In this document: positions 1-64,000 of the stretch, piece after piece
How positions within the stretch are numbered: position 1 is the stretch's first letter
How the letters are laid out: every line of letters starts with the position of its first letter
IMG/VR virus record: IMGVR_UViG_3300045988_095776
Location: 15,135 to 79,134 of that record
Origin: a virus
Length of the DNA stretch: 64,000 nucleotides
Strand: one strand, 5' to 3'
Program-made: the position numbers and the translations under genes
Notes under the pieces: generated by a model
What the model saw: the letters and a program-made list of their open reading frames with translations, nothing else
Databases searched by the model: none
What the model was told of the DNA's origin: nothing

Positions 1-111
1 GGGCAGGAAATTGCAATGGCGGTATTTACCGCTATCACACAGGGAATTCTTGTCGCAGGATTAAGTAATTATGTAAATCAGATTATTAAGCAAGCAAGCA
101 AAGAAGAATAG
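1..111 (+). CDS. 3' end of an upstream virion-module gene (partial)
   Basis: Frame 1 is open from the window edge to TAG 109-111. C-terminus is hydrophobic (AVFTAITQGILVAGL). Lies directly upstream of the tail module. Confidence 0.35.
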   Translation, partial: GQEIAMAVFTAITQGILVAGLSNYVNQIIKQASKEE

Positions 112-217
112 AAAGGACGGTGATCCTTTTATCTCCCGAGCACAGGGTTACGTGCAGAGAGCCAGAGAGCCATTGATAAAGCAAATTTAAGCTAATATTA
201 GCAGAAAGGAGCCTAAA

Positions 218-739
218 ATGGCAGATTTAACTACACTTGGCGTAACCATTCATTATGGCGTTGAGACAAAAGCAGGATCAAAACCAACAACATTCACATG
301 GCTCAAAAGATGTAATGCGATTGGCGGCATTTCTCTTGATACAGAACAGATCGATGTTTCTGCGTTGGAAGACTACATTACACAATATGCATCCGGCAGA
401 CAGGATACAGGTGGTACATGGGAACTTACATTCAATTTAAGTGCGGATGTCATCACAGCAATTAAAAAACTTTTCTCAGATGCAAAAACCGGAAAAGCCA
501 CAGGATTACGAACCTGGTTCGAAGTTGTTTTTCCAGATCTTTCAGATGCATTTTTCATCGTGGCAGAACCGGGGCGTGAAATACCACTTCCAGAGATCGG
601 ACAAAATGAAGCAGCTACAATCCCTCTCACTCTTATCATCAACGAGTATAAAGGACTTGACACAAAAGTTGTTTCCGAAGAACTTGCGCAAACTTTAAAT
701 GAAGCAAAAGCGGCAGCTGCAAACATGAATACATTTTGA
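218..739 (+). CDS. phage major tail protein
   Basis: 173 aa with a GGAG RBS. It is the first gene before the chaperone pair and tape measure, the canonical siphovirus order. Size and composition fit TP901-1-type major tail proteins. Confidence 0.75.
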   Translation: MADLTTLGVTIHYGVETKAGSKPTTFTWLKRCNAIGGISLDTEQIDVSALEDYITQYASGRQDTGGTWELTFNLSADVITAIKKLFSDAKTGKATGLRTWFEVVFPDLSDAFFIVAEPGREIPLPEIGQNEAATIPLTLIINEYKGLDTKVVSEELAQTLNEAKAAAANMNTF

Positions 740-764
740 TTATTAAATTTAGGGAGGACATATA

Positions 765-1184
765 ATGTTTAGTTTTAAAGTAGGCGGGAAAGAATACAAG
801 ATCAAATTTGGATACAAGGTGCTGTCCGAATCAGACGTTTTGCTTAAAGCTTCTGACATTTCGAATATTGCTGATCCGAGATCACTCATTGCACTTTTGC
901 CAGAGCTGATTCTTATAGGGCTTCAAACCAAGCATAAAGATGAATTTGGATACGAAACAGAAGAAGAAAAGAAAGTGGCGTTTGGAAAAGTGTGTGATCT
1001 GCTTGACGATTATGAAGATGAATCTACAGAAGAACATCCTCATGATGGATTTACATTATTCCAGAAAGTAAACGATGAGCTTGAGAAAAACGGTTTTTTA
1101 TCCGGAATTCTGAAAAAGATGGAAGAAGCAGAGGAGAAACAGAAGATAACGAAGGCACCGCAGGACCACAAGAAGAAATCCTGA
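765..1184 (+). CDS. tail assembly chaperone (gpG-like)
   Basis: 139-aa acidic protein between the major tail and tape measure genes. Carries a slippery heptamer near its 3' end with an open -1 frame. Confidence 0.7.
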   Translation: MFSFKVGGKEYKIKFGYKVLSESDVLLKASDISNIADPRSLIALLPELILIGLQTKHKDEFGYETEEEKKVAFGKVCDLLDDYEDESTEEHPHDGFTLFQKVNDELEKNGFLSGILKKMEEAEEKQKITKAPQDHKKKS

Positions 1185-1588
1185 GTTTTGGCGAAATAGT
1201 ACATAAGAAATTACTTCCGTTGTATTTATCCATTGGCGTTCCAGAAGAAAAATTTTGGGATTCCACTCCTTATGATTTGGAACCATACATGGAAGCCTAC
1301 AAATTAAAACAAAAAATGGAAGATTCGCAAGCATGGCAGTTCAACATGTACACGATGTGTGCAGTTCAGACTGCGGTCGCAAATGTGCTTATTGGTAAAA
1401 AGTCAAAGGCTGAATACCTTAAAGAACCATTTTTACAAACAGCTGAAAAGCAGAAGCAAGAGGATGAAGAGAATCTTTCTGAAGCAGAAAAGAAACGGCA
1501 ACGTGACAGGTTGCTCATGACATTGCAACTCATGCAAGCAAATTTTGAGCTGAATCATGGTAATAATGACGAGGGCAGGCAGGATTAA
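1085..1588 (+). CDS. -1 frame extension of the tail chaperone (gpT-like part of a G-T fusion)
   Basis: The -1 frame relative to 765..1184 is open from 1085 to TAA 1588. It has no RBS of its own; the track start is TTG 1220. The fusion would be about 274 aa. Confidence 0.55.
   Translation, partial: EKRFFIRNSEKDGRSRGETEDNEGTAGPQEEILSFGEIVHKKLLPLYLSIGVPEEKFWDSTPYDLEPYMEAYKLKQKMEDSQAWQFNMYTMCAVQTAVANVLIGKKSKAEYLKEPFLQTAEKQKQEDEENLSEAEKKRQRDRLLMTLQLMQANFELNHGNNDEGRQD
1094..1100 (+). promoter_or_regulatory. candidate -1 programmed frameshift heptamer T_TTT_TTA
   Basis: Zero-frame codons GGT TTT TTA give the X_XXY_YYZ pattern inside the G/T overlap. Confidence 0.5.
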
Positions 1589-1634
1589 AAGTCTTGTCTG
1601 CCCTTTATTTTTTTGATTAAAAGGAGGTGCTTTA

Positions 1635-3190
1635 ATGGCCGATAATACCATAGATACCCTCAATATACAAATAGGCAGTAGCACAACTCAGGCGGTACGG
1701 TCTATTAATAACCTTGTGAAAAAATTAGATACATTAAACACTGCCCTTGGAAATCTTGACATAAGTCGGTTAAATAATTTTTCCAATTCTTTAAAAAGTT
1801 TAGGTAGCGTGAATTTTAAAGCAAATGGATTGAATGCGGCTATAAACGCCATCAATCGTCTTGGTAAATCTGATTTTAGCCAGTTTGATACAGGAAAATT
1901 AGGTGAAATTCTTACTGAGATGCAGAAACTTGATTCTATTCCAGATGTTTCTCCGAGCGTTAGCCGGTTCACGACCGCTATAGCTAAACTTGCCGGTACA
2001 GGACAGTATATCGGCAATGTATCAAAGGAACTTCCGAATCTTGCGACAGGTTTAAATAATGCGTCTACTAAATTAGGCTCTATGAGCGAAGTATCAGCAT
2101 CCACCAATGCTTTTATTACTTCTCTTGGAAAATTAGCTAGTGCAGGAGATAAAACTGGAAAGACTGCAAATCAATTATCAACTCTCGCGCAAGAGGTTTT
2201 GAAGTTTTTTGACGTAATGAAAAGCGCACCAGATATCAGTTCGAGCACAATAAGAATGACAGAGGCATTGGCTGTACTTGCTTCGTCTGGAAGTAAAGTC
2301 GGAAGAGCTACAAGCAGTGTTTCAAGCTCACTCAATAATTTGTCGTCTGTTGGCTCTAAAGTCAGTTCCGTAATGCATGGTGTTGCTAATGCGTTCCAGG
2401 CTTTTGCTTCAAAAACAATATCTCTTGGGGCAAAAGTAGTATCAGCCATAGCCGGAATAGGCAATGCTTCGTCCGAAACAGGTGAAAAAATAAGAAAACT
2501 GTCAAATCCGTTAAGCTCATTGACAAATAAGTTGAGTGCTTTATATGCAAAAGGATTTTTAGTAAAACGGGCCCTTGAAGTTTTATCATCGCCTGTAGAA
2601 TCTGCGATGAATTACGTAGAGACTTTGAATTATTTCAACTCTGCATTTAATCAAGTTGCAGAAGGAATCGACACAGACGAATGGAAGAAGAGCGGTATTA
2701 AATCCGCAGAAGCATATGCCAATTCATTTCAAGAGAGAGCAAAACAACTTTCTCAGAAATTGACAGGATTTGAAATTTCCGATACTGGGGAACTTACTAG
2801 AACAAATACTGCAAGCCTTGGACTTGACCCTGAAAAGGCCATGCAGTATCAGGCAACATTCGCACAGATGTCATCATCTATGGGCGATACCTCCGAGACT
2901 GCATTGAAGTTGTCAAATGCTTTGACAATGATTGGTTCTGACCTTGCATCTGTAAGGAACATGGATTTTGAAGATGTATGGGAAGACATGGCATCCGGAT
3001 TGACTGGCATGAGCCGTACAATGGACAAGTATGGCATCAATATCCGTAATGCCAATATGCAACAGGAATTATACAATCTGGGAATCAACACCAGCATATC
3101 AAATTTATCTCAGGCAGATAAAACGATCTTACGTACAATTATTTTGCTGAATAATTCTAAATATGCATGGGGTGATTTGGCTAATACGAT
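1635..3190 (+). CDS. tape measure protein, exon 1
   Basis: Long helical Ala/Ser/Leu-rich ORF after the chaperones. It ends inside the motif YAWGDLANTINQ, which continues at 3514. The unspliced frame stops at TGA 3207-3209. Confidence 0.8.
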
Positions 3191-3513
3191 TAACCAGTCA
3201 GCGGCGTGATAAATGCATAGCTGTTGATTTAGTCGCCTATATCGAAACCGACAAGTAGGATATGGGTTATAAGTGATGAAATAAGCTGGAAAGCCGTTTG
3301 CAACGGTAATCAGAGAGTGAAGGCTATGGGCAAAAACATAGTCAACCGCAACGCGTAGGAAGTGAACCTGTCGCTGAGATGCTACAGAATATAATCTTCC
3401 CAAGAGGCATCACTATCGGTCGGTACGGGTGCAGAACCCGTGGTAAAAAGGTACGCTGGACTGCATTATAATGATGCAGAAGTAAGGATAAAAAGCCTTA
3501 CGATAACAATTCG
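3191..3513 (+). ncRNA. putative ORF-less group I self-splicing intron in the tape measure gene
   Basis: - The 5' exon ends in U3190, which can pair with G3232 in a 7-bp P1 (3187-3193 with 3229-3235).
- 3223-3230 is complementary to 3' exon 3514-3521 (P10).
- The last intron nucleotide is G3513.
- Several stable hairpins are present.
- Exon ligation restores the reading frame. Confidence 0.65.
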
Positions 3514-6500
3514 AAATCAGCCAGCAAACCAGATTCGTATGCTGCAATCCAATTTTGCATCTCTTGGTAGAACAATAGGCTCCTTGTTCATTCCTATACT
3601 GCGAACAGTTCTTCCGTATATCAATGCAATAGTCATTGCACTTCAAAGAATGTTTGCTTATATTGCAAAATTGCTTGGAATCAAACTGTCAAACTTTGTA
3701 TCATCTACTGGCGGTATTTCTGTAGATACAAGTAACATTGCGGATGATATGGATAATGCCAGTGATTCTATTGATACTGCAAATAAGAATGCAAAAAAAC
3801 TCGAAAAAACATTGTCAGTTCTTTCATTTGATGAACTGAATCAGCTTAATGACAATTCTGATTCTGGTAGTACAAGTAATCCTTCTTCCGGTTCTGGAAA
3901 TGGTGGATTAGGACATATAGGAGCGCTTGATGCTGCATTAGATGATGCTTTGTCTGCATATCAAAAAGCATGGGATGAAGCTTTTAAAAAGATGTCCAAC
4001 AGGGCAAATAAAATGGCAGATGCCATTGTAAATGCCTTTAAGAGAAAAGACTGGAAAGGTCTTGGAAAAATCATGGCTGATGGCATCAACTGGGGTATGC
4101 AAAAACTCTATGATGCTATTAACTGGAACAAAGTAGGCCCTTACATCACTAAATTCACCAGTGCATTCACCCAGACTTTCAACAGCCTTGTTGATAATAT
4201 CAACTGGAATTTGATGGGACGCACTGTTGGCGCTGGATTAAATACTATTGTCAATATGGCAAATCAGCTTCTGGAAGGAACAGACTTCAAAAACCTTGGA
4301 AAGAAATTTGCTGAAGGCGTCACAGGATTTATTCGCGAAGTTGAATGGACTAATTTTGGCAACATGCTTGGAAACAATTTCATGAAAGCATGGGATGTGT
4401 TTACAGGATTTGTAGAAAATCTTCCGTATAACGAAATCGGTCAGGCCGTTGCGAATGGTTTAAATGGTATTTTTGAAAAAGTAGATTTTGGTGAAATCGC
4501 ACATGCGCTTGCAACCGGTTTGAATGGTGCATTTGATTCACTAGCGGCATTTACCAGTAACTTCAATTGGAATGATTTTGTTGATAACATCACAAGTGGC
4601 ATCGTGACATTTATGCAGGAATTTGACTGGAAAGAAAACGGGCAGAAACTTGAAAACTTTATCAATCATCTCTTGACGTCATTGATTGACATTGCAAAAG
4701 GCGTCGATTGGGAATCATTCGGACATAATGTAGGGGTTTTTCTGAGCCAGATAGAATGGGGCAAACATCTTTCTCGGCTTTTGACGGTTGTTGGTGATGT
4801 GCTTGGTGGAATTTGGGAAGGGCTTGGAACAACATCTGCCGGCACGTTTGTACAGGCAATGGCTGTTTTTGCTATTGGTGATAAATTAATGCCACTTGTG
4901 GATACTATCACCAAATTCTTTACAGGCGATACAGTTTTTGGAAATCTTTCTACAGCTGTGCAAAGTATGCTGAATCCCGCAATCACTGAGGCGGTAAAGA
5001 CAACTATTCCAGCACTTGGAACTTCTTTAGGAAGCCTTGTTGCAACAGGCGGTGGAATTGCTCTTGCTGTAGGCGGAGCAGTATTACTTACCAAGAAATT
5101 AGCAGGACTTTTTGAGACCATGCAAGGCGGCAATGGAATGACTACGCAATATGGCGGCTATCTGCATGATTACGCAACACAGTTGACTGATGTGGCAAAT
5201 CTTACAAACGATCAATCAGAAGCATTATGGCAGTTGATTGAAAAGGACGAAGAGCTTGGAAAGACCCACGATGAAATGTATTCTGATATGGTTGAAAAGC
5301 TAAAAGAATATGGTGTTTCAGCAGATCAGGCAAAAACAGCTCTTGAAAATTATGGTGCTCAGGCGGGTGTTTCGGCAGATTTTGTTGAGGGTATGACTAA
5401 TAAAATATCGGCACTTGGAGACGGCATGTCAGAAGCAGCATCCAAATTCGACACTTCGAAAATCAGCATTTCTGATTTGAAAGATGAGTTGTATATGCTG
5501 AGCTTGAAATCTGATGAATTTGGCGGTTCGTATAAAACTGCTATGGACGAACTTGACAATGCTAACAATGGTGGAGCAATAACCAATACTAAAGATGCTC
5601 TGGATAAAGTTTACACATCACTCAAAAATGCAGGTGTTCCACTTGATGAACTTGATAAGAAATTACGAGAAGATTTTCCAAATGCAACTGTTGTAACCAA
5701 AACGGCTGTTGAGCAGAATATAGTCGGGGCTCAGGAAACTATTTCGTCATCCGTTGCAAAAGCATCAAAAGATACCAAAACAGCTACAAGCGAAATGACA
5801 AAAAATGCAACTGACGACTTTGCAGAAATTCAAAAGCAAGCTGATACTTATATGGGAAATGTCGCTACCACAACGTCTATGAATTGGGGAAATTCTTCAC
5901 GAGAAGCAACCATAAAGGCCAGAGAGATGAAAGTAGCGGTCAGCACAGAACTTGGTAATATGGACAAATCTGTCAGAAGCCATTTCGAAAGCCAATATAA
6001 CATCGCTTATGTGAAATGGGAAAATATTGGAAGAGACATATCCAATTATATTTCCGGTACGATGAATAGTGATATAGGCAGTGCACTGGATAGCTTTGTT
6101 GATACAATCCGAAATTCTTTCAGTAATATGTATGATATTGGATACAATGCAGCACAAAGTCTTTATAGCGGCATGAAAAATGTTTCTATGCCAACATTAT
6201 CATATCGTATATCAGAATGGAAAACACATAATCTTGGAAACGGTAAAACCAGTCAAACTCCTGTTTACAGTCCTAATTGGTACGCAACAGGTGGAGTATT
6301 TACAAAGGCGTCTGTAATCGGCGTTGGCGAAGCAGGACAGGAAGCTGTTCTCCCACTGACAAACCGTAAGGTAATGAAAAGTATTGCTGATAATATCATG
6401 TCTAGCTATGACGGTAGTGCAGGTCTTTCAAAGGAAGAACTTGCAGCAGCTGTTGAACGCGGCGTGGTTACTGCGATGATGAACAACGGTGGATTTGGTG

Positions 6501-6619
6501 GATCTTCGCCAGAGTACATCATGAACAGCATCAAGGTCAACGAACGTGAGCTGGCACGAATTGTCACAAAAGCACAAAGCAATACAGAATATCGTATGAA
6601 TCCATCACCGGCATATTGA
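3514..6619 (+). CDS. tape measure protein, exon 2
   Basis: Resumes with (I)NQPANQIRMLQSNFASLGRTIGSLFIPILRTVLPYINA, a tape-measure core motif. A transmembrane-like Gly/Ala segment and a long helical region follow. The track start GTG 3440 lies in the intron and has no RBS. Confidence 0.8.
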
Positions 6620-7449
6620 TATAACAATTGTTGTAAATGATATAATGGCGCCCCAAAAAAGTATCGGATTGAATGAATTTCGGCACTGATCGGGGCACAC
6701 TTTTTTATGATTAAAGTTTAAAAAAAGCAGTACAATTTGTACTATTTTATTCTTATTTAAAACAAAAAACAGAAAATAAGAGTATGATTTTTCAAAAAAA
6801 TGGAATAAGCCCTTATTTGGCAAAATAACGCTAAAAATCCAGAACGAGCAGTGCTAAAATGTAAATACACCGAAACTAATTTATGAATAATTTGTAAACT
6901 GTAATTTTCATTGATTTCGAAATAATTAGTTTATTTTGAAAAATAAAATTTTTTAGAAGCAAATATTCTGTCAACAATGCATTTTTGTTTACATAATATC
7001 TCAATGTAACGTTACAATAACGTTACGTGTAACGCGCTGTAACGCAATAGAATAAGAATAAGAGTAAGAATAAGAATATTAATTAATATATATGAGATAT
7101 ATATTAATCGTCGAATAAGAGCTTATTCGCCCCTGCTAAATCACTTGATCTCGTATTTGACTTTTAAAACGATTTTAAGTTTGATTCGATAAAATCCTTG
7201 ATAAAAGGATAAAAATTGATTTTAGGCATAAATTTCGAACGCACAAGGGCATTATAGAACATAAAACATGTTGCCGAATTAATTTTCCGTAGTCTTTCAA
7301 ATTGCTTTACTATTCATACTGAAACATACTTCATGTATGTGATAAAATGAAAAATCATAAAGCGTCTATCAGAGTAAGAACAATAGGCGCTATTTTTATG
7401 CATGTAACGTCCTTTATAGGGCGTTTTTTATTTTTATGAGGTATTTAGC

Positions 7450-7812
7450 ATGGCAGAGATATTTTTAAAAGTGGACAATGTTTCAATGCCCTGTCCATCT
7501 GCTTATACATGGGGGTTAAATGATATATCAGCGTCAAAATCAGGCAGGTCTGACGATTCGATTATGCATAAAAACAGGGTGGCTCAAAAAAGAAAATTAT
7601 CTTTACGGTGGAACGGCAAGGACTGGGCGACTACTGCGAAAATATTACAAGCATTTAATCCCGAATACATACAGATAACATACCCGGACATGATGTCAGG
7701 AACATATGAAACAAGAACGTTTTACGTTGGCGATAGAAGTGCACCAGTCAAATGGTGGTGGGCTGGAAATCAGAGGACGGAATCTATCAGTTTTGATGTG
7801 ATCGAGAGGTAA
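7450..7812 (+). CDS. small tail protein, possibly Dit-like (DUF6711-like)
   Basis: 120 aa, directly upstream of the Tal/fibre gene. The position is that of a distal tail protein but the size is unusually small. Confidence 0.45.
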   Translation: MAEIFLKVDNVSMPCPSAYTWGLNDISASKSGRSDDSIMHKNRVAQKRKLSLRWNGKDWATTAKILQAFNPEYIQITYPDMMSGTYETRTFYVGDRSAPVKWWWAGNQRTESISFDVIER

Positions 7813-7815
7813 GGC

Positions 7816-10800
7816 ATGAGAAATTTATCATCTAGGTGGAAAGAAAAAGTTAAAAATGGAATGGATGTGCATTATCTCAAGTATGCCGATATCACTCTTA
7901 CTGATGGGACTGTATTAAACTTGACGAATGCCGACTTGTGGCAAAATGGAATGACGTTTGAGGATTCTGTATCCGGAGATAGCAGTTTTGATATTGGATC
8001 TGCGATTATTAATGTTTTAACGCTGAGTATTAATAACTTTGAAGGTCAGTATTTCGATTACGATTTTGAGGGAGCAGAAGTCATATGTTACGTTGGATTA
8101 CAGATCGAAGATGAGGACACAAGTGAACTGTTAGATTCAGCCGGAGAACAAATACTGGATTCAACTGGCGATACAATCATAGTTCATAAAAATACGGTTA
8201 TTGAAAAAACACGTATTTGTACAGCAACAGTAGTTGAACAGCCGGAAGACGAAACGGTGACCATAGACCTTACGTGCGAAGATAATATGCGGAAGTTTGA
8301 CCGCAATTATTCCGACAGCAAATTGAAGTATCCGGCGACCAGAGGGCAGATCATTCGTGATGCGTGCGAAGTATGTGGCGTTGCATTACAAACGTATCAT
8401 TTTGATCACGATGATTATATCGTACAGACCAGACCATCAGATGATGCACTGACGTTCCGACAAGTATTACAGTGGGTTGCTCAAATTGGCTGTCAGTGGT
8501 TACGATGTGATGAATATGGCAGACTTTGCGTAAAGTGGTACGATACAGAAAAAGCAGATGCGCAGGAAATTGATACGACTTATAGTTTTACGCCACAACA
8601 CACAGATGTTGTAATTACAGGTATTCAAGTAACTGAATATAGCGATTCTTCCGATGAAGAACCAGAAAGTTATATGGCCGGTACACAGGGATATGTACTG
8701 GCCATTTCTGACAATAAATTGATTCGTAAAGGTGACGGACAAACAGTTGCTTCAATGATCGCCGAAAAATGTGTCGGGATGTCATTTCGACCATTTGAAT
8801 CGGAATGTCCAACAGATGTTGCATTGGAAGCCGGTGATGCAATTACGATTGAAGATCGTAATGGATATTTGTACAGTACTTACCTTACGACTACAACCTT
8901 GCAGCCGGGAGCTGGACAGAATATTGCTTGCAATGCTAAAAGTACTGCTAAAAATAGCAGCACTCGTTACAGTCAAATCACGCAGGTATATGTGACTGCC
9001 CGAAAAATGGTAAAAGTTGAAAAGACAGCCAGAGAAAAAGCTCTTGAAGAATTTGGAAAAAGAATTGATTCAGCCACAGGAGTTTATACCACAGTCCAGA
9101 AACAGGCAGATGGTAGCGACATTTTCTATTTGCACGACAAACCAACTCTGGCAGAATCCAAAGCTATCTGGAAAATGACTTCTGAGGCATGGGGAGTTTC
9201 TACAGATGGTGGACAGACATGGAATGGTGGTATGACTGTTGACGGCGATACTATTGTAAGAATCTTGAATGCGGTCGGAGTGAATGCTGATTGGATTAAT
9301 GCCGGAGCGATTACAGTAAAAGATGCCAATGGAAATATTCTTTTCCAAGTAGATATGGATACCAAAAAAGTTATCATCAGCGGAGATTCCGTAGTTATTG
9401 GAGGAAAAACAGCAAGTAAGGCACTGTCCGATAATTTGCAGGAAAGCAAAGATTATTCTGACGGTAAATTAGCTGATTACGCAAACACAATAGCAGAGTC
9501 GCTGTCTGGTTTACAATCCCAAATAGACGGACAAATAGAATCGTTTTTCTATGATTATGAGCCGTCTTTACAGAATATACCGGCATCTCAATGGACTACA
9601 ACAGAAGAACGAAAAAAACATGAGGGTGATTTATTCTACTGGAAAACGACAGGGTATGCGTATCGCTTTATGCAAGACGGTGCTACGTGGAAGTGGCAGT
9701 TAATCCAAGACAATGATATTTCTAAGGCACTTGCAACAGCAGAAAAAGCAAAGGATACAGCGGATGGAAAACGAAGAACATTTGTGGTTCAACCATCTCC
9801 TCCATACGACATTGGCGATTTATGGTCACAAGAAGGTGGAGATATTCTGACTTGTGTGGTTTCGAGATCACAGGGCAGTGTATATGTATCATCAGACTGG
9901 CGGAAATTAAATAAATACACTGATGATACTACTGCAAATAAAGCCCTTGAAGCAGCATCATTAGCCAAAAACATGACCTTACAGCTTTCCAACGACATGC
10001 AGACAATCGCATCCGATGCAGATGGCAACATTACGACATTTCCTACAGTCGCAACAGCGGCAACCGTCATGTATGGAACACAGGACATCACGGATGATTG
10101 TAGTTTTACAATTACAAAATCTGCAAGCGTAACTGGCTCTTGGAATGATGCGACACATGTTTACAATGTTACAGGACTGACTTCCGATAATGGCTGGGTA
10201 GACATCAAGGCAACGTACCTGGTCAATCTGGCAATAACAAAAAGATTCACAATTTCTAAACAGAAACAAGGTAAGCAAGGCATACAAGGCGTTGGAAAAG
10301 ACGGAAAAACTACTTACCTGCATATCAGATATGCGCCAGTACAGAATCCTACTGCTAGTCAGATGACTACTGTGCCAGACAATAATACAGTATATATCGG
10401 CACATACAGTGATTTTAACGGAGTTCCTAGCACCAATCCATCTGCTTATACATGGGCGAAATTCAAGGGCGACCAGGGCGTTCAAGGCCCGCAGGGCGAG
10501 CAAGGCGAAAGAGGAATTCAAGGTCTGCAAGGAGAAAAAGGAGATCCTGGCGAGCGTGGCCTGCAAGGAATACAGGGCGAAAAGGGTGAACAGGGTGTAC
10601 CGGGTGTAGGAATTGATGGAAAGACAAGTTACCTGCATATTGCTTACGCTAATTCCGCTGATGGTAAAACGGACTTTTCAATTTCGGACGCGTCAGGCAA
10701 AACATACATCGGTCAATACACGGACTTTGAAGTGAATGACAGCACTGACCCAACGAAATACACATGGTCATTGATTAAGGGCATGGACGGAAAAGATGGC

Positions 10801-19759: not shown

Positions 19760-20452
19760 ATGAACAAATTACAGATTTTCAATTCAGAGGAGTTCGGAGA
19801 AATTCGAACAGTGACTATTGACAATGAACCTTGGTTCGTTGGAATTGACGTAGCGAAATCATTAGGATATGCAAATCCTAAGAATGCAGTTCCCAAACAT
19901 GTGAGTGAAGAAGATAAGCTGGGTACCCAAATTGAGTACGCAGGTCAGAGACGTGAAGTGACGGTAATCAACGAATCCGGATTATATGCATTAATATTCG
20001 GAAGTAAGCTCGATTCGGCTAAGAGATTCAAACATTGGGTAACGGCAGAGGTTCTCCCTTCCATCCGCAAGACGGGTTCATACCAGAAACCGATGACCGT
20101 AGCAGAACAGATTCAGTTACTGGCTCAGGGCAATCAAGACCATGAGGAGCGAATCGAGAAACTTGAGAACACAATGACCATTGATTACGGTCAGCAGAAG
20201 TACATCAGTGATCTGGTTTCCAAGGTGGTAATCGAGGTATTAGGTGGAAAGAAATCCAATGCTTATGATGAGATTGGAAAGAAAGTATTTGCAGAATGCA
20301 ACAGGGATGTAAAGACTTACTTCGATGTAAATGCCAGAAATAACATTCCCAAACTAAGGTATCAGGAAGCAGTGGAATACATCAAAGAGTGGACACCTTG
20401 TACCAATACCAAAATGATGATTCGTGACTGTAATGCTCAGATGACAATGTAG
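19760..20452 (+). CDS. antirepressor (Bro-N / Ant family)
   Basis: N-terminus LQIFNSEEFGEIRTVTIDNEPWFVGIDVAKSLGY is typical of the Bro-N domain. Confidence 0.8.
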   Translation: MNKLQIFNSEEFGEIRTVTIDNEPWFVGIDVAKSLGYANPKNAVPKHVSEEDKLGTQIEYAGQRREVTVINESGLYALIFGSKLDSAKRFKHWVTAEVLPSIRKTGSYQKPMTVAEQIQLLAQGNQDHEERIEKLENTMTIDYGQQKYISDLVSKVVIEVLGGKKSNAYDEIGKKVFAECNRDVKTYFDVNARNNIPKLRYQEAVEYIKEWTPCTNTKMMIRDCNAQMTM

Positions 20453-20463
20453 GAGGTGGGAAT

Positions 20464-20739
20464 GTGAAAACACCTAAAATTGAAATCCGCCAGGTGGACG
20501 GCGAAAAAGGAATCTTCACAGAAATCCTTGTGGACGGTCATAAACTTGAGGGAGTAAGAAGCTTCGAACTGAAGCAGGAGGTTGGAAACTCAATACCGAT
20601 ACTTTCCGTTGATTTGAACGCTTTAGATTTATCAACAGATTTAAAGCTGTTACAGGTGAACCAGAAAGGTATCGGAGAAATCGAAAGCATTAAATTCAAG
20701 GGACAGGAAATGCCAGTTGAGTTTGGCACAAAAGAATAG
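20464..20739 (+). CDS. hypothetical protein
   Basis: GTG start after AGGAGGTG. Confidence 0.45.
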   Translation: MKTPKIEIRQVDGEKGIFTEILVDGHKLEGVRSFELKQEVGNSIPILSVDLNALDLSTDLKLLQVNQKGIGEIESIKFKGQEMPVEFGTKE

Positions 20740-20767
20740 GCTCCCATATTTCAGAGAGCCGTGAGGA

Positions 20768-20959
20768 TTACTTACTGAGATTTTGCAGAATTGAACAATC
20801 GCTGGCACGATTACAACAACCTGTAAAACCGGCATATTTACATTTTAATCTTCCGTTAATAGATTTTGGACTCTTATCTTCTAAAGAAGAAACGGAAATT
20901 TGAGTAAATTCGACAAAATAATCCTTGTTCTGTTTTACACAAAAACCAGAATACACCAT
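20768..20959 (-). CDS. small Cys-rich protein on the opposite strand (moron-like)
   Basis: 63 aa with a strong minus-strand RBS (GGAAGGAGGTG). Hairpin terminator at 20743-20764. Confidence 0.5.
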   Translation of the reverse strand: MVYSGFCVKQNKDYFVEFTQISVSSLEDKSPKSINGRLKCKYAGFTGCCNRASDCSILQNLSK

Positions 20960-21295
20960 TAAACAAACACCTCCTTCCCATAAGGAAAGTATACCACATA
21001 AAAATGGAGGTAACCAAAATTAAAAACTTCATATATGAATTATTTTTCAAGAAAAGATATTCGGTAATTGACATAGTGAGCATTTGCGTTGGAATTGTTA
21101 TCGGAATCCATATTTTCGATAGTCTTGTTTAAAAAAATGTTTAGGGATGGTTTCACAGGATTGATGAAAACCATCAATATGCGGTAATAATTGCAAAATT
21201 TTATCTTTTTCATTTTAATCGGCATGGCGGTGCCTGTAAGGACATTATAAGGAGATGCAGAATAAAACTCAATATCATATCGGAGGGACATAAAA

Positions 21296-21469
21296 ATGGC
21301 AAAATCATTAATCCTGTCAGCTCTGATCGGCGGTATGTCACCGTACCTGCCGTTCTGGAGATTTGACAGTGCATCACAGCCGGTTGCAGTAGCAATCGCA
21401 ATATTCGCATTATCATTCGTGGTTATTTACCCGGATGAAATTAAAAGAATCGGAGGAAAAGAAAGATGA
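21296..21469 (+). CDS. small membrane protein (57 aa)
   Basis: GGAGGGAC RBS and two hydrophobic segments. Stop overlaps the next ATG. Confidence 0.4.
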   Translation: MAKSLILSALIGGMSPYLPFWRFDSASQPVAVAIAIFALSFVVIYPDEIKRIGGKER

Positions 21470-21738
21470 TTGAGACAAAAATGGGGGAAATCACACTTAA
21501 AGGCAGTAAAGCAGAATTAATAGCTGACTTAGCTGTTATCGTTCGTGGAATCAAAGAAACCATTATGGAAGATGGCAAAAAAACAGAGGAATCTGTGAAG
21601 CAGGAGATTGACGAAGCGGTCAAAATCGGGCTGATGAACGAAGAAGAATTTAAAACTATTCAAAAAGAAAAAATCAAAGAAGTTGTAAAAACATTATTTG
21701 GCGAATTACTTGGAGGGCTTTTCGATGAAGATAAATGA
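21466..21738 (+). CDS. hypothetical protein
   Basis: 90 aa, translationally coupled. Confidence 0.5.
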   Translation: MIETKMGEITLKGSKAELIADLAVIVRGIKETIMEDGKKTEESVKQEIDEAVKIGLMNEEEFKTIQKEKIKEVVKTLFGELLGGLFDEDK

Positions 21739-22021
21739 TTTTGATAAGACCGTAGATGAGTTGTATCAGTTGTGCCGGAGAGTTCAGAAAGAAACCGGCA
21801 GAACGGTAGCATTTCATTTTGCAAACTACAAGATCGGATGCAGCTTGCACATCAACATATATAAGAAAGAATCCTTAAGAGAATTTGATATGTACAGCAT
21901 TGCAGAGGGCGGTTATCAGCAGGAAGAGAATGTAAAGAAAGTAACTGACCATTTAAACAAAATTTTGATGGACAACAAATGTCCGTATTGTGAGGGAGAT
22001 TGCAATGGAGAAAGAAAATAA
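21725..22021 (+). CDS. hypothetical protein
   Basis: ATG 21725 is preferred over the track TTG 21698. C-terminal CPYCEGDC motif. Confidence 0.5.
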   Translation: MKINDFDKTVDELYQLCRRVQKETGRTVAFHFANYKIGCSLHINIYKKESLREFDMYSIAEGGYQQEENVKKVTDHLNKILMDNKCPYCEGDCNGERK

Positions 22022-22178
22022 GATGGATTTCAGAGCAGAGACCGTAGCCGAAGAGTATGCAGAGCTGGTAGGCAGATTAAAGGCATTTGAAGCGTATCTC
22101 AGAACAGAGGAAGGCGCCTTAGTTGAGAAGAAAGTGTGCTTCGCAATGCTGGGCCTCTGCACCAAAGAAAGCGAATAA
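22005..22178 (+). CDS. hypothetical protein
   Basis: ATG 7 nt after GAGGGAG. Confidence 0.4.
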   Translation: MEKENKMDFRAETVAEEYAELVGRLKAFEAYLRTEEGALVEKKVCFAMLGLCTKESE

Positions 22179-22309
22179 AAGTTGGCTCCACAGGTACCGA
22201 CATACCACATGGAGCCACGTATCTAACTTAATTTGGCTAAGTTAAATACAGGGCTAGTATAACACACCTTCCTGTATTTATCAATAAATAATTTAGGAGG
22301 GCATTTTTT

Positions 22310-22504
22310 ATGTCAAAAACACACACATCCAACGAACAGAAACCACTTGCAAGCGAGATTATTTGTGATCTGGAAGCAGAAAACGCAAAACTCGAAGCAA
22401 GAAACAAGAAACTCAGTAACATTGTTTTAAAGCAGGCAGCAGTTCTTGTGGAGACATTATTGCTGTTGAATGAAGAAGGTGATTTAGGAAATGAAAATTC
22501 GTGA
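22310..22504 (+). CDS. hypothetical coiled-coil protein
   Basis: 64 aa with an AGGAGG RBS. Confidence 0.45.
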   Translation: MSKTHTSNEQKPLASEIICDLEAENAKLEARNKKLSNIVLKQAAVLVETLLLLNEEGDLGNENS

Positions 22505-23108
22505 CGAAAACCAGGTGCTTTTATCTGGTGATATCCCGGCGGGATTCGTATTCTCACATGAAGAATACGGCGGAACCAAGATGTACGAGGGAAGAATGAC
22601 AATATTCAGAAAGAATGCATCCTATGACATTCTTCCAATTATTGTACCAGAATACATGATTTCAAGAGAAACAGAGTTGATTGCTAGTGTATATGGTGAA
22701 ATGCGAAGTCGTACAGTCCGGGAAGATGGTAAAAAAAGCCTTGCGGCGTATGTAAGAGCAATGAATATTCAGTATCTTGAAAGACTAGAAGAACACGACG
22801 CAAACGAAGTTTATCTGACCGGTTACCTGATTAAAAAGCCGACAATAAAGATGATTGGCACAAACAACGACAGGAAGCTGGCAAGAATACTTCTGGCAGT
22901 AAACAGAAAGAAGAAAGCCGGATATACCAGATCAGACGCAATCAGTTGTTTATGCTGGGAGGAAAACGCAGATGCCGTAGAAAATCTGAAAAAGGGAACA
23001 AAAATCAAACTCCGTGGAAGATTCCAAAGCCGTGAACTGTGGTCTGATCAGAGTCAATCATGGGTAACAGTGTTGGAGGTATCAGTAAAAAGATTGGAGA
23101 TTTTGTAA
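22491..23108 (+). CDS. OB-fold ssDNA-binding-like protein
   Basis: Pattern LTGYLIKKP...LAVNRK...ISCLCWEENA...KGTKIKLRGRFQSRE resembles an SSB OB fold. Sits in the recombination module. Confidence 0.5.
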   Translation: MKIRDENQVLLSGDIPAGFVFSHEEYGGTKMYEGRMTIFRKNASYDILPIIVPEYMISRETELIASVYGEMRSRTVREDGKKSLAAYVRAMNIQYLERLEEHDANEVYLTGYLIKKPTIKMIGTNNDRKLARILLAVNRKKKAGYTRSDAISCLCWEENADAVENLKKGTKIKLRGRFQSRELWSDQSQSWVTVLEVSVKRLEIL

Positions 23109-23109
23109 T

Positions 23110-25137
23110 ATGAAGAAAATCGAAGTAAGAGAAATTAGATTGACCGATTTTAAAGGCCAGTCAGAAAAGAAAATAGAGTTCGGACACAGAACAGTCGTTT
23201 CCGGTAAGAACGGATGCGGAAAAACCACACTGGCAGACGCTTTTATGTGGGTGTTCTGTGACAAGGACTACAGCTTAAAAAGTAACCCGGATATCAGACC
23301 GGATGATGGTAGAGAATGTCTCCCAAGAGTTGACATTGACCTTTTGATTGACGGAAAACCAGTAAGCGTTTCTAAGTACCAGAAACGCACAGAAAGCAAG
23401 CCAAAGGACGGAAAACCGGGCAAGGTTGCATTATCCAACAAGTACGAAATCAACGGCGTTCCGAAAGCTGAAAGAGATTTTAAAGCCGATTTGAAAGAAC
23501 GCGGATTTGATTTTGATAATTTCCTGAGGCTGTCTCACATGGAAATCTTCACAGACTTGAAAGATGCAGATGCCAGAAAGATTCTGTTTTCCATGTCAGA
23601 CGGTGCCGGGAAATCAGATTTAGAGATTGCCAAGACAGTTCCAGATTGTGCCGAGTTAGTACCACTTCTGGAAACCTACAAAGCAGACGAAATTAAGGCC
23701 ATGAACAGTGCAACACTGAAAAAGGCAGAGGAACAGTTGAAAGCCATTCCAAACCAGATTATCGGTATGGAGCAGGCGAAAGTCGATGCTGATACCGCCG
23801 AATTGGAATTGCAGAAGAATGCCTTGCAGGAACAGATTTCAGACCTCGAAAAGCAGATTGCGCAGGCAGGGAACGAGAAAGCTGGAGAGATTAAAGCGGA
23901 ACTGGCAGGGTTAAGAACCAAACTGTTAGAGACGGAATCAAAGGCTAAAGCGAACTTGTTAGAGCAGAAATCATCGGTTTGCAATAAAGTTAGCAGTTTT
24001 GAATTAGACAGGAATATCAAAACATCAGAGTTGAACAGAAAGACTTCTACATTGGAAAGCCTGAGAGCGCAGAAAAAAGATCTTCTTGAAAAATTACAGA
24101 ACGCCAGAACACAGTATCCCAAAATCAAAGACACAGAATGGGACAACACAGTTCTGGAAAGCATTAAATCCGAGGCATTCAAGGACGCAGATACCATTTG
24201 CCCGACTTGTGGTCATAGTCTTCCACCAGAGCAGATTGAGCAGTTAAAGAGCAGATTTGAACAGAAGAAGCAGGAAAGAATCAATCAGCAGTTAAAAGCC
24301 AAGGAAGAATGGGAACAGGACAAGAAACGCAAACTTGATGAAGTTATTCAGGTTGGAAACAAAGCGTCTGCCGATATGAAAGAAGCGCATAAGCAAGAAG
24401 AAACCCTCACATCTGAGATTTCCAAACTGACAGATGAATTAGAGCAGATCAAAACTTCTCTGGATGCAGAAAACAAAAATTTGGAATCCATACCGAAAGA
24501 GCCAGATTTCTCAGAAAACGCCGAATATCAGCAAATTCTTGTATCAATCAAAGAGAAAGAGCAGGAACTTAATTCTCTGGACGATGGCGAAGAAGCAAAG
24601 AAACAGCTTTCAGAGCAGTTATCCGGCAAGAAACAGGAATTGGAAGCAGTTAATCAGAAAATCGGAGAAGCCAACAACAACGTCCGAATTGACGAGCAGA
24701 TTGCGGAACTGGAAGCCAGCAGGACGGAATATTCTCAGAAGAAAGCTGATGCACAGATGATTCTGGATGAACTGAAATCACTGAGTATGGCAAAAAATAC
24801 AGCCCTTGAAGATACGGTGAACCAGTATTTTGACGGTGTTAAGGTGAAACTGTTCGATACGCAGAAAAACGGCGAAGTCGTAGATGCTTGCATCTGGTAC
24901 GTGCAGGACAAGGATGGTAACTGGAAGAAATTAATCGGGAATGCCAATACAGCCCTGATGATGAAAGGCAAAATTGCCATCATGTACGGCTTACAGAAGT
25001 TTTACGGCGTGAGTTATCCAATATTCGTAGACTGCGCAGCAGAACTGGATAACATCAGTCTGGCAGGAATTAAGGCAGATGCGCAGTTAATTTTCTTGAA
25101 AGTTGCTGAATGGGATATGAAGGTAGCGGAGATTTGA
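23110..25137 (+). CDS. SMC/SbcC/RecN-like AAA ATPase with long coiled coil
   Basis: Walker A GKNGCGKTT, a Zn-hook-like CPTCGH in a coiled-coil middle, and a C-terminal signature region. Confidence 0.8.
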   Translation: MKKIEVREIRLTDFKGQSEKKIEFGHRTVVSGKNGCGKTTLADAFMWVFCDKDYSLKSNPDIRPDDGRECLPRVDIDLLIDGKPVSVSKYQKRTESKPKDGKPGKVALSNKYEINGVPKAERDFKADLKERGFDFDNFLRLSHMEIFTDLKDADARKILFSMSDGAGKSDLEIAKTVPDCAELVPLLETYKADEIKAMNSATLKKAEEQLKAIPNQIIGMEQAKVDADTAELELQKNALQEQISDLEKQIAQAGNEKAGEIKAELAGLRTKLLETESKAKANLLEQKSSVCNKVSSFELDRNIKTSELNRKTSTLESLRAQKKDLLEKLQNARTQYPKIKDTEWDNTVLESIKSEAFKDADTICPTCGHSLPPEQIEQLKSRFEQKKQERINQQLKAKEEWEQDKKRKLDEVIQVGNKASADMKEAHKQEETLTSEISKLTDELEQIKTSLDAENKNLESIPKEPDFSENAEYQQILVSIKEKEQELNSLDDGEEAKKQLSEQLSGKKQELEAVNQKIGEANNNVRIDEQIAELEASRTEYSQKKADAQMILDELKSLSMAKNTALEDTVNQYFDGVKVKLFDTQKNGEVVDACIWYVQDKDGNWKKLIGNANTALMMKGKIAIMYGLQKFYGVSYPIFVDCAAELDNISLAGIKADAQLIFLKVAEWDMKVAEI

Positions 25138-25485
25138 GAAAAGTGGAACAGCTAGGAACTTGTTTGGCGACAGCCTAGCTGCTCCACACAAAATATAGAG
25201 CAAACTATATTTGCTAATAGCATAACAGATAATTTTAGCTTAATCAAGCTACAGGTGATTTTGCACCTGCAAAGTGAGGAACGTGTTAACTCACTAGAAC
25301 CTATATAAATTTAATATTTGAGGTTTGACAAGCCTATGAATTTACATGGGTACAAAACTTCCATTCTTTTTTATCGCTAAACTCCGGTGGTTTGAAACCC
25401 TACAAAACAGCACAGGTACGAAACGATGCAATCACGCAAATAGCGTGTTAGCAAATATATAAAAATATAGAAAAGGAGAATTGTT

Positions 25486-26433
25486 ATGGCAAATAAAACA
25501 CAGTTAGCAACAGCAGGAGAACAGCAGGCGGCAATCGTAATCAACAACTCATTCATTGATGGATTGGTCAAGCAGCTTGAAAAAAAATGTGAATATGGTC
25601 TTTCGTTCCCAAAAGACTACAACCTCAGTAATGCACTCATGGGGGCATATCTGACTCTGAAAGAGACAAAAGACAGAAACAATAAGCCAATTCTGGAATC
25701 TTGCACAGCTACAAGCATTGCAAACAGCCTTATGAACATGGCAACGCTCGGACTTTCAGTTCAGAAAAAACAGGGTTATTTCATTGCCTATTCCGGTCAG
25801 TGCCAGTTCCAGAGGTCTTACTTCGGAAACATTACAATCGCCAGAAGATATGGAATGAAAGATATTCATGCTGAGATCATCTACGATGGCGACAAGTTCA
25901 AATATCATATCGAAGATGGAAACAAGGTTCTGAATTCTCATGAACAGGATTTTATGAACATTGACAACGATAAGATTCTTGGGGCATATGCAGTAGTACT
26001 GATGGAAGATGGAACAAAACATCTAGAAGTAATGAACATAAAGCAGATCAAACAGGCTTGGTCACAGGGTTATGGTTACAAGGAAAACGGCAATGGAACA
26101 CATCAGAAATTTACTGACCAGATGGCAAAGAAAACAGTTATCAATCGTGCATTAAAGCAGATTATCAATAGTCATGGTGATATTTTTATTCAGGAAGTCG
26201 AGGAAGCTACAGAAGAAATTCCAAAGCAGGACATTATTGAGCATGAAGTCGCTTATGAAATCGAGCAGAACGCCAATGCAGAAGAATTTATCCCAGATGA
26301 GCCAGTGGCAATCGAAGAGCAGCCGAAACAGCCAACAGTCGCAGAAGTTGTAAAGACTGCCGAGAAAGAACCAGTTCCGGCAGCAGGTAAAGAACCAGAA
26401 ATTCCGGATTTTATGAAGCAGGAGGAGATGTGA
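25486..26433 (+). CDS. recT: RecT-family single-strand annealing protein
   Basis: Core SIANSLMNMATLGLSVQKKQGYFIAYSGQCQFQRSYFG, with an acidic C-terminal tail. Confidence 0.8.
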   Translation: MANKTQLATAGEQQAAIVINNSFIDGLVKQLEKKCEYGLSFPKDYNLSNALMGAYLTLKETKDRNNKPILESCTATSIANSLMNMATLGLSVQKKQGYFIAYSGQCQFQRSYFGNITIARRYGMKDIHAEIIYDGDKFKYHIEDGNKVLNSHEQDFMNIDNDKILGAYAVVLMEDGTKHLEVMNIKQIKQAWSQGYGYKENGNGTHQKFTDQMAKKTVINRALKQIINSHGDIFIQEVEEATEEIPKQDIIEHEVAYEIEQNANAEEFIPDEPVAIEEQPKQPTVAEVVKTAEKEPVPAAGKEPEIPDFMKQEEM

Positions 26434-26434
26434 T

Positions 26435-27040
26435 ATGAACAATAAAGAAATTTTACAGAAAGCAAAGGAACTGGTTGAACTTCTGGAACAACAGGAAGAA
26501 ACCGGAAAGGTTGAGTTGTCAACACTGAAACGAGGAGATGTGTTCCAGACTACAGGGAAACGCAAATACAAAGTGTTGCAGCAGTATGGCGATACAACGA
26601 AAATTATTTCGCTTGATCTGGTGAAAGAAAATGTAGAGTTTGGTGATACCTCAGATTACAAAACATCAAAGGTAAAGAAACTGTGTGACACTGAAATCCT
26701 GAAAGACTTCGAAGAAGAATTCGGGGCAGGAAATATCAAGACACACACAGCAGATATTATCACTGCGGATGGACAGAAAGTCGGAAATGTAAAATGCAAA
26801 ATCCGTCCAATTACGTTTGATGAAGCACGAGAATACACAGATATTACACCGAACAATGATCTGAACGACTGGTATTGGACGTTGTCGCCATGGTCGACAG
26901 AAGAGCACGGATGGAGTAGAAGCTTATCCGTTGTTTCCCCTTCGGGCTGTATCGGCGTCTACATTTACAGCAACGGTTATGGTGTTCGCCCAGTTTGTAT
27001 CTTAAAATCTAATATCTTTGTATCTAAGGTGGAGGAATGA
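26435..27040 (+). CDS. DGR target protein 1 (C-terminal variable region)
   Basis: 201 aa. The C-terminus WTLSPWS...VVSPSGCIGVYIYSNGYGVRPVCI contains VR1. Confidence 0.85.
   Translation: MNNKEILQKAKELVELLEQQEETGKVELSTLKRGDVFQTTGKRKYKVLQQYGDTTKIISLDLVKENVEFGDTSDYKTSKVKKLCDTEILKDFEEEFGAGNIKTHTADIITADGQKVGNVKCKIRPITFDEAREYTDITPNNDLNDWYWTLSPWSTEEHGWSRSLSVVSPSGCIGVYIYSNGYGVRPVCILKSNIFVSKVEE
26928..26992 (+). repeat. DGR variable region VR1
   Basis: 65 nt aligned to the TR. There are 11 mismatches, all at TR adenines. Confidence 0.9.
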
Positions 27041-27642
27041 TTATGAAGAAAAATCTGAAATATTTTGAGGATGAATTATCCAGATTAAGTAAAGAGTCCA
27101 CAGAATTCAAGAAAAAGCACATCGGAAAGCCGGAAATCGGAAAAGCTATTAAGCTTGCTGGCATGGAATGGCTGATTCTGGATAATACAGAAAAAGGATA
27201 TTTTGCCATTTTGAATGGATTTGATGGAAAAGAAAGAGCATTTGATTCAGATTCAAATAACTGGATTTCAAGTAAACTGAGAAATGAGTTAAATACTCGT
27301 TTTCTTAAAAAAATTACTGACGAGTTTGGAGAAGATGCAGTTATTGAGTTTGATCGAGATTTGCTTTCTTTGGACGGTCAGACAGAATATGGACATTGTA
27401 AAGATAAGATTTCGATTTTGACGATGGACGAATACCGAAAATACAGAAAATTCCTTCCAAATATGGGTAAATGGTGGTGGTTGCTTACTCCATGGAGTAC
27501 ACCAGCAAATGATTACAGTAAAACACTTACCGTTGTTTCCCCTTCGGGCTATGTCAACCGCAACTTTTGCAGCAGCGGAAGTGGTGTTCGCCCAGTTTGT
27601 ATCTTTTCTTCTTCAATCTTTGAATCGGGGAATGATGATTGA
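27037..27642 (+). CDS. DGR target protein 2 (paralog, C-terminal variable region)
   Basis: 201 aa. The C-terminus WLLTPWS...VVSPSGYVNRNFCSSGSGVRPVCI contains VR2. Confidence 0.85.
   Translation: MIMKKNLKYFEDELSRLSKESTEFKKKHIGKPEIGKAIKLAGMEWLILDNTEKGYFAILNGFDGKERAFDSDSNNWISSKLRNELNTRFLKKITDEFGEDAVIEFDRDLLSLDGQTEYGHCKDKISILTMDEYRKYRKFLPNMGKWWWLLTPWSTPANDYSKTLTVVSPSGYVNRNFCSSGSGVRPVCIFSSSIFESGNDD
27530..27594 (+). repeat. DGR variable region VR2
   Basis: 65 nt aligned to the TR. There are 10 mismatches, all at TR adenines. Confidence 0.9.
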
Positions 27643-28013
27643 TGGCAAATGAAGATTTAAAGGTAATAACAAAGGCCAAGCAGCTTGCAAAGCATACATT
27701 AATAGTTACGAGCAATGCCAGACGATACCCGAAAAAATATAGGTTTTCACTTGTAGATAAAATGCAAAATAAAGCATTGGAAATTTATGAGTCACTATTT
27801 GAAGCCAACCGAACTGATCTGAAAGATTATAAAGGAGAACGATTAGAACTTCAAACAAAAGCCATTACTCATTGTGATGAGTTGATGTACTTTATAGAAC
27901 TTTCATATGAATTGGGAATTATCAATTCCGGTGGAATGGAAGCATGGTCGCAAATGGTAAAAGATATAAAGTATATGACTATTTCATGGAGAACAAAAGA
28001 CAGAAAAAGATAA
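27642..28013 (+). CDS. avd: Avd-like accessory variability determinant (four-helix-bundle family)
   Basis: About 123 aa, basic and helical (AKHTLIVTSNARRYPKKYRFSLVDKMQNKALEIYE). Located between the targets and the TR/RT. Confidence 0.75.
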   Translation: MANEDLKVITKAKQLAKHTLIVTSNARRYPKKYRFSLVDKMQNKALEIYESLFEANRTDLKDYKGERLELQTKAITHCDELMYFIELSYELGIINSGGMEAWSQMVKDIKYMTISWRTKDRKR

Positions 28014-28039
28014 TTTTCACAGGTTATGCACTGCGAATA

Positions 28040-28104
28040 CCGTTGTTTCCCCTTCGGGCTATATCAACAACAACAATTACAACAACGAAAATGGTGTTCG
28101 CCCA
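28040..28104 (+). repeat. DGR template repeat (TR)
   Basis: Non-coding copy of the VRs between avd and the RT. The core is adenine-rich with AAC/AAT codons and would read GYINNNNYNNENGVRP. Confidence 0.9.
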
Positions 28105-28208
28105 ACATGGATCACATGCAGACAGAGTAAGCGTAAAGCTGAAATCAGAAAAGATACAAGCAAATGCATAACCTTTCCGCAATGGACAAACATAAAGGAA
28201 CAAAATAA

Positions 28209-29228
28209 ATGGATAAAGAAATTGTTGCAAATTTTGAGAATTTATATCGTTCTTACAAAAAGGTTAAGAGCGGTAAAAAATTTAATTCAGGTACTGCAAG
28301 ATTTTCTAATTTGTCTCTTGAAGGCATTCATCTCTTGAAGGAACAATTAGAAAGTCAAACGTATACCATAAATCCGTATAATAAATTTCAAATTCATGAG
28401 CCAAAAGAGCGAACGATAGAATCATGTGCATTTAAGGACAAAGTAGTGCAGAGATGCTTTTCTGATTACATTCTGACGCCGAATCTTGAAAATATCCTGA
28501 TTAAATGGAATACTGCCGGGCAGCAAGGAAAAGGGCAACATATGGCAATGGACGGGTTAAGAAATCAAATGTTGGATGTCTATAAAAGAAATGGAATGAA
28601 TAGTTGGATTGTAAAATGTGATATTCACAAATACTTTTATTGCATAGACCATGAAATCATGAAAGATGTTTTGGATTATTACTTTGATGATGATTTTACA
28701 GTCTGGTTGAACCATTTGTTTATCGATAGTACAGATAATCCGGGACTTCCATTAGGGAATCAGGTAAATCAGAAATACGCTCTTTTGTTGTTACATTCAT
28801 TGGATCAAATGATAACGATTGAATTTGGAAATCCATATTACGGACGATACAACGATGATTTTTATGTGATTTGTAAAACGAAAGAAGATGCCAGAGAAAT
28901 TCTCGAAGCAATCCGAATGATGATTGAAAGTCTTAGACTGGAATTAAACCCTAAATCACAAATTGTACCATTTCGCATGGGCTTGTGTTACCTGGGCTTT
29001 CATCATTACGTAACTGATGAAGGAAAATACATCAGAAAATTGCGTGGTGATAAGAAAAGAAAAACACAGAGAAAAATCCGAAGATGGGTACGGTCAGTGA
29101 ATGACGGGAAGATGTCGATAGAAAAATTCCATGAAAAATACGGAGCATGCAAGAATCATATGCTTCATGGAAATTGCACCAAACTATGTCATAGTATTGA
29201 TTTAGAAATTGAAAGGAGAATGAAATGA
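28209..29228 (+). CDS. DGR-type reverse transcriptase
   Basis: RT motifs: HEPKERTIESCAFKDKVVQ, GLPLGNQVNQ, and the catalytic RYNDDF (Asn where Met is usual). Confidence 0.85.
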   Translation: MDKEIVANFENLYRSYKKVKSGKKFNSGTARFSNLSLEGIHLLKEQLESQTYTINPYNKFQIHEPKERTIESCAFKDKVVQRCFSDYILTPNLENILIKWNTAGQQGKGQHMAMDGLRNQMLDVYKRNGMNSWIVKCDIHKYFYCIDHEIMKDVLDYYFDDDFTVWLNHLFIDSTDNPGLPLGNQVNQKYALLLLHSLDQMITIEFGNPYYGRYNDDFYVICKTKEDAREILEAIRMMIESLRLELNPKSQIVPFRMGLCYLGFHHYVTDEGKYIRKLRGDKKRKTQRKIRRWVRSVNDGKMSIEKFHEKYGACKNHMLHGNCTKLCHSIDLEIERRMK

Positions 29229-29566
29229 GATTAGTAAGTCAGAATGGGGAATTTGATGTCCCTTATGAAATCGCAGCATTAAGCAGAACTGGAAATATCA
29301 TAAAAGCATATGTGCCAATGGTAGGTGAAAAAGGAACAATTATGGCTCGTTATTCGACAAATGAAAAAGCCCAAAAAGCTATGAAAGCGTTGCATAAAGT
29401 GTATGCAGGAATGTTTTTTGCGCAAAACGTTGAAATGAGCGATGATGATTACGAGGAATTTATAAAAATGGCTGCAAGAGGTTTTGATGATTCAAAAACC
29501 ATGGTTAGCAGTCCAGATATGAAATTTGAACCAGCAAACATTGTATTCAGATTTCCAAAGGATTGA
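29225..29566 (+). CDS. hypothetical protein (paralog of 35891..36250)
   Basis: Shares YSTxEKxxKxxxxxxxxY and a C-terminal F(R/Q)(F/M)P(K/E)D with the later ORF. Confidence 0.5.
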   Translation: MRLVSQNGEFDVPYEIAALSRTGNIIKAYVPMVGEKGTIMARYSTNEKAQKAMKALHKVYAGMFFAQNVEMSDDDYEEFIKMAARGFDDSKTMVSSPDMKFEPANIVFRFPKD

Positions 29567-29578
29567 GAGGTATAAAAA

Positions 29579-30199
29579 ATGAGTTATAGCAGTTTATATG
29601 GAATTGATAAGGATTACAAAGGAGAGGTTATAGAATAGTTCGGAAATTCATGGCTGTTTGCACCTATTGTGTGGGATGTCTTGACAGAAAAATATATCCC
29701 GCCAAGTAAATTAATAAGTCATGGATTTAAGAGAAATATCATTCATGATACTTCTCTTTGGAACGAAGTAAACAATGAAATTAACAATTGTGACAATGCG
29801 GTAGACAGGATTTGCTGGGAATTTTCTGGACAACAGGTTTTCTTCACAAAAGATAAGAGCTGTGTGGCAAATGCAATAAGAGACTTTATTAAGCAAAATA
29901 ATAATTATTGCAGAGACACCGAAGATAATATCCCGGTGCTGGAAAGAGAGCACATCATTGAAAGATTCGAAAAGATTGCTAGTGAAATAGAACTGTTATC
30001 GGAAGATACACCGTATTTTGTAATGAAGAACACTTCTGTTGATGACAGCGTAGAAAGATGGTTTGAAAAATACGATGATAAGCAAGATGAATATATAGAA
30101 ACTGGTCTTAATCAGGTTGATGAATTTGTTACAGAATTTGTTGTGATCGAAGATGGGAAAATTGTGAATTTCATAAGCAATTTGGATTTTGAGTATTGA
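29579..30199 (+). pseudogene. hypothetical gene with an in-frame TAG at codon 20 (nonsense or read-through)
   Basis: ATG 29579 with a GAGAGG RBS; TAG at 29636-29638. The same frame continues to 30199. The track start GTG 29669 has no SD. Confidence 0.5.
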
Positions 30200-30214
30200 A
30201 AGTGAGGTGGCGAA

Positions 30215-30952
30215 ATGTTCATGAGAGTGATAAACACAGGCAGTCAACTCGGAAACTGCTATACGCTCAAGACCGAATCCGGCGAAATCTTGCTTTTGGA
30301 TTGTGGATGCAAGTATTCAGAGATTTTAAAAGGAATCTCTTACAGAATATCGGATGTTTCTGGCTGTCTGCTGACCCATGGACATGGGGATCACCTGAAA
30401 TCGTTCCAGAATCTTATGCAGTCCGGTATTCAGATTTACACCAATGACGAGACAGTTGAGAGTGTAAACACAATCTCTGGCGAGCTGATGATCGGCTTAC
30501 CAGAAAAGAAATCGAAGGACATAGGTTCATTTCGGGTAACGCCTTTCTACGTCCCACACGACAAGACACCAAACTTTGCATACCTGATATCTCACGAAGA
30601 ATGTGGACGACTGATATATGCGACAGACTTCTCATATTTGCCGTTCACATTCAAGAACATGAGAATAAATCACTTCCTTATAGAATGTAATCATCTTGAC
30701 GAATCGCCGGAGCAGGATTCATTTAAATTTGAACACTCCATCCGGGGGCACAGCAGCTTATCTACTGTAAAAGAGATTATCCGAGTGAACAATACCGCTT
30801 CGCTCAGGACTATAACGCTGTGCCACCTGTCAGAGGGATGGGGGAACCCGGAAGTGATGCAGAAAGAGATACAGGACGTTGTCGGAGATGATGTTCTGGT
30901 GCAGATCGCAAGACCGGGACTGGATGTTGATTTGAATTTATGTCCGTTTTGA
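30215..30952 (+). CDS. MBL-fold metallo-hydrolase
   Basis: Motif LLTHGHGDHLKS. Confidence 0.8.
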   Translation: MFMRVINTGSQLGNCYTLKTESGEILLLDCGCKYSEILKGISYRISDVSGCLLTHGHGDHLKSFQNLMQSGIQIYTNDETVESVNTISGELMIGLPEKKSKDIGSFRVTPFYVPHDKTPNFAYLISHEECGRLIYATDFSYLPFTFKNMRINHFLIECNHLDESPEQDSFKFEHSIRGHSSLSTVKEIIRVNNTASLRTITLCHLSEGWGNPEVMQKEIQDVVGDDVLVQIARPGLDVDLNLCPF

Positions 30953-30964
30953 AAGGAGAAAGAT

Positions 30965-31675
30965 ATGCCAAATCATGTAAGAAACATAATCAAAATGGAA
31001 GGAATAGAGAAACTTTCACTTATCAAAGTAAATGATGAGGGAGAAAAGTTCTTTGACTTTAATGAACTTATTCCGATGCCAGAAAGTTTAAATATGAAAT
31101 CTGGAACGATTGAAGAAATAGCGATTGAAGCAGCAATTAGAAAACTCGCCAAGAGAAGATACGATTTTCAAAGACCGTACGCAACGCCGGCAATGACCGA
31201 TAAAAAATATTGGGAAAGAGTTTCAAACTGCAGAGAAAGTCAAGACGAGTTAATAGAACTGGGGTTGCAATATATAACAAACAAAATTAAATACGGAGCA
31301 ACTACATGGTATGACTGGAATGTTGAAAACTGGGGCACAAAATGGAATTCATATGATAATGAAATCGAAAAGAATTGTGTGAAATTCAGTACAGCATGGT
31401 CAGACCCAACGCCTATAATTAGAAAACTTTCAGAAAAATATCCAGACGTAAAAGTTGAGCACTGGTGGGCTGATGAAGACATGGGGAATAATACGGGACA
31501 CAGAATTTTGATTGCAGGAAAAGAAATACAAAATGTGTCTGCCGAATACGCAAACGAATCACAGGATGCCTACGAATGTTATGTATTCTGCTGGGGAGAA
31601 TCCAAGTGTCTTCATAAAGATGAGAGTGGTAATTGGGTACGCAATGAATGCGAAGAATGCGACGGGTGTGATTAA
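30965..31675 (+). CDS. DUF1281 / Api92-like ferredoxin-fold protein
   Basis: N-terminus MPNHVRNIIKMEG and a later WGTKWNSYD resemble that family, from memory. Confidence 0.45.
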   Translation: MPNHVRNIIKMEGIEKLSLIKVNDEGEKFFDFNELIPMPESLNMKSGTIEEIAIEAAIRKLAKRRYDFQRPYATPAMTDKKYWERVSNCRESQDELIELGLQYITNKIKYGATTWYDWNVENWGTKWNSYDNEIEKNCVKFSTAWSDPTPIIRKLSEKYPDVKVEHWWADEDMGNNTGHRILIAGKEIQNVSAEYANESQDAYECYVFCWGESKCLHKDESGNWVRNECEECDGCD

Positions 31676-31689
31676 TAAAAAAGCACCGA

Positions 31690-31842
31690 CTATTTATCGG
31701 CACTTTTTACAAAATCTTGGAGAACAGTAATGACCAGATTATTAAAACTCCTGTTCTCCTGCTTGGCAATTTGCTCAAGTTGTTCTTTAAGCTGTATCGG
31801 GAACGTGATGTTAGTTCTGGTCTTATCAGACTTGACGGTCAT
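31690..31842 (-). CDS. ribbon-helix-helix (CopG/Arc-like) DNA-binding protein, 50 aa
   Basis: MTVKSDKTRTNITFPIQLKEQLEQIAKQENRSFNNLVITVLQDFV. Strong RBS GGAGGGA. Not in the ORF track because it is under 60 aa. Confidence 0.65.
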   Translation of the reverse strand: MTVKSDKTRTNITFPIQLKEQLEQIAKQENRSFNNLVITVLQDFVKSADK

Positions 31843-31900
31843 GTGAAATCCCTCCCTTGTTTTTAGAACATTGTAGCATTTTTGCCTGTCGGTGTCAATT

Positions 31901-31967
31901 AGGTATCAAAGTGGTATCATTTTTATCTTGCAATATAGGTATCAAAATGGTATCATAATGGTATCAG
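31901..31967. repeat. GGTATCA iterons (five copies; two 20-nt direct repeats)
   Basis: AGGTATCAAAGTGGTATCAT at 31901-31920 and AGGTATCAAAATGGTATCAT at 31937-31956, plus AATGGTATCAG at 31957-31967. Confidence 0.8.
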
Positions 31968-31980
31968 AGATACACCGAGA

Positions 31981-32598
31981 ATGAATCGAGGTGATAAGTT
32001 TTTGAATAGTAACTATAAAAATTTTGTAAAAGCCAAGGCGATTGAAACTGAGAACCGTAAGAGATGGCTGAAAGTCGACCCGCATCTGAACGACAATCCT
32101 GGAATCTACATTTTGACAAGAATTGATGAAGATGGTTTTAAGTTTGGGTATGCAGGCCAGGCAAAGAAACTAATTACCAGATTATGTCAACATAGTGCAG
32201 GGCATCAACAACACATTGATCTTAGCTTGAAAAAACATGGATTATATTCAGAAAAAAATCCATATGGTTGGCGTGTAGTACATACTAATTGTCCAGAATC
32301 AGAACTTGACGAAAAGGAACAGTATTATATCAGATGGCTTGCAGATCAAGGGTATCAACTTAGAAACAAGACTGGTGGTTCTCAGGGAGCAGGCAAGAAA
32401 CAGATTGATGAGTACAGACCGGCAAAAGGTTATTATGATGGTTTAAATCAGGGAAAGAAATCACTCGCCAGAGAACTGTCGCACATCATAGATACACACT
32501 TGCAAGTTTCACTGAAACCAGAAAAGCAGAGCAATAAAGTATCAATCCGGGCTTTTGAAAAGTTTCAGAACTTGATTGATGAGAAAACATACGAATAA
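31981..32598 (+). CDS. GIY-YIG family nuclease (free-standing homing-endonuclease-like)
   Basis: GIYILTR...FGYAGQAKKLITRLCQH...EQYYIRWLADQGYQLRNKTGG. Confidence 0.7.
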   Translation: MNRGDKFLNSNYKNFVKAKAIETENRKRWLKVDPHLNDNPGIYILTRIDEDGFKFGYAGQAKKLITRLCQHSAGHQQHIDLSLKKHGLYSEKNPYGWRVVHTNCPESELDEKEQYYIRWLADQGYQLRNKTGGSQGAGKKQIDEYRPAKGYYDGLNQGKKSLARELSHIIDTHLQVSLKPEKQSNKVSIRAFEKFQNLIDEKTYE

Positions 32599-32655
32599 AA
32601 AATGAAAGGAGCTTGCCTTCATGTGACGTAAGGGTGCACCGGGCTTCTTTGAAAT

Positions 32656-33489
32656 ATGAAATTAAAATGTGAAATATACAGAGACTCAATGCAAAATTAC
32701 AAGAAATATGCAATTCCAAGAGCACAGCTTGTTATAGCTGATGTTCCGTATAATGTAGCGAATAATTTTTACGGGAGCAACCCTATGTGGTATGTAGGTG
32801 GGGATAATAAAAATGGCGAAAGTAAACTAGCAGGAAAAGCTGCCTTTAATTCAGATTTTAATTTTAACTTATATGAATACTTTCACTTTTGTTCAAGAAT
32901 GTTAAAAAAAGAAGATACAACACCTGTGCCAAGAGGAAGAAGTAGCAATTCTCCATGCATGATTGTATTTTGCTCGTTTGAACAAACACAAACATTGATT
33001 AAAGCTGCTGAAAAACATGGTTTTGTACATTATATCCCACTTGTTTTCATAAAAAATTACAGCCCTCAAGTATTAAAAGCGAATATGCGTGTAGTTGGAG
33101 CTACGGAGTACGCTTTATTGTTTTATAGAGACAGGCTTCCTAAGTTTAGGAACGGCGTTCAGACTGATGAAAACGGAAAAACAATCAGAGGTACAGGACA
33201 CATGGTTTTTAATTGGTTTGAATGGGAGAAAGATGGAAAAGATATTCCTAAAATTCATCCGGCACAAAAGCCGGTCAAACTTTTAAAAAGATTGATTGAA
33301 ACGTTTACTGATCCCGGAGATGTAGTAATAGACCCATGTTGCGGAAGCGGGACAACGTTAAGAGCTGCACACGAAATAGGAAGAAATGCTTTCGGCTTTG
33401 AAATTGATAGAAATTTCTTTAAGAGGGCAAAAGAAGAAATGCTTGTTTTTGAGGAAAACAGTCAGATAAGCATAGAAGATTTTTTATAA
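32656..33489 (+). CDS. DNA methyltransferase (N6-A/N4-C, beta class)
   Basis: Catalytic IADVPYNV near the N-terminus and the SAM motif VIDPCCGSGTTLRAA near the C-terminus. Confidence 0.8.
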   Translation: MKLKCEIYRDSMQNYKKYAIPRAQLVIADVPYNVANNFYGSNPMWYVGGDNKNGESKLAGKAAFNSDFNFNLYEYFHFCSRMLKKEDTTPVPRGRSSNSPCMIVFCSFEQTQTLIKAAEKHGFVHYIPLVFIKNYSPQVLKANMRVVGATEYALLFYRDRLPKFRNGVQTDENGKTIRGTGHMVFNWFEWEKDGKDIPKIHPAQKPVKLLKRLIETFTDPGDVVIDPCCGSGTTLRAAHEIGRNAFGFEIDRNFFKRAKEEMLVFEENSQISIEDFL

Positions 33490-33503
33490 AGGAATCGTGA
33501 AAT

Positions 33504-33761
33504 ATGGATAATTTTAAACACCAAAAACATATGGAATGGAAGCAGAACCGACGGGATATTTATTATTTTATTTTAAAATACTCAAAATCGCATAAAGACA
33601 CACCTTCGACAAGAATTATATCTGATGAACTGGAAATTAGCATGACAGCCGTTCAAAGGCATCTAAGGCAGTTCGAGGACGATGGATTGATCGTATTTCA
33701 CGGAACTGGTTCGCACAGGACATACGAACTGATAGGAGTAAAGAAAAATGAAACTGTATGA
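33504..33761 (+). CDS. winged-helix DNA-binding protein
   Basis: RIISDELEISMTAVQRHLRQFEDDGLIV. Confidence 0.5.
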   Translation: MDNFKHQKHMEWKQNRRDIYYFILKYSKSHKDTPSTRIISDELEISMTAVQRHLRQFEDDGLIVFHGTGSHRTYELIGVKKNETV

Positions 33762-34005
33762 TGTATATGACGGAATGAAGTATATTGGAGAAATGACCAT
33801 TGATCAGATTTCAGAGCTGACGGGAAAAACAAGGAGCCAGGTATCAAGGGCGATTTGTTCGGCCTGCCTGCTCGATGAAAGATATGCAATTGTGTATGAT
33901 GGGCGGGACACAATCTGCAAAACAAATAAAAACGATATGAGAATGCTGATGGAGTTTGATGCTCTGACAGGCAACATAAGGAGGGCTGTTGGATGGGAAA
34001 GTTGA
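33748..34005 (+). CDS. hypothetical HTH-like protein
   Basis: MTIDQISELTGKTRSQVSRAI. Confidence 0.45.
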   Translation: MKLYDVYDGMKYIGEMTIDQISELTGKTRSQVSRAICSACLLDERYAIVYDGRDTICKTNKNDMRMLMEFDALTGNIRRAVGWES

Positions 34006-34373
34006 AAATCAAACAAAAAAAGAAAGCATTCATTCCGTACACGAATCAGCAGGCTCATATGTTTGCACAGTCTATCCAGAACTGCCAGAAAGAGTTAAAA
34101 GAGATGGAGCTGAAAGCCTTTGATGATGGGTTCGAGGATGGAAAGAACTGGTCTGACGTGCTGAATTTTGTGATTTTGTTTTATGTAATGCACGAATTGC
34201 ATGGATGGGGATGGAAACGCTACATGAAGTCTGTAAAAAGAATTAATAACTACATCAATGATATTAATTCTGGAAAAACATCATTGTCTGAAATGGTTGA
34301 TGATTTGGAAAAGAAGCATCACATTCGGATTTGTGATGATTATAAGGAGTTAATTAAGAGATATGGAGTGTAA
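33993..34373 (+). CDS. hypothetical protein
   Basis: 126-aa coupled ORF. Confidence 0.45.
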   Translation: MGKLKIKQKKKAFIPYTNQQAHMFAQSIQNCQKELKEMELKAFDDGFEDGKNWSDVLNFVILFYVMHELHGWGWKRYMKSVKRINNYINDINSGKTSLSEMVDDLEKKHHIRICDDYKELIKRYGV

Positions 34374-34434
34374 AGCTGCACCGGTGATTTATTTGCAGAA
34401 TAAAGGACAAGTAGCGTTTGGATAGGAGAAATAA

Positions 34435-35315
34435 ATGGATTTAGAGCAAAAAGCAATTGAGAGAATTCGACTTGCATCTGATCTCTCGTTGAAACATTAT
34501 GGAAAGCCACTTGTGTGCACATATTCCGGTGGGAAAGATTCTGACGTGATGTTAGAACTCTTTCGTAGGGCGGGCATACCATTTGAGGCACACAATAGTC
34601 ACCCACGGCAGATGCACCGCAAACTGTGCGGCACATACGAAATGTATTTAAAAGTTTGGAAGAAAAAGGAATTAAATGTGAAATAGAAATGCCGAAGTAT
34701 AAAGGTGAACATATCACGATGTGGAAATTGATTCCATTAAAATTGATGCCACCAACAAGACAAGTTCGCTACTGCTGTCAAGTTCTTAAAGAAACAGGGT
34801 GCACAAATAGATATATTGGTACTGGTATAAGATGGGCTGAAAGCAGGCAGAGAAAAGAAAGAGAAGAATTTGAAAAAATTGGTGCGACAAAGGCAGCTAA
34901 AGAAAAATTCACATCAGTTATGCTAATGAACGACAATGACGCCAATCGCAGAATGAATGAGCTTTGTATGCAGAAAAACAAAATGGTTGTCAATCCAATC
35001 ATTGACTGGAAAGATTCTGATATATGGGAATTTATCAATTCGGAGCATATAGAAACTTGTGAGTTGTACCAATGTGGATATGATCGTGTTGGCTGTATCG
35101 GCTGTCCTATGGCCGGGAAAAAGAGATATAAAGAATTTGCAGATTTTCCTAAGTACAAACAGTCTTATATTAGAGCTTTTGAAAGAATGTTAGATGCTCG
35201 AAAAGAAAAAGAATTAGAAACTCAATGGGAGACCGGAGAGGATGTATTTAGGTGGTGGATGAACGACGACAATTTAGATGGTCAGATGGAATTATCTGAT
35301 TTTATTGAGTATTAA
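34435..35315 (+). pseudogene. PAPS reductase-family protein interrupted by a -1 frameshift near 34601-34606
   Basis: The N-terminal part (CTYSGGKDSDVMLE...EAHNSH) is in one frame. The continuation (TADAPQTVRHIRNVF...CQVLKE...GCIGCPMAGKK) is in the -1 frame. The shift is at CAC CCA CGG. Confidence 0.7.
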
Positions 35316-35376
35316 AATCATGGAGAACTGCACAATAGCGTGTCAGTTGCTTACATGGGGAAAGTGAGGATGGGAA

Positions 35377-35562
35377 ATGGATTATAAACACTGTAGATGT
35401 GAATGCGGTGGAATTATAGGACAATACAGTAAAGCGAAAGGATTTACCTGTGAAAAATGCAATAAAGAGTATCAATTATCAGAGCTAAATTTTGATTGGA
35501 TTGCATTGAACGAAAAGACCGGATGGCTATTTCCGATGTTGGAAAAGGAGGACACAAAATGA
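35377..35562 (+). CDS. small Zn-ribbon protein
   Basis: CRCECGG...CEKCNK. Confidence 0.45.
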   Translation: MDYKHCRCECGGIIGQYSKAKGFTCEKCNKEYQLSELNFDWIALNEKTGWLFPMLEKEDTK

Positions 35563-35897
35563 AATTATATTTCTACATTTTGTACAGTGACAGAAAAACA
35601 AAAAAATGGAATCTTCGCCTTGAAGAATGTAAAGTAATAGAAAAACCGAAGACATACAAACCAGTAACTAAATTCCCTGATGGAGTCTACGCTTCGTTTA
35701 TAAAAAAAGAATCAATAGGCAATTTCATTAGTGAATACAGCAAAGTGGTTGTACTATATGCACCTAATTATGAAAAAGCAAAGGAAGTATTTTTAAAAAA
35801 ATACGATAATGAATTAAACACGCTAAGAGAAAGAATTGATTTCTATGAGCAACTTAAATCTGCGATCGAAGATTACAAGGAGGACGCAAAATGTTAA
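35559..35897 (+). CDS. hypothetical protein
   Basis: ATG 35559 after AAGGAGG; preferred over the track start 35496. Confidence 0.5.
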   Translation: MKLYFYILYSDRKTKKWNLRLEECKVIEKPKTYKPVTKFPDGVYASFIKKESIGNFISEYSKVVVLYAPNYEKAKEVFLKKYDNELNTLRERIDFYEQLKSAIEDYKEDAKC

Positions 35898-36250
35898 TCA
35901 GAAGTCAGGATAAAACAGCACTGGTAAAGTTTGAAAACATTGTAGTAAATCTAAAACTTCCAGATTCATTAACCATTATATGTTGGAGTCTTCAGGATGC
36001 ACAGAGAAATGGAGGATATCTTATTTTAGGAAAATATTCCACCAAAGAAAAATCCATGAAAGTATTGGATATGATTCAGGAAGCCTATGCAGATGCAAAA
36101 TTAAATAAAATTCTTCTTCCTGATGTCTGCAAATCGGCTAGTGAATCTCAGATGGGAAAAGATAATACATTAATTGCAAAAACTATTAGAAAAGATTTTA
36201 TGAAAAAAATGATATTCCAGATGCCAGAAGATTCGGAGGTGGTAGTATGA
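35891..36250 (+). CDS. hypothetical protein (paralog of 29225..29566)
   Basis: Shared motifs with the earlier ORF. Confidence 0.5.
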   Translation: MLIRSQDKTALVKFENIVVNLKLPDSLTIICWSLQDAQRNGGYLILGKYSTKEKSMKVLDMIQEAYADAKLNKILLPDVCKSASESQMGKDNTLIAKTIRKDFMKKMIFQMPEDSEVVV

Positions 36251-36546
36251 AGTACAGAAAGAAGCCGGTTGTAATTGATGCATTCAAGTATGAGGGGGAT
36301 TTGAAAAATTCAGACGGCGGATATTGCGTTCCTGATTGGGCGGTGGCAGCATTTGAATCAGGAGTTATGCATCATTATTCGCCATATAAATATCCTGATG
36401 ATACGACTCTTGAGCTGTTTATTGATACGCTGGAAGGAACATATCATGTATCTGTAGGCGATTATATTATCAAAGGAGTCAATGGCGAGCTTTATCCCTG
36501 CAAGCCAGATATATTCAGAGAAACTTATGAGGAGGTGGAAGTATGA
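36247..36546 (+). CDS. hypothetical protein
   Basis: 99 aa, coupled. MKYRKKPVVIDAF...GDYIIKG. Confidence 0.5.
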   Translation: MKYRKKPVVIDAFKYEGDLKNSDGGYCVPDWAVAAFESGVMHHYSPYKYPDDTTLELFIDTLEGTYHVSVGDYIIKGVNGELYPCKPDIFRETYEEVEV

Positions 36547-37109
36547 AAAGATCTGAAACAACAAAATTTCTTAGTCAATTGCTGGAAAAAAGCTGTTTTT
36601 CTGGCCCAGGTAAATACTGGGCTAGAGAAGTAAGCCTTGATTATGACTACGCAGCAGGAAAGCCAAGAAGAGTAAATTACATGCAGTTTATTCCGGAAAA
36701 CCAGTGTTCTATCTCATCAATCGAAAAAGGAATATTTACATGCTATGAAATCAAAAGCTGCAAAGAGGATATTTACAGCGGAAATGGATTAAATTTTATT
36801 GGCGAAAAAAACTATCTTGTAACAACAATGGAGTGCTACAAAGAGATTTTACCTGATTTAAAAAATGGAAAATTTGCCCAACACATACGTGAGAATTTTC
36901 CAGAATGTTACGCGGAAATAGGTAACATGGGAGTAATGGTTGCAGTTCCGTATCAGAGAGATGTTGCCGAAGAATTTGAAAACCCAACACCACTAGATGG
37001 AGATGTGGAAAAATGGAGATTATCAGTTATTTTGAAGTGTGGACACAATGGGTCAAGAAAAAGATCCATGACAGAACTGTTGTTTCACATGGTAAGAAGC
37101 TGGAATTGA
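36543..37109 (+). CDS. hypothetical protein, possible PD-(D/E)xK-like nuclease
   Basis: CYEIKSCKEDI resembles an E-x-K motif. The inference is weak. Confidence 0.35.
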   Translation: MKRSETTKFLSQLLEKSCFSGPGKYWAREVSLDYDYAAGKPRRVNYMQFIPENQCSISSIEKGIFTCYEIKSCKEDIYSGNGLNFIGEKNYLVTTMECYKEILPDLKNGKFAQHIRENFPECYAEIGNMGVMVAVPYQRDVAEEFENPTPLDGDVEKWRLSVILKCGHNGSRKRSMTELLFHMVRSWN

Positions 37110-37125
37110 GAAAGGATGGAATAAT

Positions 37126-37449
37126 ATGAGCCATATCAAAGACAGATTATCGGATTATCATGATTTCATGAAGAAGCTTGTGGATGACCACCAGATGCTT
37201 TTGGCAAGCGATGTTCTGGAAATGATAGAACAGCTTAAGGATGATCTAGAACAGGATGAGAAAGAAAACGGATGGATTCCTGTCAGTGAGAGATTACCGG
37301 AAGATGGTGAGACGGTTCTTGTATCATGCAAGACCAGCAGAGGAACGACATTTGTTCGCACTGGGTATTGTATAAACGGTTCATGGCATTTAAACTGCTA
37401 TGGCGTCACGGCATGGCAGCCTCTTCCGAAACCATACAAGGAGGATTAA
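37126..37449 (+). CDS. DUF551-like protein
   Basis: GWIPVSERLPEDGETVLV. Confidence 0.6.
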   Translation: MSHIKDRLSDYHDFMKKLVDDHQMLLASDVLEMIEQLKDDLEQDEKENGWIPVSERLPEDGETVLVSCKTSRGTTFVRTGYCINGSWHLNCYGVTAWQPLPKPYKED

Positions 37450-37451
37450 AC

Positions 37452-37640
37452 ATGGAAATGTCAATTTTCAAAAAGGGCGGGAAGACCTACACCAGATTCA
37501 AGGTCGCGCTAAAAGAGTTTAAATCTTGGCAGGCTTTACTCGAAATAAAGTATTGTATTGATACATCAAATCCGGCCAAGAAAAACAGTAGATACATTTA
37601 CTTCGAGAAAGAGGGAGACTGGATTAATGGGATATTGTAA
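37452..37640 (+). CDS. hypothetical protein (62 aa)
   Basis: ATG 37452 after AAGGAGG. Confidence 0.45.
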   Translation: MEMSIFKKGGKTYTRFKVALKEFKSWQALLEIKYCIDTSNPAKKNSRYIYFEKEGDWINGIL

Positions 37641-37770
37641 ATTATACTGCCCGGATAGTGAAACAGAGTGCTACATCTGCTGTACTAAGCAGGATTCCTG
37701 CCAGTGCAGATGTGATGATATGGACAGTTATGAATATGCGGAGGAGTGTGAAGATTATGAGACTGATTGA
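37627..37770 (+). CDS. small Cys-rich acidic protein (47 aa)
   Basis: MGYCKLYCPDSETECYICCTKQDSCQCRCDD. Confidence 0.35.
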   Translation: MGYCKLYCPDSETECYICCTKQDSCQCRCDDMDSYEYAEECEDYETD

Positions 37771-37993
37771 TGCGAATGCAATGAATGAAGAGTTATTTTA
37801 CAAGCAAGTTGGAGGAAAAGACAGTTTAATTACGGCAGAAAGTGCGTTTAAAATGATTGACGCGCAGCCGACCGCCTATGATGTGGAAGCAGTTGTGGAG
37901 CAGTTGGACACATACATAACAAAACTGGTTGGAAGAAATGCTGCACTATATCAGACGGTTATGCAAATCGTGAAAGGCGGTGGAATTGAATGA
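37757..37993 (+). CDS. hypothetical protein, RLIDA-type (paralog pair)
   Basis: MRLIDANAM...QPTAYDVEAVVEQL...IVKGGG. Confidence 0.5.
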   Translation: MRLIDANAMNEELFYKQVGGKDSLITAESAFKMIDAQPTAYDVEAVVEQLDTYITKLVGRNAALYQTVMQIVKGGGIE

Positions 37994-38283
37994 GTAGATT
38001 AATTGACGCTGATAAATTAATTCAAGAAATGAGCGAATGGTATTGGGATAAAGAAAAGCAGAAAGCTGCGGAAAATGATGTTTCTCCGATGGATTTATTT
38101 ACACATCTTGCAATTACAACTGTTCAAGAACAGCCGACAGTTTTTGATGTGGACAAGGTTGTGGAGCAGTTGAAAACAAAAAAGACAAGAACTGCTGCAT
38201 TACAGAAAGCATCGGAGTATTTCGAGGGTGAAACTGATGCGTTTGAAGTTGCAATCAAAATCGTGAAGGATGGGGAGAGTTGA
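37990..38283 (+). CDS. hypothetical protein, RLIDA-type (paralog pair)
   Basis: MSRLIDADKL...QPTVFDVDKVVEQL...IVKDGE. Confidence 0.5.
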   Translation: MSRLIDADKLIQEMSEWYWDKEKQKAAENDVSPMDLFTHLAITTVQEQPTVFDVDKVVEQLKTKKTRTAALQKASEYFEGETDAFEVAIKIVKDGES

Positions 38284-38526
38284 ATGAGCAGTGCAAGTAC
38301 AATATTCGGAACAAAAGCGTATGTATGCGCAAGATATTTTCTTAGACCGGGAAAGTGCTTCAAATATATCGACCAGCGTGGCGACGATGTTACAGAACAC
38401 GTCTACGAGGTCATAGCATTATATCCTTATTGCGTATTGTTAAGAGATACCAGAAACGGAGTCAGAACTTGTCCGGGATATAACACGCTGAGTCTGATGT
38501 TGAGAGGAAGTGAAACGTATGAGTAA
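38284..38526 (+). CDS. hypothetical protein
   Basis: 80 aa. Confidence 0.4.
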   Translation: MSSASTIFGTKAYVCARYFLRPGKCFKYIDQRGDDVTEHVYEVIALYPYCVLLRDTRNGVRTCPGYNTLSLMLRGSETYE

Positions 38527-38767
38527 ATCAGTATTAGTGATTGATACACCAAAATATTGTGCTTTATGCGTTTTACGCAGTGGAGTGCTTCACCCGTTCT
38601 GTAGAGTAAACAATAGAGATATTACAGATTTGAGTATTAGACCTGATTGATGTCCGCTGAAGCCATTGCCAGAGAAAAACACTATCGAGAATGATATGAC
38701 GGATTACCAGTGTGGGATGGTCGATGGGCGAAACCAGTGCATTGATGAGATTGCAGGAAGAGAATGA
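38519..38767 (+). pseudogene. small Cys-rich protein gene with an in-frame TGA at 38648-38650
   Basis: Reads ...DLSIRPD[TGA]CPLKPLPEK...NQCIDEIAGRE in one frame. Confidence 0.45.
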
Positions 38768-38770
38768 TGC

Positions 38771-38965
38771 ATGGTGATGAATATAAACGAAACTGTAAAA
38801 AAGTGTAATGTTTGTGGCAAATGGAAAACCACAGCATATGAACCGGATTATCCGATACTTAATGATAGCTGTTTTAGGTATCCGAAAGCAATTTTTGTTT
38901 GCGAAGAATGCGCGAAAAAGCGCGAAGAAAAGAATATATTTTTGCGAGGTGAAGTAGATGATTAA
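38771..38965 (+). CDS. small Zn-ribbon protein
   Basis: CNVCGK...CEECAKK. Confidence 0.4.
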   Translation: MVMNINETVKKCNVCGKWKTTAYEPDYPILNDSCFRYPKAIFVCEECAKKREEKNIFLRGEVDD

Positions 38966-39320
38966 TTTAACTGGAAAAAGCGTATTTGTAAAGACACAGG
39001 AAGAATATGAAAATATTCTTAACATTGCAAGGTTACAAGGTTTTGATAAATGGCCTGATAAAGTCAGCTTGTCGTCTAGGAATATCAAACTGCCAAATAT
39101 TTTGATTTTTAAGGATAATGGAACAGTTGCTTACTGGAGTGATAAAGGAGTGCTTGAAGCATCCGAAATTATCGAATATGAAGAAAAAATCAAGGATGCA
39201 GTAAACCTTGTCAGAACGTTCGCTAAATACCCAGACAAAACAGCATTGACGGACTCATTTATTAAGTCCTTGAAGCTACTTGCAGATACTGTAGAAAGCC
39301 AGATGGAAGAGGTGAAGTAG
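38958..39320 (+). CDS. hypothetical protein
   Basis: 120 aa, coupled. Confidence 0.5.
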   Translation: MINLTGKSVFVKTQEEYENILNIARLQGFDKWPDKVSLSSRNIKLPNILIFKDNGTVAYWSDKGVLEASEIIEYEEKIKDAVNLVRTFAKYPDKTALTDSFIKSLKLLADTVESQMEEVK

Positions 39321-39734
39321 ATGGAGAGATTAACTGAAAGAGTGAATGACAGGCTCATAATGATGAAGCAGGATAGCGGCGATAATGTGCCGTATTACTG
39401 GGACGAGGGAAATTTTAAAGTGGCTGAAAAGCTTGCCGCTTATGAAGACTTAGAAGAACAGGGCTTGCTTGTGAGATTGCCGTGTAAGGTCGGAGATGAT
39501 GTGTATATTATTCCAAGTCCACCTATATGCGGATTAAATATTTTTTACGGATGCGAAAATGTTAATAGGGTATATCATCAGCATATCGAATCAATTACAT
39601 TTGCCGGTAGCCACTGGTATGCGACAGGCCGTAATGAATATAAGGAAAAAGTGCTTAATGATACTGCTTATGGAATAACTTGGTTCACAGATTATGAAGA
39701 AGCTGAGAAGAAGTTGGAGGTGATGAAGAAATGA
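39321..39734 (+). CDS. hypothetical protein
   Basis: 137 aa. EKLAAYEDLEEQGLLVRLPCKVGD. Confidence 0.5.
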   Translation: MERLTERVNDRLIMMKQDSGDNVPYYWDEGNFKVAEKLAAYEDLEEQGLLVRLPCKVGDDVYIIPSPPICGLNIFYGCENVNRVYHQHIESITFAGSHWYATGRNEYKEKVLNDTAYGITWFTDYEEAEKKLEVMKK

Positions 39735-39898
39735 AAGAATATAGTTGCCCGAAATGCAACAGCACAGATCTTTTTATCAGAAAATCCGGAAATAACACTG
39801 GATTGTACTGCGGAGATTGTGGAGCATGGATTAAATGGATTGGAAAGAAAGAGATTCCGTTGGTTGAACATTTTCTGAAACAACATAAGGAGCGGTAA
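39731..39898 (+). CDS. small Zn-ribbon protein (55 aa)
   Basis: CPKCNS...CGDCG. ATGA overlap with the previous gene. Confidence 0.4.
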   Translation: MKEYSCPKCNSTDLFIRKSGNNTGLYCGDCGAWIKWIGKKEIPLVEHFLKQHKER

Positions 39899-39900
39899 CC

Positions 39901-40221
39901 ATGGACGCTAAAGAAGCAAAAGAAATCTTATCCGATATGAGAGACCAGCATTTATGTTTCTTGGGAAATTCAGAAATCAAAGAAGAATGGCAAAAGGAAT
40001 ATTTAAAAGAATCATGGGCGTGTGATTTTGGGGCAAAGGCATTAAAAAAGCAGATTCCAATGAAACCAAATAATATAAAATCTATTCTTGATTTTTCTGG
40101 CAGATATTATACGGCAAAAGGCAATTGCCCAGTTTGCAATAGCGAGGGACTTAATAAATTAGATTTTTATTGCAATAAGTGTGGACAGAAATTAGATTGG
40201 AGTGAGAAAAATGGCAGATAA
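39901..40221 (+). CDS. hypothetical protein with C-terminal Zn ribbon
   Basis: CPVCNS...CNKCGQ. Confidence 0.5.
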   Translation: MDAKEAKEILSDMRDQHLCFLGNSEIKEEWQKEYLKESWACDFGAKALKKQIPMKPNNIKSILDFSGRYYTAKGNCPVCNSEGLNKLDFYCNKCGQKLDWSEKNGR

Positions 40222-40366
40222 AACATGCAAAACTTGTATTGAAAACGACAACGGGCTGTGTGATCGCAAAGGCATCCTGATAGAGGAAGATGATAGCTGT
40301 GAAAATCACACAAAAAACCGGATGGACTCTTCAATGGAGAAATTCATTCGAAAATCAATGCGGTAA
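40211..40366 (+). CDS. small Cys-rich protein (51 aa)
   Basis: CKTCIENDNGLCD...C. Confidence 0.3.
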   Translation: MADKTCKTCIENDNGLCDRKGILIEEDDSCENHTKNRMDSSMEKFIRKSMR

Positions 40367-40403
40367 GGGCGGAAATGTCCTTACCAGACGGGAAGGTGGC
40401 TAA

Positions 40404-41225
40404 ATGACAAAGGTGAGTTGGATTCGATTAGAAATTGATATGTTTGACAACAAGAAAATCCGACATATCAGAAAACTTCCAGAGGGGAACAACATCGTTC
40501 TGATCTGGATGATGCTCCTGACGATGGCAGGACGTTGTAATTCAAACGGGATTATATTTCTGACAGAGAATATTCCATATACAAATAAAATGTTGGCTGA
40601 CGAACTGGACTTTGATGAAAGTGTGATCGAACTTGCGCTTACAATTCTTGAAAAGTTTGGAATGATAACCAGAGACGGAACATTACTTTCAATTCCCGGA
40701 TGGGAAGAGCATCAGAATATTGATGGGCTTGAAAAAATCAGAGAGCAGACAAGAAAACGGGTTGCCGAGCACAGAAAACGTCAGAAAGAATTATCAGAGG
40801 AAGAACGTATGCCAGAGATTCCAGAGCAGATTTCTTGTGAAAAAGATTTAGTCAAGCCCGGTGACGTGCAGAAAGTAGTTGATGAATGGAATAAGCTTCA
40901 GCAGTTTGGTATTCAGCCAATTGCAAGAATGACATCAAGGCGAACTCAAATGCTGAAAGCAAGAATCCGAGAATATGGCATGGATAAAGTAATGGAAGCA
41001 CTGAAAAATGTACAAAATAGTGACTTCCTTATGGGAAAGAAAACTGATTTTATGATAAATTTTGAATGGTTCGTGAAACCAAACAACTTCTTAAAGATAC
41101 TCGAAAACAAATACCACAACAGGGAGGATATGCGAAATGGAACTGACGCAACTCAAAGAAATGTCGAACCACTCGTCCCACTTGGAGAATGGAATGGAGA
41201 AGAATCAGACACCCCATTCGCTTGA
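40404..41225 (+). CDS. phage replisome organizer (DnaD-like N-terminal region)
   Basis: WIRLEIDMFDNKKIRHIRKLPEGNNIVLIWMMLLTMAGRCNSNG. Confidence 0.75.
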   Translation: MTKVSWIRLEIDMFDNKKIRHIRKLPEGNNIVLIWMMLLTMAGRCNSNGIIFLTENIPYTNKMLADELDFDESVIELALTILEKFGMITRDGTLLSIPGWEEHQNIDGLEKIREQTRKRVAEHRKRQKELSEEERMPEIPEQISCEKDLVKPGDVQKVVDEWNKLQQFGIQPIARMTSRRTQMLKARIREYGMDKVMEALKNVQNSDFLMGKKTDFMINFEWFVKPNNFLKILENKYHNREDMRNGTDATQRNVEPLVPLGEWNGEESDTPFA

Positions 41226-41961
41226 ATGCCCTGAATGTGGGAACAGCGGGTGGAGATGGGTAAGAGATGCAAGCGGTATTCCCTATTGTGAGGAATGCCC
41301 TTGCGGAATCAGAAAAAGAATAATCCTTGAAAATCAATTGAAATTTGCAGAGCTTCCAAACGTGTTTAAAGGCTCAAATTTCAACGATTTGAAGTCAAGT
41401 GTATATTTGAACACCGAGAGCCGAAAAGTATTTTCTCAGGCGGCTCAGGCGGTAAATTACTGGTTTAAAAATCTTCCAGATATGCAGAAGAAAGGGATAG
41501 GATTATATCTTTTCTCAAACACAAAAGGCTCTGGCAAAACCAAAACAGTATGCAGCTTGGCGAATGAAATCATGAAGAAATACCAGAAGCCAGTCAAGTT
41601 CACCACATCCCTAAGAATCCTCGATGAGATCAAGAACACATGGGGAGACAAAGGGAATACGGAGGGAAAGTTGATAGAGGATTTGTCCAGAACAGAAATC
41701 CTTATCATTGACGACTTCGGCGCTGATTCTGGAAAAGAATGGATTAACGAAAGGTTCTATAGCATTATCAACGGGCGGTATGTTGATAGGAAGATTACTA
41801 TATTCACAAGCAACTGCCAGATATCAGAACTGAAATATGATGAGAGAATCACAAACAGAATTCTGGAACGGTCACTGGAAATTCCGTTCCCGGAAGAATC
41901 CGTCCGGGCACATATGGCACAGCGTATCAGAATGGAAATGGTACAGGGGATGCAAAAATGA
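41137..41961 (+). CDS. DnaC/IstB-like AAA+ helicase loader
   Basis: Walker A NTKGSGKTK and Walker B ILIIDDFG, with an N-terminal Zn finger. The true start may be ATG 41194, which follows GGAG. Confidence 0.75.
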   Translation: MELTQLKEMSNHSSHLENGMEKNQTPHSLECPECGNSGWRWVRDASGIPYCEECPCGIRKRIILENQLKFAELPNVFKGSNFNDLKSSVYLNTESRKVFSQAAQAVNYWFKNLPDMQKKGIGLYLFSNTKGSGKTKTVCSLANEIMKKYQKPVKFTTSLRILDEIKNTWGDKGNTEGKLIEDLSRTEILIIDDFGADSGKEWINERFYSIINGRYVDRKITIFTSNCQISELKYDERITNRILERSLEIPFPEESVRAHMAQRIRMEMVQGMQK

Positions 41962-42086
41962 GAACGATAAGTGAAATGTATAAACGTTCCGGCGGAACTG
42001 CGTATCAGCATAAATGTTCTGAATGCAGATTTTATAGGGACGGAAAGAGAGGAAAATGTCTGATGTACGGCGCTGATCGGGACTGA
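41958..42086 (+). CDS. small Cys-containing protein (42 aa)
   Basis: ATGA-coupled to the loader gene. Confidence 0.3.
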   Translation: MRTISEMYKRSGGTAYQHKCSECRFYRDGKRGKCLMYGADRD

Positions 42087-42193
42087 CATGGAAATTTTAT
42101 TGCCTGTAAATTCTTCAATCTTGAAGATGATATGCCGGAAGGACAGATGAATATTTTTGATTATGTGTGAATAAGATTAATTGAGGTGATTGC

Positions 42194-42301
42194 ATGGAAA
42201 AAGTTATTTTGATTGCCATAAACGAAAGGCTTTTTAAACTCGGACTAATCAATGAAGAAACCAGAAATAAAGTATTGGCAGAAATTAATGCAACAAAATA
42301 A
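42194..42301 (+). CDS. small protein (35 aa) upstream of the serine recombinase
   Basis: GAGGTGA RBS. MEKVILIAINERLFKLGLINEETRNKVLAEI. Confidence 0.35.
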   Translation: MEKVILIAINERLFKLGLINEETRNKVLAEINATK

Positions 42302-42383
42302 CGAAAAAACTATTGAATGGAGTCGAGAATAACGATTATAATATTCTTGATTCCATTCCTGCAATTACAAAGGGGAATGATTT

Positions 42384-44054
42384 ATGAACATATATTATGC
42401 AAGGGAAAGATTAAGGACAGGATCTATTTTTGACCTAAAGTTAAAAGTGGCATATTACGCAAGAGTTAGCACGGAAAAAGTGGAGCAGCAGGTATCTATC
42501 AAGCACCAGCAAGAATATTACGAGGAATTTATTCGTTCAAATCAGAATTGGACTTTTTCGGGAGCATATATTGACGATGGAATATCTGGAATCCATGCCG
42601 AAAAGAGAGAGGAATTTCAGAATATGATTCGAGATGCAAAGCTCGGAAGAGTAGATATGATCATCACGAAAGAGATTTCCAGATTTGCCAGAAACACGCT
42701 TGACAGCATTCAATATACCAGAGAACTACTGTCCTATGGAGTTTGTGTATGGTTTCAAAACGACGGGATTAATACCATTGACGAGGACAGCGAATTACGT
42801 TTGACAATTATGGCAGGCGTTGCGCAAGATGAACTTCGAAAACTTTCGAGCCGTATCAAATTCGGACATGCAAGGTCAATTCAGAACGGAGTTGTGCTTG
42901 GAAATCGAATATACGGATATCACAAGAAAGACGGGAAACTCACTATAGTTCCTGAAGAAGCTGAAATGATTAGGATGATATTCAGAGATTACGCATCGGG
43001 AACCATGTCTACCCCTAAATTAGAAAAGAAATTATGGGACATGGGGTACAGGAACTTCAAGGGTGGAAAAATAAACAGAGATGTTATCAGGAATATTATC
43101 AAAAACCCCAAATATAAAGGATATTTTTGCGGTGGAAAAGTGAAGATTGTCGATATGTTTACCAAAAAGCAAGAATTCCTGCCAGAATCCAAATGGGTAA
43201 TATTTAAGGATGACGGGAGCCGGGTACCTCAAATCATAGACGAAGAAACATGGGAAAAGGCGAATGAGTATATGAAGAAGAGAAGTGAAGCTATAAAATC
43301 TCATCGAACTTCGTTTAAAAACGGAAATCTCTTCACGGGTAAAATTTTTTGCGCTAATGATGGCGCTCCGTACTGGATGAAGCAGCATTATGTACGCGGA
43401 AAAGAAGATGTGAGATGGGTATGCAGTTACAAAATCAAAAATGGAGCGGATTCTTGCAGTTCACACGGTATCAGAGAGTCTGATTTAAAGAAAGTGGTCG
43501 CAAGCCTTATCAACGAATCTTCATGTAATATAGATGAAGTTATCAAGGAATACTTAAATATAATAAGAAAAGTTATTAATAATAAGCCGGATACGGGCAT
43601 TGAAAAAGAAAGGCTTCAAAACCAGATTGATGCAATAAAAAAGAAGAAAGAAAAAATACTGGAATATAACCTTAATGGAAATATTCCGGACGAAGAGTTT
43701 ATATCAAGGAATAAGGACTACACAAAACAAATCATTGATTTGGAGATGGAAATTTCGAAATTAGTCCCGGAAGATGTCGAACTACAAATAACAGAAAAAC
43801 AACTTTCGAAAATCACAGAGGAACTAAAAAGTTTTAAAGAAGTAAAAGAAGAAGATATAAATCGCCAAATTATTGATAAGCTTTTTGACAAAATAGTTGT
43901 GTCGTTGTCGGCGGATAAACAAACCGTGTGCAAATTCTATTTAAGCACTGGATGCTTGAAAATACGGGATTTGGGTGGGGTTGTTCTGAATACATGTTAT
44001 TTAACAATACGTAAGAACGACACAAGGCATTTTATAGGCGAACTTGTAGCTTAA
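42384..44054 (+). CDS. large serine recombinase (probable phage integrase)
   Basis: Resolvase catalytic domain (VAYYARVSTEKVEQQ...ITKEISRFARNT), a recombinase domain, a Zn ribbon and a coiled coil. 556 aa. Confidence 0.85.
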   Translation: MNIYYARERLRTGSIFDLKLKVAYYARVSTEKVEQQVSIKHQQEYYEEFIRSNQNWTFSGAYIDDGISGIHAEKREEFQNMIRDAKLGRVDMIITKEISRFARNTLDSIQYTRELLSYGVCVWFQNDGINTIDEDSELRLTIMAGVAQDELRKLSSRIKFGHARSIQNGVVLGNRIYGYHKKDGKLTIVPEEAEMIRMIFRDYASGTMSTPKLEKKLWDMGYRNFKGGKINRDVIRNIIKNPKYKGYFCGGKVKIVDMFTKKQEFLPESKWVIFKDDGSRVPQIIDEETWEKANEYMKKRSEAIKSHRTSFKNGNLFTGKIFCANDGAPYWMKQHYVRGKEDVRWVCSYKIKNGADSCSSHGIRESDLKKVVASLINESSCNIDEVIKEYLNIIRKVINNKPDTGIEKERLQNQIDAIKKKKEKILEYNLNGNIPDEEFISRNKDYTKQIIDLEMEISKLVPEDVELQITEKQLSKITEELKSFKEVKEEDINRQIIDKLFDKIVVSLSADKQTVCKFYLSTGCLKIRDLGGVVLNTCYLTIRKNDTRHFIGELVA

Positions 44055-44115
44055 AAATAGCCCGCAAACACTGATATTTACTGGTTTTTTAACACATTTA
44101 ACAGGAGTGGAATCA

Positions 44116-44862
44116 ATGAATAATACGCATACCGCATATGACGTAATGAAAGAATATTTAATAACCGATGCAGAGCTTGACGGGCTGTACCAGATACCGA
44201 TGTTGCCGAAGTCAGATGCCGTACCGGGCAAAGGAATAGATTTCGTATCTTCAAAAGCCAGATCATTGAAAGGCCATAAGGACCTGACCGTGAATTTCTA
44301 TATCGACGATAAAAGTTTCTTGCAGGTATGGAATCAACCGGATCAGTATATCGAACACCTGAAATGTTTCAATTCAGTTTGCAGCCCAGATTTCACAATT
44401 GCTTCCGGGATGCCAAGTGCGTTGAATATCTACAACCTATACCGTAATCATGCGTTGGGGTATTACTGGTCGATGATGGACGTTAACATCATTCCGTCCG
44501 TAAATATTATTAGTCCAAAGGAAATGCCATGGATATTTGACGGCACGCCGCATAGAAGTGTAGTATCGTGCTGCACGAATGGCAGAGTACGGTCGAAATC
44601 TGCCAGAATGGAATTTTGCGAGAATTTTAAGGAAATGCTGGATGCGATTAAACCAACTAAGGTTGTGATCGTGGGTATCGTGCCGGATGAATTAAATGTA
44701 GACGTACCAATTATCAATCTTAACTCAAGGAGTCAGAATATGAAAGAAATATATGGAAAGGAGCAGCAGGCATGGGAACAATCAGCCAAGATGCGGCAAA
44801 ACGCAGAAAAAAAGAAACAAGCCGGCAGAAGAGAAGAAGAACCAAGATTGCTGGTGCCGTAA
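44116..44862 (+). CDS. DUF4417-like protein
   Basis: Pattern CSPDFT...NLYRNHALGYYW...IIPSV resembles DUF4417, from memory. ATG 44116 is preferred over GTG 44107. Confidence 0.5.
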   Translation: MNNTHTAYDVMKEYLITDAELDGLYQIPMLPKSDAVPGKGIDFVSSKARSLKGHKDLTVNFYIDDKSFLQVWNQPDQYIEHLKCFNSVCSPDFTIASGMPSALNIYNLYRNHALGYYWSMMDVNIIPSVNIISPKEMPWIFDGTPHRSVVSCCTNGRVRSKSARMEFCENFKEMLDAIKPTKVVIVGIVPDELNVDVPIINLNSRSQNMKEIYGKEQQAWEQSAKMRQNAEKKKQAGRREEEPRLLVP

Positions 44863-45760
44863 GAAGAAAAAATATGAAAAATGATGAGCTGAATGTGTTA
44901 AAATGAAAAATTCACATCGCGCCGAGATACATTATAGAAAATTATATACAAAATGCACAAAATAAAAAAGTCGCAGGTCTGAATTAGTCTCAGATTTCTG
45001 CGATTTTTTTCAGATTTTTCCAGTTCAAACCACCCCGATTTTGATGATGTTTCTGACTTGTCGTACATTTCCTTGGTGTTCTCGTTCCGTCCCGGAGCTA
45101 TCCCGGGAACCTTCAGCCGATCAGGAACAGACCGCCCAGTGAACCAATATAAGCTCCGCCGCCCGGCATGATCTGGCGGACTAGAGCCAAGCAGAGAGTC
45201 AACAGTACAGCCCACCGGGGATGACCCGAGAGCAGCCCGGGAACAGCTGTGGAAGTGCAGAGCCAGCGCCAATGCCAATTCTGATATAGCGTTGTAAAAC
45301 GCGTTTAAAAGCGTTTTTGCGCAACCACGGTAAAATATACAGAAAACGAATAAAACACGCTTAAAAATCCAAATACGGCGTTATAGAAGCATTTAAGGCA
45401 CAACCGCCCAAGCAAAAACGCCTAAAGCGTACAGAAATAAGACCGCCGGAGCGATCACGAACAAACCCCCGCATAGCTTCGTACGATCCGGAAGCATAAA
45501 GACCAGACCGGGCAAAGCGTCCGCGCAACTATACAGAATAATAATAACCCCGTTGTGCTCTGCCGTCAATCCTTGTTATCAATTCGATATTTGAAGATTT
45601 AAGGCGGTTTTATATACTTATGATAAAATATACCAGAATCACGCTAAAAGCCGTTAAAACGTCAAATAGAAGCCAATGCAACTATACGGCTACAATCTCA
45701 ATCGCAGCCTGTTCTAATTTTTTTCTTTTAGCTTTTGACATAATACCACCCCCCCCCTAT

Positions 45761-46060
45761 TTAACAAATGCCAAGTGATGCCAAAAAATCAGTATTAACA
45801 TTTTCCCAGTAACCCGGAATAAGAGAAGAACGGCCACAAATATGCATAAGCCCGTATAAGTGCCGCCGCAGGTTTTTGACGCCGCACCAGACAGACGCAC
45901 CGCAGCCGGAGCCTTCGACAGGAATACTATACACAGTCCCGCCATGTTCCCATAAATCCCAATTACTGCCATCATTGGCAATAAAAACGCCATTTTCGAC
46001 TATTTCCCGGGCATGATCGCACCAAATAGCGCCCATTTCTGAATAATTATATTTTCTCAT
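45761..46060 (-). CDS. hypothetical protein (GC-rich island)
   Basis: 99 aa with a purine-rich RBS. Codon usage differs from neighbouring genes. Confidence 0.4.
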   Translation of the reverse strand: MRKYNYSEMGAIWCDHAREIVENGVFIANDGSNWDLWEHGGTVYSIPVEGSGCGASVWCGVKNLRRHLYGLMHICGRSSLIPGYWENVNTDFLASLGIC

Positions 46061-46106
46061 TTCTTTCTTTCCTTCTTCCTTTTACCCATGGGAGCCGGGT
46101 TATAAA

Positions 46107-46148
46107 AGGCGTTGCCGGGAATCGAACCCGGTGGGAACCGTTACGCCT
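46107..46148 (-). other. tRNA-like acceptor/T-arm minihelix, probably acting as a terminator
   Basis: The minus strand reads AGGCGT AACGGTTCCCA CCGGG TTCGATT CCCGG CA ACGCCT, followed by TTTTAT. Confidence 0.5.
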
Positions 46149-46153
46149 GAAAA

Positions 46154-46522
46154 CTAAATCCTTTTTGTAAACTCGATTTCCGTATATTTTTCCCCGGTCA
46201 CCTCGTTTACAAATGCCAAAATTCCGGTTCTTGTGAAATCCAAACGTGAAAAATCAAATCCCTTTTGCGCAAGTCTATATTCATAAGAACGCCCGCAGCC
46301 CTCAGTGTCGTAGTATGTGCCGTCGACATGTAACGCGTTAGGTTGCACCATTGGGCACCCTTTTTTATTTGCGTCGCGTCTCTGGTAGCCGCCAAAATCT
46401 GCAACAACGTGCAGACCGTCCAGCGTGTCAAATTCTGCACGAACTCTACAATTCGGCACGTCTGAGCCGTTTCCGTAGCCTGTTCCCGTGCATCCATATT
46501 CTACTAATGTTAATTTTTTCAT
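46154..46522 (-). CDS. hypothetical protein
   Basis: Starts at MKKLTLVEYG with an AAGGAGGA RBS. The longer track ORF upstream has no RBS. Confidence 0.55.
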   Translation of the reverse strand: MKKLTLVEYGCTGTGYGNGSDVPNCRVRAEFDTLDGLHVVADFGGYQRRDANKKGCPMVQPNALHVDGTYYDTEGCGRSYEYRLAQKGFDFSRLDFTRTGILAFVNEVTGEKYTEIEFTKRI

Positions 46523-46680
46523 GTTTTTAATCCTCCTTAATAACCAATTAAAATATAATGAGCAACCAACAGGAACGGGAAAGAAACAGCCGCAAAGCCT
46601 AACAAGTAGGCTTTTGCGGTATGAATAACTTTTCTTCGATGGATTCGCTGCCACTGGGAATAGGTATATTTTTTCACGGT

Positions 46681-47076
46681 TCATACCTCCATTTCTTTGT
46701 GTGCTTCGTCAAAATCTTCTTCGAGATCGTCCAGCACTTCAGAAATTGCGGAGCCTAATAAGTAACATCTAATAGAAACGTCAATAGATTCGAAATTATC
46801 ATTCATCCACCAGTCACACACTTGTTTTTTACAATCAAATTCGCTAACCATTTCGTTAACAAGTTCTTTGTTACTGTTTACGTAATTTTCAGCTGTGGCA
46901 CGATTAAAGGTATAACTTCCGCTTGCATTACCTGTCACGCTGTCTTCTGCCCAAAGTTCATCATTCAATTTTTCTTCCAGTTCTTCCAGGCTGTCAAAAT
47001 CTGTGAAATCAATTTCACAATCAATATAATTTTTAACATCTTCTTTTACTGCTTCCATGTAATTGTATTTTGTCAT
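46681..47076 (-). CDS. highly acidic protein (possible DNA mimic / anti-restriction candidate)
   Basis: 131 aa, rich in Asp and Glu. SVTGNASGSYTFN motif. Confidence 0.5.
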   Translation of the reverse strand: MTKYNYMEAVKEDVKNYIDCEIDFTDFDSLEELEEKLNDELWAEDSVTGNASGSYTFNRATAENYVNSNKELVNEMVSEFDCKKQVCDWWMNDNFESIDVSIRCYLLGSAISEVLDDLEEDFDEAHKEMEV

Positions 47077-47317
47077 TGTTTTTTACCTTGCGCCCTGTTA
47101 CAATAAGAACGCCCTTTCTTTTTTATTTTTGGGTGCCGGTTGTCTGTCTTGGTAGGATGCAACCGGCTTTTTTATTTCCTTTGATGGTTATATAATAGCA
47201 TAGTTTAATAATAATGTCAATAGCATAGTTTAATAAAATGTATTATTTTTAAAATAGTGTTTTTTCTGCACATATAATAGGAAATAAAAAAATATCGAAA
47301 TAAAAACCCATAGCCGA

Positions 47318-47346
47318 TTGACGCATAGTTTAATAAATGATATAAT
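47318..47346 (+). promoter_or_regulatory. near-consensus sigma-70 promoter with embedded CATAGTTTAATAA operator
   Basis: TTGACG, 17 nt, TATAAT; 30 nt upstream of the RHH gene. Confidence 0.7.
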
Positions 47347-47376
47347 CAAAGCAAACAATAACAGGAGGGTTAATAA

Positions 47377-47571
47377 ATGGCATTTAAAGAGAAAGAAAAG
47401 GAACTTTCATATATTGCACAATATCAAAAAGACAAGTACGACCGTATAACAGTAATGGCACCAAAGGGAACCAAGGAAGACGTAAAAAGAGCAGCCGATC
47501 TAAAAGGCGTCAAGATGTCTGCATTCGTTCTGGAGTGCATACAGAAAGAATTGGAAAGAATGAAAAATTAG
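47377..47571 (+). CDS. RHH-like small regulator
   Basis: 64 aa. YDRITVMAPKGTKEDVKRAADLKGVKMSAFVLECIQKELE. Confidence 0.55.
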   Translation: MAFKEKEKELSYIAQYQKDKYDRITVMAPKGTKEDVKRAADLKGVKMSAFVLECIQKELERMKN

Positions 47572-47592
47572 AAGAATAGTTTAATAAAATAC

Positions 47593-47621
47593 TTGACGCA
47601 TAGTTTAATAAATGATATACT
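47593..47621 (+). promoter_or_regulatory. duplicate of the 47318 promoter
   Basis: TTGACGCATAGTTTAATAAATGATATACT is identical to the first copy through the spacer; the two -10 hexamers differ only at position 5 (TATAAT vs TATACT). Confidence 0.7.
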
Positions 47622-47647
47622 GTAACCATAGAAAGGAAGTGGTTGCA

Positions 47648-48145
47648 GTGAAAACAGAACAATTTAGGATTAATGAAAATTCTGATTTCCCGGGTGTCTA
47701 TATAATTGTAAATATGGACAATCAAAAAGTATATATTGGCTCAACTAGAAATATACACAAAAGATTGAAAACGCATTTATATAGCCTAAAAAAAGGGAAA
47801 CATTCGTCAAGTAGTTTTCAAAAAGATTTTGATAATGGTAATTCATTTATCGCATATCCTCTAACAAGAGTTGAGCTATTGCCAAAGTATTTAAAGGACC
47901 ATAATTTAAGACATTTTGAATACATGGCGATTAAAATGTTTGATTCTACGAATCCAGAAAAAGGATACAACAAAGTAAACCACAAAGCAGAATCATACGA
48001 ATTAGGAAATATAAAGCAAGCGAATTCTTTATTTAACGATTTCTTTGAAGTGAAAGAAAAATACAAAACGAGAACAGACTTGGAATATTATAAAGAATAC
48101 TACGAAGAAGAATTAGAATTTTTCTTAAATCAGGCTATGCGTTAA
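47648..48145 (+). CDS. GIY-YIG family nuclease
   Basis: GVYIIVNMDNQKVYIGSTRNIHKRLKTH. GTG 47648 after GAAAGGAAG. The track start 47612 overlaps the -10 box. Confidence 0.65.
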   Translation: MKTEQFRINENSDFPGVYIIVNMDNQKVYIGSTRNIHKRLKTHLYSLKKGKHSSSSFQKDFDNGNSFIAYPLTRVELLPKYLKDHNLRHFEYMAIKMFDSTNPEKGYNKVNHKAESYELGNIKQANSLFNDFFEVKEKYKTRTDLEYYKEYYEEELEFFLNQAMR

Positions 48146-48190
48146 AGAAACCAATCACACAGCCCCAGGAGGGGCGGAAAGGAGGGGAAA

Positions 48191-48472
48191 ATGGAATATT
48201 TAGTTAATGAGAAACGCAACAACCAGTTCTTTCCGAGAAACTGTATTTACATCCCGGAAAACTACCCGGAGGACTGGCGGGAACGCCTTGAAGCTGGCGA
48301 GGTTGTCAGCTACGAGGAGGACGGCGAGCAGTGCGAAATCTGGCTCGATATGGAACAAGAAGAAAGTCATAAACCATGTATACATGTACTTGATAATATG
48401 ATATGTGGGAAAGGCGTAAAAAGCTCTGGAAAATGTGAGCCACCATGTAGTTACTATGAAAGTGGCAGATAA
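48191..48472 (+). CDS. hypothetical acidic protein
   Basis: 93 aa with a GGAGGGG RBS. Confidence 0.5.
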   Translation: MEYLVNEKRNNQFFPRNCIYIPENYPEDWRERLEAGEVVSYEEDGEQCEIWLDMEQEESHKPCIHVLDNMICGKGVKSSGKCEPPCSYYESGR

Positions 48473-48534
48473 AATTTAGCTTTTAAGTCACTTTTATATG
48501 CGATATAAATATATTAAAAGATTGGAGAATAATT

Positions 48535-48729
48535 GTGAAGAAAACAATTGATTTATTAAATGAAGTTGTAGCAATGGGATTCAACAGAGAACAGGCACTT
48601 GCAGACATCGACGCAAGCCTTGACGCAGAACTCGAAGAAAGAAAGCCATTGATGGAGGAAGAAATACCAGAAAATTTGTACAATAATATCCTTGAAGGAT
48701 TCCGAGAAGATAAGGAAATGAACGCATGA
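48535..48729 (+). CDS. hypothetical acidic protein
   Basis: 64 aa. GTG start after GGAG. ATGA-coupled to the next gene. Confidence 0.45.
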   Translation: MKKTIDLLNEVVAMGFNREQALADIDASLDAELEERKPLMEEEIPENLYNNILEGFREDKEMNA

Positions 48730-49415
48730 AAGCAGTGATGATACAAGGGCATATGGACGTCGCCCGGTTTTCAATACTGGGATGGAATGGCAAGCGGGGC
48801 GAAACATACCCGCTTCCGCCTTTCTCTACAGTTGCTGGGATGGTTCATTTTCTTTGCAGGTGGGACAGTTGGCACGGCATGAAAATATCTGTAGCCGGAA
48901 ACGGAGTCATGAACAAGCCAGAAATTTGCATGAGGTGGCGCGGCGGAGCTGTCGCAGGATCAGAGACAGAGGAGTTTAAGCAGCGTTTTCCGGTCAGGGT
49001 AAAATCTGGGGATTCTTTTGTGGGCTGGGTTAATACACCGATTTATGAAAGCATGGTGTCTGATCTGGACTTGAGATTGCATATTATGCCGGAAAATCAG
49101 AAAGAAGTTGATGTGATCTGCAGAAAGATTCTGAATCCCCGGACATTTCCAAGTCTGGGACGGCATGAGGACTTGATAAGAATTGACGACGTGCAGGTTG
49201 TTAACGTTTTGCCAGCACAGGAAATGACGCTTGATATGTGCACTTATGCACCGGCTACGGCAGAAACGCCCGGAACTGTTTACGCAGTTCATAAAGATTA
49301 TACGATCAGCAAGGGAAAGCGAAGATTTAATGATGTTCGAGTGAAATATTTAGATAGAGGAACGAAAGTAATTACAGATTGTGATAATTTAAACAATCCT
49401 TGCTTTTTCATCTGA
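48726..49415 (+). CDS. solitary Cas5-like RAMP protein (tentative)
   Basis: 229 aa. N-terminus VMIQGHMDVARFSILGWNGKRGETYPLPPFSTVAGMV matches the Cas5 N-terminal pattern (F.....TYP.PP.ST..G). Later FPSLGRHEDLIRI. No other cas genes or array were seen. Confidence 0.45.
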   Translation: MKAVMIQGHMDVARFSILGWNGKRGETYPLPPFSTVAGMVHFLCRWDSWHGMKISVAGNGVMNKPEICMRWRGGAVAGSETEEFKQRFPVRVKSGDSFVGWVNTPIYESMVSDLDLRLHIMPENQKEVDVICRKILNPRTFPSLGRHEDLIRIDDVQVVNVLPAQEMTLDMCTYAPATAETPGTVYAVHKDYTISKGKRRFNDVRVKYLDRGTKVITDCDNLNNPCFFI

Positions 49416-49523
49416 TCTATAGTATTATTTAAGCAACAATTACTGATGTAATTGAATGTAAATTTAAAATGGTACTGAATAAGTGCAAATTTTAATATTT
49501 CCATTTTGGAAAGACGCAAAATA

Positions 49524-49553
49524 AGCCCCTGGGAAATAGTCCTGGGGGCTTTT
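49524..49553 (+). terminator. rho-independent terminator
   Basis: AGCCCCTGGGA-aatag-TCCTGGGGGCT, followed by TTT. Confidence 0.6.
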
Positions 49554-49785
49554 GCTGTCTTATTCTGGCGGCGTAACGACGGCGCGGCACTCAGCCGGTA
49601 AACAGCCCCACCGCCGAAGCTGTTATAACACATATATCACAAAACCGCCGAAGTTGTCAAGCAAAATTTTTTTATTTTGGGACTTGATTTTTAAAACCGA
49701 TGTGGATAAAATAAAAAATAACGACAGGCGACGGAACTCAGGACGGGAGCTGCAAGCCAGAGCGTGAAAAAAATATTGATTAATC

Positions 49786-49828
49786 AGCCAGATCAAGCCG
49801 GACAAAGTACCGGAAGGTCTGGCTTTTT
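49786..49828 (+). terminator. rho-independent terminator
   Basis: AGCCAGA...TCTGGCT with an inner CCGG/CCGG helix, followed by TTTTT. Confidence 0.6.
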
Positions 49829-50206
49829 GTGTTTAATAGCCAGAAAATGACCGTATTACATAACGTATAAGTATATAATAACTGGTTTTATAAACCCGTC
49901 CTAGATTCCAGAGACCTAGAGTTTATTAATATATATGCTATACAGTACTGTATAGATATATAGAGTTAATAAGAGTAATGTAACGGTAAAAATAAAATTA
50001 AATAGACTGTTGACAGTGATATAAAAGTATGATAAAACAGAGTTAACAATTGAATAAGCCGAAAGGCAATAAGAGATAATAAGACTATTTAAGACGATTA
50101 AAACCGAGCAGATCGGAAAGAAGAAAGGGATTTAGAAAGGTCCCGGAATGTATCTGCGAACGTGTTTTGTCGTCTTTTTTTATTTCAATTTTTGGGAGGT
50201 GATACA

Positions 50207-50815
50207 GTGAAAAAGAGTAATACAACAGTAACAGAACAGGGAATAGAAGTATATGAGAATGATATATACAGGCTTGTGGATGAATATATAAACACTGTGT
50301 TACAAGTAACTCCTGAAGAATTTGATACACAGAAAGAATATAAAGCTACTGTTGCTGATAGTTTTGTTGATATGATCTTTTATATTGCTGATAGAATACC
50401 GAAGCCAAGTAATGATGATATAGAGTTACTGGATAATATATTTAATATATTTGTCAGGGTATGTAGTAAATACAATGTGTTACCGACATTAGAAGTATTT
50501 AGCTTTTTAGTTAATATTAATCGGTCAACATTTAGTGATTGGATGCGTGGGGACTATAGAACAAGCTCAACGCATGGCACCACGGTTAAAAAATGGTTCG
50601 ATGTCTGCAAGAATTGTACAGTCAATAGATTGAATAACCAGCCTGGCACAAATGCCAACTTGATTTTTGTTGCAAAAGCAGCCTACGGAATGGCAGAGAC
50701 AGCACCAGTTCAGACAGCACAGCAGGACGGCATACCACACCAGACAGCGCAGCAGATCGCAGATAAACACAGGGCGGCGCTGGAGCTTCCAGAGATGGAA
50801 AGACCGGAGCTGTAA
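50207..50815 (+). CDS. terminase small subunit-like DNA-binding protein (tentative)
   Basis: GTG after GGGAGGTG. The HTH-like LEVFSFLVNINRSTFSDWMRG and NLIFVAKAAYGM resemble TerS proteins. It lies 9 kb from TerL. Confidence 0.4.
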   Translation: MKKSNTTVTEQGIEVYENDIYRLVDEYINTVLQVTPEEFDTQKEYKATVADSFVDMIFYIADRIPKPSNDDIELLDNIFNIFVRVCSKYNVLPTLEVFSFLVNINRSTFSDWMRGDYRTSSTHGTTVKKWFDVCKNCTVNRLNNQPGTNANLIFVAKAAYGMAETAPVQTAQQDGIPHQTAQQIADKHRAALELPEMERPEL

Positions 50816-51274
50816 CAGAATAAAAGCCCAGAAATGTACATGAGCGACGGACAAACAGCCAAGAAATAAGGATAATTAGTGAAGATTATGCAGTATGTAC
50901 ATATATACAGTTTTAAATTGTGCAATATGTATATCAATCTATATAAAAAACTGTTGTTTTTCTTATAGATGTAATATTCTGACAATTATCTGCTATATAT
51001 TTCATCCTTGACCACTGCCGCAGGCTATTAAAGGTCAGCGTCCGGCATGGATACCGGGGAGGGGGTGTATATAAGCCCCAGCACACACCGAGTGAGTACT
51101 CCGAGTTCCCGAAAAATTAAAAAAGCCTCCTCTAACAGCAAGGCTTAAAAATTCCAAAAAAACAAAAAAAGAGTTCACCATGGCAGAGATAGTGATTGCA
51201 ACACGATAAGCCATAAGCCTTAATGGTTTCTCTGCCATAAACAACAAGGCGATATCAGAAAGGCAGGTATAAAT

Positions 51275-51664
51275 ATGAAAATAGGATATGCAAAAGAGTC
51301 AGGCATTTGGTTTCCATTGTCTGCAAAGAAAAAGATACTTTTGAACGAAGAAATTGACACATTTGTTTGCGACTCAATAGATGAAAATAATAATTTCGAA
51401 CATCTTTGTGAAAAAATGAGAAATGGTGATTCTTTGATTATTTGCGGAGTTGATGACATTGGAAATACCAAGGATGAAATCGAAGAAACATGGAGACGAC
51501 TCCGTGATTTGAATATTGAAATTTATGTGCTTACAGCTCCGATGTTGTTTCAGAGAGAAAACATGACGTTAGAAGAATCATTTATAAGAGACTTGTCGCT
51601 TAGCGTACTTGCTTCTCAGGTTGAAATTGCTAATCAGAAATTAAAAGCAATAAATGATTTATGA
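51275..51664 (+). CDS. resolvase N-terminal-domain-like protein without a DNA-binding domain
   Basis: MKIGYAKES aligns with MKIGYARVS. DDIGN replaces the usual DRLGR arginines. Confidence 0.45.
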   Translation: MKIGYAKESGIWFPLSAKKKILLNEEIDTFVCDSIDENNNFEHLCEKMRNGDSLIICGVDDIGNTKDEIEETWRRLRDLNIEIYVLTAPMLFQRENMTLEESFIRDLSLSVLASQVEIANQKLKAINDL

Positions 51665-51698
51665 TAACCATTTACATTCACAGAAGGGTAGGAACAAG

Positions 51699-51911
51699 AT
51701 GGAGAAAATAGTAAACAACGATGGATATCTTCGGTCAGGGCTGATGGATATTGCTAGACAGTTGCTGAATATCTGTAGCGAAACTGGTGTTTCTAATATT
51801 CAGATAGCCACATCACCTTGGAAAGAAGGTGAAGGGATTACACTTTTAGCAAAAGCTGATGATAAACCAATCCTTTCAGTAAAGATGGACACTGCCTATG
51901 AAAAAGAATAA
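51699..51911 (+). CDS. hypothetical protein
   Basis: ATG 51699 after AGGGTAGGAACAAG. Confidence 0.4.
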   Translation: MEKIVNNDGYLRSGLMDIARQLLNICSETGVSNIQIATSPWKEGEGITLLAKADDKPILSVKMDTAYEKE

Positions 51912-52047
51912 CCCACAAGGCGAATCAATCCGAATCCGGCTTACAGGACAGCTAGAACGAAAGCTCATAGCCGAAAAGAATCGAACCGGTAAAAGCGTAT
52001 CGCAGATCACAAGGGAAGCCCTGGCAGAATATTTTCGGAGAAGGTAG
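51898..52047 (+). CDS. RHH (CopG-like) protein, 49 aa
   Basis: ESIRIRLTGQLERKLIAEKNRTGKSVSQITREALAEYF. Confidence 0.5.
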   Translation: MKKNNPQGESIRIRLTGQLERKLIAEKNRTGKSVSQITREALAEYFRRR

Positions 52048-52051
52048 GCAA

Positions 52052-52501
52052 ATGTCGATACTTAAAAAATTTTTAAAAAATAAAAAAGGCGGTTTTGCCC
52101 TTCAGGATGAAAATTATCATCCGCTTGAAAAACCTTTAATGCATGACAAGGTGTATGAATATCATCACGAGAAAGCTGTTCTGGAGGATGAAAAGCTGTA
52201 TGACACAGAATCAGCGAAAAAAGTTTTTACATACGAATCAAGTCTGGAATATATCACATTATGTAGAGCAAAACGCAGAGCTTATTTCACAACCCCTCAT
52301 GGGAATTGGTTTTCTGCTGAAGAAGAAGTTGAGACTGAAAGTAGAATCACTGATGTTGGAAGCTATTGTATACAGGCTACAAAAACCATTTACACATACA
52401 GTGATCTTCGAATGGAACAAGAAGCTACAGTTAAAGTTCTGATCGGCAAAAATGATTATGAATTGTACAAGAAATATTTTGGGGAGGTAGAAGAAGCATG
52501 A
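52052..52501 (+). CDS. hypothetical protein
   Basis: 149 aa. Confidence 0.5.
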   Translation: MSILKKFLKNKKGGFALQDENYHPLEKPLMHDKVYEYHHEKAVLEDEKLYDTESAKKVFTYESSLEYITLCRAKRRAYFTTPHGNWFSAEEEVETESRITDVGSYCIQATKTIYTYSDLRMEQEATVKVLIGKNDYELYKKYFGEVEEA

Positions 52502-52821
52502 TTTCGGAAGAATACAGTGAACACTTTGATGAACTTCGCAAGAATCGAGTCGAGGTAAGCTATCATAAATACGGTCCTGCCAGGAAGAATTTTAAAACCG
52601 GGAACGTGCAGGCGCTTCAGTCCATGGAACGGTGTATTGAGAAATATAATTCTACCGGAAACACAGAATATCTCGTGGATGCAGCAAATTACCTCATGTT
52701 CGAGTTTATGTACCCGCAGCATCCTAAAGCACACTTCAAAGCTACAGACAGCAAGGATAGCGCCGGGATAGTCGGAATCAGCGTAAAGGAAATGGAGGAA
52801 TTGATGAATGAACAATACTAA
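52498..52821 (+). CDS. hypothetical protein, MazG/NTP-pyrophosphohydrolase-like (weak)
   Basis: KYGPARKN...EYLVDAANYLMFEF pattern. Confidence 0.35.
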   Translation: MISEEYSEHFDELRKNRVEVSYHKYGPARKNFKTGNVQALQSMERCIEKYNSTGNTEYLVDAANYLMFEFMYPQHPKAHFKATDSKDSAGIVGISVKEMEELMNEQY

Positions 52822-53017
52822 CTCTGTAACTGTTACGTACGCAGTAGCCATTTTAAGGCACGAACTTCTTACACATGGAGAAGTTTACAATGGTTTCAAA
52901 GCAAGCCTTAAAACAGCAATTGAGAAGTACTGTACATGCGGACTGCCATTCGATCCAGAAGAAGAAACTGCCGGTAAGATTCTTGATTTTATGATCGGAG
53001 AGGAACAGAAAGAATGA
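52808..53017 (+). CDS. hypothetical protein
   Basis: 69 aa. Confidence 0.4.
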   Translation: MNNTNSVTVTYAVAILRHELLTHGEVYNGFKASLKTAIEKYCTCGLPFDPEEETAGKILDFMIGEEQKE

Positions 53018-53190
53018 TTCTTGCAAAATTTGTAGCAGCCATGTTGGATATTGCATTTTTTACATTGGTTTTAGCATTTCTTATATCACAGGACGAAACC
53101 GAAAAGAAAGGCAATCCAATAGCGACGGCAGTATTTATATTAATGGAAATATGTTTCGCGGTTAATGCAGTTGTGATTTTTATGTTATAA
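53014..53190 (+). CDS. small two-TM membrane protein (58 aa; holin-like candidate)
   Basis: MILAKFVAAMLDIAFFTLVLAFLIS...AVFILMEICFAVNAVVIFML. Confidence 0.4.
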   Translation: MILAKFVAAMLDIAFFTLVLAFLISQDETEKKGNPIATAVFILMEICFAVNAVVIFML

Positions 53191-53200
53191 GGAGAACCCA

Positions 53201-53338
53201 ATGTGGTTAGCATTCACAATACAAATTCCCCTGTTCACCATACTGATTGAACGGGTGAAAATACAAGAAAAGCAGAAGCCTGTCGTTCTCAGGTTCGGGA
53301 AAGCCTTTGAATCTGACAGGTCGAGGCATCCAGAGTAG
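53201..53338 (+). CDS. small membrane protein (45 aa)
   Basis: GGAGAA RBS. MWLAFTIQIPLFTILI. Confidence 0.3.
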   Translation: MWLAFTIQIPLFTILIERVKIQEKQKPVVLRFGKAFESDRSRHPE

Positions 53339-53506
53339 CTTAGGTCTGCGTCAGTGAAATACAATTTCCCAAAGTAACTGGCGCGGACTTAACGATACAA
53401 ATATAGCCATGATGCTTTCTACAACCACCAGAATATATCACGTTTCCGGGAACGCCAACCCGGAAATCAATGGGCTATCGCCAAGCGGTAAGGCACAGGT
53501 GAATAC

Positions 53507-53992
53507 ATGACAAAAGAATTGATATACGATGGCAAAACATACATAAATTTTCTCATTGATGAAAATGGAAATGTATTAAACAGTAAAACAAAAAGAATTT
53601 TAAAAAAGTCAATTTTCAAAGATGGATATTATCATATAACATTGCCAATGGGAAAAAGAGGAAAAGTGAAATCAATCAGACTTCATAAAGCTGTTGCAGA
53701 AACATTTATTCCAAATCCTCAAAAATATTCAATCGTTCATCATAAAGATGAAAATAAATTAAATTGTTGTTGCGAAAATCTCGAATGGACAGATTCAAAA
53801 ACAAATACTCAATATCATTTAAAAAAATTAAGCGAAATAACGGATTATTATAATAATCGAAAGCTTGCAGAAGATGATGTTAAATACATAAGAAAAAATA
53901 AAGGGATAATAAGTTCGAGAGAATTAGCAAAAATATTTAATGTTTCTAAAACTACAATTTTAAACGCTCAAAATTATAAGCTGTACAATTGA
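53507..53992 (+). CDS. HNH homing endonuclease (NUMOD4-like N-terminus, C-terminal HTH)
   Basis: RLHKAVAETFIPNP...VHHKDENKLNCCCENLEWTDSKTN. The ATG lies 6 nt after the tRNA anticodon-stem strand, whose AGGTGA serves as the SD. Confidence 0.8.
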   Translation: MTKELIYDGKTYINFLIDENGNVLNSKTKRILKKSIFKDGYYHITLPMGKRGKVKSIRLHKAVAETFIPNPQKYSIVHHKDENKLNCCCENLEWTDSKTNTQYHLKKLSEITDYYNNRKLAEDDVKYIRKNKGIISSRELAKIFNVSKTTILNAQNYKLYN

Positions 53993-54005
53993 TATTAAGA
54001 ATTAT

Positions 54006-54081
54006 TGGGGGTTGGCGAAGCGGATTAACGCATCGGTCTTTGACGCCGACATTTTCATCAGTTCAAATCTGATACCCCCAG
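54006..54081 (+). tRNA. tRNA-Gln (anticodon TTG)
   Basis: Cloverleaf by hand:
- Acceptor TGGGGGT/ACCCCCA (U1-A72), with G73.
- Anticodon arm TCGGT-CTTTGAC-GCCGA.
- T arm ATCAG-TTCAAAT-CTGAT.
- Unusual 7-nt variable loop. Confidence 0.7.
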
Positions 54082-54316
54082 TAACATTCACCTGTATTCG
54101 CTGGTTCGAATCCAGCTAGCCCAGCTGACTGTATCTTGTGCATGGTATAGTTCCTCTGAAATACCATCTATCCCATCAGGGGATGAATAAAGGGGCTTCA
54201 AACGTCCCGGATGGTTTCCACATTTTGTGGAGCAGCGGACCCTTTGTTGCGACTGCGAGGGCAAGAATCGCAACAGCAGAGGAAGTTACTCTTGAACTGC
54301 AATAACCCTCTGCTTA

Positions 54317-54389
54317 GGAAACTTAGTTCAGTTGGTAGAACGGTCGGCTCATAACCGACAAGTCACAGGTTCAAGTCCTGTAGTTTCCA
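54317..54389 (+). tRNA. tRNA-Met or tRNA-Ile2 (anticodon CAT)
   Basis: Perfect cloverleaf: GGAAACT TA GTTC AGTTGGTA GAAC G GTCGG CTCATAA CCGAC AAGTC ACAGG TTCAAGT CCTGT AGTTTCC A. Confidence 0.85.
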
Positions 54390-54940
54390 TTTCTTCCATA
54401 TGATGTCTATCCGTTTTATGGACAGAAAAAACTGTTGAATGAGTGTATGTGGATTATTTTCATGAAAGGTGTGTAACGGCACAGCCTGTTCGATGAAGAT
54501 AATTCCCCGTTCGGCACAGTCTCCGAGTTAAATTGTCGTCAATAAGCGCGCATTGAGGGCAGGAAGTTTTCAAGAGACATATAAAAGGTTTTGTTGTTAT
54601 ACACAAAGACATTAATATCCAAATCCGAAAACAACTCCGTGGGGCATACCACGGTTACCAAAAAGCCGTCAGGTTGGCAAAAATACGATAGTCCAAGTTA
54701 TGAAAAATTGCCTAGTGGAAAGCATAACACGAAAAAATCATTGCTAACCCGGAACAATCTCCGGGTTCTGGGGGAATAATACCATAAGGGGCAGAGGGCT
54801 GATTAACAGTACCATGGCGGTTCAACTCCGCATTCTCCCATTATCCAATCTGTAAATATTGGATATGAGGAAGCTGTCCGAGATGTAAGAAACAGTCGGC
54901 TTGTGGATTGCCGGTACAAATACGCTAAAAATCCACACAT
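54390..54940 (+). ncRNA. ORF-free helix-rich 551-nt spacer: candidate large structured RNA
   Basis: No credible ORF. Many local hairpins plus a 9-bp long-range pairing (54469-54477 with 54597-54605). Bounded by tRNAs. Confidence 0.35.
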
Positions 54941-55012
54941 GGCAGGATAGAGAAGTGGAATCTCGCAAGGCTCATAACCTTGAGATCGGCGGTTCAAATC
55001 CGCCTCCTGCTA
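54941..55012 (+). tRNA. tRNA-Met or tRNA-Ile2 (anticodon CAT), second copy with a different sequence
   Basis: GGCAGGA TA GAGA AGTGGAA TCTC G CAAGG CTCATAA CCTTG AGATC GGCGG TTCAAAT CCGCC TCCTGCT A, with G1-U72. Confidence 0.8.
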
Positions 55013-55549
55013 TTTTCAAACATGGTTAACTCAGTGCAGATAGATTTTTCAGTCTAGCTGAGATGCAGAGTTATATGAGATAGAGTAGTTCGGGATACTG
55101 GGCTATCAACTATCTTTCTGGCAGGAGCGATTCTGCCAGAGGAGGAAGAAACTTCCAATACACCTTGTAGTGTATCATCATAAAGAGACCAAAAGCAGAA
55201 TCCTTGTGGTCAGTGTATAATAGACGCTTGCGGTGCAAGAATAATCCGTTGATGTGAGGGGTGTGAGAGACCACGGACTAGGCGGAAATCTCATTAAGCT
55301 GATTTGCCTTGAACCTGAGAAATCGGGGTATAACACAAGAGATTCGTTAGAGTAGCGGTATGGCATTTCATTCATAAGGGAAAACTTCTGAAAGAACCGT
55401 GAAATTTGTGGGTGACATTCCCATTTGTGCTTGACCGCGGTAAGAAGCTCAGGGTCGCTCCCGAAGGCTCAGACTTATCGTCACAGTGGCTGAATATGGT
55501 TGCAAGTATGATGGATAAGGGGAAACCCTAATCATGTTTGAATAGTTGA
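55013..55549 (+). ncRNA. ORF-free helix-rich 537-nt spacer: candidate large structured RNA
   Basis: No credible ORF. Hairpins at 55119-55139 and 55143-55155. Long-range GTGGTC/GACCAC pairing (55205-55210 with 55269-55274). Bounded by tRNAs. Confidence 0.35.
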
Positions 55550-55634
55550 GCTGACGTACCGAAATGGTTATAACGGCGTAGTCTTGAAAACTAATGTGGT
55601 GAAAGCCCTGTAGGTTCGAATCCTACCGTCAGCG
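55550..55634 (+). tRNA. tRNA-Ser (anticodon TGA), class II
   Basis: - Acceptor GCTGACG/CGTCAGC.
- 3-bp D stem.
- Anticodon loop CTTGAAA.
- 15-nt variable arm.
- T arm GTAGG-TTCGAAT-CCTAC. Confidence 0.7.
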
Positions 55635-55638
55635 TTAT

Positions 55639-55719
55639 GGTGCATTGCTGTAATGGTATCAGAGTAGGTTGCTAACCTATCCAACAGAAATGTTGTACAC
55701 GTTCGATTCCTGCCTTTCC
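55639..55719 (+). pseudogene. tRNA-Ser(GCT)-like fragment with defective T stem and acceptor
   Basis: The D arm CTG-TAATGGTAT-CAG, the anticodon arm GTAGG-TTGCTAA-CCTAT and the variable arm CAACA-GAAA-TGTTG are fine. The T stem and 3' acceptor do not pair. Confidence 0.3.
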
Positions 55720-55755
55720 GATTCCAATGAACTGCAATCATTGGAATCTTTTTTT
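55720..55755 (+). terminator. rho-independent terminator closing the tRNA cluster
   Basis: GATTCCAATGA-actgcaa-TCATTGGAATC followed by TTTTTTT. Confidence 0.8.
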
Positions 55756-55883
55756 CTTACTTCGTTCGGTTCCAGTGTTTCTCGTTGGGAGATTTATGCC
55801 GTTCAAGTCGGCGCACTGGACTTTTTTAATTAAGGAGATGTCTATGGACACAAAAGGATATAAATGTTGGGAGGAGAACAAGC

Positions 55884-56093
55884 ATGAGTGATTTGTCTGA
55901 ACTTATTAATAGAGGCGGTCTTATTGATGATTTTAAGATAAAAGAGTTAGAAGATGAGCAAACGCCCATAGACCCTATAAAGGTAGCAAACTGGTTGATT
56001 GATCGCGGATTAAAAAATGGAATCCGATTATACGGAAAAAGTGAACTTAGACAAATTGCCAAACACCTTTTAATTTATTGTGGGGACGAATAA
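55884..56093 (+). CDS. hypothetical protein
   Basis: 69 aa with a GGGAGGAG RBS. Confidence 0.5.
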   Translation: MSDLSELINRGGLIDDFKIKELEDEQTPIDPIKVANWLIDRGLKNGIRLYGKSELRQIAKHLLIYCGDE

Positions 56094-56254
56094 TGCAAAT
56101 AGCAGGAAAAGAAATCAAAGACGAGTGTTCCAGATGCGGAAATATCCTCGAATGCGAATTGTTCCGTCAGGGGCATGGAATAAAACAGGAACGTGAGAAT
56201 GTAGCGAAGATGATTGAGTGCCAGATGAAACATAGGGAAGACAGGGAGAAATGA
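56093..56254 (+). CDS. small Cys-containing protein (53 aa)
   Basis: ATG overlaps the previous stop. Confidence 0.35.
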   Translation: MQIAGKEIKDECSRCGNILECELFRQGHGIKQERENVAKMIECQMKHREDREK

Positions 56255-56258
56255 GATT

Positions 56259-56543
56259 ATGGAAAATGATTTATTGTTACGAGATAAACGTAAATGTCCA
56301 CTTTGTGGAGGAACGGTAATCAATACAGGAGTGGATATCTTTGGCGGCGACGTAGATGCTGCAGGTTTGAGAACTGATGCAGAATGGATTTGTACAAACT
56401 GCAAAACTGAATTTAATAGTGAATTTTGTCTCGAATCTGATAGGATTAAGACGATTTATAACGCAAAGGCCACATTACTTGATAAAAAAGATTGTCAACC
56501 TAACTTTCTTGGAGAGTCAAGCACTAATAGAGGAATGTGGTGA
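56259..56543 (+). CDS. Zn-ribbon protein
   Basis: CPLCGG...CTNCKT. Confidence 0.45.
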   Translation: MENDLLLRDKRKCPLCGGTVINTGVDIFGGDVDAAGLRTDAEWICTNCKTEFNSEFCLESDRIKTIYNAKATLLDKKDCQPNFLGESSTNRGMW

Positions 56544-56549
56544 TATAAA

Positions 56550-56759
56550 ATGATTAAAATTTTAGTTCCTGGAACATTAAAAAGAATAAAATGTGGAAAA
56601 TGCGGAGCATTGTTGCAGTACGATGAAAAAGAAGATGTTAAAGAAGAAAACATAGAGAAGCATTTTGCTACAAATATGCCATCTGGATTCGGGTACAAGC
56701 AAAAATACATTATATGCCCGCAGTGTAAGAACAAAATCATTTTAAGTTCGATCAGATAG
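56550..56759 (+). CDS. Zn-ribbon protein
   Basis: CGKCGA...CPQCKN. Confidence 0.45.
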   Translation: MIKILVPGTLKRIKCGKCGALLQYDEKEDVKEENIEKHFATNMPSGFGYKQKYIICPQCKNKIILSSIR

Positions 56760-56771
56760 GAGAATATTACA

Positions 56772-57011
56772 ATGATTAAAAAACTTTGCAATTTCTACAT
56801 CAGACGAAAAACCAAAAATCTTACACGGATTCCATTATTCACAATGACGTTCAACTGGAAGAAATTCCAGAAAGACGGTAAAAAGGATAGTTGTTTACTA
56901 TATGTATTGCATCCAGATATCGCAAACGATTTGATTTTGCGTAGAAAACTGTCTGAATGCGTAGATTATATTCGAGATAACTACGACATGGAAATATTCA
57001 CAAAAATTTAG
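56772..57011 (+). CDS. hypothetical protein
   Basis: 79 aa with an AGGAG RBS. Confidence 0.45.
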   Translation: MIKKLCNFYIRRKTKNLTRIPLFTMTFNWKKFQKDGKKDSCLLYVLHPDIANDLILRRKLSECVDYIRDNYDMEIFTKI

Positions 57012-57025
57012 TGGGAGGGAACCAG

Positions 57026-57367
57026 ATGCAAATAGGAGATTTAGAAAAATGGAGCATAGATCAACTCAAAATTGAAGTTGTTAGGTTGTCGACAGTGTGC
57101 GAGAAGAAACAACATGAAATTTTAGACAAAAATGATAAAATCAATGATCTTCAGGCTGAACTGGATAAAATGTGCGCTTATAACAACGAGTTAAAAAGAC
57201 AGGTGGACGAAAAGACAGATACGCCATTTTATGACGAATCTGTAGAAATCGCAAAATGCCACAGACAGCATCAGGACGATTGCATTACGATTAATCAGTT
57301 GCATACAACACTTGACGTTCTGATTGACCGATACGCAAATCTGAGAAAGGTTCGCGGGCTGAGCTGA
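57026..57367 (+). CDS. coiled-coil protein
   Basis: ATG 57026 after GGGAGGGA. Confidence 0.45.
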   Translation: MQIGDLEKWSIDQLKIEVVRLSTVCEKKQHEILDKNDKINDLQAELDKMCAYNNELKRQVDEKTDTPFYDESVEIAKCHRQHQDDCITINQLHTTLDVLIDRYANLRKVRGLS

Positions 57368-57368
57368 T

Positions 57369-57509
57369 ATGAAAAAAGAAAAAGACAGTCGTTCAGAATG
57401 GGAAAAGCAGTTAAAACAAGACCAATTTGAAGATATTATTAAATTCGCAAAAGAACATCCAGATGAATATAAAAAAGCTGTATTCGAAGAATATCCATGG
57501 GGTAAGTAA
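57369..57509 (+). CDS. small protein (46 aa)
   Basis: ATG immediately after the previous stop. Confidence 0.3.
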   Translation: MKKEKDSRSEWEKQLKQDQFEDIIKFAKEHPDEYKKAVFEEYPWGK

Positions 57510-57510
57510 T

Positions 57511-57753
57511 ATGTTACTGGTTTATTCAGGTTCAGACATTGATTTTCTTGACACCACATACAATATTGAGGAAGAATGCCACAGAATGAATATTCCGACT
57601 AGGTTCTATCCAGACAGACGCTTGCTTCTAGCAGGGAATACGACCGTAATATACAACCAAATGGGAAATCTTTCTAAAACATGGAAAGCAGATTACATCG
57701 GAGATAATTATTTGACGATTTTGACATTGATCAGAAAGGATAACGGTAAATGA
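57511..57753 (+). CDS. hypothetical protein
   Basis: ATG 57511, in the frame of the track ORF 57427..57753. Confidence 0.4.
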   Translation: MLLVYSGSDIDFLDTTYNIEEECHRMNIPTRFYPDRRLLLAGNTTVIYNQMGNLSKTWKADYIGDNYLTILTLIRKDNGK

Positions 57754-57983
57754 GCATTAAAACAGCACTTGAATCTGAGGGGATAGATTTCTCTCAGGTA
57801 ATGAACCCACCGGAGCCGTGGGACGGACGGGCATTAATAAAGAACATCAATGGCAAACTGTGGTATTGTTGCCCTTTTTGCGAGAAGAAAGCACTTCTGA
57901 TTAGCCCAGAGACAAAAATTCGGCATCTTAAATTGAAATGTAAGGGGAGCAACTGCAAGAAGGAGTTTGAAGTAAATGTATGA
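57750..57983 (+). CDS. Zn-ribbon protein
   Basis: CCPFCEKK...KCKGSNCKK. Confidence 0.45.
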   Translation: MSIKTALESEGIDFSQVMNPPEPWDGRALIKNINGKLWYCCPFCEKKALLISPETKIRHLKLKCKGSNCKKEFEVNV

Positions 57984-58293
57984 AAAATATGAAAATGTTC
58001 CAATAACACTTTTGCAAACAGGTGAAACCGTGTCAGCTTTGATTGAAGTCTGCATAGAGAACGGGAGAGAGATTGCTTACTTCTACGCTAATGTACTTGG
58101 ACGATTAGATTATGAGGAAACATTTGTGATACAAATAAAAGACAGAGAATTCCCGTTCATTATAAGACATTTAACCGGTTTTACAGATACGTTTCCGGTT
58201 CGTATGGAAATGTATGCCAAACAAGTAGGAGCATTCACTATTGGAAAATGGGAAAAGATATTGAGAGGTATTTTAAGTGAAAGTAAGCATTAA
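57976..58293 (+). CDS. hypothetical protein
   Basis: 105 aa. Confidence 0.45.
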   Translation: MYEKYENVPITLLQTGETVSALIEVCIENGREIAYFYANVLGRLDYEETFVIQIKDREFPFIIRHLTGFTDTFPVRMEMYAKQVGAFTIGKWEKILRGILSESKH

Positions 58294-58459
58294 ACGGATT
58301 AAATGTATTCTGACAGGCGGATGTAGATTTCGGGATTCAGCTATTTCAGAGTGCGACGATAAAGAAAAAACCTGTACCATTACGGAAACTTGCTGCAAGT
58401 GTGGGAAGAAGTATACAGCGGTATTTACTTACAAACAATTAGGGATTCCAGTGAGGTGA
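58277..58459 (+). CDS. small Cys-rich protein
   Basis: GTG start, 60 aa. Confidence 0.3.
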   Translation: MKVSIKRIKCILTGGCRFRDSAISECDDKEKTCTITETCCKCGKKYTAVFTYKQLGIPVR

Positions 58460-58470
58460 AGGGAGAGTTT

Positions 58471-58737
58471 ATGAAGAAAATATTTTTTGCTGCGTTATTA
58501 TCAATGATGCTGTTTGGATTAACAGCATGTCAATCGACAACAAAGAATTTGGGTGGGACAACCACAATAAAATTAAAACCAGGTGTAAAACTGGAAGAAA
58601 TCACGTGGAAAGAAGATGATTTGTGGTATCTTACTCGACCAATGAGAGATAACGAATCAGCCGAAACACATACATTTGACCAGTCAACTGATTTTGGTTT
58701 CGAAGGTCAAGTAATTATTATTGAGAAGAATAAATAA
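58471..58737 (+). CDS. lipoprotein (88 aa)
   Basis: Signal peptide with the lipobox MMLFGLTAC. Confidence 0.6.
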   Translation: MKKIFFAALLSMMLFGLTACQSTTKNLGGTTTIKLKPGVKLEEITWKEDDLWYLTRPMRDNESAETHTFDQSTDFGFEGQVIIIEKNK

Positions 58738-58768
58738 ACCAGTCAGAGAGCCAGAAAGGAGTGCCACT

Positions 58769-59971
58769 ATGAGCAATTTGAAGATATTTACAGAAAACAT
58801 CGAACCAGAAGCATTAAACCAGATTTATACATTGATAAAACAGCCTGCATTTTCTGAATGCAAAGTACGAATCATGCCAGATGTTCACGCAGGGGCAGGA
58901 TGTGTAATTGGTTTTACTGCCGATCTCGGAGATAAAGTAATCCCGAACATTGTTGGCGTAGACATTGGATGTGGAATGCTTACAACACAAATTCCTGCTG
59001 ACGTTGGAACAATAGATTTTAAAATTCTCGACGAAGTAATAAGAAACAATGTTCCGGCAGGAAGAAACGTACGTGACGAAATCATAAATTTTGAAGAATT
59101 AGAAGAACTTCATTGTTTTTCTCGACTCAAAAATATTGAATGGATTCGCAGGAGCCTTGGTACACTTGGGGGCGGAAATCATTTCATTGAAGTTGACACT
59201 GATTCGAAAGGATTAAATTATCTTGTAATCCACACTGGGAGTCGGAATCTCGGGAAACAAGTAGCTGAAATATATCAAAAAATTGCCATAGAAGACATGC
59301 AGGGTGCAGACAAGCTCGAAACTGAAATACAAAAATTGGTGAAAGAATACAAGCGTTCTGGCAGACGCAAGGAAATCCAACATGGTATTGACGAATTAAA
59401 ACGAAAATGGAATCCAGACAAACTGGGTATTCCAAAAGAATTGTGCTACTTGACAGGAGAACACAGAAAACAATATCTGCATGATATGAAAATCTGTCAA
59501 GAATTTGCAAGAATAAACAGACGATGTATACAGAGCACCATATTTTACACTATGAATTGGGCGCTCCAAAGAAATACATGGTTTGATACAATTCATAATT
59601 ATATTGACCACGATACAAACATTGTTCGCAAAGGTGCAATATCAGCTAGACATGGTGAAAAAGTTCTTATCCCAATGAATATGCGAGACGGATGCATTAT
59701 CGCATTCGGGAAAGGAAACGAGGACTGGAATTGTTCAGCCCCGCATGGTGCAGGACGTATTATGAGCCGGTCAAAAGCAAAAGAAAACATCTCGTTAGAA
59801 GAATTTGAGAAGTCTATGAATGGGATATATACAACATCCGTTCAGAAATCTACGATTGATGAAAGCCCTATGGCCTACAAACCACCGCAAGAAATTATTG
59901 ATAACATCAAAGATACTGTAGAAATAGTTGATATTATCAAACCTATATATAACTTCAAAGCAAGTGAATAA
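58769..59971 (+). CDS. rtcB: RtcB-family RNA ligase
   Basis: MPDVHAGAGCVIGF...GVDIGCGM...GGGNHFIEVD...SAPHGAGR. ATG 58769 after AAAGGAG. Confidence 0.85.
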   Translation: MSNLKIFTENIEPEALNQIYTLIKQPAFSECKVRIMPDVHAGAGCVIGFTADLGDKVIPNIVGVDIGCGMLTTQIPADVGTIDFKILDEVIRNNVPAGRNVRDEIINFEELEELHCFSRLKNIEWIRRSLGTLGGGNHFIEVDTDSKGLNYLVIHTGSRNLGKQVAEIYQKIAIEDMQGADKLETEIQKLVKEYKRSGRRKEIQHGIDELKRKWNPDKLGIPKELCYLTGEHRKQYLHDMKICQEFARINRRCIQSTIFYTMNWALQRNTWFDTIHNYIDHDTNIVRKGAISARHGEKVLIPMNMRDGCIIAFGKGNEDWNCSAPHGAGRIMSRSKAKENISLEEFEKSMNGIYTTSVQKSTIDESPMAYKPPQEIIDNIKDTVEIVDIIKPIYNFKASE

Positions 59972-59990
59972 CAGTCAGAGAGCCACGTGA

Positions 59991-60036
59991 GAGCCAGACT
60001 AAATCCTAAAAAGAAAGGAGGTCTGGCTCTATTTTT
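59991..60036 (+). promoter_or_regulatory. hairpin enclosing the TerL Shine-Dalgarno, followed by a T-run
   Basis: GAGCCAGAC (59991-59999) pairs with GTCTGGCTC (60021-60029). AGGAGG lies in the loop, 14-16 nt from the ATG. Confidence 0.5.
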
Positions 60037-61731
60037 ATGCAAAAATTCACAGAAGGCTCGACTGAATGGTATCGGGCAATTTTAAATCAAATTATTAATG
60101 ATGATATGACGGTCTACCAAAACCAGAAAGACTGCCTTGATCTGCTGTTAAATATGAATATTGACCTTCCTTTCAAGGATAATCCAGATGCGCAACAGAT
60201 GGGAATAAAGGTAAGCCAATATGCACACAATATCGCAGAAAGGCAAGCTGCTATTACTGGAAGTGGAGATTTTGATAATATTTACTGGAAATATTTGCTG
60301 TTGGAAGCACCATGGATTTTTGAAAGCTATTTGTATTACATGGAAAAGAATAGGCCTGACAGCAAGAAGTTTTACGTTCCAAGAAAAAAGACACTTCAAG
60401 TAGTTGCCCAAGATTTACAAGATTTGGAAGAGAGAAAAATTGAGTTTTACGGTTTGTCGCTTCCAAGCCGAGTTGGGAAAAGCACCATGTGCATATTTTT
60501 TATGTCATGGATAATGGGTAGAAGACCAAATAGTCATAATGCTATGGGTGGTCACTCCGGAAAACTGGCTAAAGGATTCTATGGCGAACTACTTAATCTG
60601 ATCAATACGCAAGAATATACCTATTCAGAAATATTTCCGACTTTAAAATTGCAGAAACAGAGTGCAGATGATTTTGAAATCAATCTCGATAAACCCGACC
60701 GCTTCGCGACTATGACTTGTCGAGGAATTGAAGGAACATGGACGGGTGCTGTCGATATTTCTCCTGACGGATATTTGTATGTGGATGACCTTGTAAGAGA
60801 CAGACAGCATTCATTAAGCCCTACTCGACTGGAAAATACATATCAAGAATATCTAAACAAAATGGTTGACCGTAAAATTGATGGGGCAAGAGAGCTGATG
60901 GTTGGAACAAGATGGAATCTGTACGACCCATTAGGCAAGATTGAAAAACTCAATCGAGATAATCCGCTGTATAGGTTCCGAAAGATTCCTGCCTTGAATG
61001 ACGATGGTGAATCAAACTTCGAATATGATTATGGAGTTGGCTTTTCTACAAAGTATTATGTGGATATGAAAGCTAGACTTGATGCTAACGAATGGGAGGC
61101 TAAATATCAACAGAAACCATTTTTACGAGAAGGGATTATATTTGCAGAAGATGAATTGAGATATTACAACGGAATTCTTCCCGAAGGCGGTTTTGTTAGA
61201 AATATATCTGCTTGTGATGTGGCATGGGGTGGTGGCGACAGTTTGTCGATGCCCGTAGGAGCGGAATTTGAAAATGGAGATATTTACATTTATGACTGGA
61301 TTTTTAATACAGGTCCTAAAGAGGTGACACTTCCATTAGTTGTCGGAAGAATTATGGGGAATAAAATACAAAACATTAACTTTGAGGCAAATAATGGTGG
61401 AGATATGTACGCATATTATGTGGGCGAGCGATTGAAAGAACATATGTATTCGTGCAGTACAACCAGTACAAAAGCTCCATCAAAGCAAGCCAAAAAAGAA
61501 AAAATAAATCAATACTCAGGAGATGTGAAAAATAGATTTATATTTTTAGCCCCGAAATATCGCAGCCGAGAATATGAAAATGCCATGGAAGAATTAACCA
61601 CTTTTGTATATATTGGGGACAATGATCATGACGATGCACCTGACGGGGTAACACAACTTATGATGTCAATCACAGAAAAAAGGCTCGCAGAAGTTTCAGC
61701 AGTACAGAATCCATTTTGGGGAAGGAGATAG
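60037..61731 (+). CDS. terL: terminase large subunit
   Basis: 564 aa. Walker A-like SLPSRVGKST and Walker B YLYVDDLV, with a C-terminal nuclease-like region. Lies upstream of the portal. Confidence 0.8.
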   Translation: MQKFTEGSTEWYRAILNQIINDDMTVYQNQKDCLDLLLNMNIDLPFKDNPDAQQMGIKVSQYAHNIAERQAAITGSGDFDNIYWKYLLLEAPWIFESYLYYMEKNRPDSKKFYVPRKKTLQVVAQDLQDLEERKIEFYGLSLPSRVGKSTMCIFFMSWIMGRRPNSHNAMGGHSGKLAKGFYGELLNLINTQEYTYSEIFPTLKLQKQSADDFEINLDKPDRFATMTCRGIEGTWTGAVDISPDGYLYVDDLVRDRQHSLSPTRLENTYQEYLNKMVDRKIDGARELMVGTRWNLYDPLGKIEKLNRDNPLYRFRKIPALNDDGESNFEYDYGVGFSTKYYVDMKARLDANEWEAKYQQKPFLREGIIFAEDELRYYNGILPEGGFVRNISACDVAWGGGDSLSMPVGAEFENGDIYIYDWIFNTGPKEVTLPLVVGRIMGNKIQNINFEANNGGDMYAYYVGERLKEHMYSCSTTSTKAPSKQAKKEKINQYSGDVKNRFIFLAPKYRSREYENAMEELTTFVYIGDNDHDDAPDGVTQLMMSITEKRLAEVSAVQNPFWGRR

Positions 61732-61732
61732 T

Positions 61733-62152
61733 ATGACCACAAGAGAATATTTAGGGCAAATTCAGCGTTGCAATAAAATAATCAACAATAAGTACATAGA
61801 AATTGAGCAGCTAAAATCTCACGCAATGGGATTAAATTCATTCTCTTACGGAGAACGGGTTCAAACATCTCACAGTCATGATAAAATGGGTGACTTAGTT
61901 GCAAAGATTGTAGATTTGCAGTCTGAAATTCAAGATATCACATATGAGTATATTGAAATAAGGTCTGAAGTGGTCAGGACAATTGACTCTGTGAAAAATC
62001 CTGTGCTGTACGATATTCTGTTTAAAAAATATATTGAGGGGAAACCACTCAATATAATTGCCGATGAAGTAGGATATTCTTACCAAAGAACAAAAGAACT
62101 TCATTTGGATGCAATATCTGCTATAAAAATATTAAAAGGATTTGATTCATGA
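61733..62152 (+). CDS. DUF1492-like sigma-70 region-4-type regulator
   Basis: ERVQTSHSHDKMGDLVAKIVDLQSEI...YDILFKKYIEGKPLNIIADEVGYSYQRTKELH. Confidence 0.6.
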   Translation: MTTREYLGQIQRCNKIINNKYIEIEQLKSHAMGLNSFSYGERVQTSHSHDKMGDLVAKIVDLQSEIQDITYEYIEIRSEVVRTIDSVKNPVLYDILFKKYIEGKPLNIIADEVGYSYQRTKELHLDAISAIKILKGFDS

Positions 62153-62203
62153 ACTTCATACTGAATCGTACTTAAAAAAGTTGTATAATATAAGCTGTAA
62201 AAT

Positions 62204-62234
62204 AAGCACCAGGAAGAATCCTTGGTGCTTTTTT
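62204..62234 (+). terminator. rho-independent terminator between the DUF1492 gene and the portal
   Basis: AAGCACCAGG-aagaat-CCTTGGTGCTT followed by TTTT. Preceded by an extended -10-like TGTATAAT at 62182-62189. Confidence 0.65.
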
Positions 62235-62260
62235 CATGCAGAAAAATAGGAGGACAGGCA

Positions 62261-63748
62261 GTGGGGAGAAACAAAACAAACTTTGTTGACCTATGCCAAG
62301 GAGAATTTGGTAGAAAGACTGCCTATACTGGCGTAGACCAGATTACTCCCCAGAACGTGGCACAGGTCCTTTCTGATACAATTGGAATCCACAACAGAAA
62401 TAGAACTCTGATGGATTATCTTTACAGATATTACAAAGGCGATCAGCCAATTTTATATCGTGAAAAACTTGTTCGCCCAGAGGTTAACAATAAAGTTGTT
62501 GAGAATCATGCCCTTGAAACAGTCAAATTCAAGGCAGGACAGATATACGGAGAACCTATTCAGTATGTCTGCAAGAAGAAAAAAGCGAGTGAAAAAACAA
62601 ACGAACAAGTTGATAGGCTCAATGATTATCTGGACGAAGCCAATGCAGACGCCAGAAACATTCAGCTTGGAATATACCAGAGCGCAGTAGGAACTGCATA
62701 TAAAGCAATCCTGAGAGAGGATGAATGGACAAAGGATGGAGACTTACCGCCATTCAGAATCTTCATACCGTGTCCGTGGGATGCTTATATCGTATATTCA
62801 TCCGGAAATGGGAAACCGATGCTTTCGGTACAGATACTTAAAAACGAAGATAATCAGCAATATTATCTCTGCTATTCTTCAAAAATGTATTTCAAAATCC
62901 AGAACGGAAAGGTGACAGAATCTGGAATCAATGGTTTCGGTGGTATTCCAATTGTCGAATACCCAAATAATCACGACAGACTTTCCGACATTGAAATTGC
63001 GATCACAATGTATGACGCAATCAATAAGTATCAATCTGACAGGCTGAATGGTGTTGAGCAGTTTGTGCAAGCCCTGATGAAATTTAAAAACTGTGAGATT
63101 GACGAAGCAGAATTTGTAAAAATGATAAAACTCGGTGCTGTATCTGTAAAAGACGTCGGCAACGGAACACAATCAGACGTTGACTTAATGACTGCTGAAC
63201 TAAATCAGTCAGAAAGTCAGGTTGCTAAAGATGATATTTACAACAATATGCTGATTGTAGAAGCAATGCCGAATCGACAGAGCAATACGGGCGGAGACAC
63301 AGGAAATGCAGTGTATCTGAGAAATGGTTGGGATTTTGCAGAACGAGACGCAAAATTGGTAGAAGCGTTTACGAAAGAGGCTGAGAAAGCAACTGCCAGA
63401 ATCATTCTGAATATCATCCGAAAAACTTCAATGGATGTAAATATTTCAACCAAAGACTTTGATGTAAAAATCACCAGAAACCCGACAGATAACATGCTTG
63501 TCAAAGCACAGGCACTTGATTATCTATTCAAAAATAAAATTCATCCGCTTATTGCACTGATTACTTGTGGATTATTTAGTGATCCGCAAAAAGTATATGA
63601 AATGAGTTTGCCATATCTCGGAACTATTTATCCGGAACTGGCAAGCCCAGACGCAGAAATGCAGAAAGCACAAGAATTGATTAAAGATTTTAGTCAGAAA
63701 TCAATTCAAAATCAATCAGCAACAATTTCTTCCACTGGTGAAGAATAA
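62261..63748 (+). CDS. portal protein (SPP1 Gp6-like)
   Basis: GTG 62261, 7 nt after TAGGAGG. YRYYKGDQPILYRE motif. About 495 aa. Confidence 0.8.
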   Translation: MGRNKTNFVDLCQGEFGRKTAYTGVDQITPQNVAQVLSDTIGIHNRNRTLMDYLYRYYKGDQPILYREKLVRPEVNNKVVENHALETVKFKAGQIYGEPIQYVCKKKKASEKTNEQVDRLNDYLDEANADARNIQLGIYQSAVGTAYKAILREDEWTKDGDLPPFRIFIPCPWDAYIVYSSGNGKPMLSVQILKNEDNQQYYLCYSSKMYFKIQNGKVTESGINGFGGIPIVEYPNNHDRLSDIEIAITMYDAINKYQSDRLNGVEQFVQALMKFKNCEIDEAEFVKMIKLGAVSVKDVGNGTQSDVDLMTAELNQSESQVAKDDIYNNMLIVEAMPNRQSNTGGDTGNAVYLRNGWDFAERDAKLVEAFTKEAEKATARIILNIIRKTSMDVNISTKDFDVKITRNPTDNMLVKAQALDYLFKNKIHPLIALITCGLFSDPQKVYEMSLPYLGTIYPELASPDAEMQKAQELIKDFSQKSIQNQSATISSTGEE

Positions 63749-63907
63749 ACGTTTTTACATCAATTATTTAAGGAATCTTGGAAAACTGAGATTCCTTTTT
63801 TAATACTCAAAAATATTGCAACAGCCCGTGAGCGTAAATCGGGTGCAGATCATGTGCGGAGCGAACCGTGTGAAAAAGTGCGATGGTCTGAAAGAAAGGA
63901 GATTTCT

Positions 63908-64000
63908 ATGACAAGAGAACAGGCAAAACAGGTACTTATTGGCTTTGGAATCGAGGAACCGTCTGAAGAGCAGGTGACTAAATATCTTGATTCTGTTGAA
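63908..64000 (+). CDS. 5' end of the next head-module gene (partial)
   Basis: ATG after AAAGGAG. The frame is open to the window end. Confidence 0.45.
   Translation, partial: MTREQAKQVLIGFGIEEPSEEQVTKYLDSVE

Follow-up and report, generated by a model that had tools for sequence, protein, structure and literature searches.

Group I introns of subgroups IA1 and IA2 have been described in tape measure (three sites), tail tube and terminase genes of Bacillus cereus-group prophages (Tourasse and Kolsto 2008, PMC2504315), and introns also occur in tail and capsid genes of phage Twort and of the cluster J mycobacteriophages (PMC3706429). Tape measure introns have thus been on record since 2008, and the idea that tail assembly depends on RNA splicing is not new. 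Here we analysed a window of 64,000 nt from a virus genome (IMG/VR record IMGVR_UViG_3300045988_095776, positions 15,135 to 79,134), in which 323 nt at 3191-3513 of the + strand interrupt one tape measure gene. Judging from intron-less alleles of the site, from the spans of a family HMM and covariance model and from covariation, this insert is very probably (about 0.88 in our estimate) a functional, ORF-less group I intron of IA type in a siphovirus-like gut phage. By description, it resembles the Bacillus cereus-group introns (PMC2504315) in that the same class of host gene is occupied and highly conserved stretches are targeted, that many copies lack an endonuclease gene and their presence varies among related phages, and that P1 is adapted to different sites while different introns can occupy one site. 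The intron of the window differs from them in its insertion site and in belonging to an uncultured gut phage lineage.

The T4 td intron belongs to subgroup IA2 and its self-splicing has been demonstrated experimentally. As read from the T4 sequence, td has the same order of elements as the window intron (P1, P2, P3, P4-P6, P7, an extra arm, P3', P8, J8/7, P7', P9 hairpins, a short tail and a terminal G), and by eye the likeness extends to AAC before P7, UG after P7', the P9 stem CUGCAU/AUGCAG and a tail ending ...AACAUAAUG. In contrast, td has two hairpins (P7.1 and P7.2) where the window intron has one long arm, it carries I-TevI in P6 whereas the window intron has no ORF, and Rfam sees it at 40 bits but does not see the window intron at all. 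The Twort orf142 (tail tube) introns are also IA2, and a crystal structure is known. They too lie in a phage tail gene, introns 2 and 3 are small and ORF-less, and their J6/7-P7 and P7'-P9.0 segments (GCAAC-GACUA / UAGUC-UGAAC) align with those of the family studied here (GCAAC-GCGUA / UACGC-UGAAC); however, Rfam scores them at 64-101 bits, with no score for the window family, and the cross-match between the two reaches only 11-13 bits. A further comparison is the intron of Staphylococcus phage 6ec, which belongs to the same RNA family (75 bits; HMM E = 8e-25) and likewise splits a tape measure gene, but which carries an HNH endonuclease ORF and lies in another phage at another site. This interruption in 6ec is annotated as three genes, with no intron annotated. 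Against this background, what is modestly new is the invisibility to Rfam, the breadth of the family, the base-paired L2-P8 contact and a clean three-state polymorphism at the insertion site.

The interrupted tape measure gene and its intron-less alleles

According to the ORF list and its translation, the first exon (1635-3190) comprises 518 codons plus 2 nt and ends in ...GCU AAU ACG AU. The ORF that contains it (1635-3209) has the C-terminal residues ...YAWGDLANTINQSAA and runs into the insert, where it meets the in-frame stops TGA 3207-3209 and TAA 3210-3212. The frame with PANQIRMLQSNFASLGRTIGSLFIPIL picks up at 3521, which is not the frame of the first ORF, and inspection of the sequence upstream of 3521 revealed neither a start codon nor a Shine-Dalgarno-like sequence nearby; the sole start that the ORF finder offers for the second part is a GTG at 3440, within the insert. 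When 3190 is joined to 3514 the reading becomes ...ACG AT|A AAT CAG CCA..., translated as ANTINQPANQIRML, and the junction in the predicted ligated RNA is ACGAU|AAAUCAGCC. The second exon (3514-6619) begins with A AAU CAG CCA and ends with the stop codon at 6617-6619, so that 1635-3190 joined to 3514-6619 is a single ORF of 1,553 aa whose one stop is terminal. The interruption that a sequence-only reading of this DNA had described, with TGA at 3207, re-entry at 3521 without start codon or ribosome-binding site, and an in-frame join of 3190 to 3514, is thus found in full. The same reading had seen no ORF in the interior, and none lies on the + strand within 3191-3513; two mechanical minus-strand ORFs (3110-3403 and 3413-3646) overlap the insert and are without support.

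The identity of the gene was examined with the spliced protein. PHROGs profiles phrog_1535 (E = 1.5e-61, residues 363-1539) and phrog_167, both of them tape measure, match it in single stretches that span the junction at residue 519; a Pfam search of the junction region gave no useful match. With 360 residues centred on the junction, tblastn returned 108 phage records, many of them annotated as tape measure protein, and among the matches listed most span the junction unbroken. An alignment against uninterrupted homologues, which the sequence-only reading had proposed as a check, proved gap-free over the junction for four of them (Dulem virus 39, Eggerthella phage EL753P1, Clostridium phage Maintenon and a gut contig). 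QPAN is invariant at the junction in this alignment, and the insertion point falls within A-x-G-D-L-A-x-T-I-x-Q-P-A-N, which is the best conserved motif here.

In order to compare alleles of the site, IMG/VR was queried with 167 residues spanning the junction, and 80 relatives were returned. Forty-nine of them are colinear over all 167 residues and have no intron, and the other 31 break at residue 101-104, with a member of the intron family exactly there. Three of the intron-less alleles (L128-L130) match the exons of the window over 120 nt (60 nt from either exon) and depart from them only at +1 and +4 of the 3' exon, both times synonymously; their empty site reads ...ACGATTAACCAGCCAGC... Removal of the insert therefore yields what the intron-less alleles and the uninterrupted homologues contain, and these are colinear with the predicted ligated exons. 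Such alleles come as near to a cDNA as sequence data alone permit.

An alternative would be that the insert stays in the RNA, so that the gene is either split into two polypeptides or broken in a defective phage. Staphylococcus phage 6ec, annotated with a 'minor tail protein' and a 'tape measure protein', speaks for such a split, as does the similar case of Clostridium phage CB452P1; but nothing ahead of 3521 would start the second polypeptide, and the break lies inside an invariant motif. Moreover, in 31 contigs with 15 distinct intron sequences both frames are open and the helices are kept by compensatory changes, which indicates selection on the RNA, and several of the intron-carrying contigs are phage genomes of 70-80 kb. 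We consider a split or broken gene highly improbable on these grounds. Reassignment of stop codons was also tried and rejected, given the TGA, the TAA and further in-frame stops, and an intein was rejected because of the in-frame stops.

Fold of the insert, covariation and library models

The region of the insert folds better than 100 of 100 shuffled sequences (z = -3.2), and the minimum free energy (MFE) fold already contains P1, P2, P3, P4/P5, P6a, P7.1, P8a, P9 and P9.1. All elements lie on the + strand. At the 5' side, P1 pairs 3187-3193 (CGAU|UAA) with 3229-3235 (UUAGUCG) in 7 bp of the MFE fold and places U3190•G3232 at the 5' splice site. A 3-nt bulge (3194-3196) separates it from the P1 extension P1a (3197-3205 with 3220-3228), which is 98.5% paired with 7 of its 9 pairs compensatory and is closed by a conserved loop (3206-3219, GUGAUAAAUGCAUA). 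Next comes P2 (3236-3243 with 3259-3266; 6/8 pairs compensatory, 96.9% paired), whose loop L2 (3244-3258) contributes 3247-3252 (ACCGAC) to a long-range pairing with 3419-3424 (GUCGGU) in the internal loop of P8, 100% paired with 5 of 6 pairs compensatory. A tertiary contact between L2 and P8 is common in group I introns, and the six-base pairing sits here in its place.

The core follows with P3 (3273-3278, GUGAUG, with 3408-3413, CAUCAC), which is 100% paired in 30 sequences with 6/6 pairs compensatory, and an A-rich J3/4 leads from it to P4. The covariation alignments define P4 (3286-3289 with 3310-3313), enclosing an A-rich J4/5, P5 and J5/4, and P5 itself (3293-3298 with 3302-3307); they are followed by P6 (3317-3319 with 3344-3346) and P6a (3322-3328 with 3337-3343), where 8 of 10 pairs are compensatory. 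P7 (3353-3357, GCGUA, with 3452-3456, UACGC) is 100% paired, has invariant G-C and C-G pairs, and is flanked by the J6/7 sequence GCAAC before it and UG after it; P3 crosses P7, giving a pseudoknot. Between P7 (3353-3357) and P3' (3408-3413) stands an arm (3358-3400) made up of P7.1 (3358-3362 with 3396-3400; 100% paired, 4/5 outer pairs compensatory) and P7.1a (3368-3374 with 3381-3387). P8 (3414-3417 with 3442-3445) and P8a (3425-3429 with 3437-3441) again come from the covariation alignments. J8/7 (3446-3451, AAAAGG) is nearly invariant across the family alignments, and J6/7 is conserved as well.

At the 3' side, P9.0 pairs 3459-3460 (GA) with 3511-3512 (UC) directly before the terminal G. 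Between its strands stand P9 (3461-3466 with 3474-3479) and P9.1 (3482-3487 with 3496-3501), of which the family has many variants; the loop of P9.1, AUAAAAAG, is conserved. The terminal G (omega G, 3513) closes the conserved tail GAUAACAAUUCG and agrees with the 3' ends of the family, where tails carry a conserved GAUAACA(n)G and have G at their ends, at junctions deduced from host proteins. The four hairpins listed in the sequence-only reading correspond to P5 (3293-3307), P8a (3425-3441), P9 (3461-3479) and P9.1 (3482-3501), and its further statements, that U3190 pairs with G3232 in a 7-bp P1 of 3187-3193 with 3229-3235 and that the last base of the intron is G3513, agree with the fold, in which base 3513 is a G positioned by P9.0.

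Covariation was measured in two sets, with pairing partners slid as the control. Among 30 homologues of the core, 87.6% of the cells are paired, as against 35-41.5% when slid, and double changes occur in 51 of 66 pairs. The central pair of P7 is A-U in 15 of these sequences and G-C in the other 15; in P9.0, GA/UC covaries with AA/UU, with 14 A-U and 11 G-C at column pair 297/357. The second set consists of 8 full-length relatives from four host-gene contexts, in which 97.8% of the cells are paired (30-46% when slid) and 56/92 pairs are compensatory, including pairs in P1a, P2 and the L2-P8 pairing. Three features together define group I, namely the P3/P7 pseudoknot, a U•G pair where the 5' exon ends, and a terminal G placed by P9.0. 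The proposal that this is a group I-like intron is borne out insofar as all defining helices are present, with compensatory changes in the 30 and the 8 homologues. The P7.1 arm between P7 and P3' marks subgroup IA; one long arm is the mark of IA1 in the subgroup definitions.

The sequence-only reading had also pointed to the Rfam group I covariance model as a check, and here the outcome was negative: Intron_gpI (RF00028) gave no match on the window intron at E<=10 and, at E<=1, none on a further 12 loci of the family. Rfam scans of the window, with the gathering threshold as well as with a cut-off of E<=10, produced no group I or group II hit and only a 15-bit chance match to RAGATH-33. The curated gathering threshold of RF00028 is 50 bits, and the controls were uneven, with T4 td (40.3 bits) and T4 nrdB (35.7 bits) both below it and the Twort orf142 introns at 63.6-100.9 bits; the negative result thus means that the family lies far from the seed sequences of Rfam, and it is no refutation of the structure. 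The threshold is a database criterion and not a defining property of the ribozyme. The distance from the library models agrees with a remark in a 2025 study that phage variants may escape the models of Rfam and GISSD (PMC11878797).

We also built a family covariance model of 176 positions and ran it with filters off, which gave 167 bits for the window and 75 bits for the phage 6ec intron. In T4 it found nothing significant (best 7.3 bits) and did not match td. In Twort, orf142 introns 2 and 3 were matched in register but weakly (13.1 and 11.5 bits, E about 0.003-0.007); a rival Twort match of 13.8 bits at 16484-16620 is mostly coding DNA and shares no more than 15 nt with the intron-1 match, at the start of the latter. 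The family HMM matched neither T4 td/nrdB nor anything in Twort, and a local alignment of the 3' tails to T4 td was not significant, an equal score being reached by 365 of 2,000 shuffles. The family is a distant branch beyond the reach of current library models, and we see in this a shortcoming of the library test rather than of the assignment by structure.

Border repeat, splice register and proposed splicing

An imperfect 7-nt repeat bounds the insert, TAACCAG at 3191-3197 and AAATCAG at 3514-3520, so that the empty site ACGAT-TAACCAG-CCAGC stands against ACGAT-[TAACCAG ... TTCG-AAATCAG]-CCAGC in the window. Eight registers (3190+k/3514+k, k = 0-7) each remove 323 nt and leave the same protein, and for this reason the protein comparison cannot fix the exact splice register, and the DNA comparison likewise. 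The repeat itself would arise because the first intron bases, in the distal part of P1, and the first bases of the 3' exon, in P10, pair with the same guide segment.

Such a repeat also resembles a target-site duplication, and together with the failure of Rfam to recognise a group I core it could be read as the trace of something else: a group II intron, a translational bypass like that of T4 gene 60, or a miniature transposon that is excised from the DNA. We regard these as extremely improbable and rejected all three. The repeat is what group I mechanics predict from a shared guide segment, no terminal inverted repeats were seen, Rfam has no group II match either, and the fold, with its pseudoknot and covariation, belongs to group I. 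Typical group II introns measure about 600 nt or more, as against 323 nt for the insert, and an insert of this length with many stops is several times the known 50-nt bypass.

For the group I intron, we chose the register 3190/3514, the one put forward in the sequence-only reading, on account of the U•G in P1, of P9.0 with the terminal G, of the conserved 3' tail of the family and of an exon in Bacillus phage KLEB27-3. In that phage the AAATCAG that follows the terminal G is exon, since it encodes K-S of the Walker A motif GGQSNVG|KSG. Of the 8 full-length relatives, 6 keep the U•G at the 5' splice site inferred for them, L014, L079, L102, L059 and L096 among those that do; L187 keeps it as well, and in L043 and L067 a C apparently stands opposite an A in its place. 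With these lines of evidence, the exact register is probably 3190/3514, and we hold this with good confidence.

Splicing by the same type of intron at another register of the repeat, for example 3197/3521, is conceivable, given that all eight registers take out 323 nt and encode I-N-Q. This one would even give the intron-less sequence ...AUU AAC CAG|CCA... exactly, the ACGAT TAACCAG CCAGC of L128-L130 being window 3186-3197 followed by 3521 onwards. It would, however, put a G instead of a U at the 5' splice site and lose the U•G of P1, and both the covariation of P9.0 with the conserved family tail, which put the terminal G at 3513, and the coding of K-S by AAATCAG after the terminal G in KLEB27-3 speak against it; another register is thus very unlikely. 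The synonymous changes at +1 and +4 would be compatible with a short co-conversion or with selection for P10.

The sequence-only reading had also proposed a P10. The candidate guide at 3223-3230 (GUUGAUUU) does pair with the first bases of the 3' exon (3514-3521, AAAUCAGC) in 8 bp, one of them G•U; in contrast to these 8 bp, the orthologous introns at the same site in L014 and L079 have no P10, so that the pairing is present in the window but not conserved. It also overlaps P1/P1a, and the two are mutually exclusive.

By analogy with established group I chemistry, from which all catalytic steps are taken, the late transcript would fold so that the end of the 5' exon (3187-3190) is paired to the guide (3232-3235), with U3190•G3232 at the cleavage site. 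An exogenous guanosine held in P7 would then attack after U3190. P9.0 and G3513 would dock next, G3513 taking the place of the guanosine in the P7 site, perhaps assisted by the 8-bp P10 (3223-3230 with 3514-3521). Exon ligation would give ...ACG AU|A AAU CAG CCA..., the mRNA for the 1,553-aa tape measure protein. The unspliced RNA, with its stop 17 nt into the intron, would yield a 524-aa N-terminal fragment ending ...INQSAA. We infer that catalysis and splicing of this kind take place in vivo; because the unspliced RNA would give no full-length protein, it is a sound deduction that the assembly of tails requires splicing. The annotation should join ORFs 1635-3209 and 3440/3521-6619 into one tape measure gene.

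Homing states and spread of the intron family

No intron-encoded homing endonuclease appears in the ORF list for 3191-3513, and the window intron would therefore now be passively inherited. Five of the 31 intron carriers (L187, L189, L196, L204 and L205) have at the same tape measure site an intron of ~1.25 kb, with a 315-aa ORF that displays GIY-YIG and NUMOD1 domains; these larger introns share the P1 guide (GUCG) with the window intron and their 3' domain is related. The presence of a GIY-YIG-encoding intron at this position in related phages explains how the site came to be colonised. Altogether, close relatives show three states side by side, namely the site without an intron, the intron with an endonuclease gene and the intron without any ORF, and this coexistence, as read from the genomes, is the picture expected of a homing cycle. 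It is possible that the ORF-less copy has been kept because its splicing, if slow or conditional, controls when the tape measure protein is made, or how much of it. Near-identical phages at three stages of the cycle make a convenient natural system.

The family extends well beyond this site. Family HMM and covariance model matches cover exactly 3191-3513, and blastn of the region gave matches in unannotated gaps of unrelated phages. A 17-mer from J8/7-P7' (AAAAGGTAYGCTGRACT) occurs in more than 118 IMG/VR contigs, about a hundred of which were confirmed by the family HMM; the window holds one copy only. Family members split the replicative helicase of Bacillus phage KLEB27-3 at Walker A (GGQSNVG|KSG), a tail-region gene of Clostridium phage CB452P1 (within its tail module), a terminase-like ORF of a gut contig (read by eye) just before a Walker B-like motif, and a major tail protein after MAKLSTLG. 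Among isolates, the family is present in phages of Staphylococcus (6ec), Clostridioides, Listeria, Exiguobacterium, Aeromonas, Klebsiella and Yersinia as well as in a crAss-like phage. A scan of genomes with the 17-mer gave at least 120 loci; only 14 of the 120 listed were real members, and the others were chance matches. Real members in bacterial genomes came from Oceanobacillus, Neobacillus, Virgibacillus, Robertmurraya and Lachnospiraceae.

These data raise the tentative idea, for which we would claim rather less than an even chance, that the introns form a large and coherent phage group I lineage that is unrepresented in RNA libraries, and that many 'split' phage genes contain an intron. 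The hallmarks proposed within that reading would be a long P1-P1a-P1b hairpin with bulges, an L2-P8 contact made by base pairs where a tetraloop-receptor is usual, and a P7.1 arm that is long and single. If it is true, standard annotation systematically misses such introns in tail, terminase and helicase genes. Rfam-based surveys undercount phage introns, and the alignments and covariance model obtained here could seed a new model. The correction made for the window applies in the same way to deposited genomes, namely to the 6ec tape measure gene, the KLEB27-3 helicase and the CB452P1 tail-region gene.

Upstream of the tape measure gene in the window lie a 173-aa ORF at 218-739, without a PHROGs match, and a tail chaperone at 765-1184. 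The N terminus of the 218-739 ORF is similar to the major tail protein that is interrupted in L102.

The intron core and endonuclease-bearing introns at the tape-measure site

In the group I intron that splits the tape measure gene, the loop of P2 (3247-3252) pairs with an internal loop of P8 (3419-3424) through six Watson-Crick bases. Across 8 relatives this pairing is maintained in 100% of cases, with compensatory changes at 5 of the 6 positions. The tape-measure site occupied in the window is also occupied in contig L187 by an intron of about 1.25 kb (1804-3053), whose 315-aa ORF encodes a homing endonuclease with GIY-YIG and NUMOD1 domains; introns of the same size and domain content are found at this site in L189, L196, L204 and L205.

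Family members in other phage genes

A split tape measure gene is also present in Staphylococcus phage 6ec (NC_024355, 20536-28605), where it is annotated as a 'minor tail protein', an 'HNH endonuclease' and a 'tape measure protein'. The family member detected in this locus scores 75 bits against the family model and stops where the third gene begins; because of this, the three annotated genes are probably a single intron-containing gene. In Bacillus phage vB_BauM_KLEB27-3 (OM634661, about 93114-93785), a family member of about 670 nt, holding a short ORF remnant, splits the replicative helicase at the Walker A motif (GGQSNVG|KSG); the annotation gives the helicase as a pair of genes separated by a gap.

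Two further members lie within a gene whose product is a putative major tail protein (L043:396-751 and L067:6350-6706). Their junction (..QSRA|LYQYGID..) was deduced from the reading frame only, and at the inferred 5' splice site P1 displays a C opposite an A (GGGC|AG with UUACCC), rather than the canonical U•G pair. In addition, several contigs carry two to three family members within 1-6 kb (L055:1431-2200, L003:2980-4140, L036, L084 and L212), so that a single gene, or a set of adjacent genes, contains several introns.

Other features of the window

After the tape measure gene come 830 nt of AT-rich sequence (6620-7449) before the next tail gene starts at 7450, a gap of unusual size for a tail module. 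The ORF list contains no plus-strand ORF of at least 40 aa within this gap, which holds repeated GTAACG motifs (about 7000-7045), short tandem repeats resembling AAGAATAAGA (about 7050-7075), and hairpins followed by U-runs. Further downstream, a 1,637-aa ORF (7816-12729) displays collagen-like G-x-x repeats together with repeated 'GKT.YLHIAYANSADGKTDFS' modules; the encoded protein probably serves as a tail fibre or in host recognition. Elsewhere in the window (54006-55634), four tRNA genes (54006-54081, 54317-54389, 54941-55012 and 55550-55634) lie to either side of a ROOL RNA (55006-55549; RF03087, 377 bits), all on the plus strand.

Follow-up and report, generated by a model that had tools for sequence, protein, structure and literature searches.

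The locus lies in a stretch of 64,000 nucleotides from a virus (IMG/VR record IMGVR_UViG_3300045988_095776, positions 15,135 to 79,134), hereafter the window, and all features described below are on its + strand unless stated otherwise. Target gene 1 (26435–27040; 201 aa) starts 1 nt past the recT stop codon, and target gene 2 (27037–27642; 201 aa) overlaps target gene 1 through an ATGA and avd through a TGATG. [quoted passage not shown] The initial annotation had described these open reading frames, including two paralogous 201-aa targets between recT and avd, and all were found where it had placed them, with 35% identity between the two targets. Further upstream, the same operon (22491–26433) encodes an SSB (22491–23108), an SbcC-like AAA ATPase (23110–25137) and RecT (25486–26433), assigned by Pfam families SSB, AAA_15 and RecT and by PHROG 77 and 148. 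A Cro/CI-type HTH repressor gene (18993–19337, - strand; Pfam HTH_3 and HTH_26) is transcribed divergently from the early operon holding the cassette (+ strand), with promoter-like sites at 19384–19412 (+) and 19517–19489 (-) and a Bro-N/ORF6C gene at 19760. No terminator-like site was found on the + strand from 19087 to 33000. The complete cassette, in the order target 1, target 2, Avd, TR and RT, was present in every one of 9 Lachnospiraceae MAG loci with an RT 57–60% identical to that of the window, and the layout of two tandem targets inside an early SSB-RecT operon is conserved in Lachnospiraceae prophages. Placement in an early replication/recombination operon, and not in a tail module, is at odds with the classical receptor-binding picture.

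Ungapped alignment of the TR (28040–28104) gave 11 mismatches with VR1 (26928–26992) and 10 with VR2 (27530–27594), and every one of them (11/11 and 10/10) fell on a TR adenine, with no mismatch at a non-A position in the 65-nt core. As the TR holds 20 A in 65 nt, the probability that 21 of 21 random mismatches would all fall on A is (20/65)^21, or about 2e-11. A separate repeat search returned a 76-nt family with three copies (26926–27001, 27528–27603 and 28038–28113), homology of the TR to VR2 beginning at 28038, and further VR-like copies were sought on both strands of the whole window and none was found. Translated in the frame of the targets, the TR gives TVVSPSG-YINNNNYNNEN-GVRP, with 19 of its 20 adenines in 11 AAC/AAT-type codons. 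VR1 carries the variable patch C-I-G-V-Y-I-Y-S-N-G-Y, flanked by VVSPSG and GVRP, and VR2 the patch Y-V-N-R-N-F-C-S-S-G-S.

The 3' ends of the repeats differ at non-A positions, reading CAGTTTGTATC in both VRs and CAACATGGATC in the TR: following a common part, GGTGTTCGCCCA, both VRs continue with GTTTGTATC and the TR with ACATGGATC. The VR form constitutes the IMH of VR1 (26981–27001) and of VR2 (27583–27603; GGTGTTCGCCCAGTTTGTATC). The TR form, IMH*, occupies 28093–28118 (GGTGTTCGCCCAACATGGATC), a span that also takes in a small hairpin, CATG-GATCA-CATG, in which 28106–28109 pairs with 28115–28118 and which is found on the TR side only. The distinction between IMH and IMH* was kept in 76 related loci, and the VR-side sequence was nearly invariant in 140 VRs. 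The repeat coordinates, mismatch counts, translation of the TR core and IMH/IMH* difference in the initial annotation were all reproduced, as was its remark that the TR is short, at 65–76 nt compared with 134 nt in phage BPP-1.

Each of the two targets consists of an N-terminal helix and a DUF6273 (reportedly C-lectin-like) domain. Against Pfam DUF6273 (PF19789), target 2 scored 30.4 bits, over the gathering cut-off of 23.5, and target 1 scored slightly below it (22.4 bits, E 1.2e-4); a DUF6273 match was found in 130 of 134 target family members, and both targets matched phrog_9958 (E 2.3e-25 for target 1 and 6.7e-50 for target 2). Target 2, for which 4364 homologues were found, is conserved throughout save for the VR patch. 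The VR codons specify residues ~172–182 of 201, at the C-terminal end of the domain. The targets are homologous to the small target proteins of phages nd4, nd12, Toutatis, Lelie and Brigit, in which the VR also lies at the C-terminus of DUF6273, a domain reported to be C-lectin-like. Structure models of the target had a mean pLDDT of 38 and then 66.6 (AF2), with the VR-bearing residues 139–190 below 50, and a Foldseek search against PDB and BFVD gave no match with E <= 0.001. These models gave no confirmation of the C-type-lectin-like fold that the initial annotation expected and that, according to the literature, the DUF6273 targets may adopt.

The targets fit neither of two other target families. 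No similarity to the Mtd family was found by hhalign, in which a profile of 134 target sequences had a probability of 0.1% against Mtd. Tentaclins have an N-terminal C-lectin domain with the VR, followed by at least one Ig-like domain and a C-terminal anchor motif; the window targets are 201 aa long, lack an Ig domain and carry the VR near the C-terminus instead of in an N-terminal position, and their sole PHROG Hoc-like match covers the VR-proximal lectin segment. Targets other than a tail fibre had been called unusual in the initial annotation. The early location stood, but small DUF6273 targets outside tail modules have already been described (tgt2 of nd4 and nd12, and those of Lelie, CP11 and Toutatis), so that their placement is less unusual than was claimed.

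The product of avd is a predicted Avd-type accessory protein, a kind of protein that is common, though not universal, in DGRs (diversity-generating retroelements). It matched phrog_3206, 'Avd protein of DGR' (E 4.8e-24), and NCBIfam DivGenRetAVD (E 3.5e-10, although its 40 bits fall short of the cut-off of 80), with weak Pfam matches to bAvd and 23S_rRNA_IVP. BLASTP detected no similarity between it and BPP-1 Avd.

The RT matched Pfam RVT_1 (E 9e-12) and phrog_1423 (E 1.5e-86). Its best PDB relative was 8ub7 (E 3e-25), whose sequence aligned just as that of the Bordetella phage Brt protein did, well ahead of a group II RT (8e-12) and a retron RT (8e-11), and it shared 25% identity with BPP-1 Brt (E 1e-30). 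On the basis of these best matches and of its nearest representatives, the RT probably belongs to the DGR type. The motifs LGNQVNQ (residues 182–188) and catalytic YNDD (214–217), singled out in the initial annotation, are both present. We placed them among the 150 nearest 50%-cluster representatives, 142–143 of which were scorable per motif: xSQ, a DGR hallmark, was found in 117/142 and YMDD in 124/143, compared with 7/142 for NQ and 1/143 for YNDD. The hallmark motif-4 signature [LIVM]GxxxSQ, which serves DGR finders and lies outside the definition of a DGR, is absent from this RT, where Asn replaces Ser and the Gln is kept. The Ser of the SQ motif is lost throughout the wider cassette family, sister-clade RTs having AQ or GQ at this position, and adenine mutagenesis is evident in lineages with NQ, AQ or GQ RTs and also here with YNDD.

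We also considered whether the RT might be that of an antiviral DRT system, a retron or a group II intron, with the repeats being paralogous sequence under gene conversion. In some database records related RTs carry the label 'retron-type', and the RT had similarity to group II RT/maturase, Drt3a and retron models. However, this similarity was far below the curated cut-offs in each case (group II, 103 of 300 bits; Drt3a, 46 of 200; retron St85, 33 of 235), and gene conversion cannot yield adenine-only mismatches, a non-coding A-rich third copy and an Avd gene. An Rfam scan of the locus matched no RNA family, group II introns included, and the adenine bias persisted on realignment. The scores, the Rfam result and the adenine-only pattern effectively refute a retron, group II or DRT identity, and we put the chance of a non-DGR origin at next to nothing.

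RNA structure around the TR was assessed in 14 diverse loci with RNAalifold and pair counts. This gave 36 pairs, with 96% of cells paired and 17 pairs showing compensatory changes, values that were reached by 0 of 500 shuffles. A long-range duplex of 12 bp between 28021–28032 (AGGTTATGCACT) and 28163–28174 (AATGCATAACCT) closes the TR and is the counterpart of the published 'cPRT Stop' duplex; 9 of its pairs had compensatory changes and 97% of cells were paired across the 14 loci. The IMH* hairpin was kept through changes from CATG/CATG to CCTG/CAGG and to TCTG/CAGA. In the spacer 3' of the TR, a stem-loop at 28125–28146 (GA..AGC-GTAAA-GCT..TC; helices 5 and 6) covaried from AGC/GCT to GGC/GCC in 5 of the 14 sequences, and is a candidate Avd-binding element by its likeness to a published one (bioRxiv 10.1101/2023.10.23.563531). 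The stem-loop after the duplex (28176–28199; helix 7) reads TCCG-CAA-TGGA, then an A-rich run, CAAACATAAAGG, and had compensatory changes in 3 of 4 pairs; in the published account of BPP-1 and a further 207 DGRs, the RNA has a duplex-adjacent stem-loop and then adenosines (bioRxiv 10.1101/2023.10.23.563531). With this covariation support, the RNA elements around the TR match the published DGR elements. No stable hairpin or cruciform was found 3' of the VRs (z-scores of +1.36 and +0.16), unlike in BPP-1, which has a downstream hairpin.

Across 76 related loci with 140 VRs, 1455 mismatches lay at TR adenines versus 98 at non-A positions, 34 of the latter being at the 5' homology boundary. The TRs were conserved among relatives and the VRs variable, and lineage-specific non-A changes of a TR recurred in that TR's own VRs. 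The VR peptides were mostly distinct (133/143), contained 0 stop codons, and showed a variable patch enriched in Tyr, Ser, Gly, Asn and Asp. Comparison of the window with relative L001 over 4083 bp (26371–30453) revealed 26 differing sites, of which 25 were TR-adenine positions within the VRs (13 in VR1 and 12 in VR2) and the remaining one a SNP. So many VR differences beside one SNP over 4 kb mean that diversification is younger than a very recent common ancestor, and this population comparison of assemblies shows, indirectly, recent natural activity on both targets.

Three relatives carry apparently disabled copies: the RT of L080 reads YNDY, L066 has an A-poor VR sequence in place of the TR core, and the TR of L015 bears a VR-type IMH. 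Copies of this kind lend some support to the view that the element in the window is a fossil, no longer working, whose VR differences came from an ancestor. The parts of the window element are intact, however (full-length YNDD RT, Avd, A-rich TR, IMH, IMH* and RNA helices), and its identity to L001 outside the VRs, save for the one SNP, also argues against a fossil, which we judge very improbable. The conditions that the initial annotation set for refuting a DGR were all decided in its favour, the comparison of related loci standing in, decisively, for read data. We conclude with high confidence that the locus is a canonical, currently active DGR of a temperate siphovirus-like human-gut phage, the likely host being a member of the Lachnospiraceae.

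DGRs of this kind are already known, and the small targets have known homologues in gut Firmicutes phages, where they have been termed "tgt2" or "small DGR targets". With the prototype DGR of BPP-1 (mtd-avd-TR-brt), that of the window has in common the gene order target-avd-TR-RT, adenine-specific transfer from TR to VR, a GC-rich IMH from which the IMH* of the TR differs, a homologous RT, and an upstream/downstream RNA duplex with spacer stem-loops. It differs in having two tandem targets instead of one, in the targets being DUF6273 proteins for which no similarity to BPP-1 Mtd was detected, in its RT motifs (YNDD and NQ versus YMDD and SQ), and in lying in an early SSB/RecT operon and not beside tail-fibre genes.

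Gut phages nd4 and nd12 have two-target DGRs with a tentaclin and tgt2 (Baykov et al. 2023, PMC10743442), and the nd12 RT is the closest annotated RT to that of the window (38% amino acid identity). Their tgt2 proteins are homologous over ~86–90% of the window target length (29–32% identity; E 2e-20 and 6e-13), and the VR is likewise at the 3' end, in the DUF6273/C-lectin-like domain. In nd4 and nd12, however, the two targets differ in architecture, the tentaclin having an N-terminal VR and Ig domains, and tgt2 lies ~10–13 kb from the RT, whereas both window targets are tgt2-like paralogues in tandem immediately upstream of avd and no tentaclin is targeted. Standalone ~200-aa DUF6273 targets with the VR at the domain C-terminus, set among non-structural genes, are also found in Lelie, CP11 and FP_Toutatis, which are phages of Faecalibacterium (PMC11792537; bioRxiv 10.1101/2024.10.15.618418). 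The RTs of these phages are ~34% identical to that of the window. They differ in having a single remote small target (in Toutatis, at a distance of 17 kb from the TR) plus a large Hoc-like/tentaclin target, and in their Oscillospiraceae hosts, whereas the window phage probably infects Lachnospiraceae.

We propose that the stretch between avd and the RT gene (28014–28208) would be transcribed and would fold so that the 12-bp duplex joins the TR 5' flank to the spacer, along with the IMH* hairpin and the two spacer stem-loops. With RT and Avd bound to the folded RNA, the TR would be copied by them into cDNA, probably by cis-primed reverse transcription, which would be faithful save opposite adenines. 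The cDNA would then replace VR1 and VR2 by IMH-directed homing, with the IMH marking the recipients and the IMH* of the TR (..CCCAACATGGATC) guarding the template. In this way 11 codons (template Y-I-N-N-N-N-Y-N-N-E-N) would be randomised with stop codons impossible, giving ~5e10 possible peptides per target. The resulting variable patch, near the DUF6273 C-terminus of two paralogous proteins, may have a C-lectin-like ligand-binding role.

There is a different reading of the same canonical DGR, in which the targets would be early soluble binders, intracellular or released, and not virion receptor-binding proteins; they might act in counter-defence or host takeover, or as a secreted lectin that benefits the lysogen. 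Translation of the target genes is coupled to that of recT, and these genes sit in the early operon downstream of the Cro/CI-type switch, with the + strand free of terminator-like sites as described above. In sister prophages the cassette adjoins ParB, DnaB-like helicase, replisome-organiser and ERCC4 genes, and the genes around the homologous small targets in FP_Toutatis and Lelie are those for methylase, replication-initiation and antiterminator functions. According to a 2026 preprint, the bacterial secretome during lysogeny includes a DUF6273 DGR target of Mushuvirus. Gene position is nevertheless weak evidence of function, and the targets are predicted to have neither a signal peptide nor a membrane segment. 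The residue enrichment of the patch would suit any binding site, and the N-terminal helix could serve as a virion anchor. To our knowledge, moreover, every phage DGR target characterised by experiment is a binding protein exposed at a surface. We consider soluble early binders possible, though on the unlikely side. We attach a low probability to the proposal that the targets may be diversified, early-expressed binders that work inside the infected cell or lysogen, or from it, and/or that the placement of the cassette next to the single-strand annealing and replication genes of the phage reflects functional coupling, with cDNA integrated via phage SSB/RecT at replication forks; such coupling at forks would fit the report that retrohoming efficiency tracks replication direction (2026, PMC12875486).

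The existence of a DGR here is unsurprising, since DGRs are common in gut phages, and the value of the canonical, active element described lies in its being an unusually clean natural case. Its TR of 65–76 nt is shorter than the repeat threshold of at least 90 nt applied in at least one published pipeline (PMC11792537), so that lineages like this one may be under-counted. Recent diversification of both targets can be seen in the assemblies by themselves. The RT clade diversifies adenines with Asn in the YxDD box and without the Ser of SQ, which bears on the residues required for adenine mutagenesis. Two small, putatively lectin-like targets in a replication/recombination operon form a layout that recurs across Lachnospiraceae phages, and as the lineage is abundant (thousands of protein clusters), it would be a good system for asking what the small DUF6273 targets bind.

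In an ungapped comparison, the template repeat (TR) lies at 28040-28104 and the variable repeats of targets 1 and 2 at 26928-26992 (VR1) and 27530-27594 (VR2), exactly where the initial annotation had placed them. Its mismatch counts against the TR also held: 11 in VR1 and 10 in VR2, with 21/21 at TR adenines. As the TR holds 20 A in 65 nt, a simple estimate for random placement of all 21 mismatches on adenine is ~(20/65)^21, roughly 2e-11. A repeat finder independently returned a single family of three 76-nt copies, and no further or remote VR copies were detected on either strand of the window with mismatches at A tolerated. Translated in the target frame, the TR reads ..VVSPSG-YINNNNYNNEN-GVRP.., and its adenines fall within AAC, AAT, TAT, TAC, ATC and GAA codons. 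Adenine mutagenesis of these codons cannot create a stop, and the calculated repertoire is ~5e10 possible peptides per target.

On the 3' side of the GC-rich GGTGTTCGCCCA common to all copies, both VRs carry GTTTGTATC and the TR carries ACATGGATC; these are the IMH/IMH* pair. No hairpin or cruciform 3' of VR1 or VR2 beat shuffled sequence, and no stable hairpin followed either repeat. At the other end, the first 3 nt of the repeat (26928-26930 in the window, and the same positions in related loci) are CCG, CTA or CCA. Because the TR often differs here from its own VRs in the same genome, this suggests that the transferred tract usually terminates within the GC-rich TTGTTTCCCCTTCGGGC segment.

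The cassette begins with two 201-aa targets, target 1 (26435-27040; Pfam DUF6273 at 22.4 bits, cut-off 23.5) and target 2 (27037-27642; DUF6273 at 30.4 bits), which share 35% identity and both match phrog_9958. They are followed by Avd (27642-28013), which matches phrog_3206 'Avd protein of DGR' (E 4.8e-24) and, under the cut-off, NCBIfam DivGenRetAVD (E 3.5e-10), and by the reverse transcriptase (RT; 28209-29228), an RVT_1 protein matching phrog_1423 (E 1.5e-86). The solved structure closest to the RT was 8ub7 (E 3e-25), a PDB entry whose sequence aligns in the same manner as the Bordetella phage Brt gene product, ahead of group II RTs (8e-12) and retron RTs (8e-11); identity to the BPP-1 brt product was 25% (E 1e-30). 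A retron, group II or DRT assignment was rejected, as scores against the curated group II, retron and DRT models were far under their cut-offs and an Rfam scan of the locus returned no intron and no other RNA family.

Scanning IMG/VR with the RT recovered 80 loci with RT identity of 80-100%, mostly on human-gut viral contigs of 77-80 kb. Mismatches were counted over the 140 VRs of 76 loci, each with a single recognisable TR and one or more VRs, giving 1455 at TR adenines against 98 at other bases; 34 of the latter were in the first three repeat positions, where the homology boundary varies. Changes at A sites were A>G (791), A>T (582) and A>C (82). The TR is conserved (24 variants), and the VR peptides, 133/143 of which were distinct, contain zero stop codons and are enriched in Tyr, Asn, Ser, Gly, Cys and Asp. 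Where a TR carries lineage-specific non-A changes, these recur in its own VRs. The locus L001, whose RT is 100% identical, differs from the window at 26 sites over 26371-30453 (4083 bp): 13 in VR1 and 12 in VR2, all at TR-adenine positions, and one unrelated SNP at 27098. That 25/26 differences fall at these positions means that the rewriting of both targets post-dates a very recent common ancestor.

Some related loci had unusual repeats. In L015 (IMG/VR UViG 2871018103_000001, 5832-5905) the TR ends in a VR-type IMH (CCCAGTTTGTATC), with two A>G changes just upstream of it (AAC AAC to AAC GGC) and the IMH* hairpin also destroyed; it looks like a TR turned recipient, a VR-to-TR conversion or an assembly chimera. 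The TR of L066 (5832-5905) has an adenine-poor core identical to that of its own VR2 while retaining IMH* and spacer, and is either a 'frozen' template from VR-to-TR conversion or a collapsed-repeat assembly error. A 1112-bp tandem duplication in L023 (557-2260) contains a hybrid repeat, in which the TR 5' flank and unmutated TR core are joined to a VR1-type IMH and to the 3' end of target 1, consistent with unequal TR x VR1 recombination or with misassembly.

Megablast of the cassette against INPHARED phages gave no match, so that at the DNA level deposited phage genomes lack this lineage; the closest annotated RT was that of gut phage nd12 (38% aa identity). With the single RT sequence as query, GTDB genomes gave no match. 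An RT alignment used in its place identified nine prophages with RT identity of 57-60% in Lachnospiraceae MAGs (Tyzzerella, Agathobacter, Acetatifactor, Faecalimonas, Mediterraneibacter, Dorea and unnamed Lachnospiraceae), and the host of the phage is therefore probably a member of this family. All nine carry a target 1 type (ending ..CILKSNIFVSKGE), a target 2 type (ending ..CIFSSSIFESEE), a 123-aa Avd, a TR and an RT, and their TR/VR pairs are adenine-biased. The upstream neighbours of the cassette vary (ParB, DnaB-like helicase, replisome organiser, ERCC4 nuclease), again belonging to replication/recombination.

The RT motifs YNDD and LGNQVN(Q/L) were invariant throughout the 80-100% identity clade. 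In the 150 cluster representatives (50% identity) closest to the RT, SQ was present in 117/142 and NQ in 7/142; YMDD was found in 124/143, and YNDD once, in a fragment from the window's own clade. RTs of the sister prophage clade have YMDD or YVDD, plus AQ or GQ. This survey, together with the sister clade, shows that the hallmark Ser is lost throughout the cassette family and that the Asn in the catalytic box is specific to the window's RT clade. Adenine mutagenesis in nature is evident in both the YNDD clade and the sister prophage clade. The A-site spectrum was 54% A>G, 40% A>T and 6% A>C in the window's clade, against 45%, 44% and 11% in the YMDD sister clade; we do not tie YNDD to an altered spectrum, because this difference is small and confounded by selection. 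In individual relatives, the RT of L080 (6001-7017) has YNDY in place of YNDD and has thus lost a catalytic Asp, and LGNQVNL replaces the form ending in NQ in L046, L060 and L067; the VRs of L046 and L060 are still diversified.

RNA structure was assessed for the segment between the avd stop and the start of the RT in an alignment of the window, four IMG/VR lineages and the nine distant prophages. The fold obtained by RNAalifold and explicit pair counting comprised 36 pairs, with 96% of cells paired and compensatory changes in 17 pairs; 0/500 shuffles and no slid register came near these values. The TR 5' flank (28021-28032) and the spacer (28163-28174) pair in a 12-bp duplex that shows covariation at nine pairs; directly after it come a stem-loop (28176-28186) and then an A-rich run. 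The alignment also showed a spacer stem-loop at 28130-28140 and a 4-bp IMH* hairpin at 28106-28118, whose arms change from CATG/CATG to CCTG/CAGG to TCTG/CAGA. Matching RNA elements were described in cryo-EM work on bRT-Avd-RNA and are present in 207 other DGRs (bioRxiv 10.1101/2023.10.23.563531). As the window's elements correspond to these, they support the same cis-primed mechanism, which may operate at this DGR.

Published work recognises DUF6273 as a DGR target domain of gut Firmicutes phages and reports that it resembles a C-type lectin, the VR lying on a surface hairpin (PMC10743442, PMC11792537, bioRxiv 10.1101/2024.10.15.618418). Pfam assigned 130/134 members of the target family to it, and this membership and the literature are the basis of the reported lectin fold. 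The target 2 model reached pLDDT 38 with a shallow 23-sequence alignment and 66.6 with 134 sequences, the VR region being <50 in the latter and the VR-bearing C-terminal third not resolved. Since Foldseek of this model against PDB and BFVD returned nothing at E <= 0.001, the lectin fold is unconfirmed by our modelling; the family profile had no match among PDB sequences, and hhalign found no similarity to Mtd, the BPP-1 target. Protein searches were in accord with the rewriting of the targets, as 4364 target 2 homologues were ~90% identical outside an 11-residue patch. The top matches to the target profile were two database proteins of about twice the normal length, P0271 (389 aa, E 1.5e-157) and P0272 (380 aa, E 5.5e-110), each of which apparently fuses a target 1-like half with a target 2-like one.

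By tblastn, the small targets of gut phages nd4 and nd12 ('tgt2') and of FP_Toutatis, Lelie and FP_Brigit are homologous to the window's targets over 80-93% of their length, with 29-32% identity (E down to 2e-20). The small DUF6273 target genes of the isolated Faecalibacterium phages FP_Toutatis (gp24, L093 6013-6660) and Lelie (orf58, L094 5989-6636) also lie outside the structural module, near DNA methyltransferase, prohibitin, transcriptional regulator, replication-initiation and antiterminator genes. With these homologues and neighbourhoods in view, neither the target class nor its position outside tail modules is new. In contrast to nd4, nd12, FP_Toutatis and Lelie, both targets in the window are tgt2-like paralogues, arranged in tandem directly 5' of avd with no partner of the larger tentaclin type.

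The window belongs to a temperate siphovirus-like phage of 39% GC, with genes for a tape measure, a 1637-aa tail protein, endolysin, large terminase and portal. Tape-measure similarity is split over consecutive ORFs (1635-3209 and 3440-6619, together 1635-6619), both matching phrog_28918 and phrog_1535 at consecutive profile positions, which could mean that the gene is interrupted or frameshifted, or that an element has inserted. Two recombinases are encoded, a 258-aa tyrosine-recombinase-like ORF (13277-14053) between the tail genes and endolysin, and a 556-aa large serine recombinase (42384-44054) in the replication region. A four-tRNA cluster (Gln, Met, Met, Ser; 54005-55634) contains a full-length ROOL RNA (Rfam RF03087, 376.8 bits, E 1.2e-86) at 55006-55549, and an RtcB-like RNA ligase ORF (58721-59971) lies downstream.

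A minus-strand Cro/CI-type repressor gene (18993-19337) faces a plus-strand operon in the order Bro/ORF6C, SSB, SbcC-like ATPase, RecT, the two targets, Avd, TR and RT, followed by genes for an MBL-fold protein, a GIY-YIG protein and a methylase. At the recT/target 1, target 1/target 2, target 2/avd and RT/next-ORF junctions, the stop and start codons overlap or lie 1 nt apart. There were no plus-strand terminator-like sites between 19087 and 33000; promoter and terminator scans were otherwise uninformative. The operon content, coupled junctions and terminator result therefore show that the initial annotation's 'early/recombination module' was an accurate description. We conclude that the element is a genuine DGR, both complete and recently active. 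It has three modest peculiarities: its small paralogous targets stand in tandem within a conserved early-operon setting, its TR is short, and its RT is of the YNDD/NQ type.

Follow-up and report, generated by a model that had tools for sequence, protein, structure and literature searches.

A viral Cas5b homologue and an adjoining crRNA-like RNA unit: a putative anti-type I-B CRISPR module in a temperate gut phage

What may a cas gene be doing in a phage that carries no CRISPR-Cas system to go with it? The question is raised by the window analysed here, i.e., a stretch of 64,000 nucleotides (positions 15,135 to 79,134 of the IMG/VR record IMGVR_UViG_3300045988_095776) from the complete 79,134-bp genome of a temperate human-gut phage, where a first-pass annotation had noticed a solitary Cas5-like gene at the end of an RHH-controlled operon, with neither other cas genes nor an array. 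As regards the cas genes, this picture holds, the viral Cas5b homologue (vCas5) being the only cas homologue of the whole 79,134-bp genome, in which tblastn searches with Cas6, Cas8b, Cas7, Cas3, Cas4 and Cas1 from two hosts returned nothing better than E > 0.4. As regards the array, it holds in part: CRISPR array searches found no multi-repeat array, but positions 49437-49556, just past the vCas5 stop codon, hold a crRNA-like mini-array of one unit, so that the gene is directly adjoined by an RNA gene. Taken as a whole, the region 47194-49556 probably constitutes an anti-type I-B CRISPR module, where an AcrIB3-like Cas5 mimic and a Cracr-like guide RNA would be combined under the control of an RHH regulator. 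All genes, promoters and RNA elements given below lie on the + strand.

A Cas5b homologue of viral lineage

The gene at 48726-49415, whose sequence had been quoted exactly, encodes a protein of 229 aa for which profile searches bore out the suspected resemblance to Cas5. The PADLOC Cas5b models, which come without a curated cut-off, matched at E = 1e-21 and 2e-18, while TIGR01895 (E = 7e-18, 65 bits) and Pfam Cas_Cas5d (PF09704; E = 0.002, 18.5 bits) stayed under their curated cut-offs of 96.7 and 23 bits, respectively. In a Foldseek search of the PDB with an AlphaFold model (pLDDT 88, pTM 0.80), the top 31 matches were all type I Cascade or stand-alone CRISPR-associated entries, headed by named Cas5 chains of types I-B, I-E, I-C, and I-A, with 8fcj_A as the best match (E = 2e-7, TM 0.58/0.62); as modelled, vCas5 has the Cas5 RAMP fold. 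The motifs TYPLPP.ST..GM.H and SLGR.ED, to which the first-pass annotation had drawn attention, are common to vCas5 and bacterial Cas5b.

As such, vCas5 shares fold and core motifs with bacterial Cas5b but differs from it in scoring below the curated cut-offs, in standing apart as a clade at the end of a long branch and in lacking neighbouring cas6, cas8b, cas7, and cas3 genes. In a tree of 18 viral and 28 bacterial Cas5b sequences, the two sets are separated by one 100/100 branch, with a combined stem length of ~1.3 changes per site, and vCas5 shares 28-34% identity with the two host Cas5b to which it was compared. While 39 positions are conserved in viral and bacterial groups alike, 6 are conserved within each group by different residues (e.g., F88 vs. 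H, W71 vs. Y), and residues ~72-86 of vCas5 form a viral-specific segment. The ORF is intact in every relative fetched (40-95% identity), the genomic context is that of a phage in all cases, and no further cas genes stand beside the relatives examined. Sequence and model together identify vCas5 as a Cas5b homologue that has diverged within an old viral lineage. Its core motifs being conserved, it may bind the crRNA 5' handle within Cascade.

The gene family itself is already known. Katz et al. (bioRxiv 10.1101/2023.06.24.545427) have compiled 358 orphan viral cas genes, and four contigs of their Table S3 (L100, L108, L134, and L135), recorded as "cas5, CAS-I-B" with Blautia_A as predicted host, carry close relatives of the vCas5 gene. 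What seems to be new is the adjoining RNA and the pairing of the two; in the literature, no report was found of a crRNA-like RNA beside a viral cas5, nor of a Cas5 mimic paired with an RNA.

The operon and its control

The duplicated promoter, repeated operators and RHH regulator described at the outset were all retrieved. Operator repeats (AATAGCATAGTTTAATAA) start at 47194 and 47219 in the region 47194-47346, and an additional copy lies inside the hexamer spacing of promoter P1 (TTGACG-17-TATAAT, 47318-47346). Promoter P2 (TTGACG-17-TATACT, 47593-47621) is an 85% copy of P1 with the same operator; in both of these near-identical promoters, CATAGTTTAATAA sits between the hexamers, and together they flank the gene of a 64-aa Arc/RHH-like repressor (47377-47571; phrog_582, Arc-like repressor, E = 2.8e-4; phrog_13890, E = 2e-9), of which the Pfam match to TacA1 is weak. 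From its sequence and position, this protein is likely an Aca-type autoregulator of the operon. Further downstream are found (i) a GIY-YIG homing-endonuclease-like gene (47612-48145; Pfam GIY-YIG, E = 4e-9; homing endonuclease in PHROG), patchy among relatives (lacking in L003 and L004, present in L007) and probably a selfish insert, (ii) an ORF of 93 aa (48191-48472) with no family match in Pfam or PHROG, and (iii) the gene of a 64-aa acidic protein of pI 4.2 (48535-48729), the stop codon of which overlaps the vCas5 start codon (ATGA). Pfam, PHROG and Cas similarity searches all came back empty for the acidic protein, and its identification as a Cas8b C-terminal or Cas11-like fragment was ruled out (BLASTP E >= 0.57); since it is ~70% conserved across clades, it is a candidate vCas5 partner or a separate Acr. 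Directly after the vCas5 gene, the stretch 49416-50161 is ORF-free and bears two terminator-like sites, as had been reported, and an Rfam scan of 44000-52000 gave no meaningful match.

A crRNA-like unit beside the gene

The search for repeat-like sequences downstream of the gene, suggested along with the first description, is what brought to light the unit at 49437-49556. A weak promoter-like site (TTGCTT-17-TATTAT, 49400-49428), read from the sequence and under the promoter-scan threshold, precedes it, and at this position sister clades have either TTGACA-17-TATTAT or a -10 of the extended type; operon transcripts may also read through into the unit. The unit begins with a stem-loop (CAATTAC-TGAT-GTAATTG, 7-bp stem, 49437-49454) directly abutting an 8-nt type I-B 5' handle, ATGTAAAT (49456-49463), followed by a 25-nt pseudo-spacer, TTAAAATGGTACTGAATAAGTGCAA (49464-49488), a pseudo-repeat, ATTTTAATATTTCCATTTTGGAA (49489-49511), and an intrinsic terminator (49524-49556). 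The pseudo-repeat corresponds to positions 1-23 of an I-B repeat, i.e., a 3' handle with a TTCCA/TGGAA hairpin, and lacks the ATGTAAAT end. When joined, the two repeat parts read ATTTTAATATTTCCATTTTGGAATGTAAAT, to be compared with genuine repeats such as GTTTTAATAGAGCCATACTGGAATGTAAAT and GTTTTAATAAGACCATAGTGGAATGTAAAT; on this comparison, the unit is derived from an I-B repeat. The 5' stem replaces the repeat hairpin and is presumed to be the site recognised and cleaved by Cas6.

Across 99 units from 83 loci, GAATGTAAA of the handle is unchanged in all 99, and a stem of 5-7 bp immediately precedes AATGTAAA in 96, with 10 different stem sequences and compensatory changes across clades. This was scored by an anchored-stem test, in which only 10% of shuffles reached a 5-bp stem; RNAalifold missed the stem because MAFFT misaligned the clades. 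The folding z-score of the unit is -7.6. In the window clade, the pseudo-spacer is almost invariant (47 units) while loops and terminator vary, and it contains a small conserved hairpin (GTACT/AGTGC, with AGTAC in one variant), so that structure could perhaps weigh more than target pairing. The unit stands beside the vCas5 gene in all 83 close relatives, relatives can have two to four units, and the adjacency extends to lineages at ~47% protein identity; among four deeper viral-Cas5 lineages, two have it and two (L221 and L223) are without. Conversely, no Cas5 homologue was found at E < 1e-5 in the Clostridium perfringens phages carrying I-B mini-arrays (Shmakov et al., bioRxiv 10.1101/2023.03.03.530964), and from these two sets of exceptions it follows that each part can stand alone.

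As to what such a guide would pair with, genuine I-B loci provide the reference: in 14 of 15, the pseudo-spacer of the CreR-like mini-array has a match flanked by CCA or CCT at a distance of 100-200 bp. In the Eisenbergiella prophage L010, 15 contiguous nt of pseudo-spacer 3 match TTAATTATTGTTTAT, preceded by a CCA PAM, ~100 bp upstream of the cas6 gene of the prophage's own host (G002); over the 4.1-Mb genome of this host, the 15-mer has three occurrences, two of them in the prophage array and the third at the cas6 promoter site. The pseudo-spacer of phage L222 similarly matches the cas-promoter site of Faecalicatena contorta; its first 17 nt agree with the site except at position 6, where the base is flipped out. 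Five of the first 18 positions vary in the sister clade, and these five include positions 6, 12, and 18 (P = 0.012). A Cracr is recognised by at least 9 PAM-proximal nt that it has in common with the CreR/CreA spacer of the host or with the promoter site targeted by that spacer, and both L010/G002 and L222/F. contorta share that many.

For the window pseudo-spacer itself, the searches covered the phage genome, 400 Lachnospiraceae genomes, JGI metagenome contigs and IMG/VR, and none of these yielded a target. Matches with a CC PAM in its own genome were no better than those of shuffles, the Lachnospiraceae genomes gave 11 matches where the control gave ~6, with no match close to cas genes, and the matches in JGI contigs (11) and IMG/VR (7, no protospacer) all stopped at the edge of the search pattern; the sister-clade pattern gave 4 matches against ~14 for the control in the 400 Lachnospiraceae genomes. 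A search for the host through the integrase found homologues on viral-size contigs only. In the reverse direction, 931 spacers from bacterial arrays had only chance matches of at most 17 nt in the phage genome; against related viral loci, they reached at most 22 nt, with one mismatch and at a single locus.

Mode of action and alternative explanations

Three types of known counter-defence elements bear on the locus, the closest to vCas5 being AcrIB3, a viral Cas5 of Listeria seeligeri mobile elements experimentally tested to poison Cascade (Katz et al., bioRxiv 10.1101/2023.06.24.545427). Like AcrIB3 as published, vCas5 is homologous to Cas5b over its full length, is carried by a mobile element away from any CRISPR-Cas locus, belongs to a clade apart from true Cas5 and lies in an acr-type locus; unlike it, vCas5 comes from gut Lachnospiraceae phages, its 28-34% identity to host Cas5b compares with 38% between AcrIB3 and the Listeria Cas5, and Katz et al. 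mention no repeat-like RNA next to any cas5. As candidates for comparison, the Listeria "phage" records OR846720 and OR848150 were rejected as orphan Cas5 since both carry an entire cas operon, and so was P0064, which is a genuine Listeria Cas5 in a cas operon.

The RNA resembles Cracrs, i.e., viral crRNA-like regulatory RNAs with short spacers and linked to Acr proteins (Liu et al., bioRxiv 10.1101/2024.10.29.618823), as well as the mini-arrays of C. perfringens phages. As in these, pseudo-repeats, here derived from an I-B repeat, surround a short pseudo-spacer on a virus and outside cas loci; as with Cracrs, units can be multiplexed, spacers are below immune-spacer length, a protein Acr is linked, and in two relatives the seed matches a PAM-flanked site upstream of cas6 that is also the site of the host CreR-like RNA. 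From this likeness, the window RNA is predicted to repress cas genes via host Cas proteins. The partner, though, is here a Cas5 homologue, whereas the word Cas5 occurs 0 times in Liu et al. and in Shmakov et al., and the first repeat of the gut-phage clades is an unrelated strong stem of 5-7 bp in which only the handle is kept. Moreover, alongside the prophage array the G002 host still has a CreR-like element of its own, a pattern opposite to that of Shmakov et al. The RNA also has traits of Racrs, the RNA anti-CRISPRs made of a solitary repeat (Camara-Wilpert et al., Nature 2023, PMC10651486): it is encoded by a phage, it imitates a repeat, Cas6 and Cas7 would be its partners, and it may be co-transcribed with a protein Acr, in the way of RacrIC1 and AcrIC5. 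RacrIF1, however, works because it has no 5' handle and hence excludes Cas5 and Cas8 (PMC10651486), while the window RNA, with its perfect handle, 25-nt insert and second partial repeat, falls outside the Racr definition (no handle or spacer).

Since the crRNA-like gene adjoins vCas5 and the RNA of relatives is aimed at the host I-B cas promoter, a protein-plus-RNA module is the reading preferred here. The RHH repressor and the duplicated promoter and operators would govern the operon in acr-aca style. By analogy with AcrIB3, vCas5 would replace the host Cas5 at the crRNA 5' handle, resulting in a defective Cascade; the handle sequestration suggested by the first-pass annotation would be part of the story at best. 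An RNA of ~120 nt, issued from its own weak promoter and/or from operon read-through, would be cleaved by host Cas6 at the base of the 5' stem, leaving ATGTAAAT as handle, and would compete with immune crRNAs for Cas proteins; as the pseudo-spacer is ~12 nt shorter than host spacers, ~two fewer Cas7 subunits would be bound. Judging from the matches in two relatives, this RNA may then lead Cascade to the cas6 promoter of the host, at a site flanked by CCW, tightening the CreR-type autorepression and switching cas expression off in the manner of Cracrs. Silencing protects in lysogeny and Acrs are needed against pre-formed complexes; the labour could be divided likewise, with vCas5 dealing with Cascade under assembly and the RNA blocking resupply and shielding the prophage. 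Counted against such a module are that AcrIB3 blocks DNA binding by Cascade whereas Cracrs require it, the want of a target for the window guide, the pseudo-spacer hairpin, and the existence of vCas5 lineages without RNA and of mini-arrays without Cas5.

The conflict between AcrIB3 and Cracrs would disappear if vCas5 were not a poison but the phage's own guide cap: bound to the 5' handle of the phage RNA, which it might help to mature, vCas5 would nucleate a shortened hybrid Cascade with host Cas7, Cas8b, and Cas6, able to bind DNA and silence the cas promoter and unable to license Cas3, and in which the translationally coupled and co-conserved acidic protein may be a third component. In type I Cascade, the 5' handle is held by the Cas5 subunit, which speaks for this scheme, as do the core motifs kept by vCas5, the adjacency in 83/83 close loci and beyond, and the short spacer, reminiscent of the AcrIF24/Cracr solution. 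The phage handle is nonetheless identical to that of the host and therefore no specificity for the phage RNA is visible, and an obligate ribonucleoprotein fits poorly with L221 and L223 or with viral I-B mini-arrays devoid of Cas5; overall, we hold it unlikely. It is less probable still that the RNA of the window clade has no DNA target and simply soaks up Cas6, Cas7, and Cas5 like a Racr, with vCas5 as a separate Acr. The failure to find a target and the conserved hairpin would agree with such a decoy, as would the precedent of Racrs co-transcribed with an Acr, but the searches did not take in the predicted host genus, a handle and spacer-length insert are retained unlike in Racrs, the pseudo-spacer is near-invariant among elements that vary, and two relatives give clear promoter matches. 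Prophage-borne I-B arrays are known in Clostridia. Virus-borne mini-arrays targeting rival viruses are also known (PMC6858448), and the unit might accordingly turn host Cas proteins against rival phages or be the decaying remnant of a phage-borne CRISPR-Cas system. Both possibilities are given very little credence: the spacer is short and conserved instead of variable, no protospacer was found in IMG/VR, the ORF is intact in every relative fetched, the viral clade is deep, and the terminal repeat has no handle.

Under the preferred reading, i.e., a Cas5 mimic acting with a silencing RNA, two recently described counter-defence strategies would be united in one compact and widely conserved module of abundant human-gut phages. 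The partner protein being homologous to the very Cascade subunit that holds the RNA 5' handle, the question becomes whether they act separately or as one ribonucleoprotein reprogramming Cascade; in the latter case, the host CRISPR machinery would become a phage-programmed repressor. More generally, one-unit mini-arrays can hide beside "orphan" viral cas genes filtered by array-finders. For compact type I-B CRISPRi guides, the natural layout, in which an 8-nt handle is set between a strong stem and a guide of 16-30 nt, offers a ready-made template.

The viral Cas5 protein and its operon

The source virus is a complete 79,134-bp IMG/VR genome with direct terminal repeats, of which the window represents bases 15135-79134. 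At 48726-49415 (+), the 229-aa ORF (vCas5) is present with the very sequence quoted in the first-pass annotation, and belongs to a gene family already catalogued, i.e., orphan viral cas5 (Katz et al., bioRxiv 10.1101/2023.06.24.545427). The Cas5 similarity first proposed from sequence motifs was borne out by profiles and predicted structure. PADLOC Cas5b models matched vCas5 with E=1e-21 and 2e-18, NCBIfam TIGR01895 with E=7e-18 (65 bits, below the curated cut-off of 96.7 bits) and Pfam Cas_Cas5d with E=0.002 only. AlphaFold2, run with 20 homologues, gave a confident model (pLDDT 88, pTM 0.80), and its top PDB matches were all Cas5 subunits from Cascades of type I-B, I-E, I-C, and I-A, the closest being 8fcj_A (E=2e-7, TM 0.58/0.62). 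By tblastn, Cas5 proteins from two Lachnospiraceae I-B systems retrieved the ORF at 28-34% identity (E=7e-22 and 1e-27); Cas6, Cas8b, Cas7, Cas3, Cas4, and Cas1 from these systems gave E>0.4 against the phage, in keeping with the initial view that no other cas gene is present.

Viral Cas5 is an old viral lineage rather than a recent capture. In the tree, a single branch (support 100/100) separates it from bacterial Cas5b proteins sampled in Lachnospiraceae, Clostridia, Bacilli, and Listeria; the combined stem measures about 1.3 changes per site, and divergence within the viral group is deep. As many as 39 positions are conserved in viral and bacterial proteins alike, including the N-terminal signature and the later SLGR.ED motif, both of which had been singled out at first reading, whereas six positions conserved within each group differ between the two and a segment at about residues 72-86 also sets viral Cas5 apart. 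Experimental precedent for vCas5 comes from AcrIB3, which is a Cas5 homologue that enters the Listeria Cascade and prevents DNA engagement (Katz et al., bioRxiv 10.1101/2023.06.24.545427). Table S3 of the same study includes four of the related contigs, namely L100, L108, L134, and L135, with Blautia_A as predicted host.

The genetic context described initially, i.e., a duplicated promoter, repeated operators and an RHH regulator, also holds. Two promoters, 85% identical to each other (47318-47346, TTGACG-17-TATAAT; 47593-47621, TTGACG-17-TATACT), lie on either side of a 64-aa Arc/RHH-like gene, and the CATAGTTTAATAA motif occurs in five to six copies, one of them between the hexamers of each promoter; this arrangement suggests the usual acr-aca layout. 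Promoter 2 drives, in order, (i) a GIY-YIG homing-endonuclease-like gene (47612-48145), (ii) a 93-aa ORF, (iii) a 64-aa acidic protein (48535-48729, pI 4.2), and (iv) vCas5, the ATG of which overlaps the stop codon of this upstream 64-aa ORF. Found in relatives L007, L220, and L224 and missing from L003 and L004, the GIY-YIG gene looks like a mobile insert inside the predicted anti-defence operon. Between clades the acidic protein keeps about 70% identity where that of the Cas5 homologue falls to 48-57%; it is also encoded by an Eisenbergiella prophage, and bears no resemblance to Cas proteins, Pfam or PHROG families. It forms more than 550 90%-identity clusters among gut-phage contigs, and some NCBI TPA records name it "UBA-like domain protein."

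A crRNA-like unit downstream of vCas5

The gene had been called solitary, but a conserved crRNA-like unit begins directly after its stop codon. As for the statement that no array is present, it stands for multi-repeat arrays, of which the phage has none, but not for the single crRNA-like unit at 49437-49556; the proposed search of 49416-49560 for repeat-like sequence did find parts of an I-B repeat. The unit was recognised by aligning the ORF-free downstream stretch with three related phage loci and then inspecting 80 IMG/VR relatives. From 5' to 3', it comprises a weak promoter-like site (49400-49428, TTGCTT-17-TATTAT), a 7-bp stem-loop (49437-49454, CAATTAC-TGAT-GTAATTG), AATGTAAAT containing the 8-nt handle ATGTAAAT (49456-49463), a 25-nt insert or pseudo-spacer (49464-49488), the partial repeat ATTTTAATATTTCCATTTTGGAA (49489-49511), and an intrinsic terminator (49524-49556). 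Type I-B repeats of bacterial cas loci are exemplified by GTTTTAATAGAGCCATACTGGAATGTAAAT, GTTTTAATAAGACCATAGTGGAATGTAAAT, and GATTTAATAGAAACATAGTGGAATGTAAAT, in arrays with a period of 65-67 nt and therefore spacers of 35-37 nt. Set against these genuine repeats, the unit is laid out as a single crRNA: a repeat's 3' end supplies the 5' handle, a short spacer follows, and nucleotides 1-23 of a repeat supply the 3' handle.

Among 99 units parsed from 83 loci, some relatives having two, GAATGTAAA is invariant throughout (99/99) and a 5-7-bp stem immediately precedes AATGTAAA in 96. This stem takes ten different sequences, including CAATTAC/GTAATTG, CAGTTAC/GTAACTG, CGTCAT/ATGACG, CATCAT/ATGATG, and CAGGCG/CGCCTG; among shuffled sequences, only 10% attain a stem of 5 bp and 3.7% one of 6 bp. 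The folding z-score of the whole RNA is -7.6. Cas-mimic Acrs and viral I-B mini-arrays have each been published separately. No mention of a crRNA-like RNA next to a viral cas5 was found, the candidate table of Liu et al. (bioRxiv 10.1101/2024.10.29.618823) lying outside this comparison: "Cas5" has no occurrence in Liu et al. or in Shmakov et al. (bioRxiv 10.1101/2023.03.03.530964), nor have "mini-array," "repeat-like," "solitary repeat," "Racr," and "crRNA-like" in Katz et al. (bioRxiv 10.1101/2023.06.24.545427).

As initially described, two terminator-bounded units follow vCas5, the terminators lying at 49524-49556 and 49786-49828. The second unit (49560-49830) has a promoter-like site (49684-49712), a GGCGGCG...CCGCCGCC hairpin and a conserved GGAACTCAGGAGGGG block, and is kept in most relatives but missing from L113 and L136-L144. 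It contains no repeat-like motif, has no Rfam match and folds modestly (z=-2.1).

Probable targeting of cas promoters in relatives

A standalone CreR-like mini-array adjoins cas6 in many genuine I-B loci, an arrangement described by Shmakov et al. (bioRxiv 10.1101/2023.03.03.530964). In 14 of the 15 loci examined among L012-L088 (Lachnospiraceae, Clostridia, Bacilli, Marinitoga), its pseudo-spacer matches a CCA/CCT-flanked site 100-200 bp away over 11-21 PAM-proximal nt. These mini-arrays lie about 3.5 kb upstream of cas5, and several end in TGGAAAG, like the phage units.

Prophages in two Candidatus Eisenbergiella MAGs encode a Cas5 homologue 48% identical to vCas5, directly followed by a true mini-array, with two units in one case and four in the other, and the pseudo-spacers (16-18 nt) are variants of one another. 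The genome hosting one of them (prophage L010 in G002) has a complete I-B locus, and the third pseudo-spacer of L010, TTAATTATTGTTTATTTC, matches CCA|TTAATTATTGTTTATATT over 15 contiguous nt about 100 bp upstream of cas6, better than the CreR-like RNA of G002 itself does. This 15-mer occurs only three times in the 4.1-Mb genome: two copies lie in the prophage array and the third at the cas6-upstream site. An independent second case of a cas-promoter match is the deep-branching L222, whose pseudo-spacer ATTAAGTTGTTTTTAATG finds its counterpart in Faecalicatena contorta, at the cas-promoter site CCA|ATTAAATTGTTTTTAA, the sole mismatch in the first 17 nt being at position 6, which is flipped out by Cascade. 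In the sister clade of the window, the variable positions within the first 18 are 6, 12, 13, 14, and 18, so that all three "sixth" positions vary (hypergeometric P=0.012), position 6 showing all four bases. These patterns fit the published mechanism of Cracrs, viral crRNA-like RNAs which compete for Cas proteins and direct them to cas promoters, and which are often multiplexed, carry shortened spacers and show linkage to protein Acrs (bioRxiv 10.1101/2024.10.29.618823).

G002 retains its own CreR-like mini-array (L182, i.e., G002:C78, ~5100-5140 (-) and 6347 (-)) beside the prophage array (L010 2140-2400), both aimed at the same cas6-promoter site. It thereby departs from the reported pattern, where prophage mini-arrays co-occur only with systems devoid of their own (Shmakov et al., bioRxiv 10.1101/2023.03.03.530964).

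Proposed function and distribution of the protein-RNA pair

In the most likely reading, and a reasonably probable one, a single Aca-like switch controls two complementary anti-I-B weapons: vCas5 would spoil Cascade during assembly, and the RNA would compete for Cas proteins and repress cas transcription. Such a division matches the published logic, in which silencing shields lysogens and conventional Acrs deal with existing complexes. In the main rival reading, which we hold to be unlikely, vCas5 and the RNA would join into one particle reprogramming Cascade, which would reconcile a protein that blocks DNA binding in the manner of AcrIB3 with a guide that depends on DNA binding.

The pseudo-spacer of the window is TTAAAATGGTACTGAATAAGTGCAA. 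In the remaining 46 units of the clade, positions 3 and 8 are occupied by G and A, respectively, and any further variation is confined to positions 21 and 22; such strong conservation argues for a sequence-specific role and against a pure decoy. A small internal hairpin makes a structural or decoy role possible, a pure decoy being nevertheless improbable, and an inter-phage or remnant function is scarcely credible. Searches of the phage's own genome, 400 Lachnospiraceae genomes, JGI metagenome contigs and IMG/VR, a set in which Blautia_A was not directly covered, gave no convincing target for this pseudo-spacer.

Viral Cas5 is often, though not always, accompanied by the RNA: lineages L220 and L222 carry it, L221 and L223 lack it, and L011, whose homologue is 40% identical, shows a variant in which the handles read AATGTAAC. 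At E<1e-5, no Cas5 homologue was seen in Clostridium phages that carry I-B mini-arrays. Downstream of the Cas5 homologue of L011 (uncultured Clostridiales UMGS680), two to three repeat-like motifs (CCAnAATGTAAC) with another handle ending lie at 6700-6840 and may constitute a mini-array matching another I-B repeat variant. A full cas8b-cas7-cas5-cas3 operon occurs in the "phage" record GenBank OR846720.1 ("Listeria phage LM 4-11-1," UNVERIFIED_ORG; L205), which probably represents host DNA or a contig placed in the wrong bin.

Follow-up and report, generated by a model that had tools for sequence, protein, structure and literature searches.

A probable selfish endonuclease gene inserted in the glutamine tRNA gene of a gut phage brings its own replacement tRNA

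To our knowledge, homing endonuclease genes are thought to persist in essential genes only by means of self-splicing introns or inteins, or else to reside between genes. In 2007, Friedrich et al. reportedly described MobE, a free-standing HNH gene inside nrdA of the Aeromonas phage Aeh1, as "genes in pieces". Elements that integrate into tRNA genes bring along a copy of the part they displace; they rely on integrases, and their att sites are located at the 3' end of the gene. In self-splicing introns of the tRNA anticodon arm, RNA splicing restores the tRNA and the loop bases remain at the junction. T4 SegB is a free-standing GIY-YIG homing endonuclease of the T4 tRNA gene cluster, with a recognition site in tRNA genes (a conserved T-arm motif) and spread during co-infection together with neighbouring tRNA genes (PMC2330249). 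I-HmuI is an HNH nicking homing endonuclease from a group I intron of the DNA polymerase of Bacillus phage SPO1 (PDB 1U3E), and the mobE family has been described as well (PMC2790892). A 2014 review noted that all phage group I introns then known were located in protein-coding genes, despite the many tRNA genes of phages (PMC3984707).

In the window, the 64,000-nucleotide stretch of phage DNA analysed here, a selfish endonuclease gene is inserted in the glutamine tRNA gene of a gut phage and brings its own replacement tRNA. We consider it highly probable that the locus is a mobile cassette of an HNH endonuclease and a tRNA-Gln(UUG) within the phage's own tRNA-Gln(UUG) gene. It shares with T4 SegB a phage-borne homing endonuclease that is associated with neither an intron nor an intein (PMC2330249); unlike SegB, which lies between genes and belongs to another nuclease family, the ORF is inside a tRNA gene, the loop is deleted, and a full replacement tRNA of the same specificity is present. 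The closest solved homolog was I-HmuI (174 aa versus 161 aa here, both phage-borne), but the cassette has no ribozyme and its predicted target is a tRNA gene. The self-splicing tRNA introns resemble the cassette in that the anticodon arm of a tRNA gene houses a homing endonuclease gene and the exon pairing of the anticodon stem is kept, whereas here the ribozyme is absent, the loop is lost and a second, nested gene would restore function. Aeh1 MobE is likewise an HNH homing endonuclease gene that interrupts an essential gene; no intron or intein is involved, and the host manages with no splicing. However, the two nrdA fragments still encode subunits of a working enzyme, while here the fragments cannot decode and a whole spare gene is supplied. 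The restoration of an interrupted tRNA gene by a carried tRNA sequence is shared with the tRNA-targeting integrating elements, but the HNH nuclease is the only enzyme of the cassette, and movement would occur by recombinational repair. Literature searches for an insertion tolerated by carrying a spare tRNA returned no description.

The resident tRNA-Gln gene was present as two relics on the plus strand. The 5' relic of tRNA-Gln(UUG) (53471–53498) comprised the 5' strand of the acceptor stem, the D arm and positions 27–29 of the anticodon stem. The 3' relic (54092–54124) comprised positions 41–43 of the anticodon stem, the variable loop and T arm, the 3' strand of the acceptor stem and G73. The somewhat longer pieces 53471–53500 and 54090–54124 read TGGGCTA TC GCC AAGCGGTAA GGC A CAGGT and ACCTG TATTC GCTGG TTCGAAT CCAGC TAGCCCA G, respectively. 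That these are halves of one tRNA-Gln scaffold, as the original prediction had it, was confirmed in two ways: a 73-nt tRNA was called by ARAGORN when the halves were joined with any 7-nt loop (no call without a loop), and both pieces were base-for-base homologous to an intact tRNA-Gln at the syntenic position in related phages. The 5' relic matched the 5' part of 37 intact alleles without a mismatch, and its homology to the intact alleles (CAGCA) stopped after CAG. The 3' relic was at most 1 nt from circulating intact alleles, and the flank downstream of it was the same as in an intact relative (L059). The halves of split alleles were 0–1 nt away from circulating intact alleles.

With the nearest intact alleles as the reference, the foreign segment was located at 53499–54091 (plus strand, 593 nt), with the inverted repeat GTGAAT/ATTCAC as its ends. 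The prediction of a missing anticodon loop, with 589 nt holding an HNH ORF and a tRNA-Gln(UUG) in its place, held for the sequence and ARAGORN, the foreign segment being slightly larger than that insert. The cassette replaced 11 nt, CACTTTGACTG (tRNA positions 30–40, including the whole anticodon loop), more than the 7-nt loop alone. Since the loop and the two innermost stem pairs were replaced, the outer gene has no anticodon and is unable to decode. Only 27 nt of the insert (6 + 13 + 8) were outside the ORF and the nested tRNA, in line with the predicted figure of about 27 nt. On the locus itself, ARAGORN called the nested tRNA-Gln(UUG). When run on 53300–54300 in intron mode, with a reduced threshold and a maximum intron length of 700 nt, it also returned the nested tRNA only, being blind to the outer gene because that gene has no anticodon loop.

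Split and intact alleles were recovered from IMG/VR with a degenerate D-arm pattern; exact-match scans in which the two halves from the window were used as queries against IMG/VR found nothing. Three contigs (L136, L138 and L142) were chance matches to the pattern CCCCCAGTAACATTCAC and were discarded as unrelated. INPHARED phage records yielded nothing closely related; the sole match, a fragment of 75% identity (L001), led to the first intact allele. More than 20 syntenic relatives with flanks 87–97% identical had an intact tRNA-Gln(UUG) at the position of the cassette and no cassette, reading ...GGCA CAGCA CTTTGAC TGCTG TATTC... versus ...GGCA CAG/GTGAAT..ATTCAC/CTG TATTC... in the window. 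Examples of intact-allele sequences are GGTAAGGCACAGCACTTTGACTGCTGTATTCG and GCCAAGCGGTAAGGCACAGCACTTTGACTGCTGTATTCG (L059/L014). The anticodon was UUG in 221 of the 224 intact alleles (CUG in two, UUA in one), and none of the 224 contained the CAGGT/ACCTG stem. The lost anticodon, given as unknown in the original prediction, was thus UUG, as read from the uninterrupted allele that this prediction had proposed to seek in related phages.

Approximately 20 other contigs, which come from independent samples and represent at least five flank backgrounds, contained the same insert with the same junctions. The locus therefore showed a presence/absence polymorphism at a single fixed site, with more than 20 contigs intact and about 20 carrying the insert, otherwise collinear. 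Between some contigs, the cassette was 99.8–100% identical, versus 63–89% for the adjacent 400-nt flanks. For the window and L123, cassette identity was 99.8% and the upstream and downstream flanks were 74% and 89% identical; for L124 and L127 these values were 100%, 73% and 69%, and for L129 and L149 they were 100%, 81% and 63%. Insert identity far above flank identity indicates a mobile homing cassette, and these data show one that has evidently moved recently among diverged phage backgrounds.

The endonuclease gene (53507–53992, plus strand) encoded a 161-aa, I-HmuI-like HNH homing endonuclease with a C-terminal helix-turn-helix, based on matches to PHROG, Pfam and PDB entries. The ORF matched PHROG 59 with E=1.5e-32 and I-HmuI (PDB 1U3E) with E=8e-11, the catalytic H...N...N being aligned within query residues 15–106. 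In Pfam, HNH_3 scored 22.9 bits, just below the cut-off of 24.8, and NUMOD4 and HTH were also just below the cut-off. The ORF was unbroken in all 15 close copies, with a dN/dS of 0.06–0.16 at dS values up to 0.93. By this measure the gene is under purifying selection, and the endonuclease looks active. The Shine-Dalgarno sequence of the ORF, AGGTGA (53497–53502), was 4 nt upstream of the ATG and inside the anticodon-stem helix, as predicted. Close to the cassette, the window showed no sigma-70-like promoter, so the HNH gene is assumed to be expressed by read-through from the tRNA operon. A comparison of CATGACA here with CTTGACA in two other lineages (L296 and L300) is suggestive of a start codon derived from the anticodon itself.

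The nested tRNA-Gln(UUG), the replacement copy of the cassette (54006–54081, plus strand), was called by ARAGORN and scored 52.5 bits in Rfam, against a gathering score of 29. It was the sole intact tRNA-Gln of the window and was divergent. As a point against its proposed replacement role, it had an unusual variable loop of 7 nt and a D loop of 11 nt. Across seven variants, all 140 helix cells were paired, and pair 6–67 occurred in four types (G-C, C-G, U-A and U.G). Only 4 of the 76 bases differed between cassette types whose HNH genes have a dS of about 0.9. Because the base-pair changes are compensatory, the nested tRNA looks functional. As for its source, the only similar genes among the 262 tRNA-Gln genes of the fetched loci were cassette copies, and there was no match in IMG/VR outside cassettes and none in representative genomes.

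A total of 257 HNH homologs was recovered, and statements on the family are based on nine sampled lineages (53–84% identity); in all nine, a tRNA-Gln(UUG) adjoined the HNH gene, and in several HNH lineages the stop codon of the ORF was inside the tRNA. More distant homologs (L131–L135, 37–42% identical) were ordinary free-standing genes and uninformative. A search for prophage or host relatives of the protein in 185,579 representative genomes gave none. In L287, with an HNH protein 84% identical, the 5' half had approximately nine substitutions, the 3' half and TAACATTCACCT were deleted, and the nested tRNA abutted the normal downstream flank. With the 3' half gone and the 5' half decaying, the outer gene in this relative is a dispensable relic. 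Other states of decay were observed in L331, L330 and L297. The endonuclease gene was intergenic in the related lineages L281 and L298, and L284–L286 had just a 25-nt duplicate of the leader and the tRNA 5' end.

The claim that a homing cassette broke a resident tRNA gene and brings its replacement is thus supported by the fixed-site polymorphism, the insert identity far above that of the flanks, the purifying selection on the HNH gene, the covariation in the nested tRNA and the decaying halves in a relative. We hypothesize that, during co-infection, a related phage's uninterrupted tRNA-Gln gene would be nicked or cut by the HNH enzyme close to the anticodon arm. The cassette-bearing allele would then be the template for repair, with the two tRNA halves as homology arms, and the break would receive a copy of the endonuclease gene together with its tRNA. 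Cutting would spare the nested tRNA because its D arm and anticodon stem are unlike the target. The spare tRNA from the cassette would maintain phage function, so an intron ribozyme would not be needed, and after fixation the outer halves would be free to decay.

An additional role of the outer tRNA body, compatible with this explanation, is possible, though we hold it only tentatively: the body may be a working RNA scaffold, its flanks folded like a tRNA by the closing helix and the acceptor stem, by which RNase P and RNase Z would excise the HNH mRNA and the nested tRNA from the tRNA operon. The helix would also hide the ribosome-binding site or shield the HNH mRNA at its 5' end. The 5' strand of this closing helix, CAGGTGAAT (53496–53504, plus strand), holds the AGGTGA and was fully complementary to the 3' strand, ATTCACCTG (54086–54094), which with the linker TAAC spans 54082–54094 (plus strand) and resembles an anti-Shine-Dalgarno sequence. 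The 9 bp were present in both the MFE and the centroid folds of the 654-nt element, and the predicted lengthening of the anticodon stem to 9 bp by GAAT/ATTC is accordingly a perfect pairing. Both outer halves were kept in three lineages (the window group, L300 and L296), and in all three the cassette ends paired past the native anticodon stem with unrelated sequences: CAGGTGAAT/ATTCACCTG, CAAAAAC/GTTTTTG and AGAGACTT/AAGTCTCT, giving helices of 9, 7 and 8 bp, respectively. TAACATTCACCT did not differ between cassette types 1 and 2 despite a dS of about 0.9. Given the differing helix sequences and the invariant 3' arm, selection of some kind probably acts on the outer tRNA-like fold, which would make it more than a purely inert relic. 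In type 2, the basal pair of the helix was altered on both strands relative to the intact allele (T27-A43 to A-T). The 3' arm ATTCACCT facing the AGGTGA is similar to the 16S anti-Shine-Dalgarno, and the ROOL RNA of the same operon is likewise bounded exactly by tRNAs.

Other observations argue against such a scaffold. Within the close group, the closing helix showed one-sided changes only, with five unpaired cells; the uncompensated changes included A.C mismatches in L129 and L288 and, at the basal pair, C.U in L293 and A.G in L292. The 3' half was dispensed with in L287, L331, L330 and L298. The Shine-Dalgarno was 50–60 nt from the helix in L296 and L300, so masking is not general. Conservation of the halves is compatible either with selection or with constant "refreshing" through repeated homing. 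It is less certain that the cassette-end helix (9 bp here) keeps the two halves in a tRNA-like fold, and likewise less certain that it buries the ribosome-binding site of the endonuclease in the window's lineage; it probably limits HNH translation, preserves RNase P/Z processing of the tRNA operon, or both.

A true tRNA intron, in which the transcript is cut at both junctions and a ligase such as the phage RtcB joins the halves into a mature Gln-type or suppressor tRNA, is very improbable. The halves do form a perfect tRNA body drawn together by 7 + 9 bp, an RtcB gene, also named in the original prediction, is present 4.6 kb downstream (58721–59971, Pfam E=5.8e-63), and there is an in-frame TAG at 29636. 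However, with the junction bases (GAATACA... / ...AACATTC), no split gives a 7-nt loop with U33 and purine 37. Group I, group II or small-ribozyme matches were absent in Rfam (E<=1, 52500–56500), where the free insert is only 27 nt, and at gathering scores the whole window gave only tRNAs and ROOL, with no intron and no ribozyme. The helix is 9 continuous bp opening straight into the insert rather than a bulge-helix-bulge (two 3-nt bulges, 4-bp helix). Cleavage around the nested tRNA by RNase P and RNase Z would generate 5'-phosphate and 3'-hydroxyl ends, and RtcB, by established enzymology, does not accept such ends. RtcB (93–97% identity) was also encoded by six relatives with the intact allele (L063, L094, L012, L014, L078 and L029), and was rejected as a splicing ligase because it is present regardless of the cassette. 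In addition, L287 has no 3' half and the cassette already provides the same anticodon, UUG. The proposed processing and rejoining of the halves is therefore not upheld. Neither is a bearing of the lost anticodon on the TAG: the interrupted allele was UUG, 24 of 29 retrieved relatives had GAG (Glu) at the site, and the link to suppression was dropped. Nothing speaks for a chimeric assembly, or for unrelated tRNA-like fragments that came together by chance, except that the window is uncharacterised sequence. The probability of such an origin is negligible, as the same junctions occurred in about 20 contigs from different samples in IMG/VR, ENA and Logan assemblies and the halves matched intact alleles base for base.

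The mobile cassette with its own spare tRNA thus differs from known ways of tolerating an insertion: the target is destroyed, a spare is supplied, and no splicing is involved. It is an exception to the 2014 remark that the numerous tRNA genes of phages were not known to be interrupted (PMC3984707). For annotation, the interrupted gene is missed by tRNA finders, the HNH gene would be labelled as free-standing, and tRNA halves beside an RtcB gene are open to misreading as tRNA splicing. The system is compact and testable: the nuclease has 161 aa, its predicted target within a tRNA gene is short, and natural variants range from fresh insertions to decayed relics. One speculative joint reading, to which we give limited credence, is that an I-HmuI-like family dedicated to tRNA-Gln(UUG) genes may persist by a third strategy, neither self-splicing nor intergenic, in which it inserts together with a complete or partial copy that restores function. 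The halves might in addition persist as a frame with the shape of a tRNA, which a cassette-encoded helix closes and by means of which the cell's tRNA-processing enzymes would free the mRNA of the endonuclease together with the spare tRNA. If true, the cassette would act like an intron in RNA processing, yet with no protein and no ribozyme. At this locus, tRNA genes are the cargo of a selfish nuclease, which may be one route of turnover of the phage tRNA repertoire.

The window contained two halves of a tRNA-Gln gene, a 5' half at 53471–53500 (TGGGCTA TC GCC AAGCGGTAA GGC A CAGGT) and a 3' half at 54090–54124 (ACCTG TATTC GCTGG TTCGAAT CCAGC TAGCCCA G). Joined through any 7-nt loop, the halves gave a 73-nt tRNA with U1-A72 and G73 in ARAGORN, consistent with the tRNA-Gln scaffold of the original prediction; joined without a loop, they gave no tRNA call. 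The 589 nt replacing the anticodon loop consisted of a 161-aa HNH ORF (53507–53992), a complete tRNA-Gln(UUG) (54005/54006–54081/54082; Rfam 52.5 bits against a gathering score of 29) and 6 + 13 + 8 = 27 nt of spacer. ARAGORN, the use of which had been proposed, was run in default mode and with introns of up to 700 nt permitted, and detected the nested tRNA-Gln(UUG) but neither the outer gene nor any second tRNA-Gln in the window. The ends of the cassette lengthened the outer anticodon stem to a closing helix of 9 bp, with perfect complementarity between CAGGTGAAT (53496–53504) and ATTCACCTG (54086–54094). Folding of the 654-nt element (z = −2.85) placed the acceptor stem, D stem, closing helix and T arm in both the MFE and the centroid structure. 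The sole Shine-Dalgarno-like sequence for the HNH ORF, read from the window, was AGGTGA, within the 5' strand of the closing helix and 4 nt upstream of the ATG. The stem extension, the position of the Shine-Dalgarno sequence and the lack of room for a group I core in the 27 nt of spacer were all as originally described.

The 161-aa ORF matched PHROG 59 "HNH endonuclease" (E = 1.5e-32) and, slightly below cut-offs, Pfam HNH_3, NUMOD4 and several HTH models. Among solved structures it matched I-HmuI (1U3E; E = 8e-11), and the alignment paired the catalytic His and Asn residues; by sequence, the enzyme belongs to the I-HmuI-like HNH family. The ORF was intact in 15 of 15 close copies, with an in-frame deletion of 9 nt in one (L128), and its dN/dS was 0.06 within cassette type 1 (dS 0.32) and ~0.12 between types 1 and 2 (dS ~0.9). 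Across the latter divergence, the nested tRNA differed at only 4 of 76 positions. All its helix positions were standard pairs across seven variants, and acceptor pair 6-67 occurred as G-C, C-G, U-A and U.G. Both the HNH gene and the nested tRNA are under selection. The nested tRNA type was restricted to the cassette within the three sets searched: none of 262 tRNA-Gln in the fetched loci was similar, and neither IMG/VR outside cassettes nor 185,579 representative genomes contained a match.

A distant relative from human faeces (L001, MT838485.1), ~75% identical to and collinear with the window, carried the same upstream ORFs, an intact tRNA-Gln(UUG), a conserved spacer of ~190 nt and tRNA-Met. 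A degenerate D-arm pattern scan of IMG/VR returned at least 120 loci; among the matches listed, many had flanks 87–97% identical to the window, and >20 carried a syntenic intact gene (...GGCA CAGCA CTTTGAC TGCTG TATTC...) where the window read ...GGCA CAG/GTGAAT...ATTCAC/CTG TATTC.... Since the intact syntenic alleles matched the window up to CAG and from CTG, the inserted segment was delimited to 53499–54091, i.e. 593 nt in place of 11 nt (tRNA positions 30–40), and its ends were a perfect 6-bp inverted repeat. Two scans pooled gave at least 224 intact alleles (103 distinct). Among the 224 listed, 221 had the anticodon UUG, two had CUG and one had UUA; positions 31-39 were A-T in every allele and the CAGGT/ACCTG stem occurred in none. 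The lost anticodon, previously regarded as unknown, was therefore UUG, identical to that of the nested gene. The single UUA allele, from the fetched IMG/VR loci, was an otherwise ordinary tRNA-Gln with the loop TTTTAAT, which would read the TAA stop; it, the two CUG alleles and an ARAGORN tRNA-Stop call in locus L003 may represent suppressors that arise now and then from this tRNA-Gln family.

Independent samples yielded further contigs (IMG/VR, ENA and Logan) that carried the insert at identical junctions. They comprised type 1 (HNH 94–100% identical to that of the window; L095/L124, L044/L130, L123, L125–L128, L146, L147), type 2 (80%; L129, L148–L151) and three more sub-lineages (81–83%; L288–L291, L293–L295 and L292). 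The copies occupied at least five flank backgrounds, each of which also had intact siblings. Cassette identity between contigs was well above that of the adjacent 400 nt: 99.8% against 74% upstream and 89% downstream for the window and L123, 100% against 73% and 69% for L124 and L127, and 100% against 81% and 63% for L129 and L149. The outer halves of split alleles differed by at most 1 nt from the halves of intact alleles in circulation, which argues against unrelated fragments and resembles the signature that repeated homing into standing alleles would leave. With a fixed site, presence/absence polymorphism and higher identity than its flanks, the element behaves like a homing element, in support of the earlier proposal that such a cassette destroyed a resident tRNA and carries its replacement.

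A protein search returned 257 homologs at E ≤ 1e-10, mostly of 160–165 aa, and tRNA-Gln(UUG) adjoined HNH in 9 of 9 lineages examined. L300 (HNH 61%, pig gut) had a 5' half ending ...GGCA CAAAAAC, HNH, a tRNA-Gln overlapping the ORF end and GTTTTTG CATTT GTTGG TTCAAAT CCAAC TAGCCCA G, with a closing helix of 7 bp. L296 (HNH 58%, NCBI assembly) interrupted a different outer tRNA-Gln, TGCCCTT...AGAGACTT / AAGTCTCT...AAGGGTA G, with an 8-bp closing helix and an interior of a perfect promoter (TTGACA-N17-TATAAT, L296:1148–1182), Shine-Dalgarno sequence, HNH and tRNA-Gln. In L331 and L330 the 5' fragments were decayed and the 3' half was absent; L297 retained a 5' half and a nested tRNA matching model positions 8–63 only. 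HNH was immediately upstream of an intact tRNA-Gln in L284–L286, where 25 nt spanning the leader and the first 17 bases of the tRNA are duplicated at the HNH start, and was intergenic in L298 (immediately upstream of tRNA-Gln) and L281 (75 nt downstream). Since the HNH stop codon falls inside the tRNA in several lineages, the two are an old module in tight linkage. A near-perfect sigma-70 promoter lay at the 5' junction in two distant lineages, L296 and L331 (TTGACA-N17-TATTAT, ~100 nt before position 1001, where HNH starts). Read as CTTGACA, its −35 box resembles CTTTGAC, the anticodon loop that was there before; the corresponding sequence in the window is CATGACA, its ATG being the HNH start codon.

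The outer gene is dispensable. In L287 (HNH 84% identical), the 5' half (TGGGTTATTGACAAGCGATTAAGTAAAAGGCGAAT) had ~9 substitutions, broken D and acceptor pairs among them, and the linker, closing-helix 3' strand and entire 3' half were absent, and the nested tRNA ran straight into the usual downstream flank. All changes to the closing helix within the close group were one-sided, leaving 5 unpaired cells, and none was compensatory. By contrast, the T stem of the halves carried covariation already found among intact alleles, pair 27-43 varied by sub-lineage (C-G, A-U, C.U or A.G), and G73T in L123 and C70T in L127 were specific to split alleles. The cassette ends paired past the native 5-bp stem in three lineages by unrelated sequences, and TAACATTCACCT was invariant between types 1 and 2 although dS was ~0.9; a purely inert relic would predict neither. 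In the window group AGGTGA faces ATTCACCT, an anti-Shine-Dalgarno look-alike. Shine-Dalgarno sequestration by the closing helix fits this group but not L296 or L300, because their Shine-Dalgarno sequences sit 50–60 nt away. A tRNA-like frame, preserving the processing of the operon by RNase P/Z or shielding the HNH mRNA at its 5' end, would fit all three lineages; such a role would not be essential, since several lineages lost the helix.

The other earlier proposal, that the halves are cut out and rejoined as in tRNA splicing, perhaps by the RtcB encoded at 58721–59971, was contradicted on several counts. No partition of the junction bases gave a loop with U33, Rfam returned no ribozyme at E ≤ 1, and the closing helix lacked a bulge-helix-bulge. 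Cleavage on either side of the nested tRNA by RNase P and RNase Z would produce ends (5'-phosphate and 3'-hydroxyl) of a kind that, by established enzymology, RtcB does not ligate. RtcB was also carried, at 93–97% identity, by six relatives with the intact allele; it is a backbone gene of the phage and no part of the cassette. The element is neither a group I nor an archaeal-type intron, the defining features of both having been looked for and not found. The in-frame TAG at 29636 (ORF 29580–30199) was confirmed, but not its suggested tie to the lost anticodon: 24 of 29 relatives had GAG (Glu) at the equivalent codon, and one other contig shared the TAG, which indicates a probable G-to-T point nonsense change (or sequencing error) and not Gln or stop-codon recoding. 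Restart is possible at GTG 29669.

Downstream, a full-length ROOL RNA (RF03087, 376.8 bits) at 55006–55549 (+) overlapped the final bases of tRNA-Met (54940–55013) and stopped exactly at the start of tRNA-Ser (55550); being bounded by these tRNAs suggests that tRNA-processing enzymes generate its ends. The ~190-nt tRNA-Gln/tRNA-Met spacer (window 54125–54316; L001:736–955; L095; L287) was conserved where relatives were otherwise ~75% identical, contained AAAGGGGCTTCAAA.G.CCCGGA and GACCCTTTGTTGCGACTGCGAGGGCAAGAATCGCAACAG hairpins and matched no Rfam family; it may represent a structured RNA not yet described. L001:1570–1690 and L287:2919–3035, with no window counterpart, held a tRNA-like gene of 117–121 nt (Rfam tRNA, 48–50 bits) with normal acceptor, D and T arms. 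Its anticodon arm was replaced by ~45 extra bases that contained no ORF, so that this phage group has two distinct kinds of interrupted or expanded tRNA. In a fragment of an unrelated gut phage (L002), the variable region of a tRNA-Gln(UUG) at L002:3709–3792 was 17 nt long, and a RAGATH-21 RNA (86.9 bits) lay at L002:3032–3108. The backbone genes, i.e. reverse transcriptase (RVT_1, 28209–29228), large serine recombinase (42384–44054), RtcB and a GH25+CHAP endolysin (14060–15460), suggest that the phage is a temperate siphovirus infecting a Gram-positive bacterium of the gut; representative genomes contained no prophage copy.

SegB is intergenic (PMC2330249), unlike the cassette in the window. 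According to a 2014 review, every phage group I intron known at the time interrupted a protein-coding gene, although phage tRNA genes are numerous (PMC3984707). Full-text literature searches returned no description of an endonuclease cassette within a tRNA gene bringing its own tRNA. Very likely, the element is a mobile homing cassette within a resident tRNA-Gln(UUG), to which it brings its own replacement tRNA.
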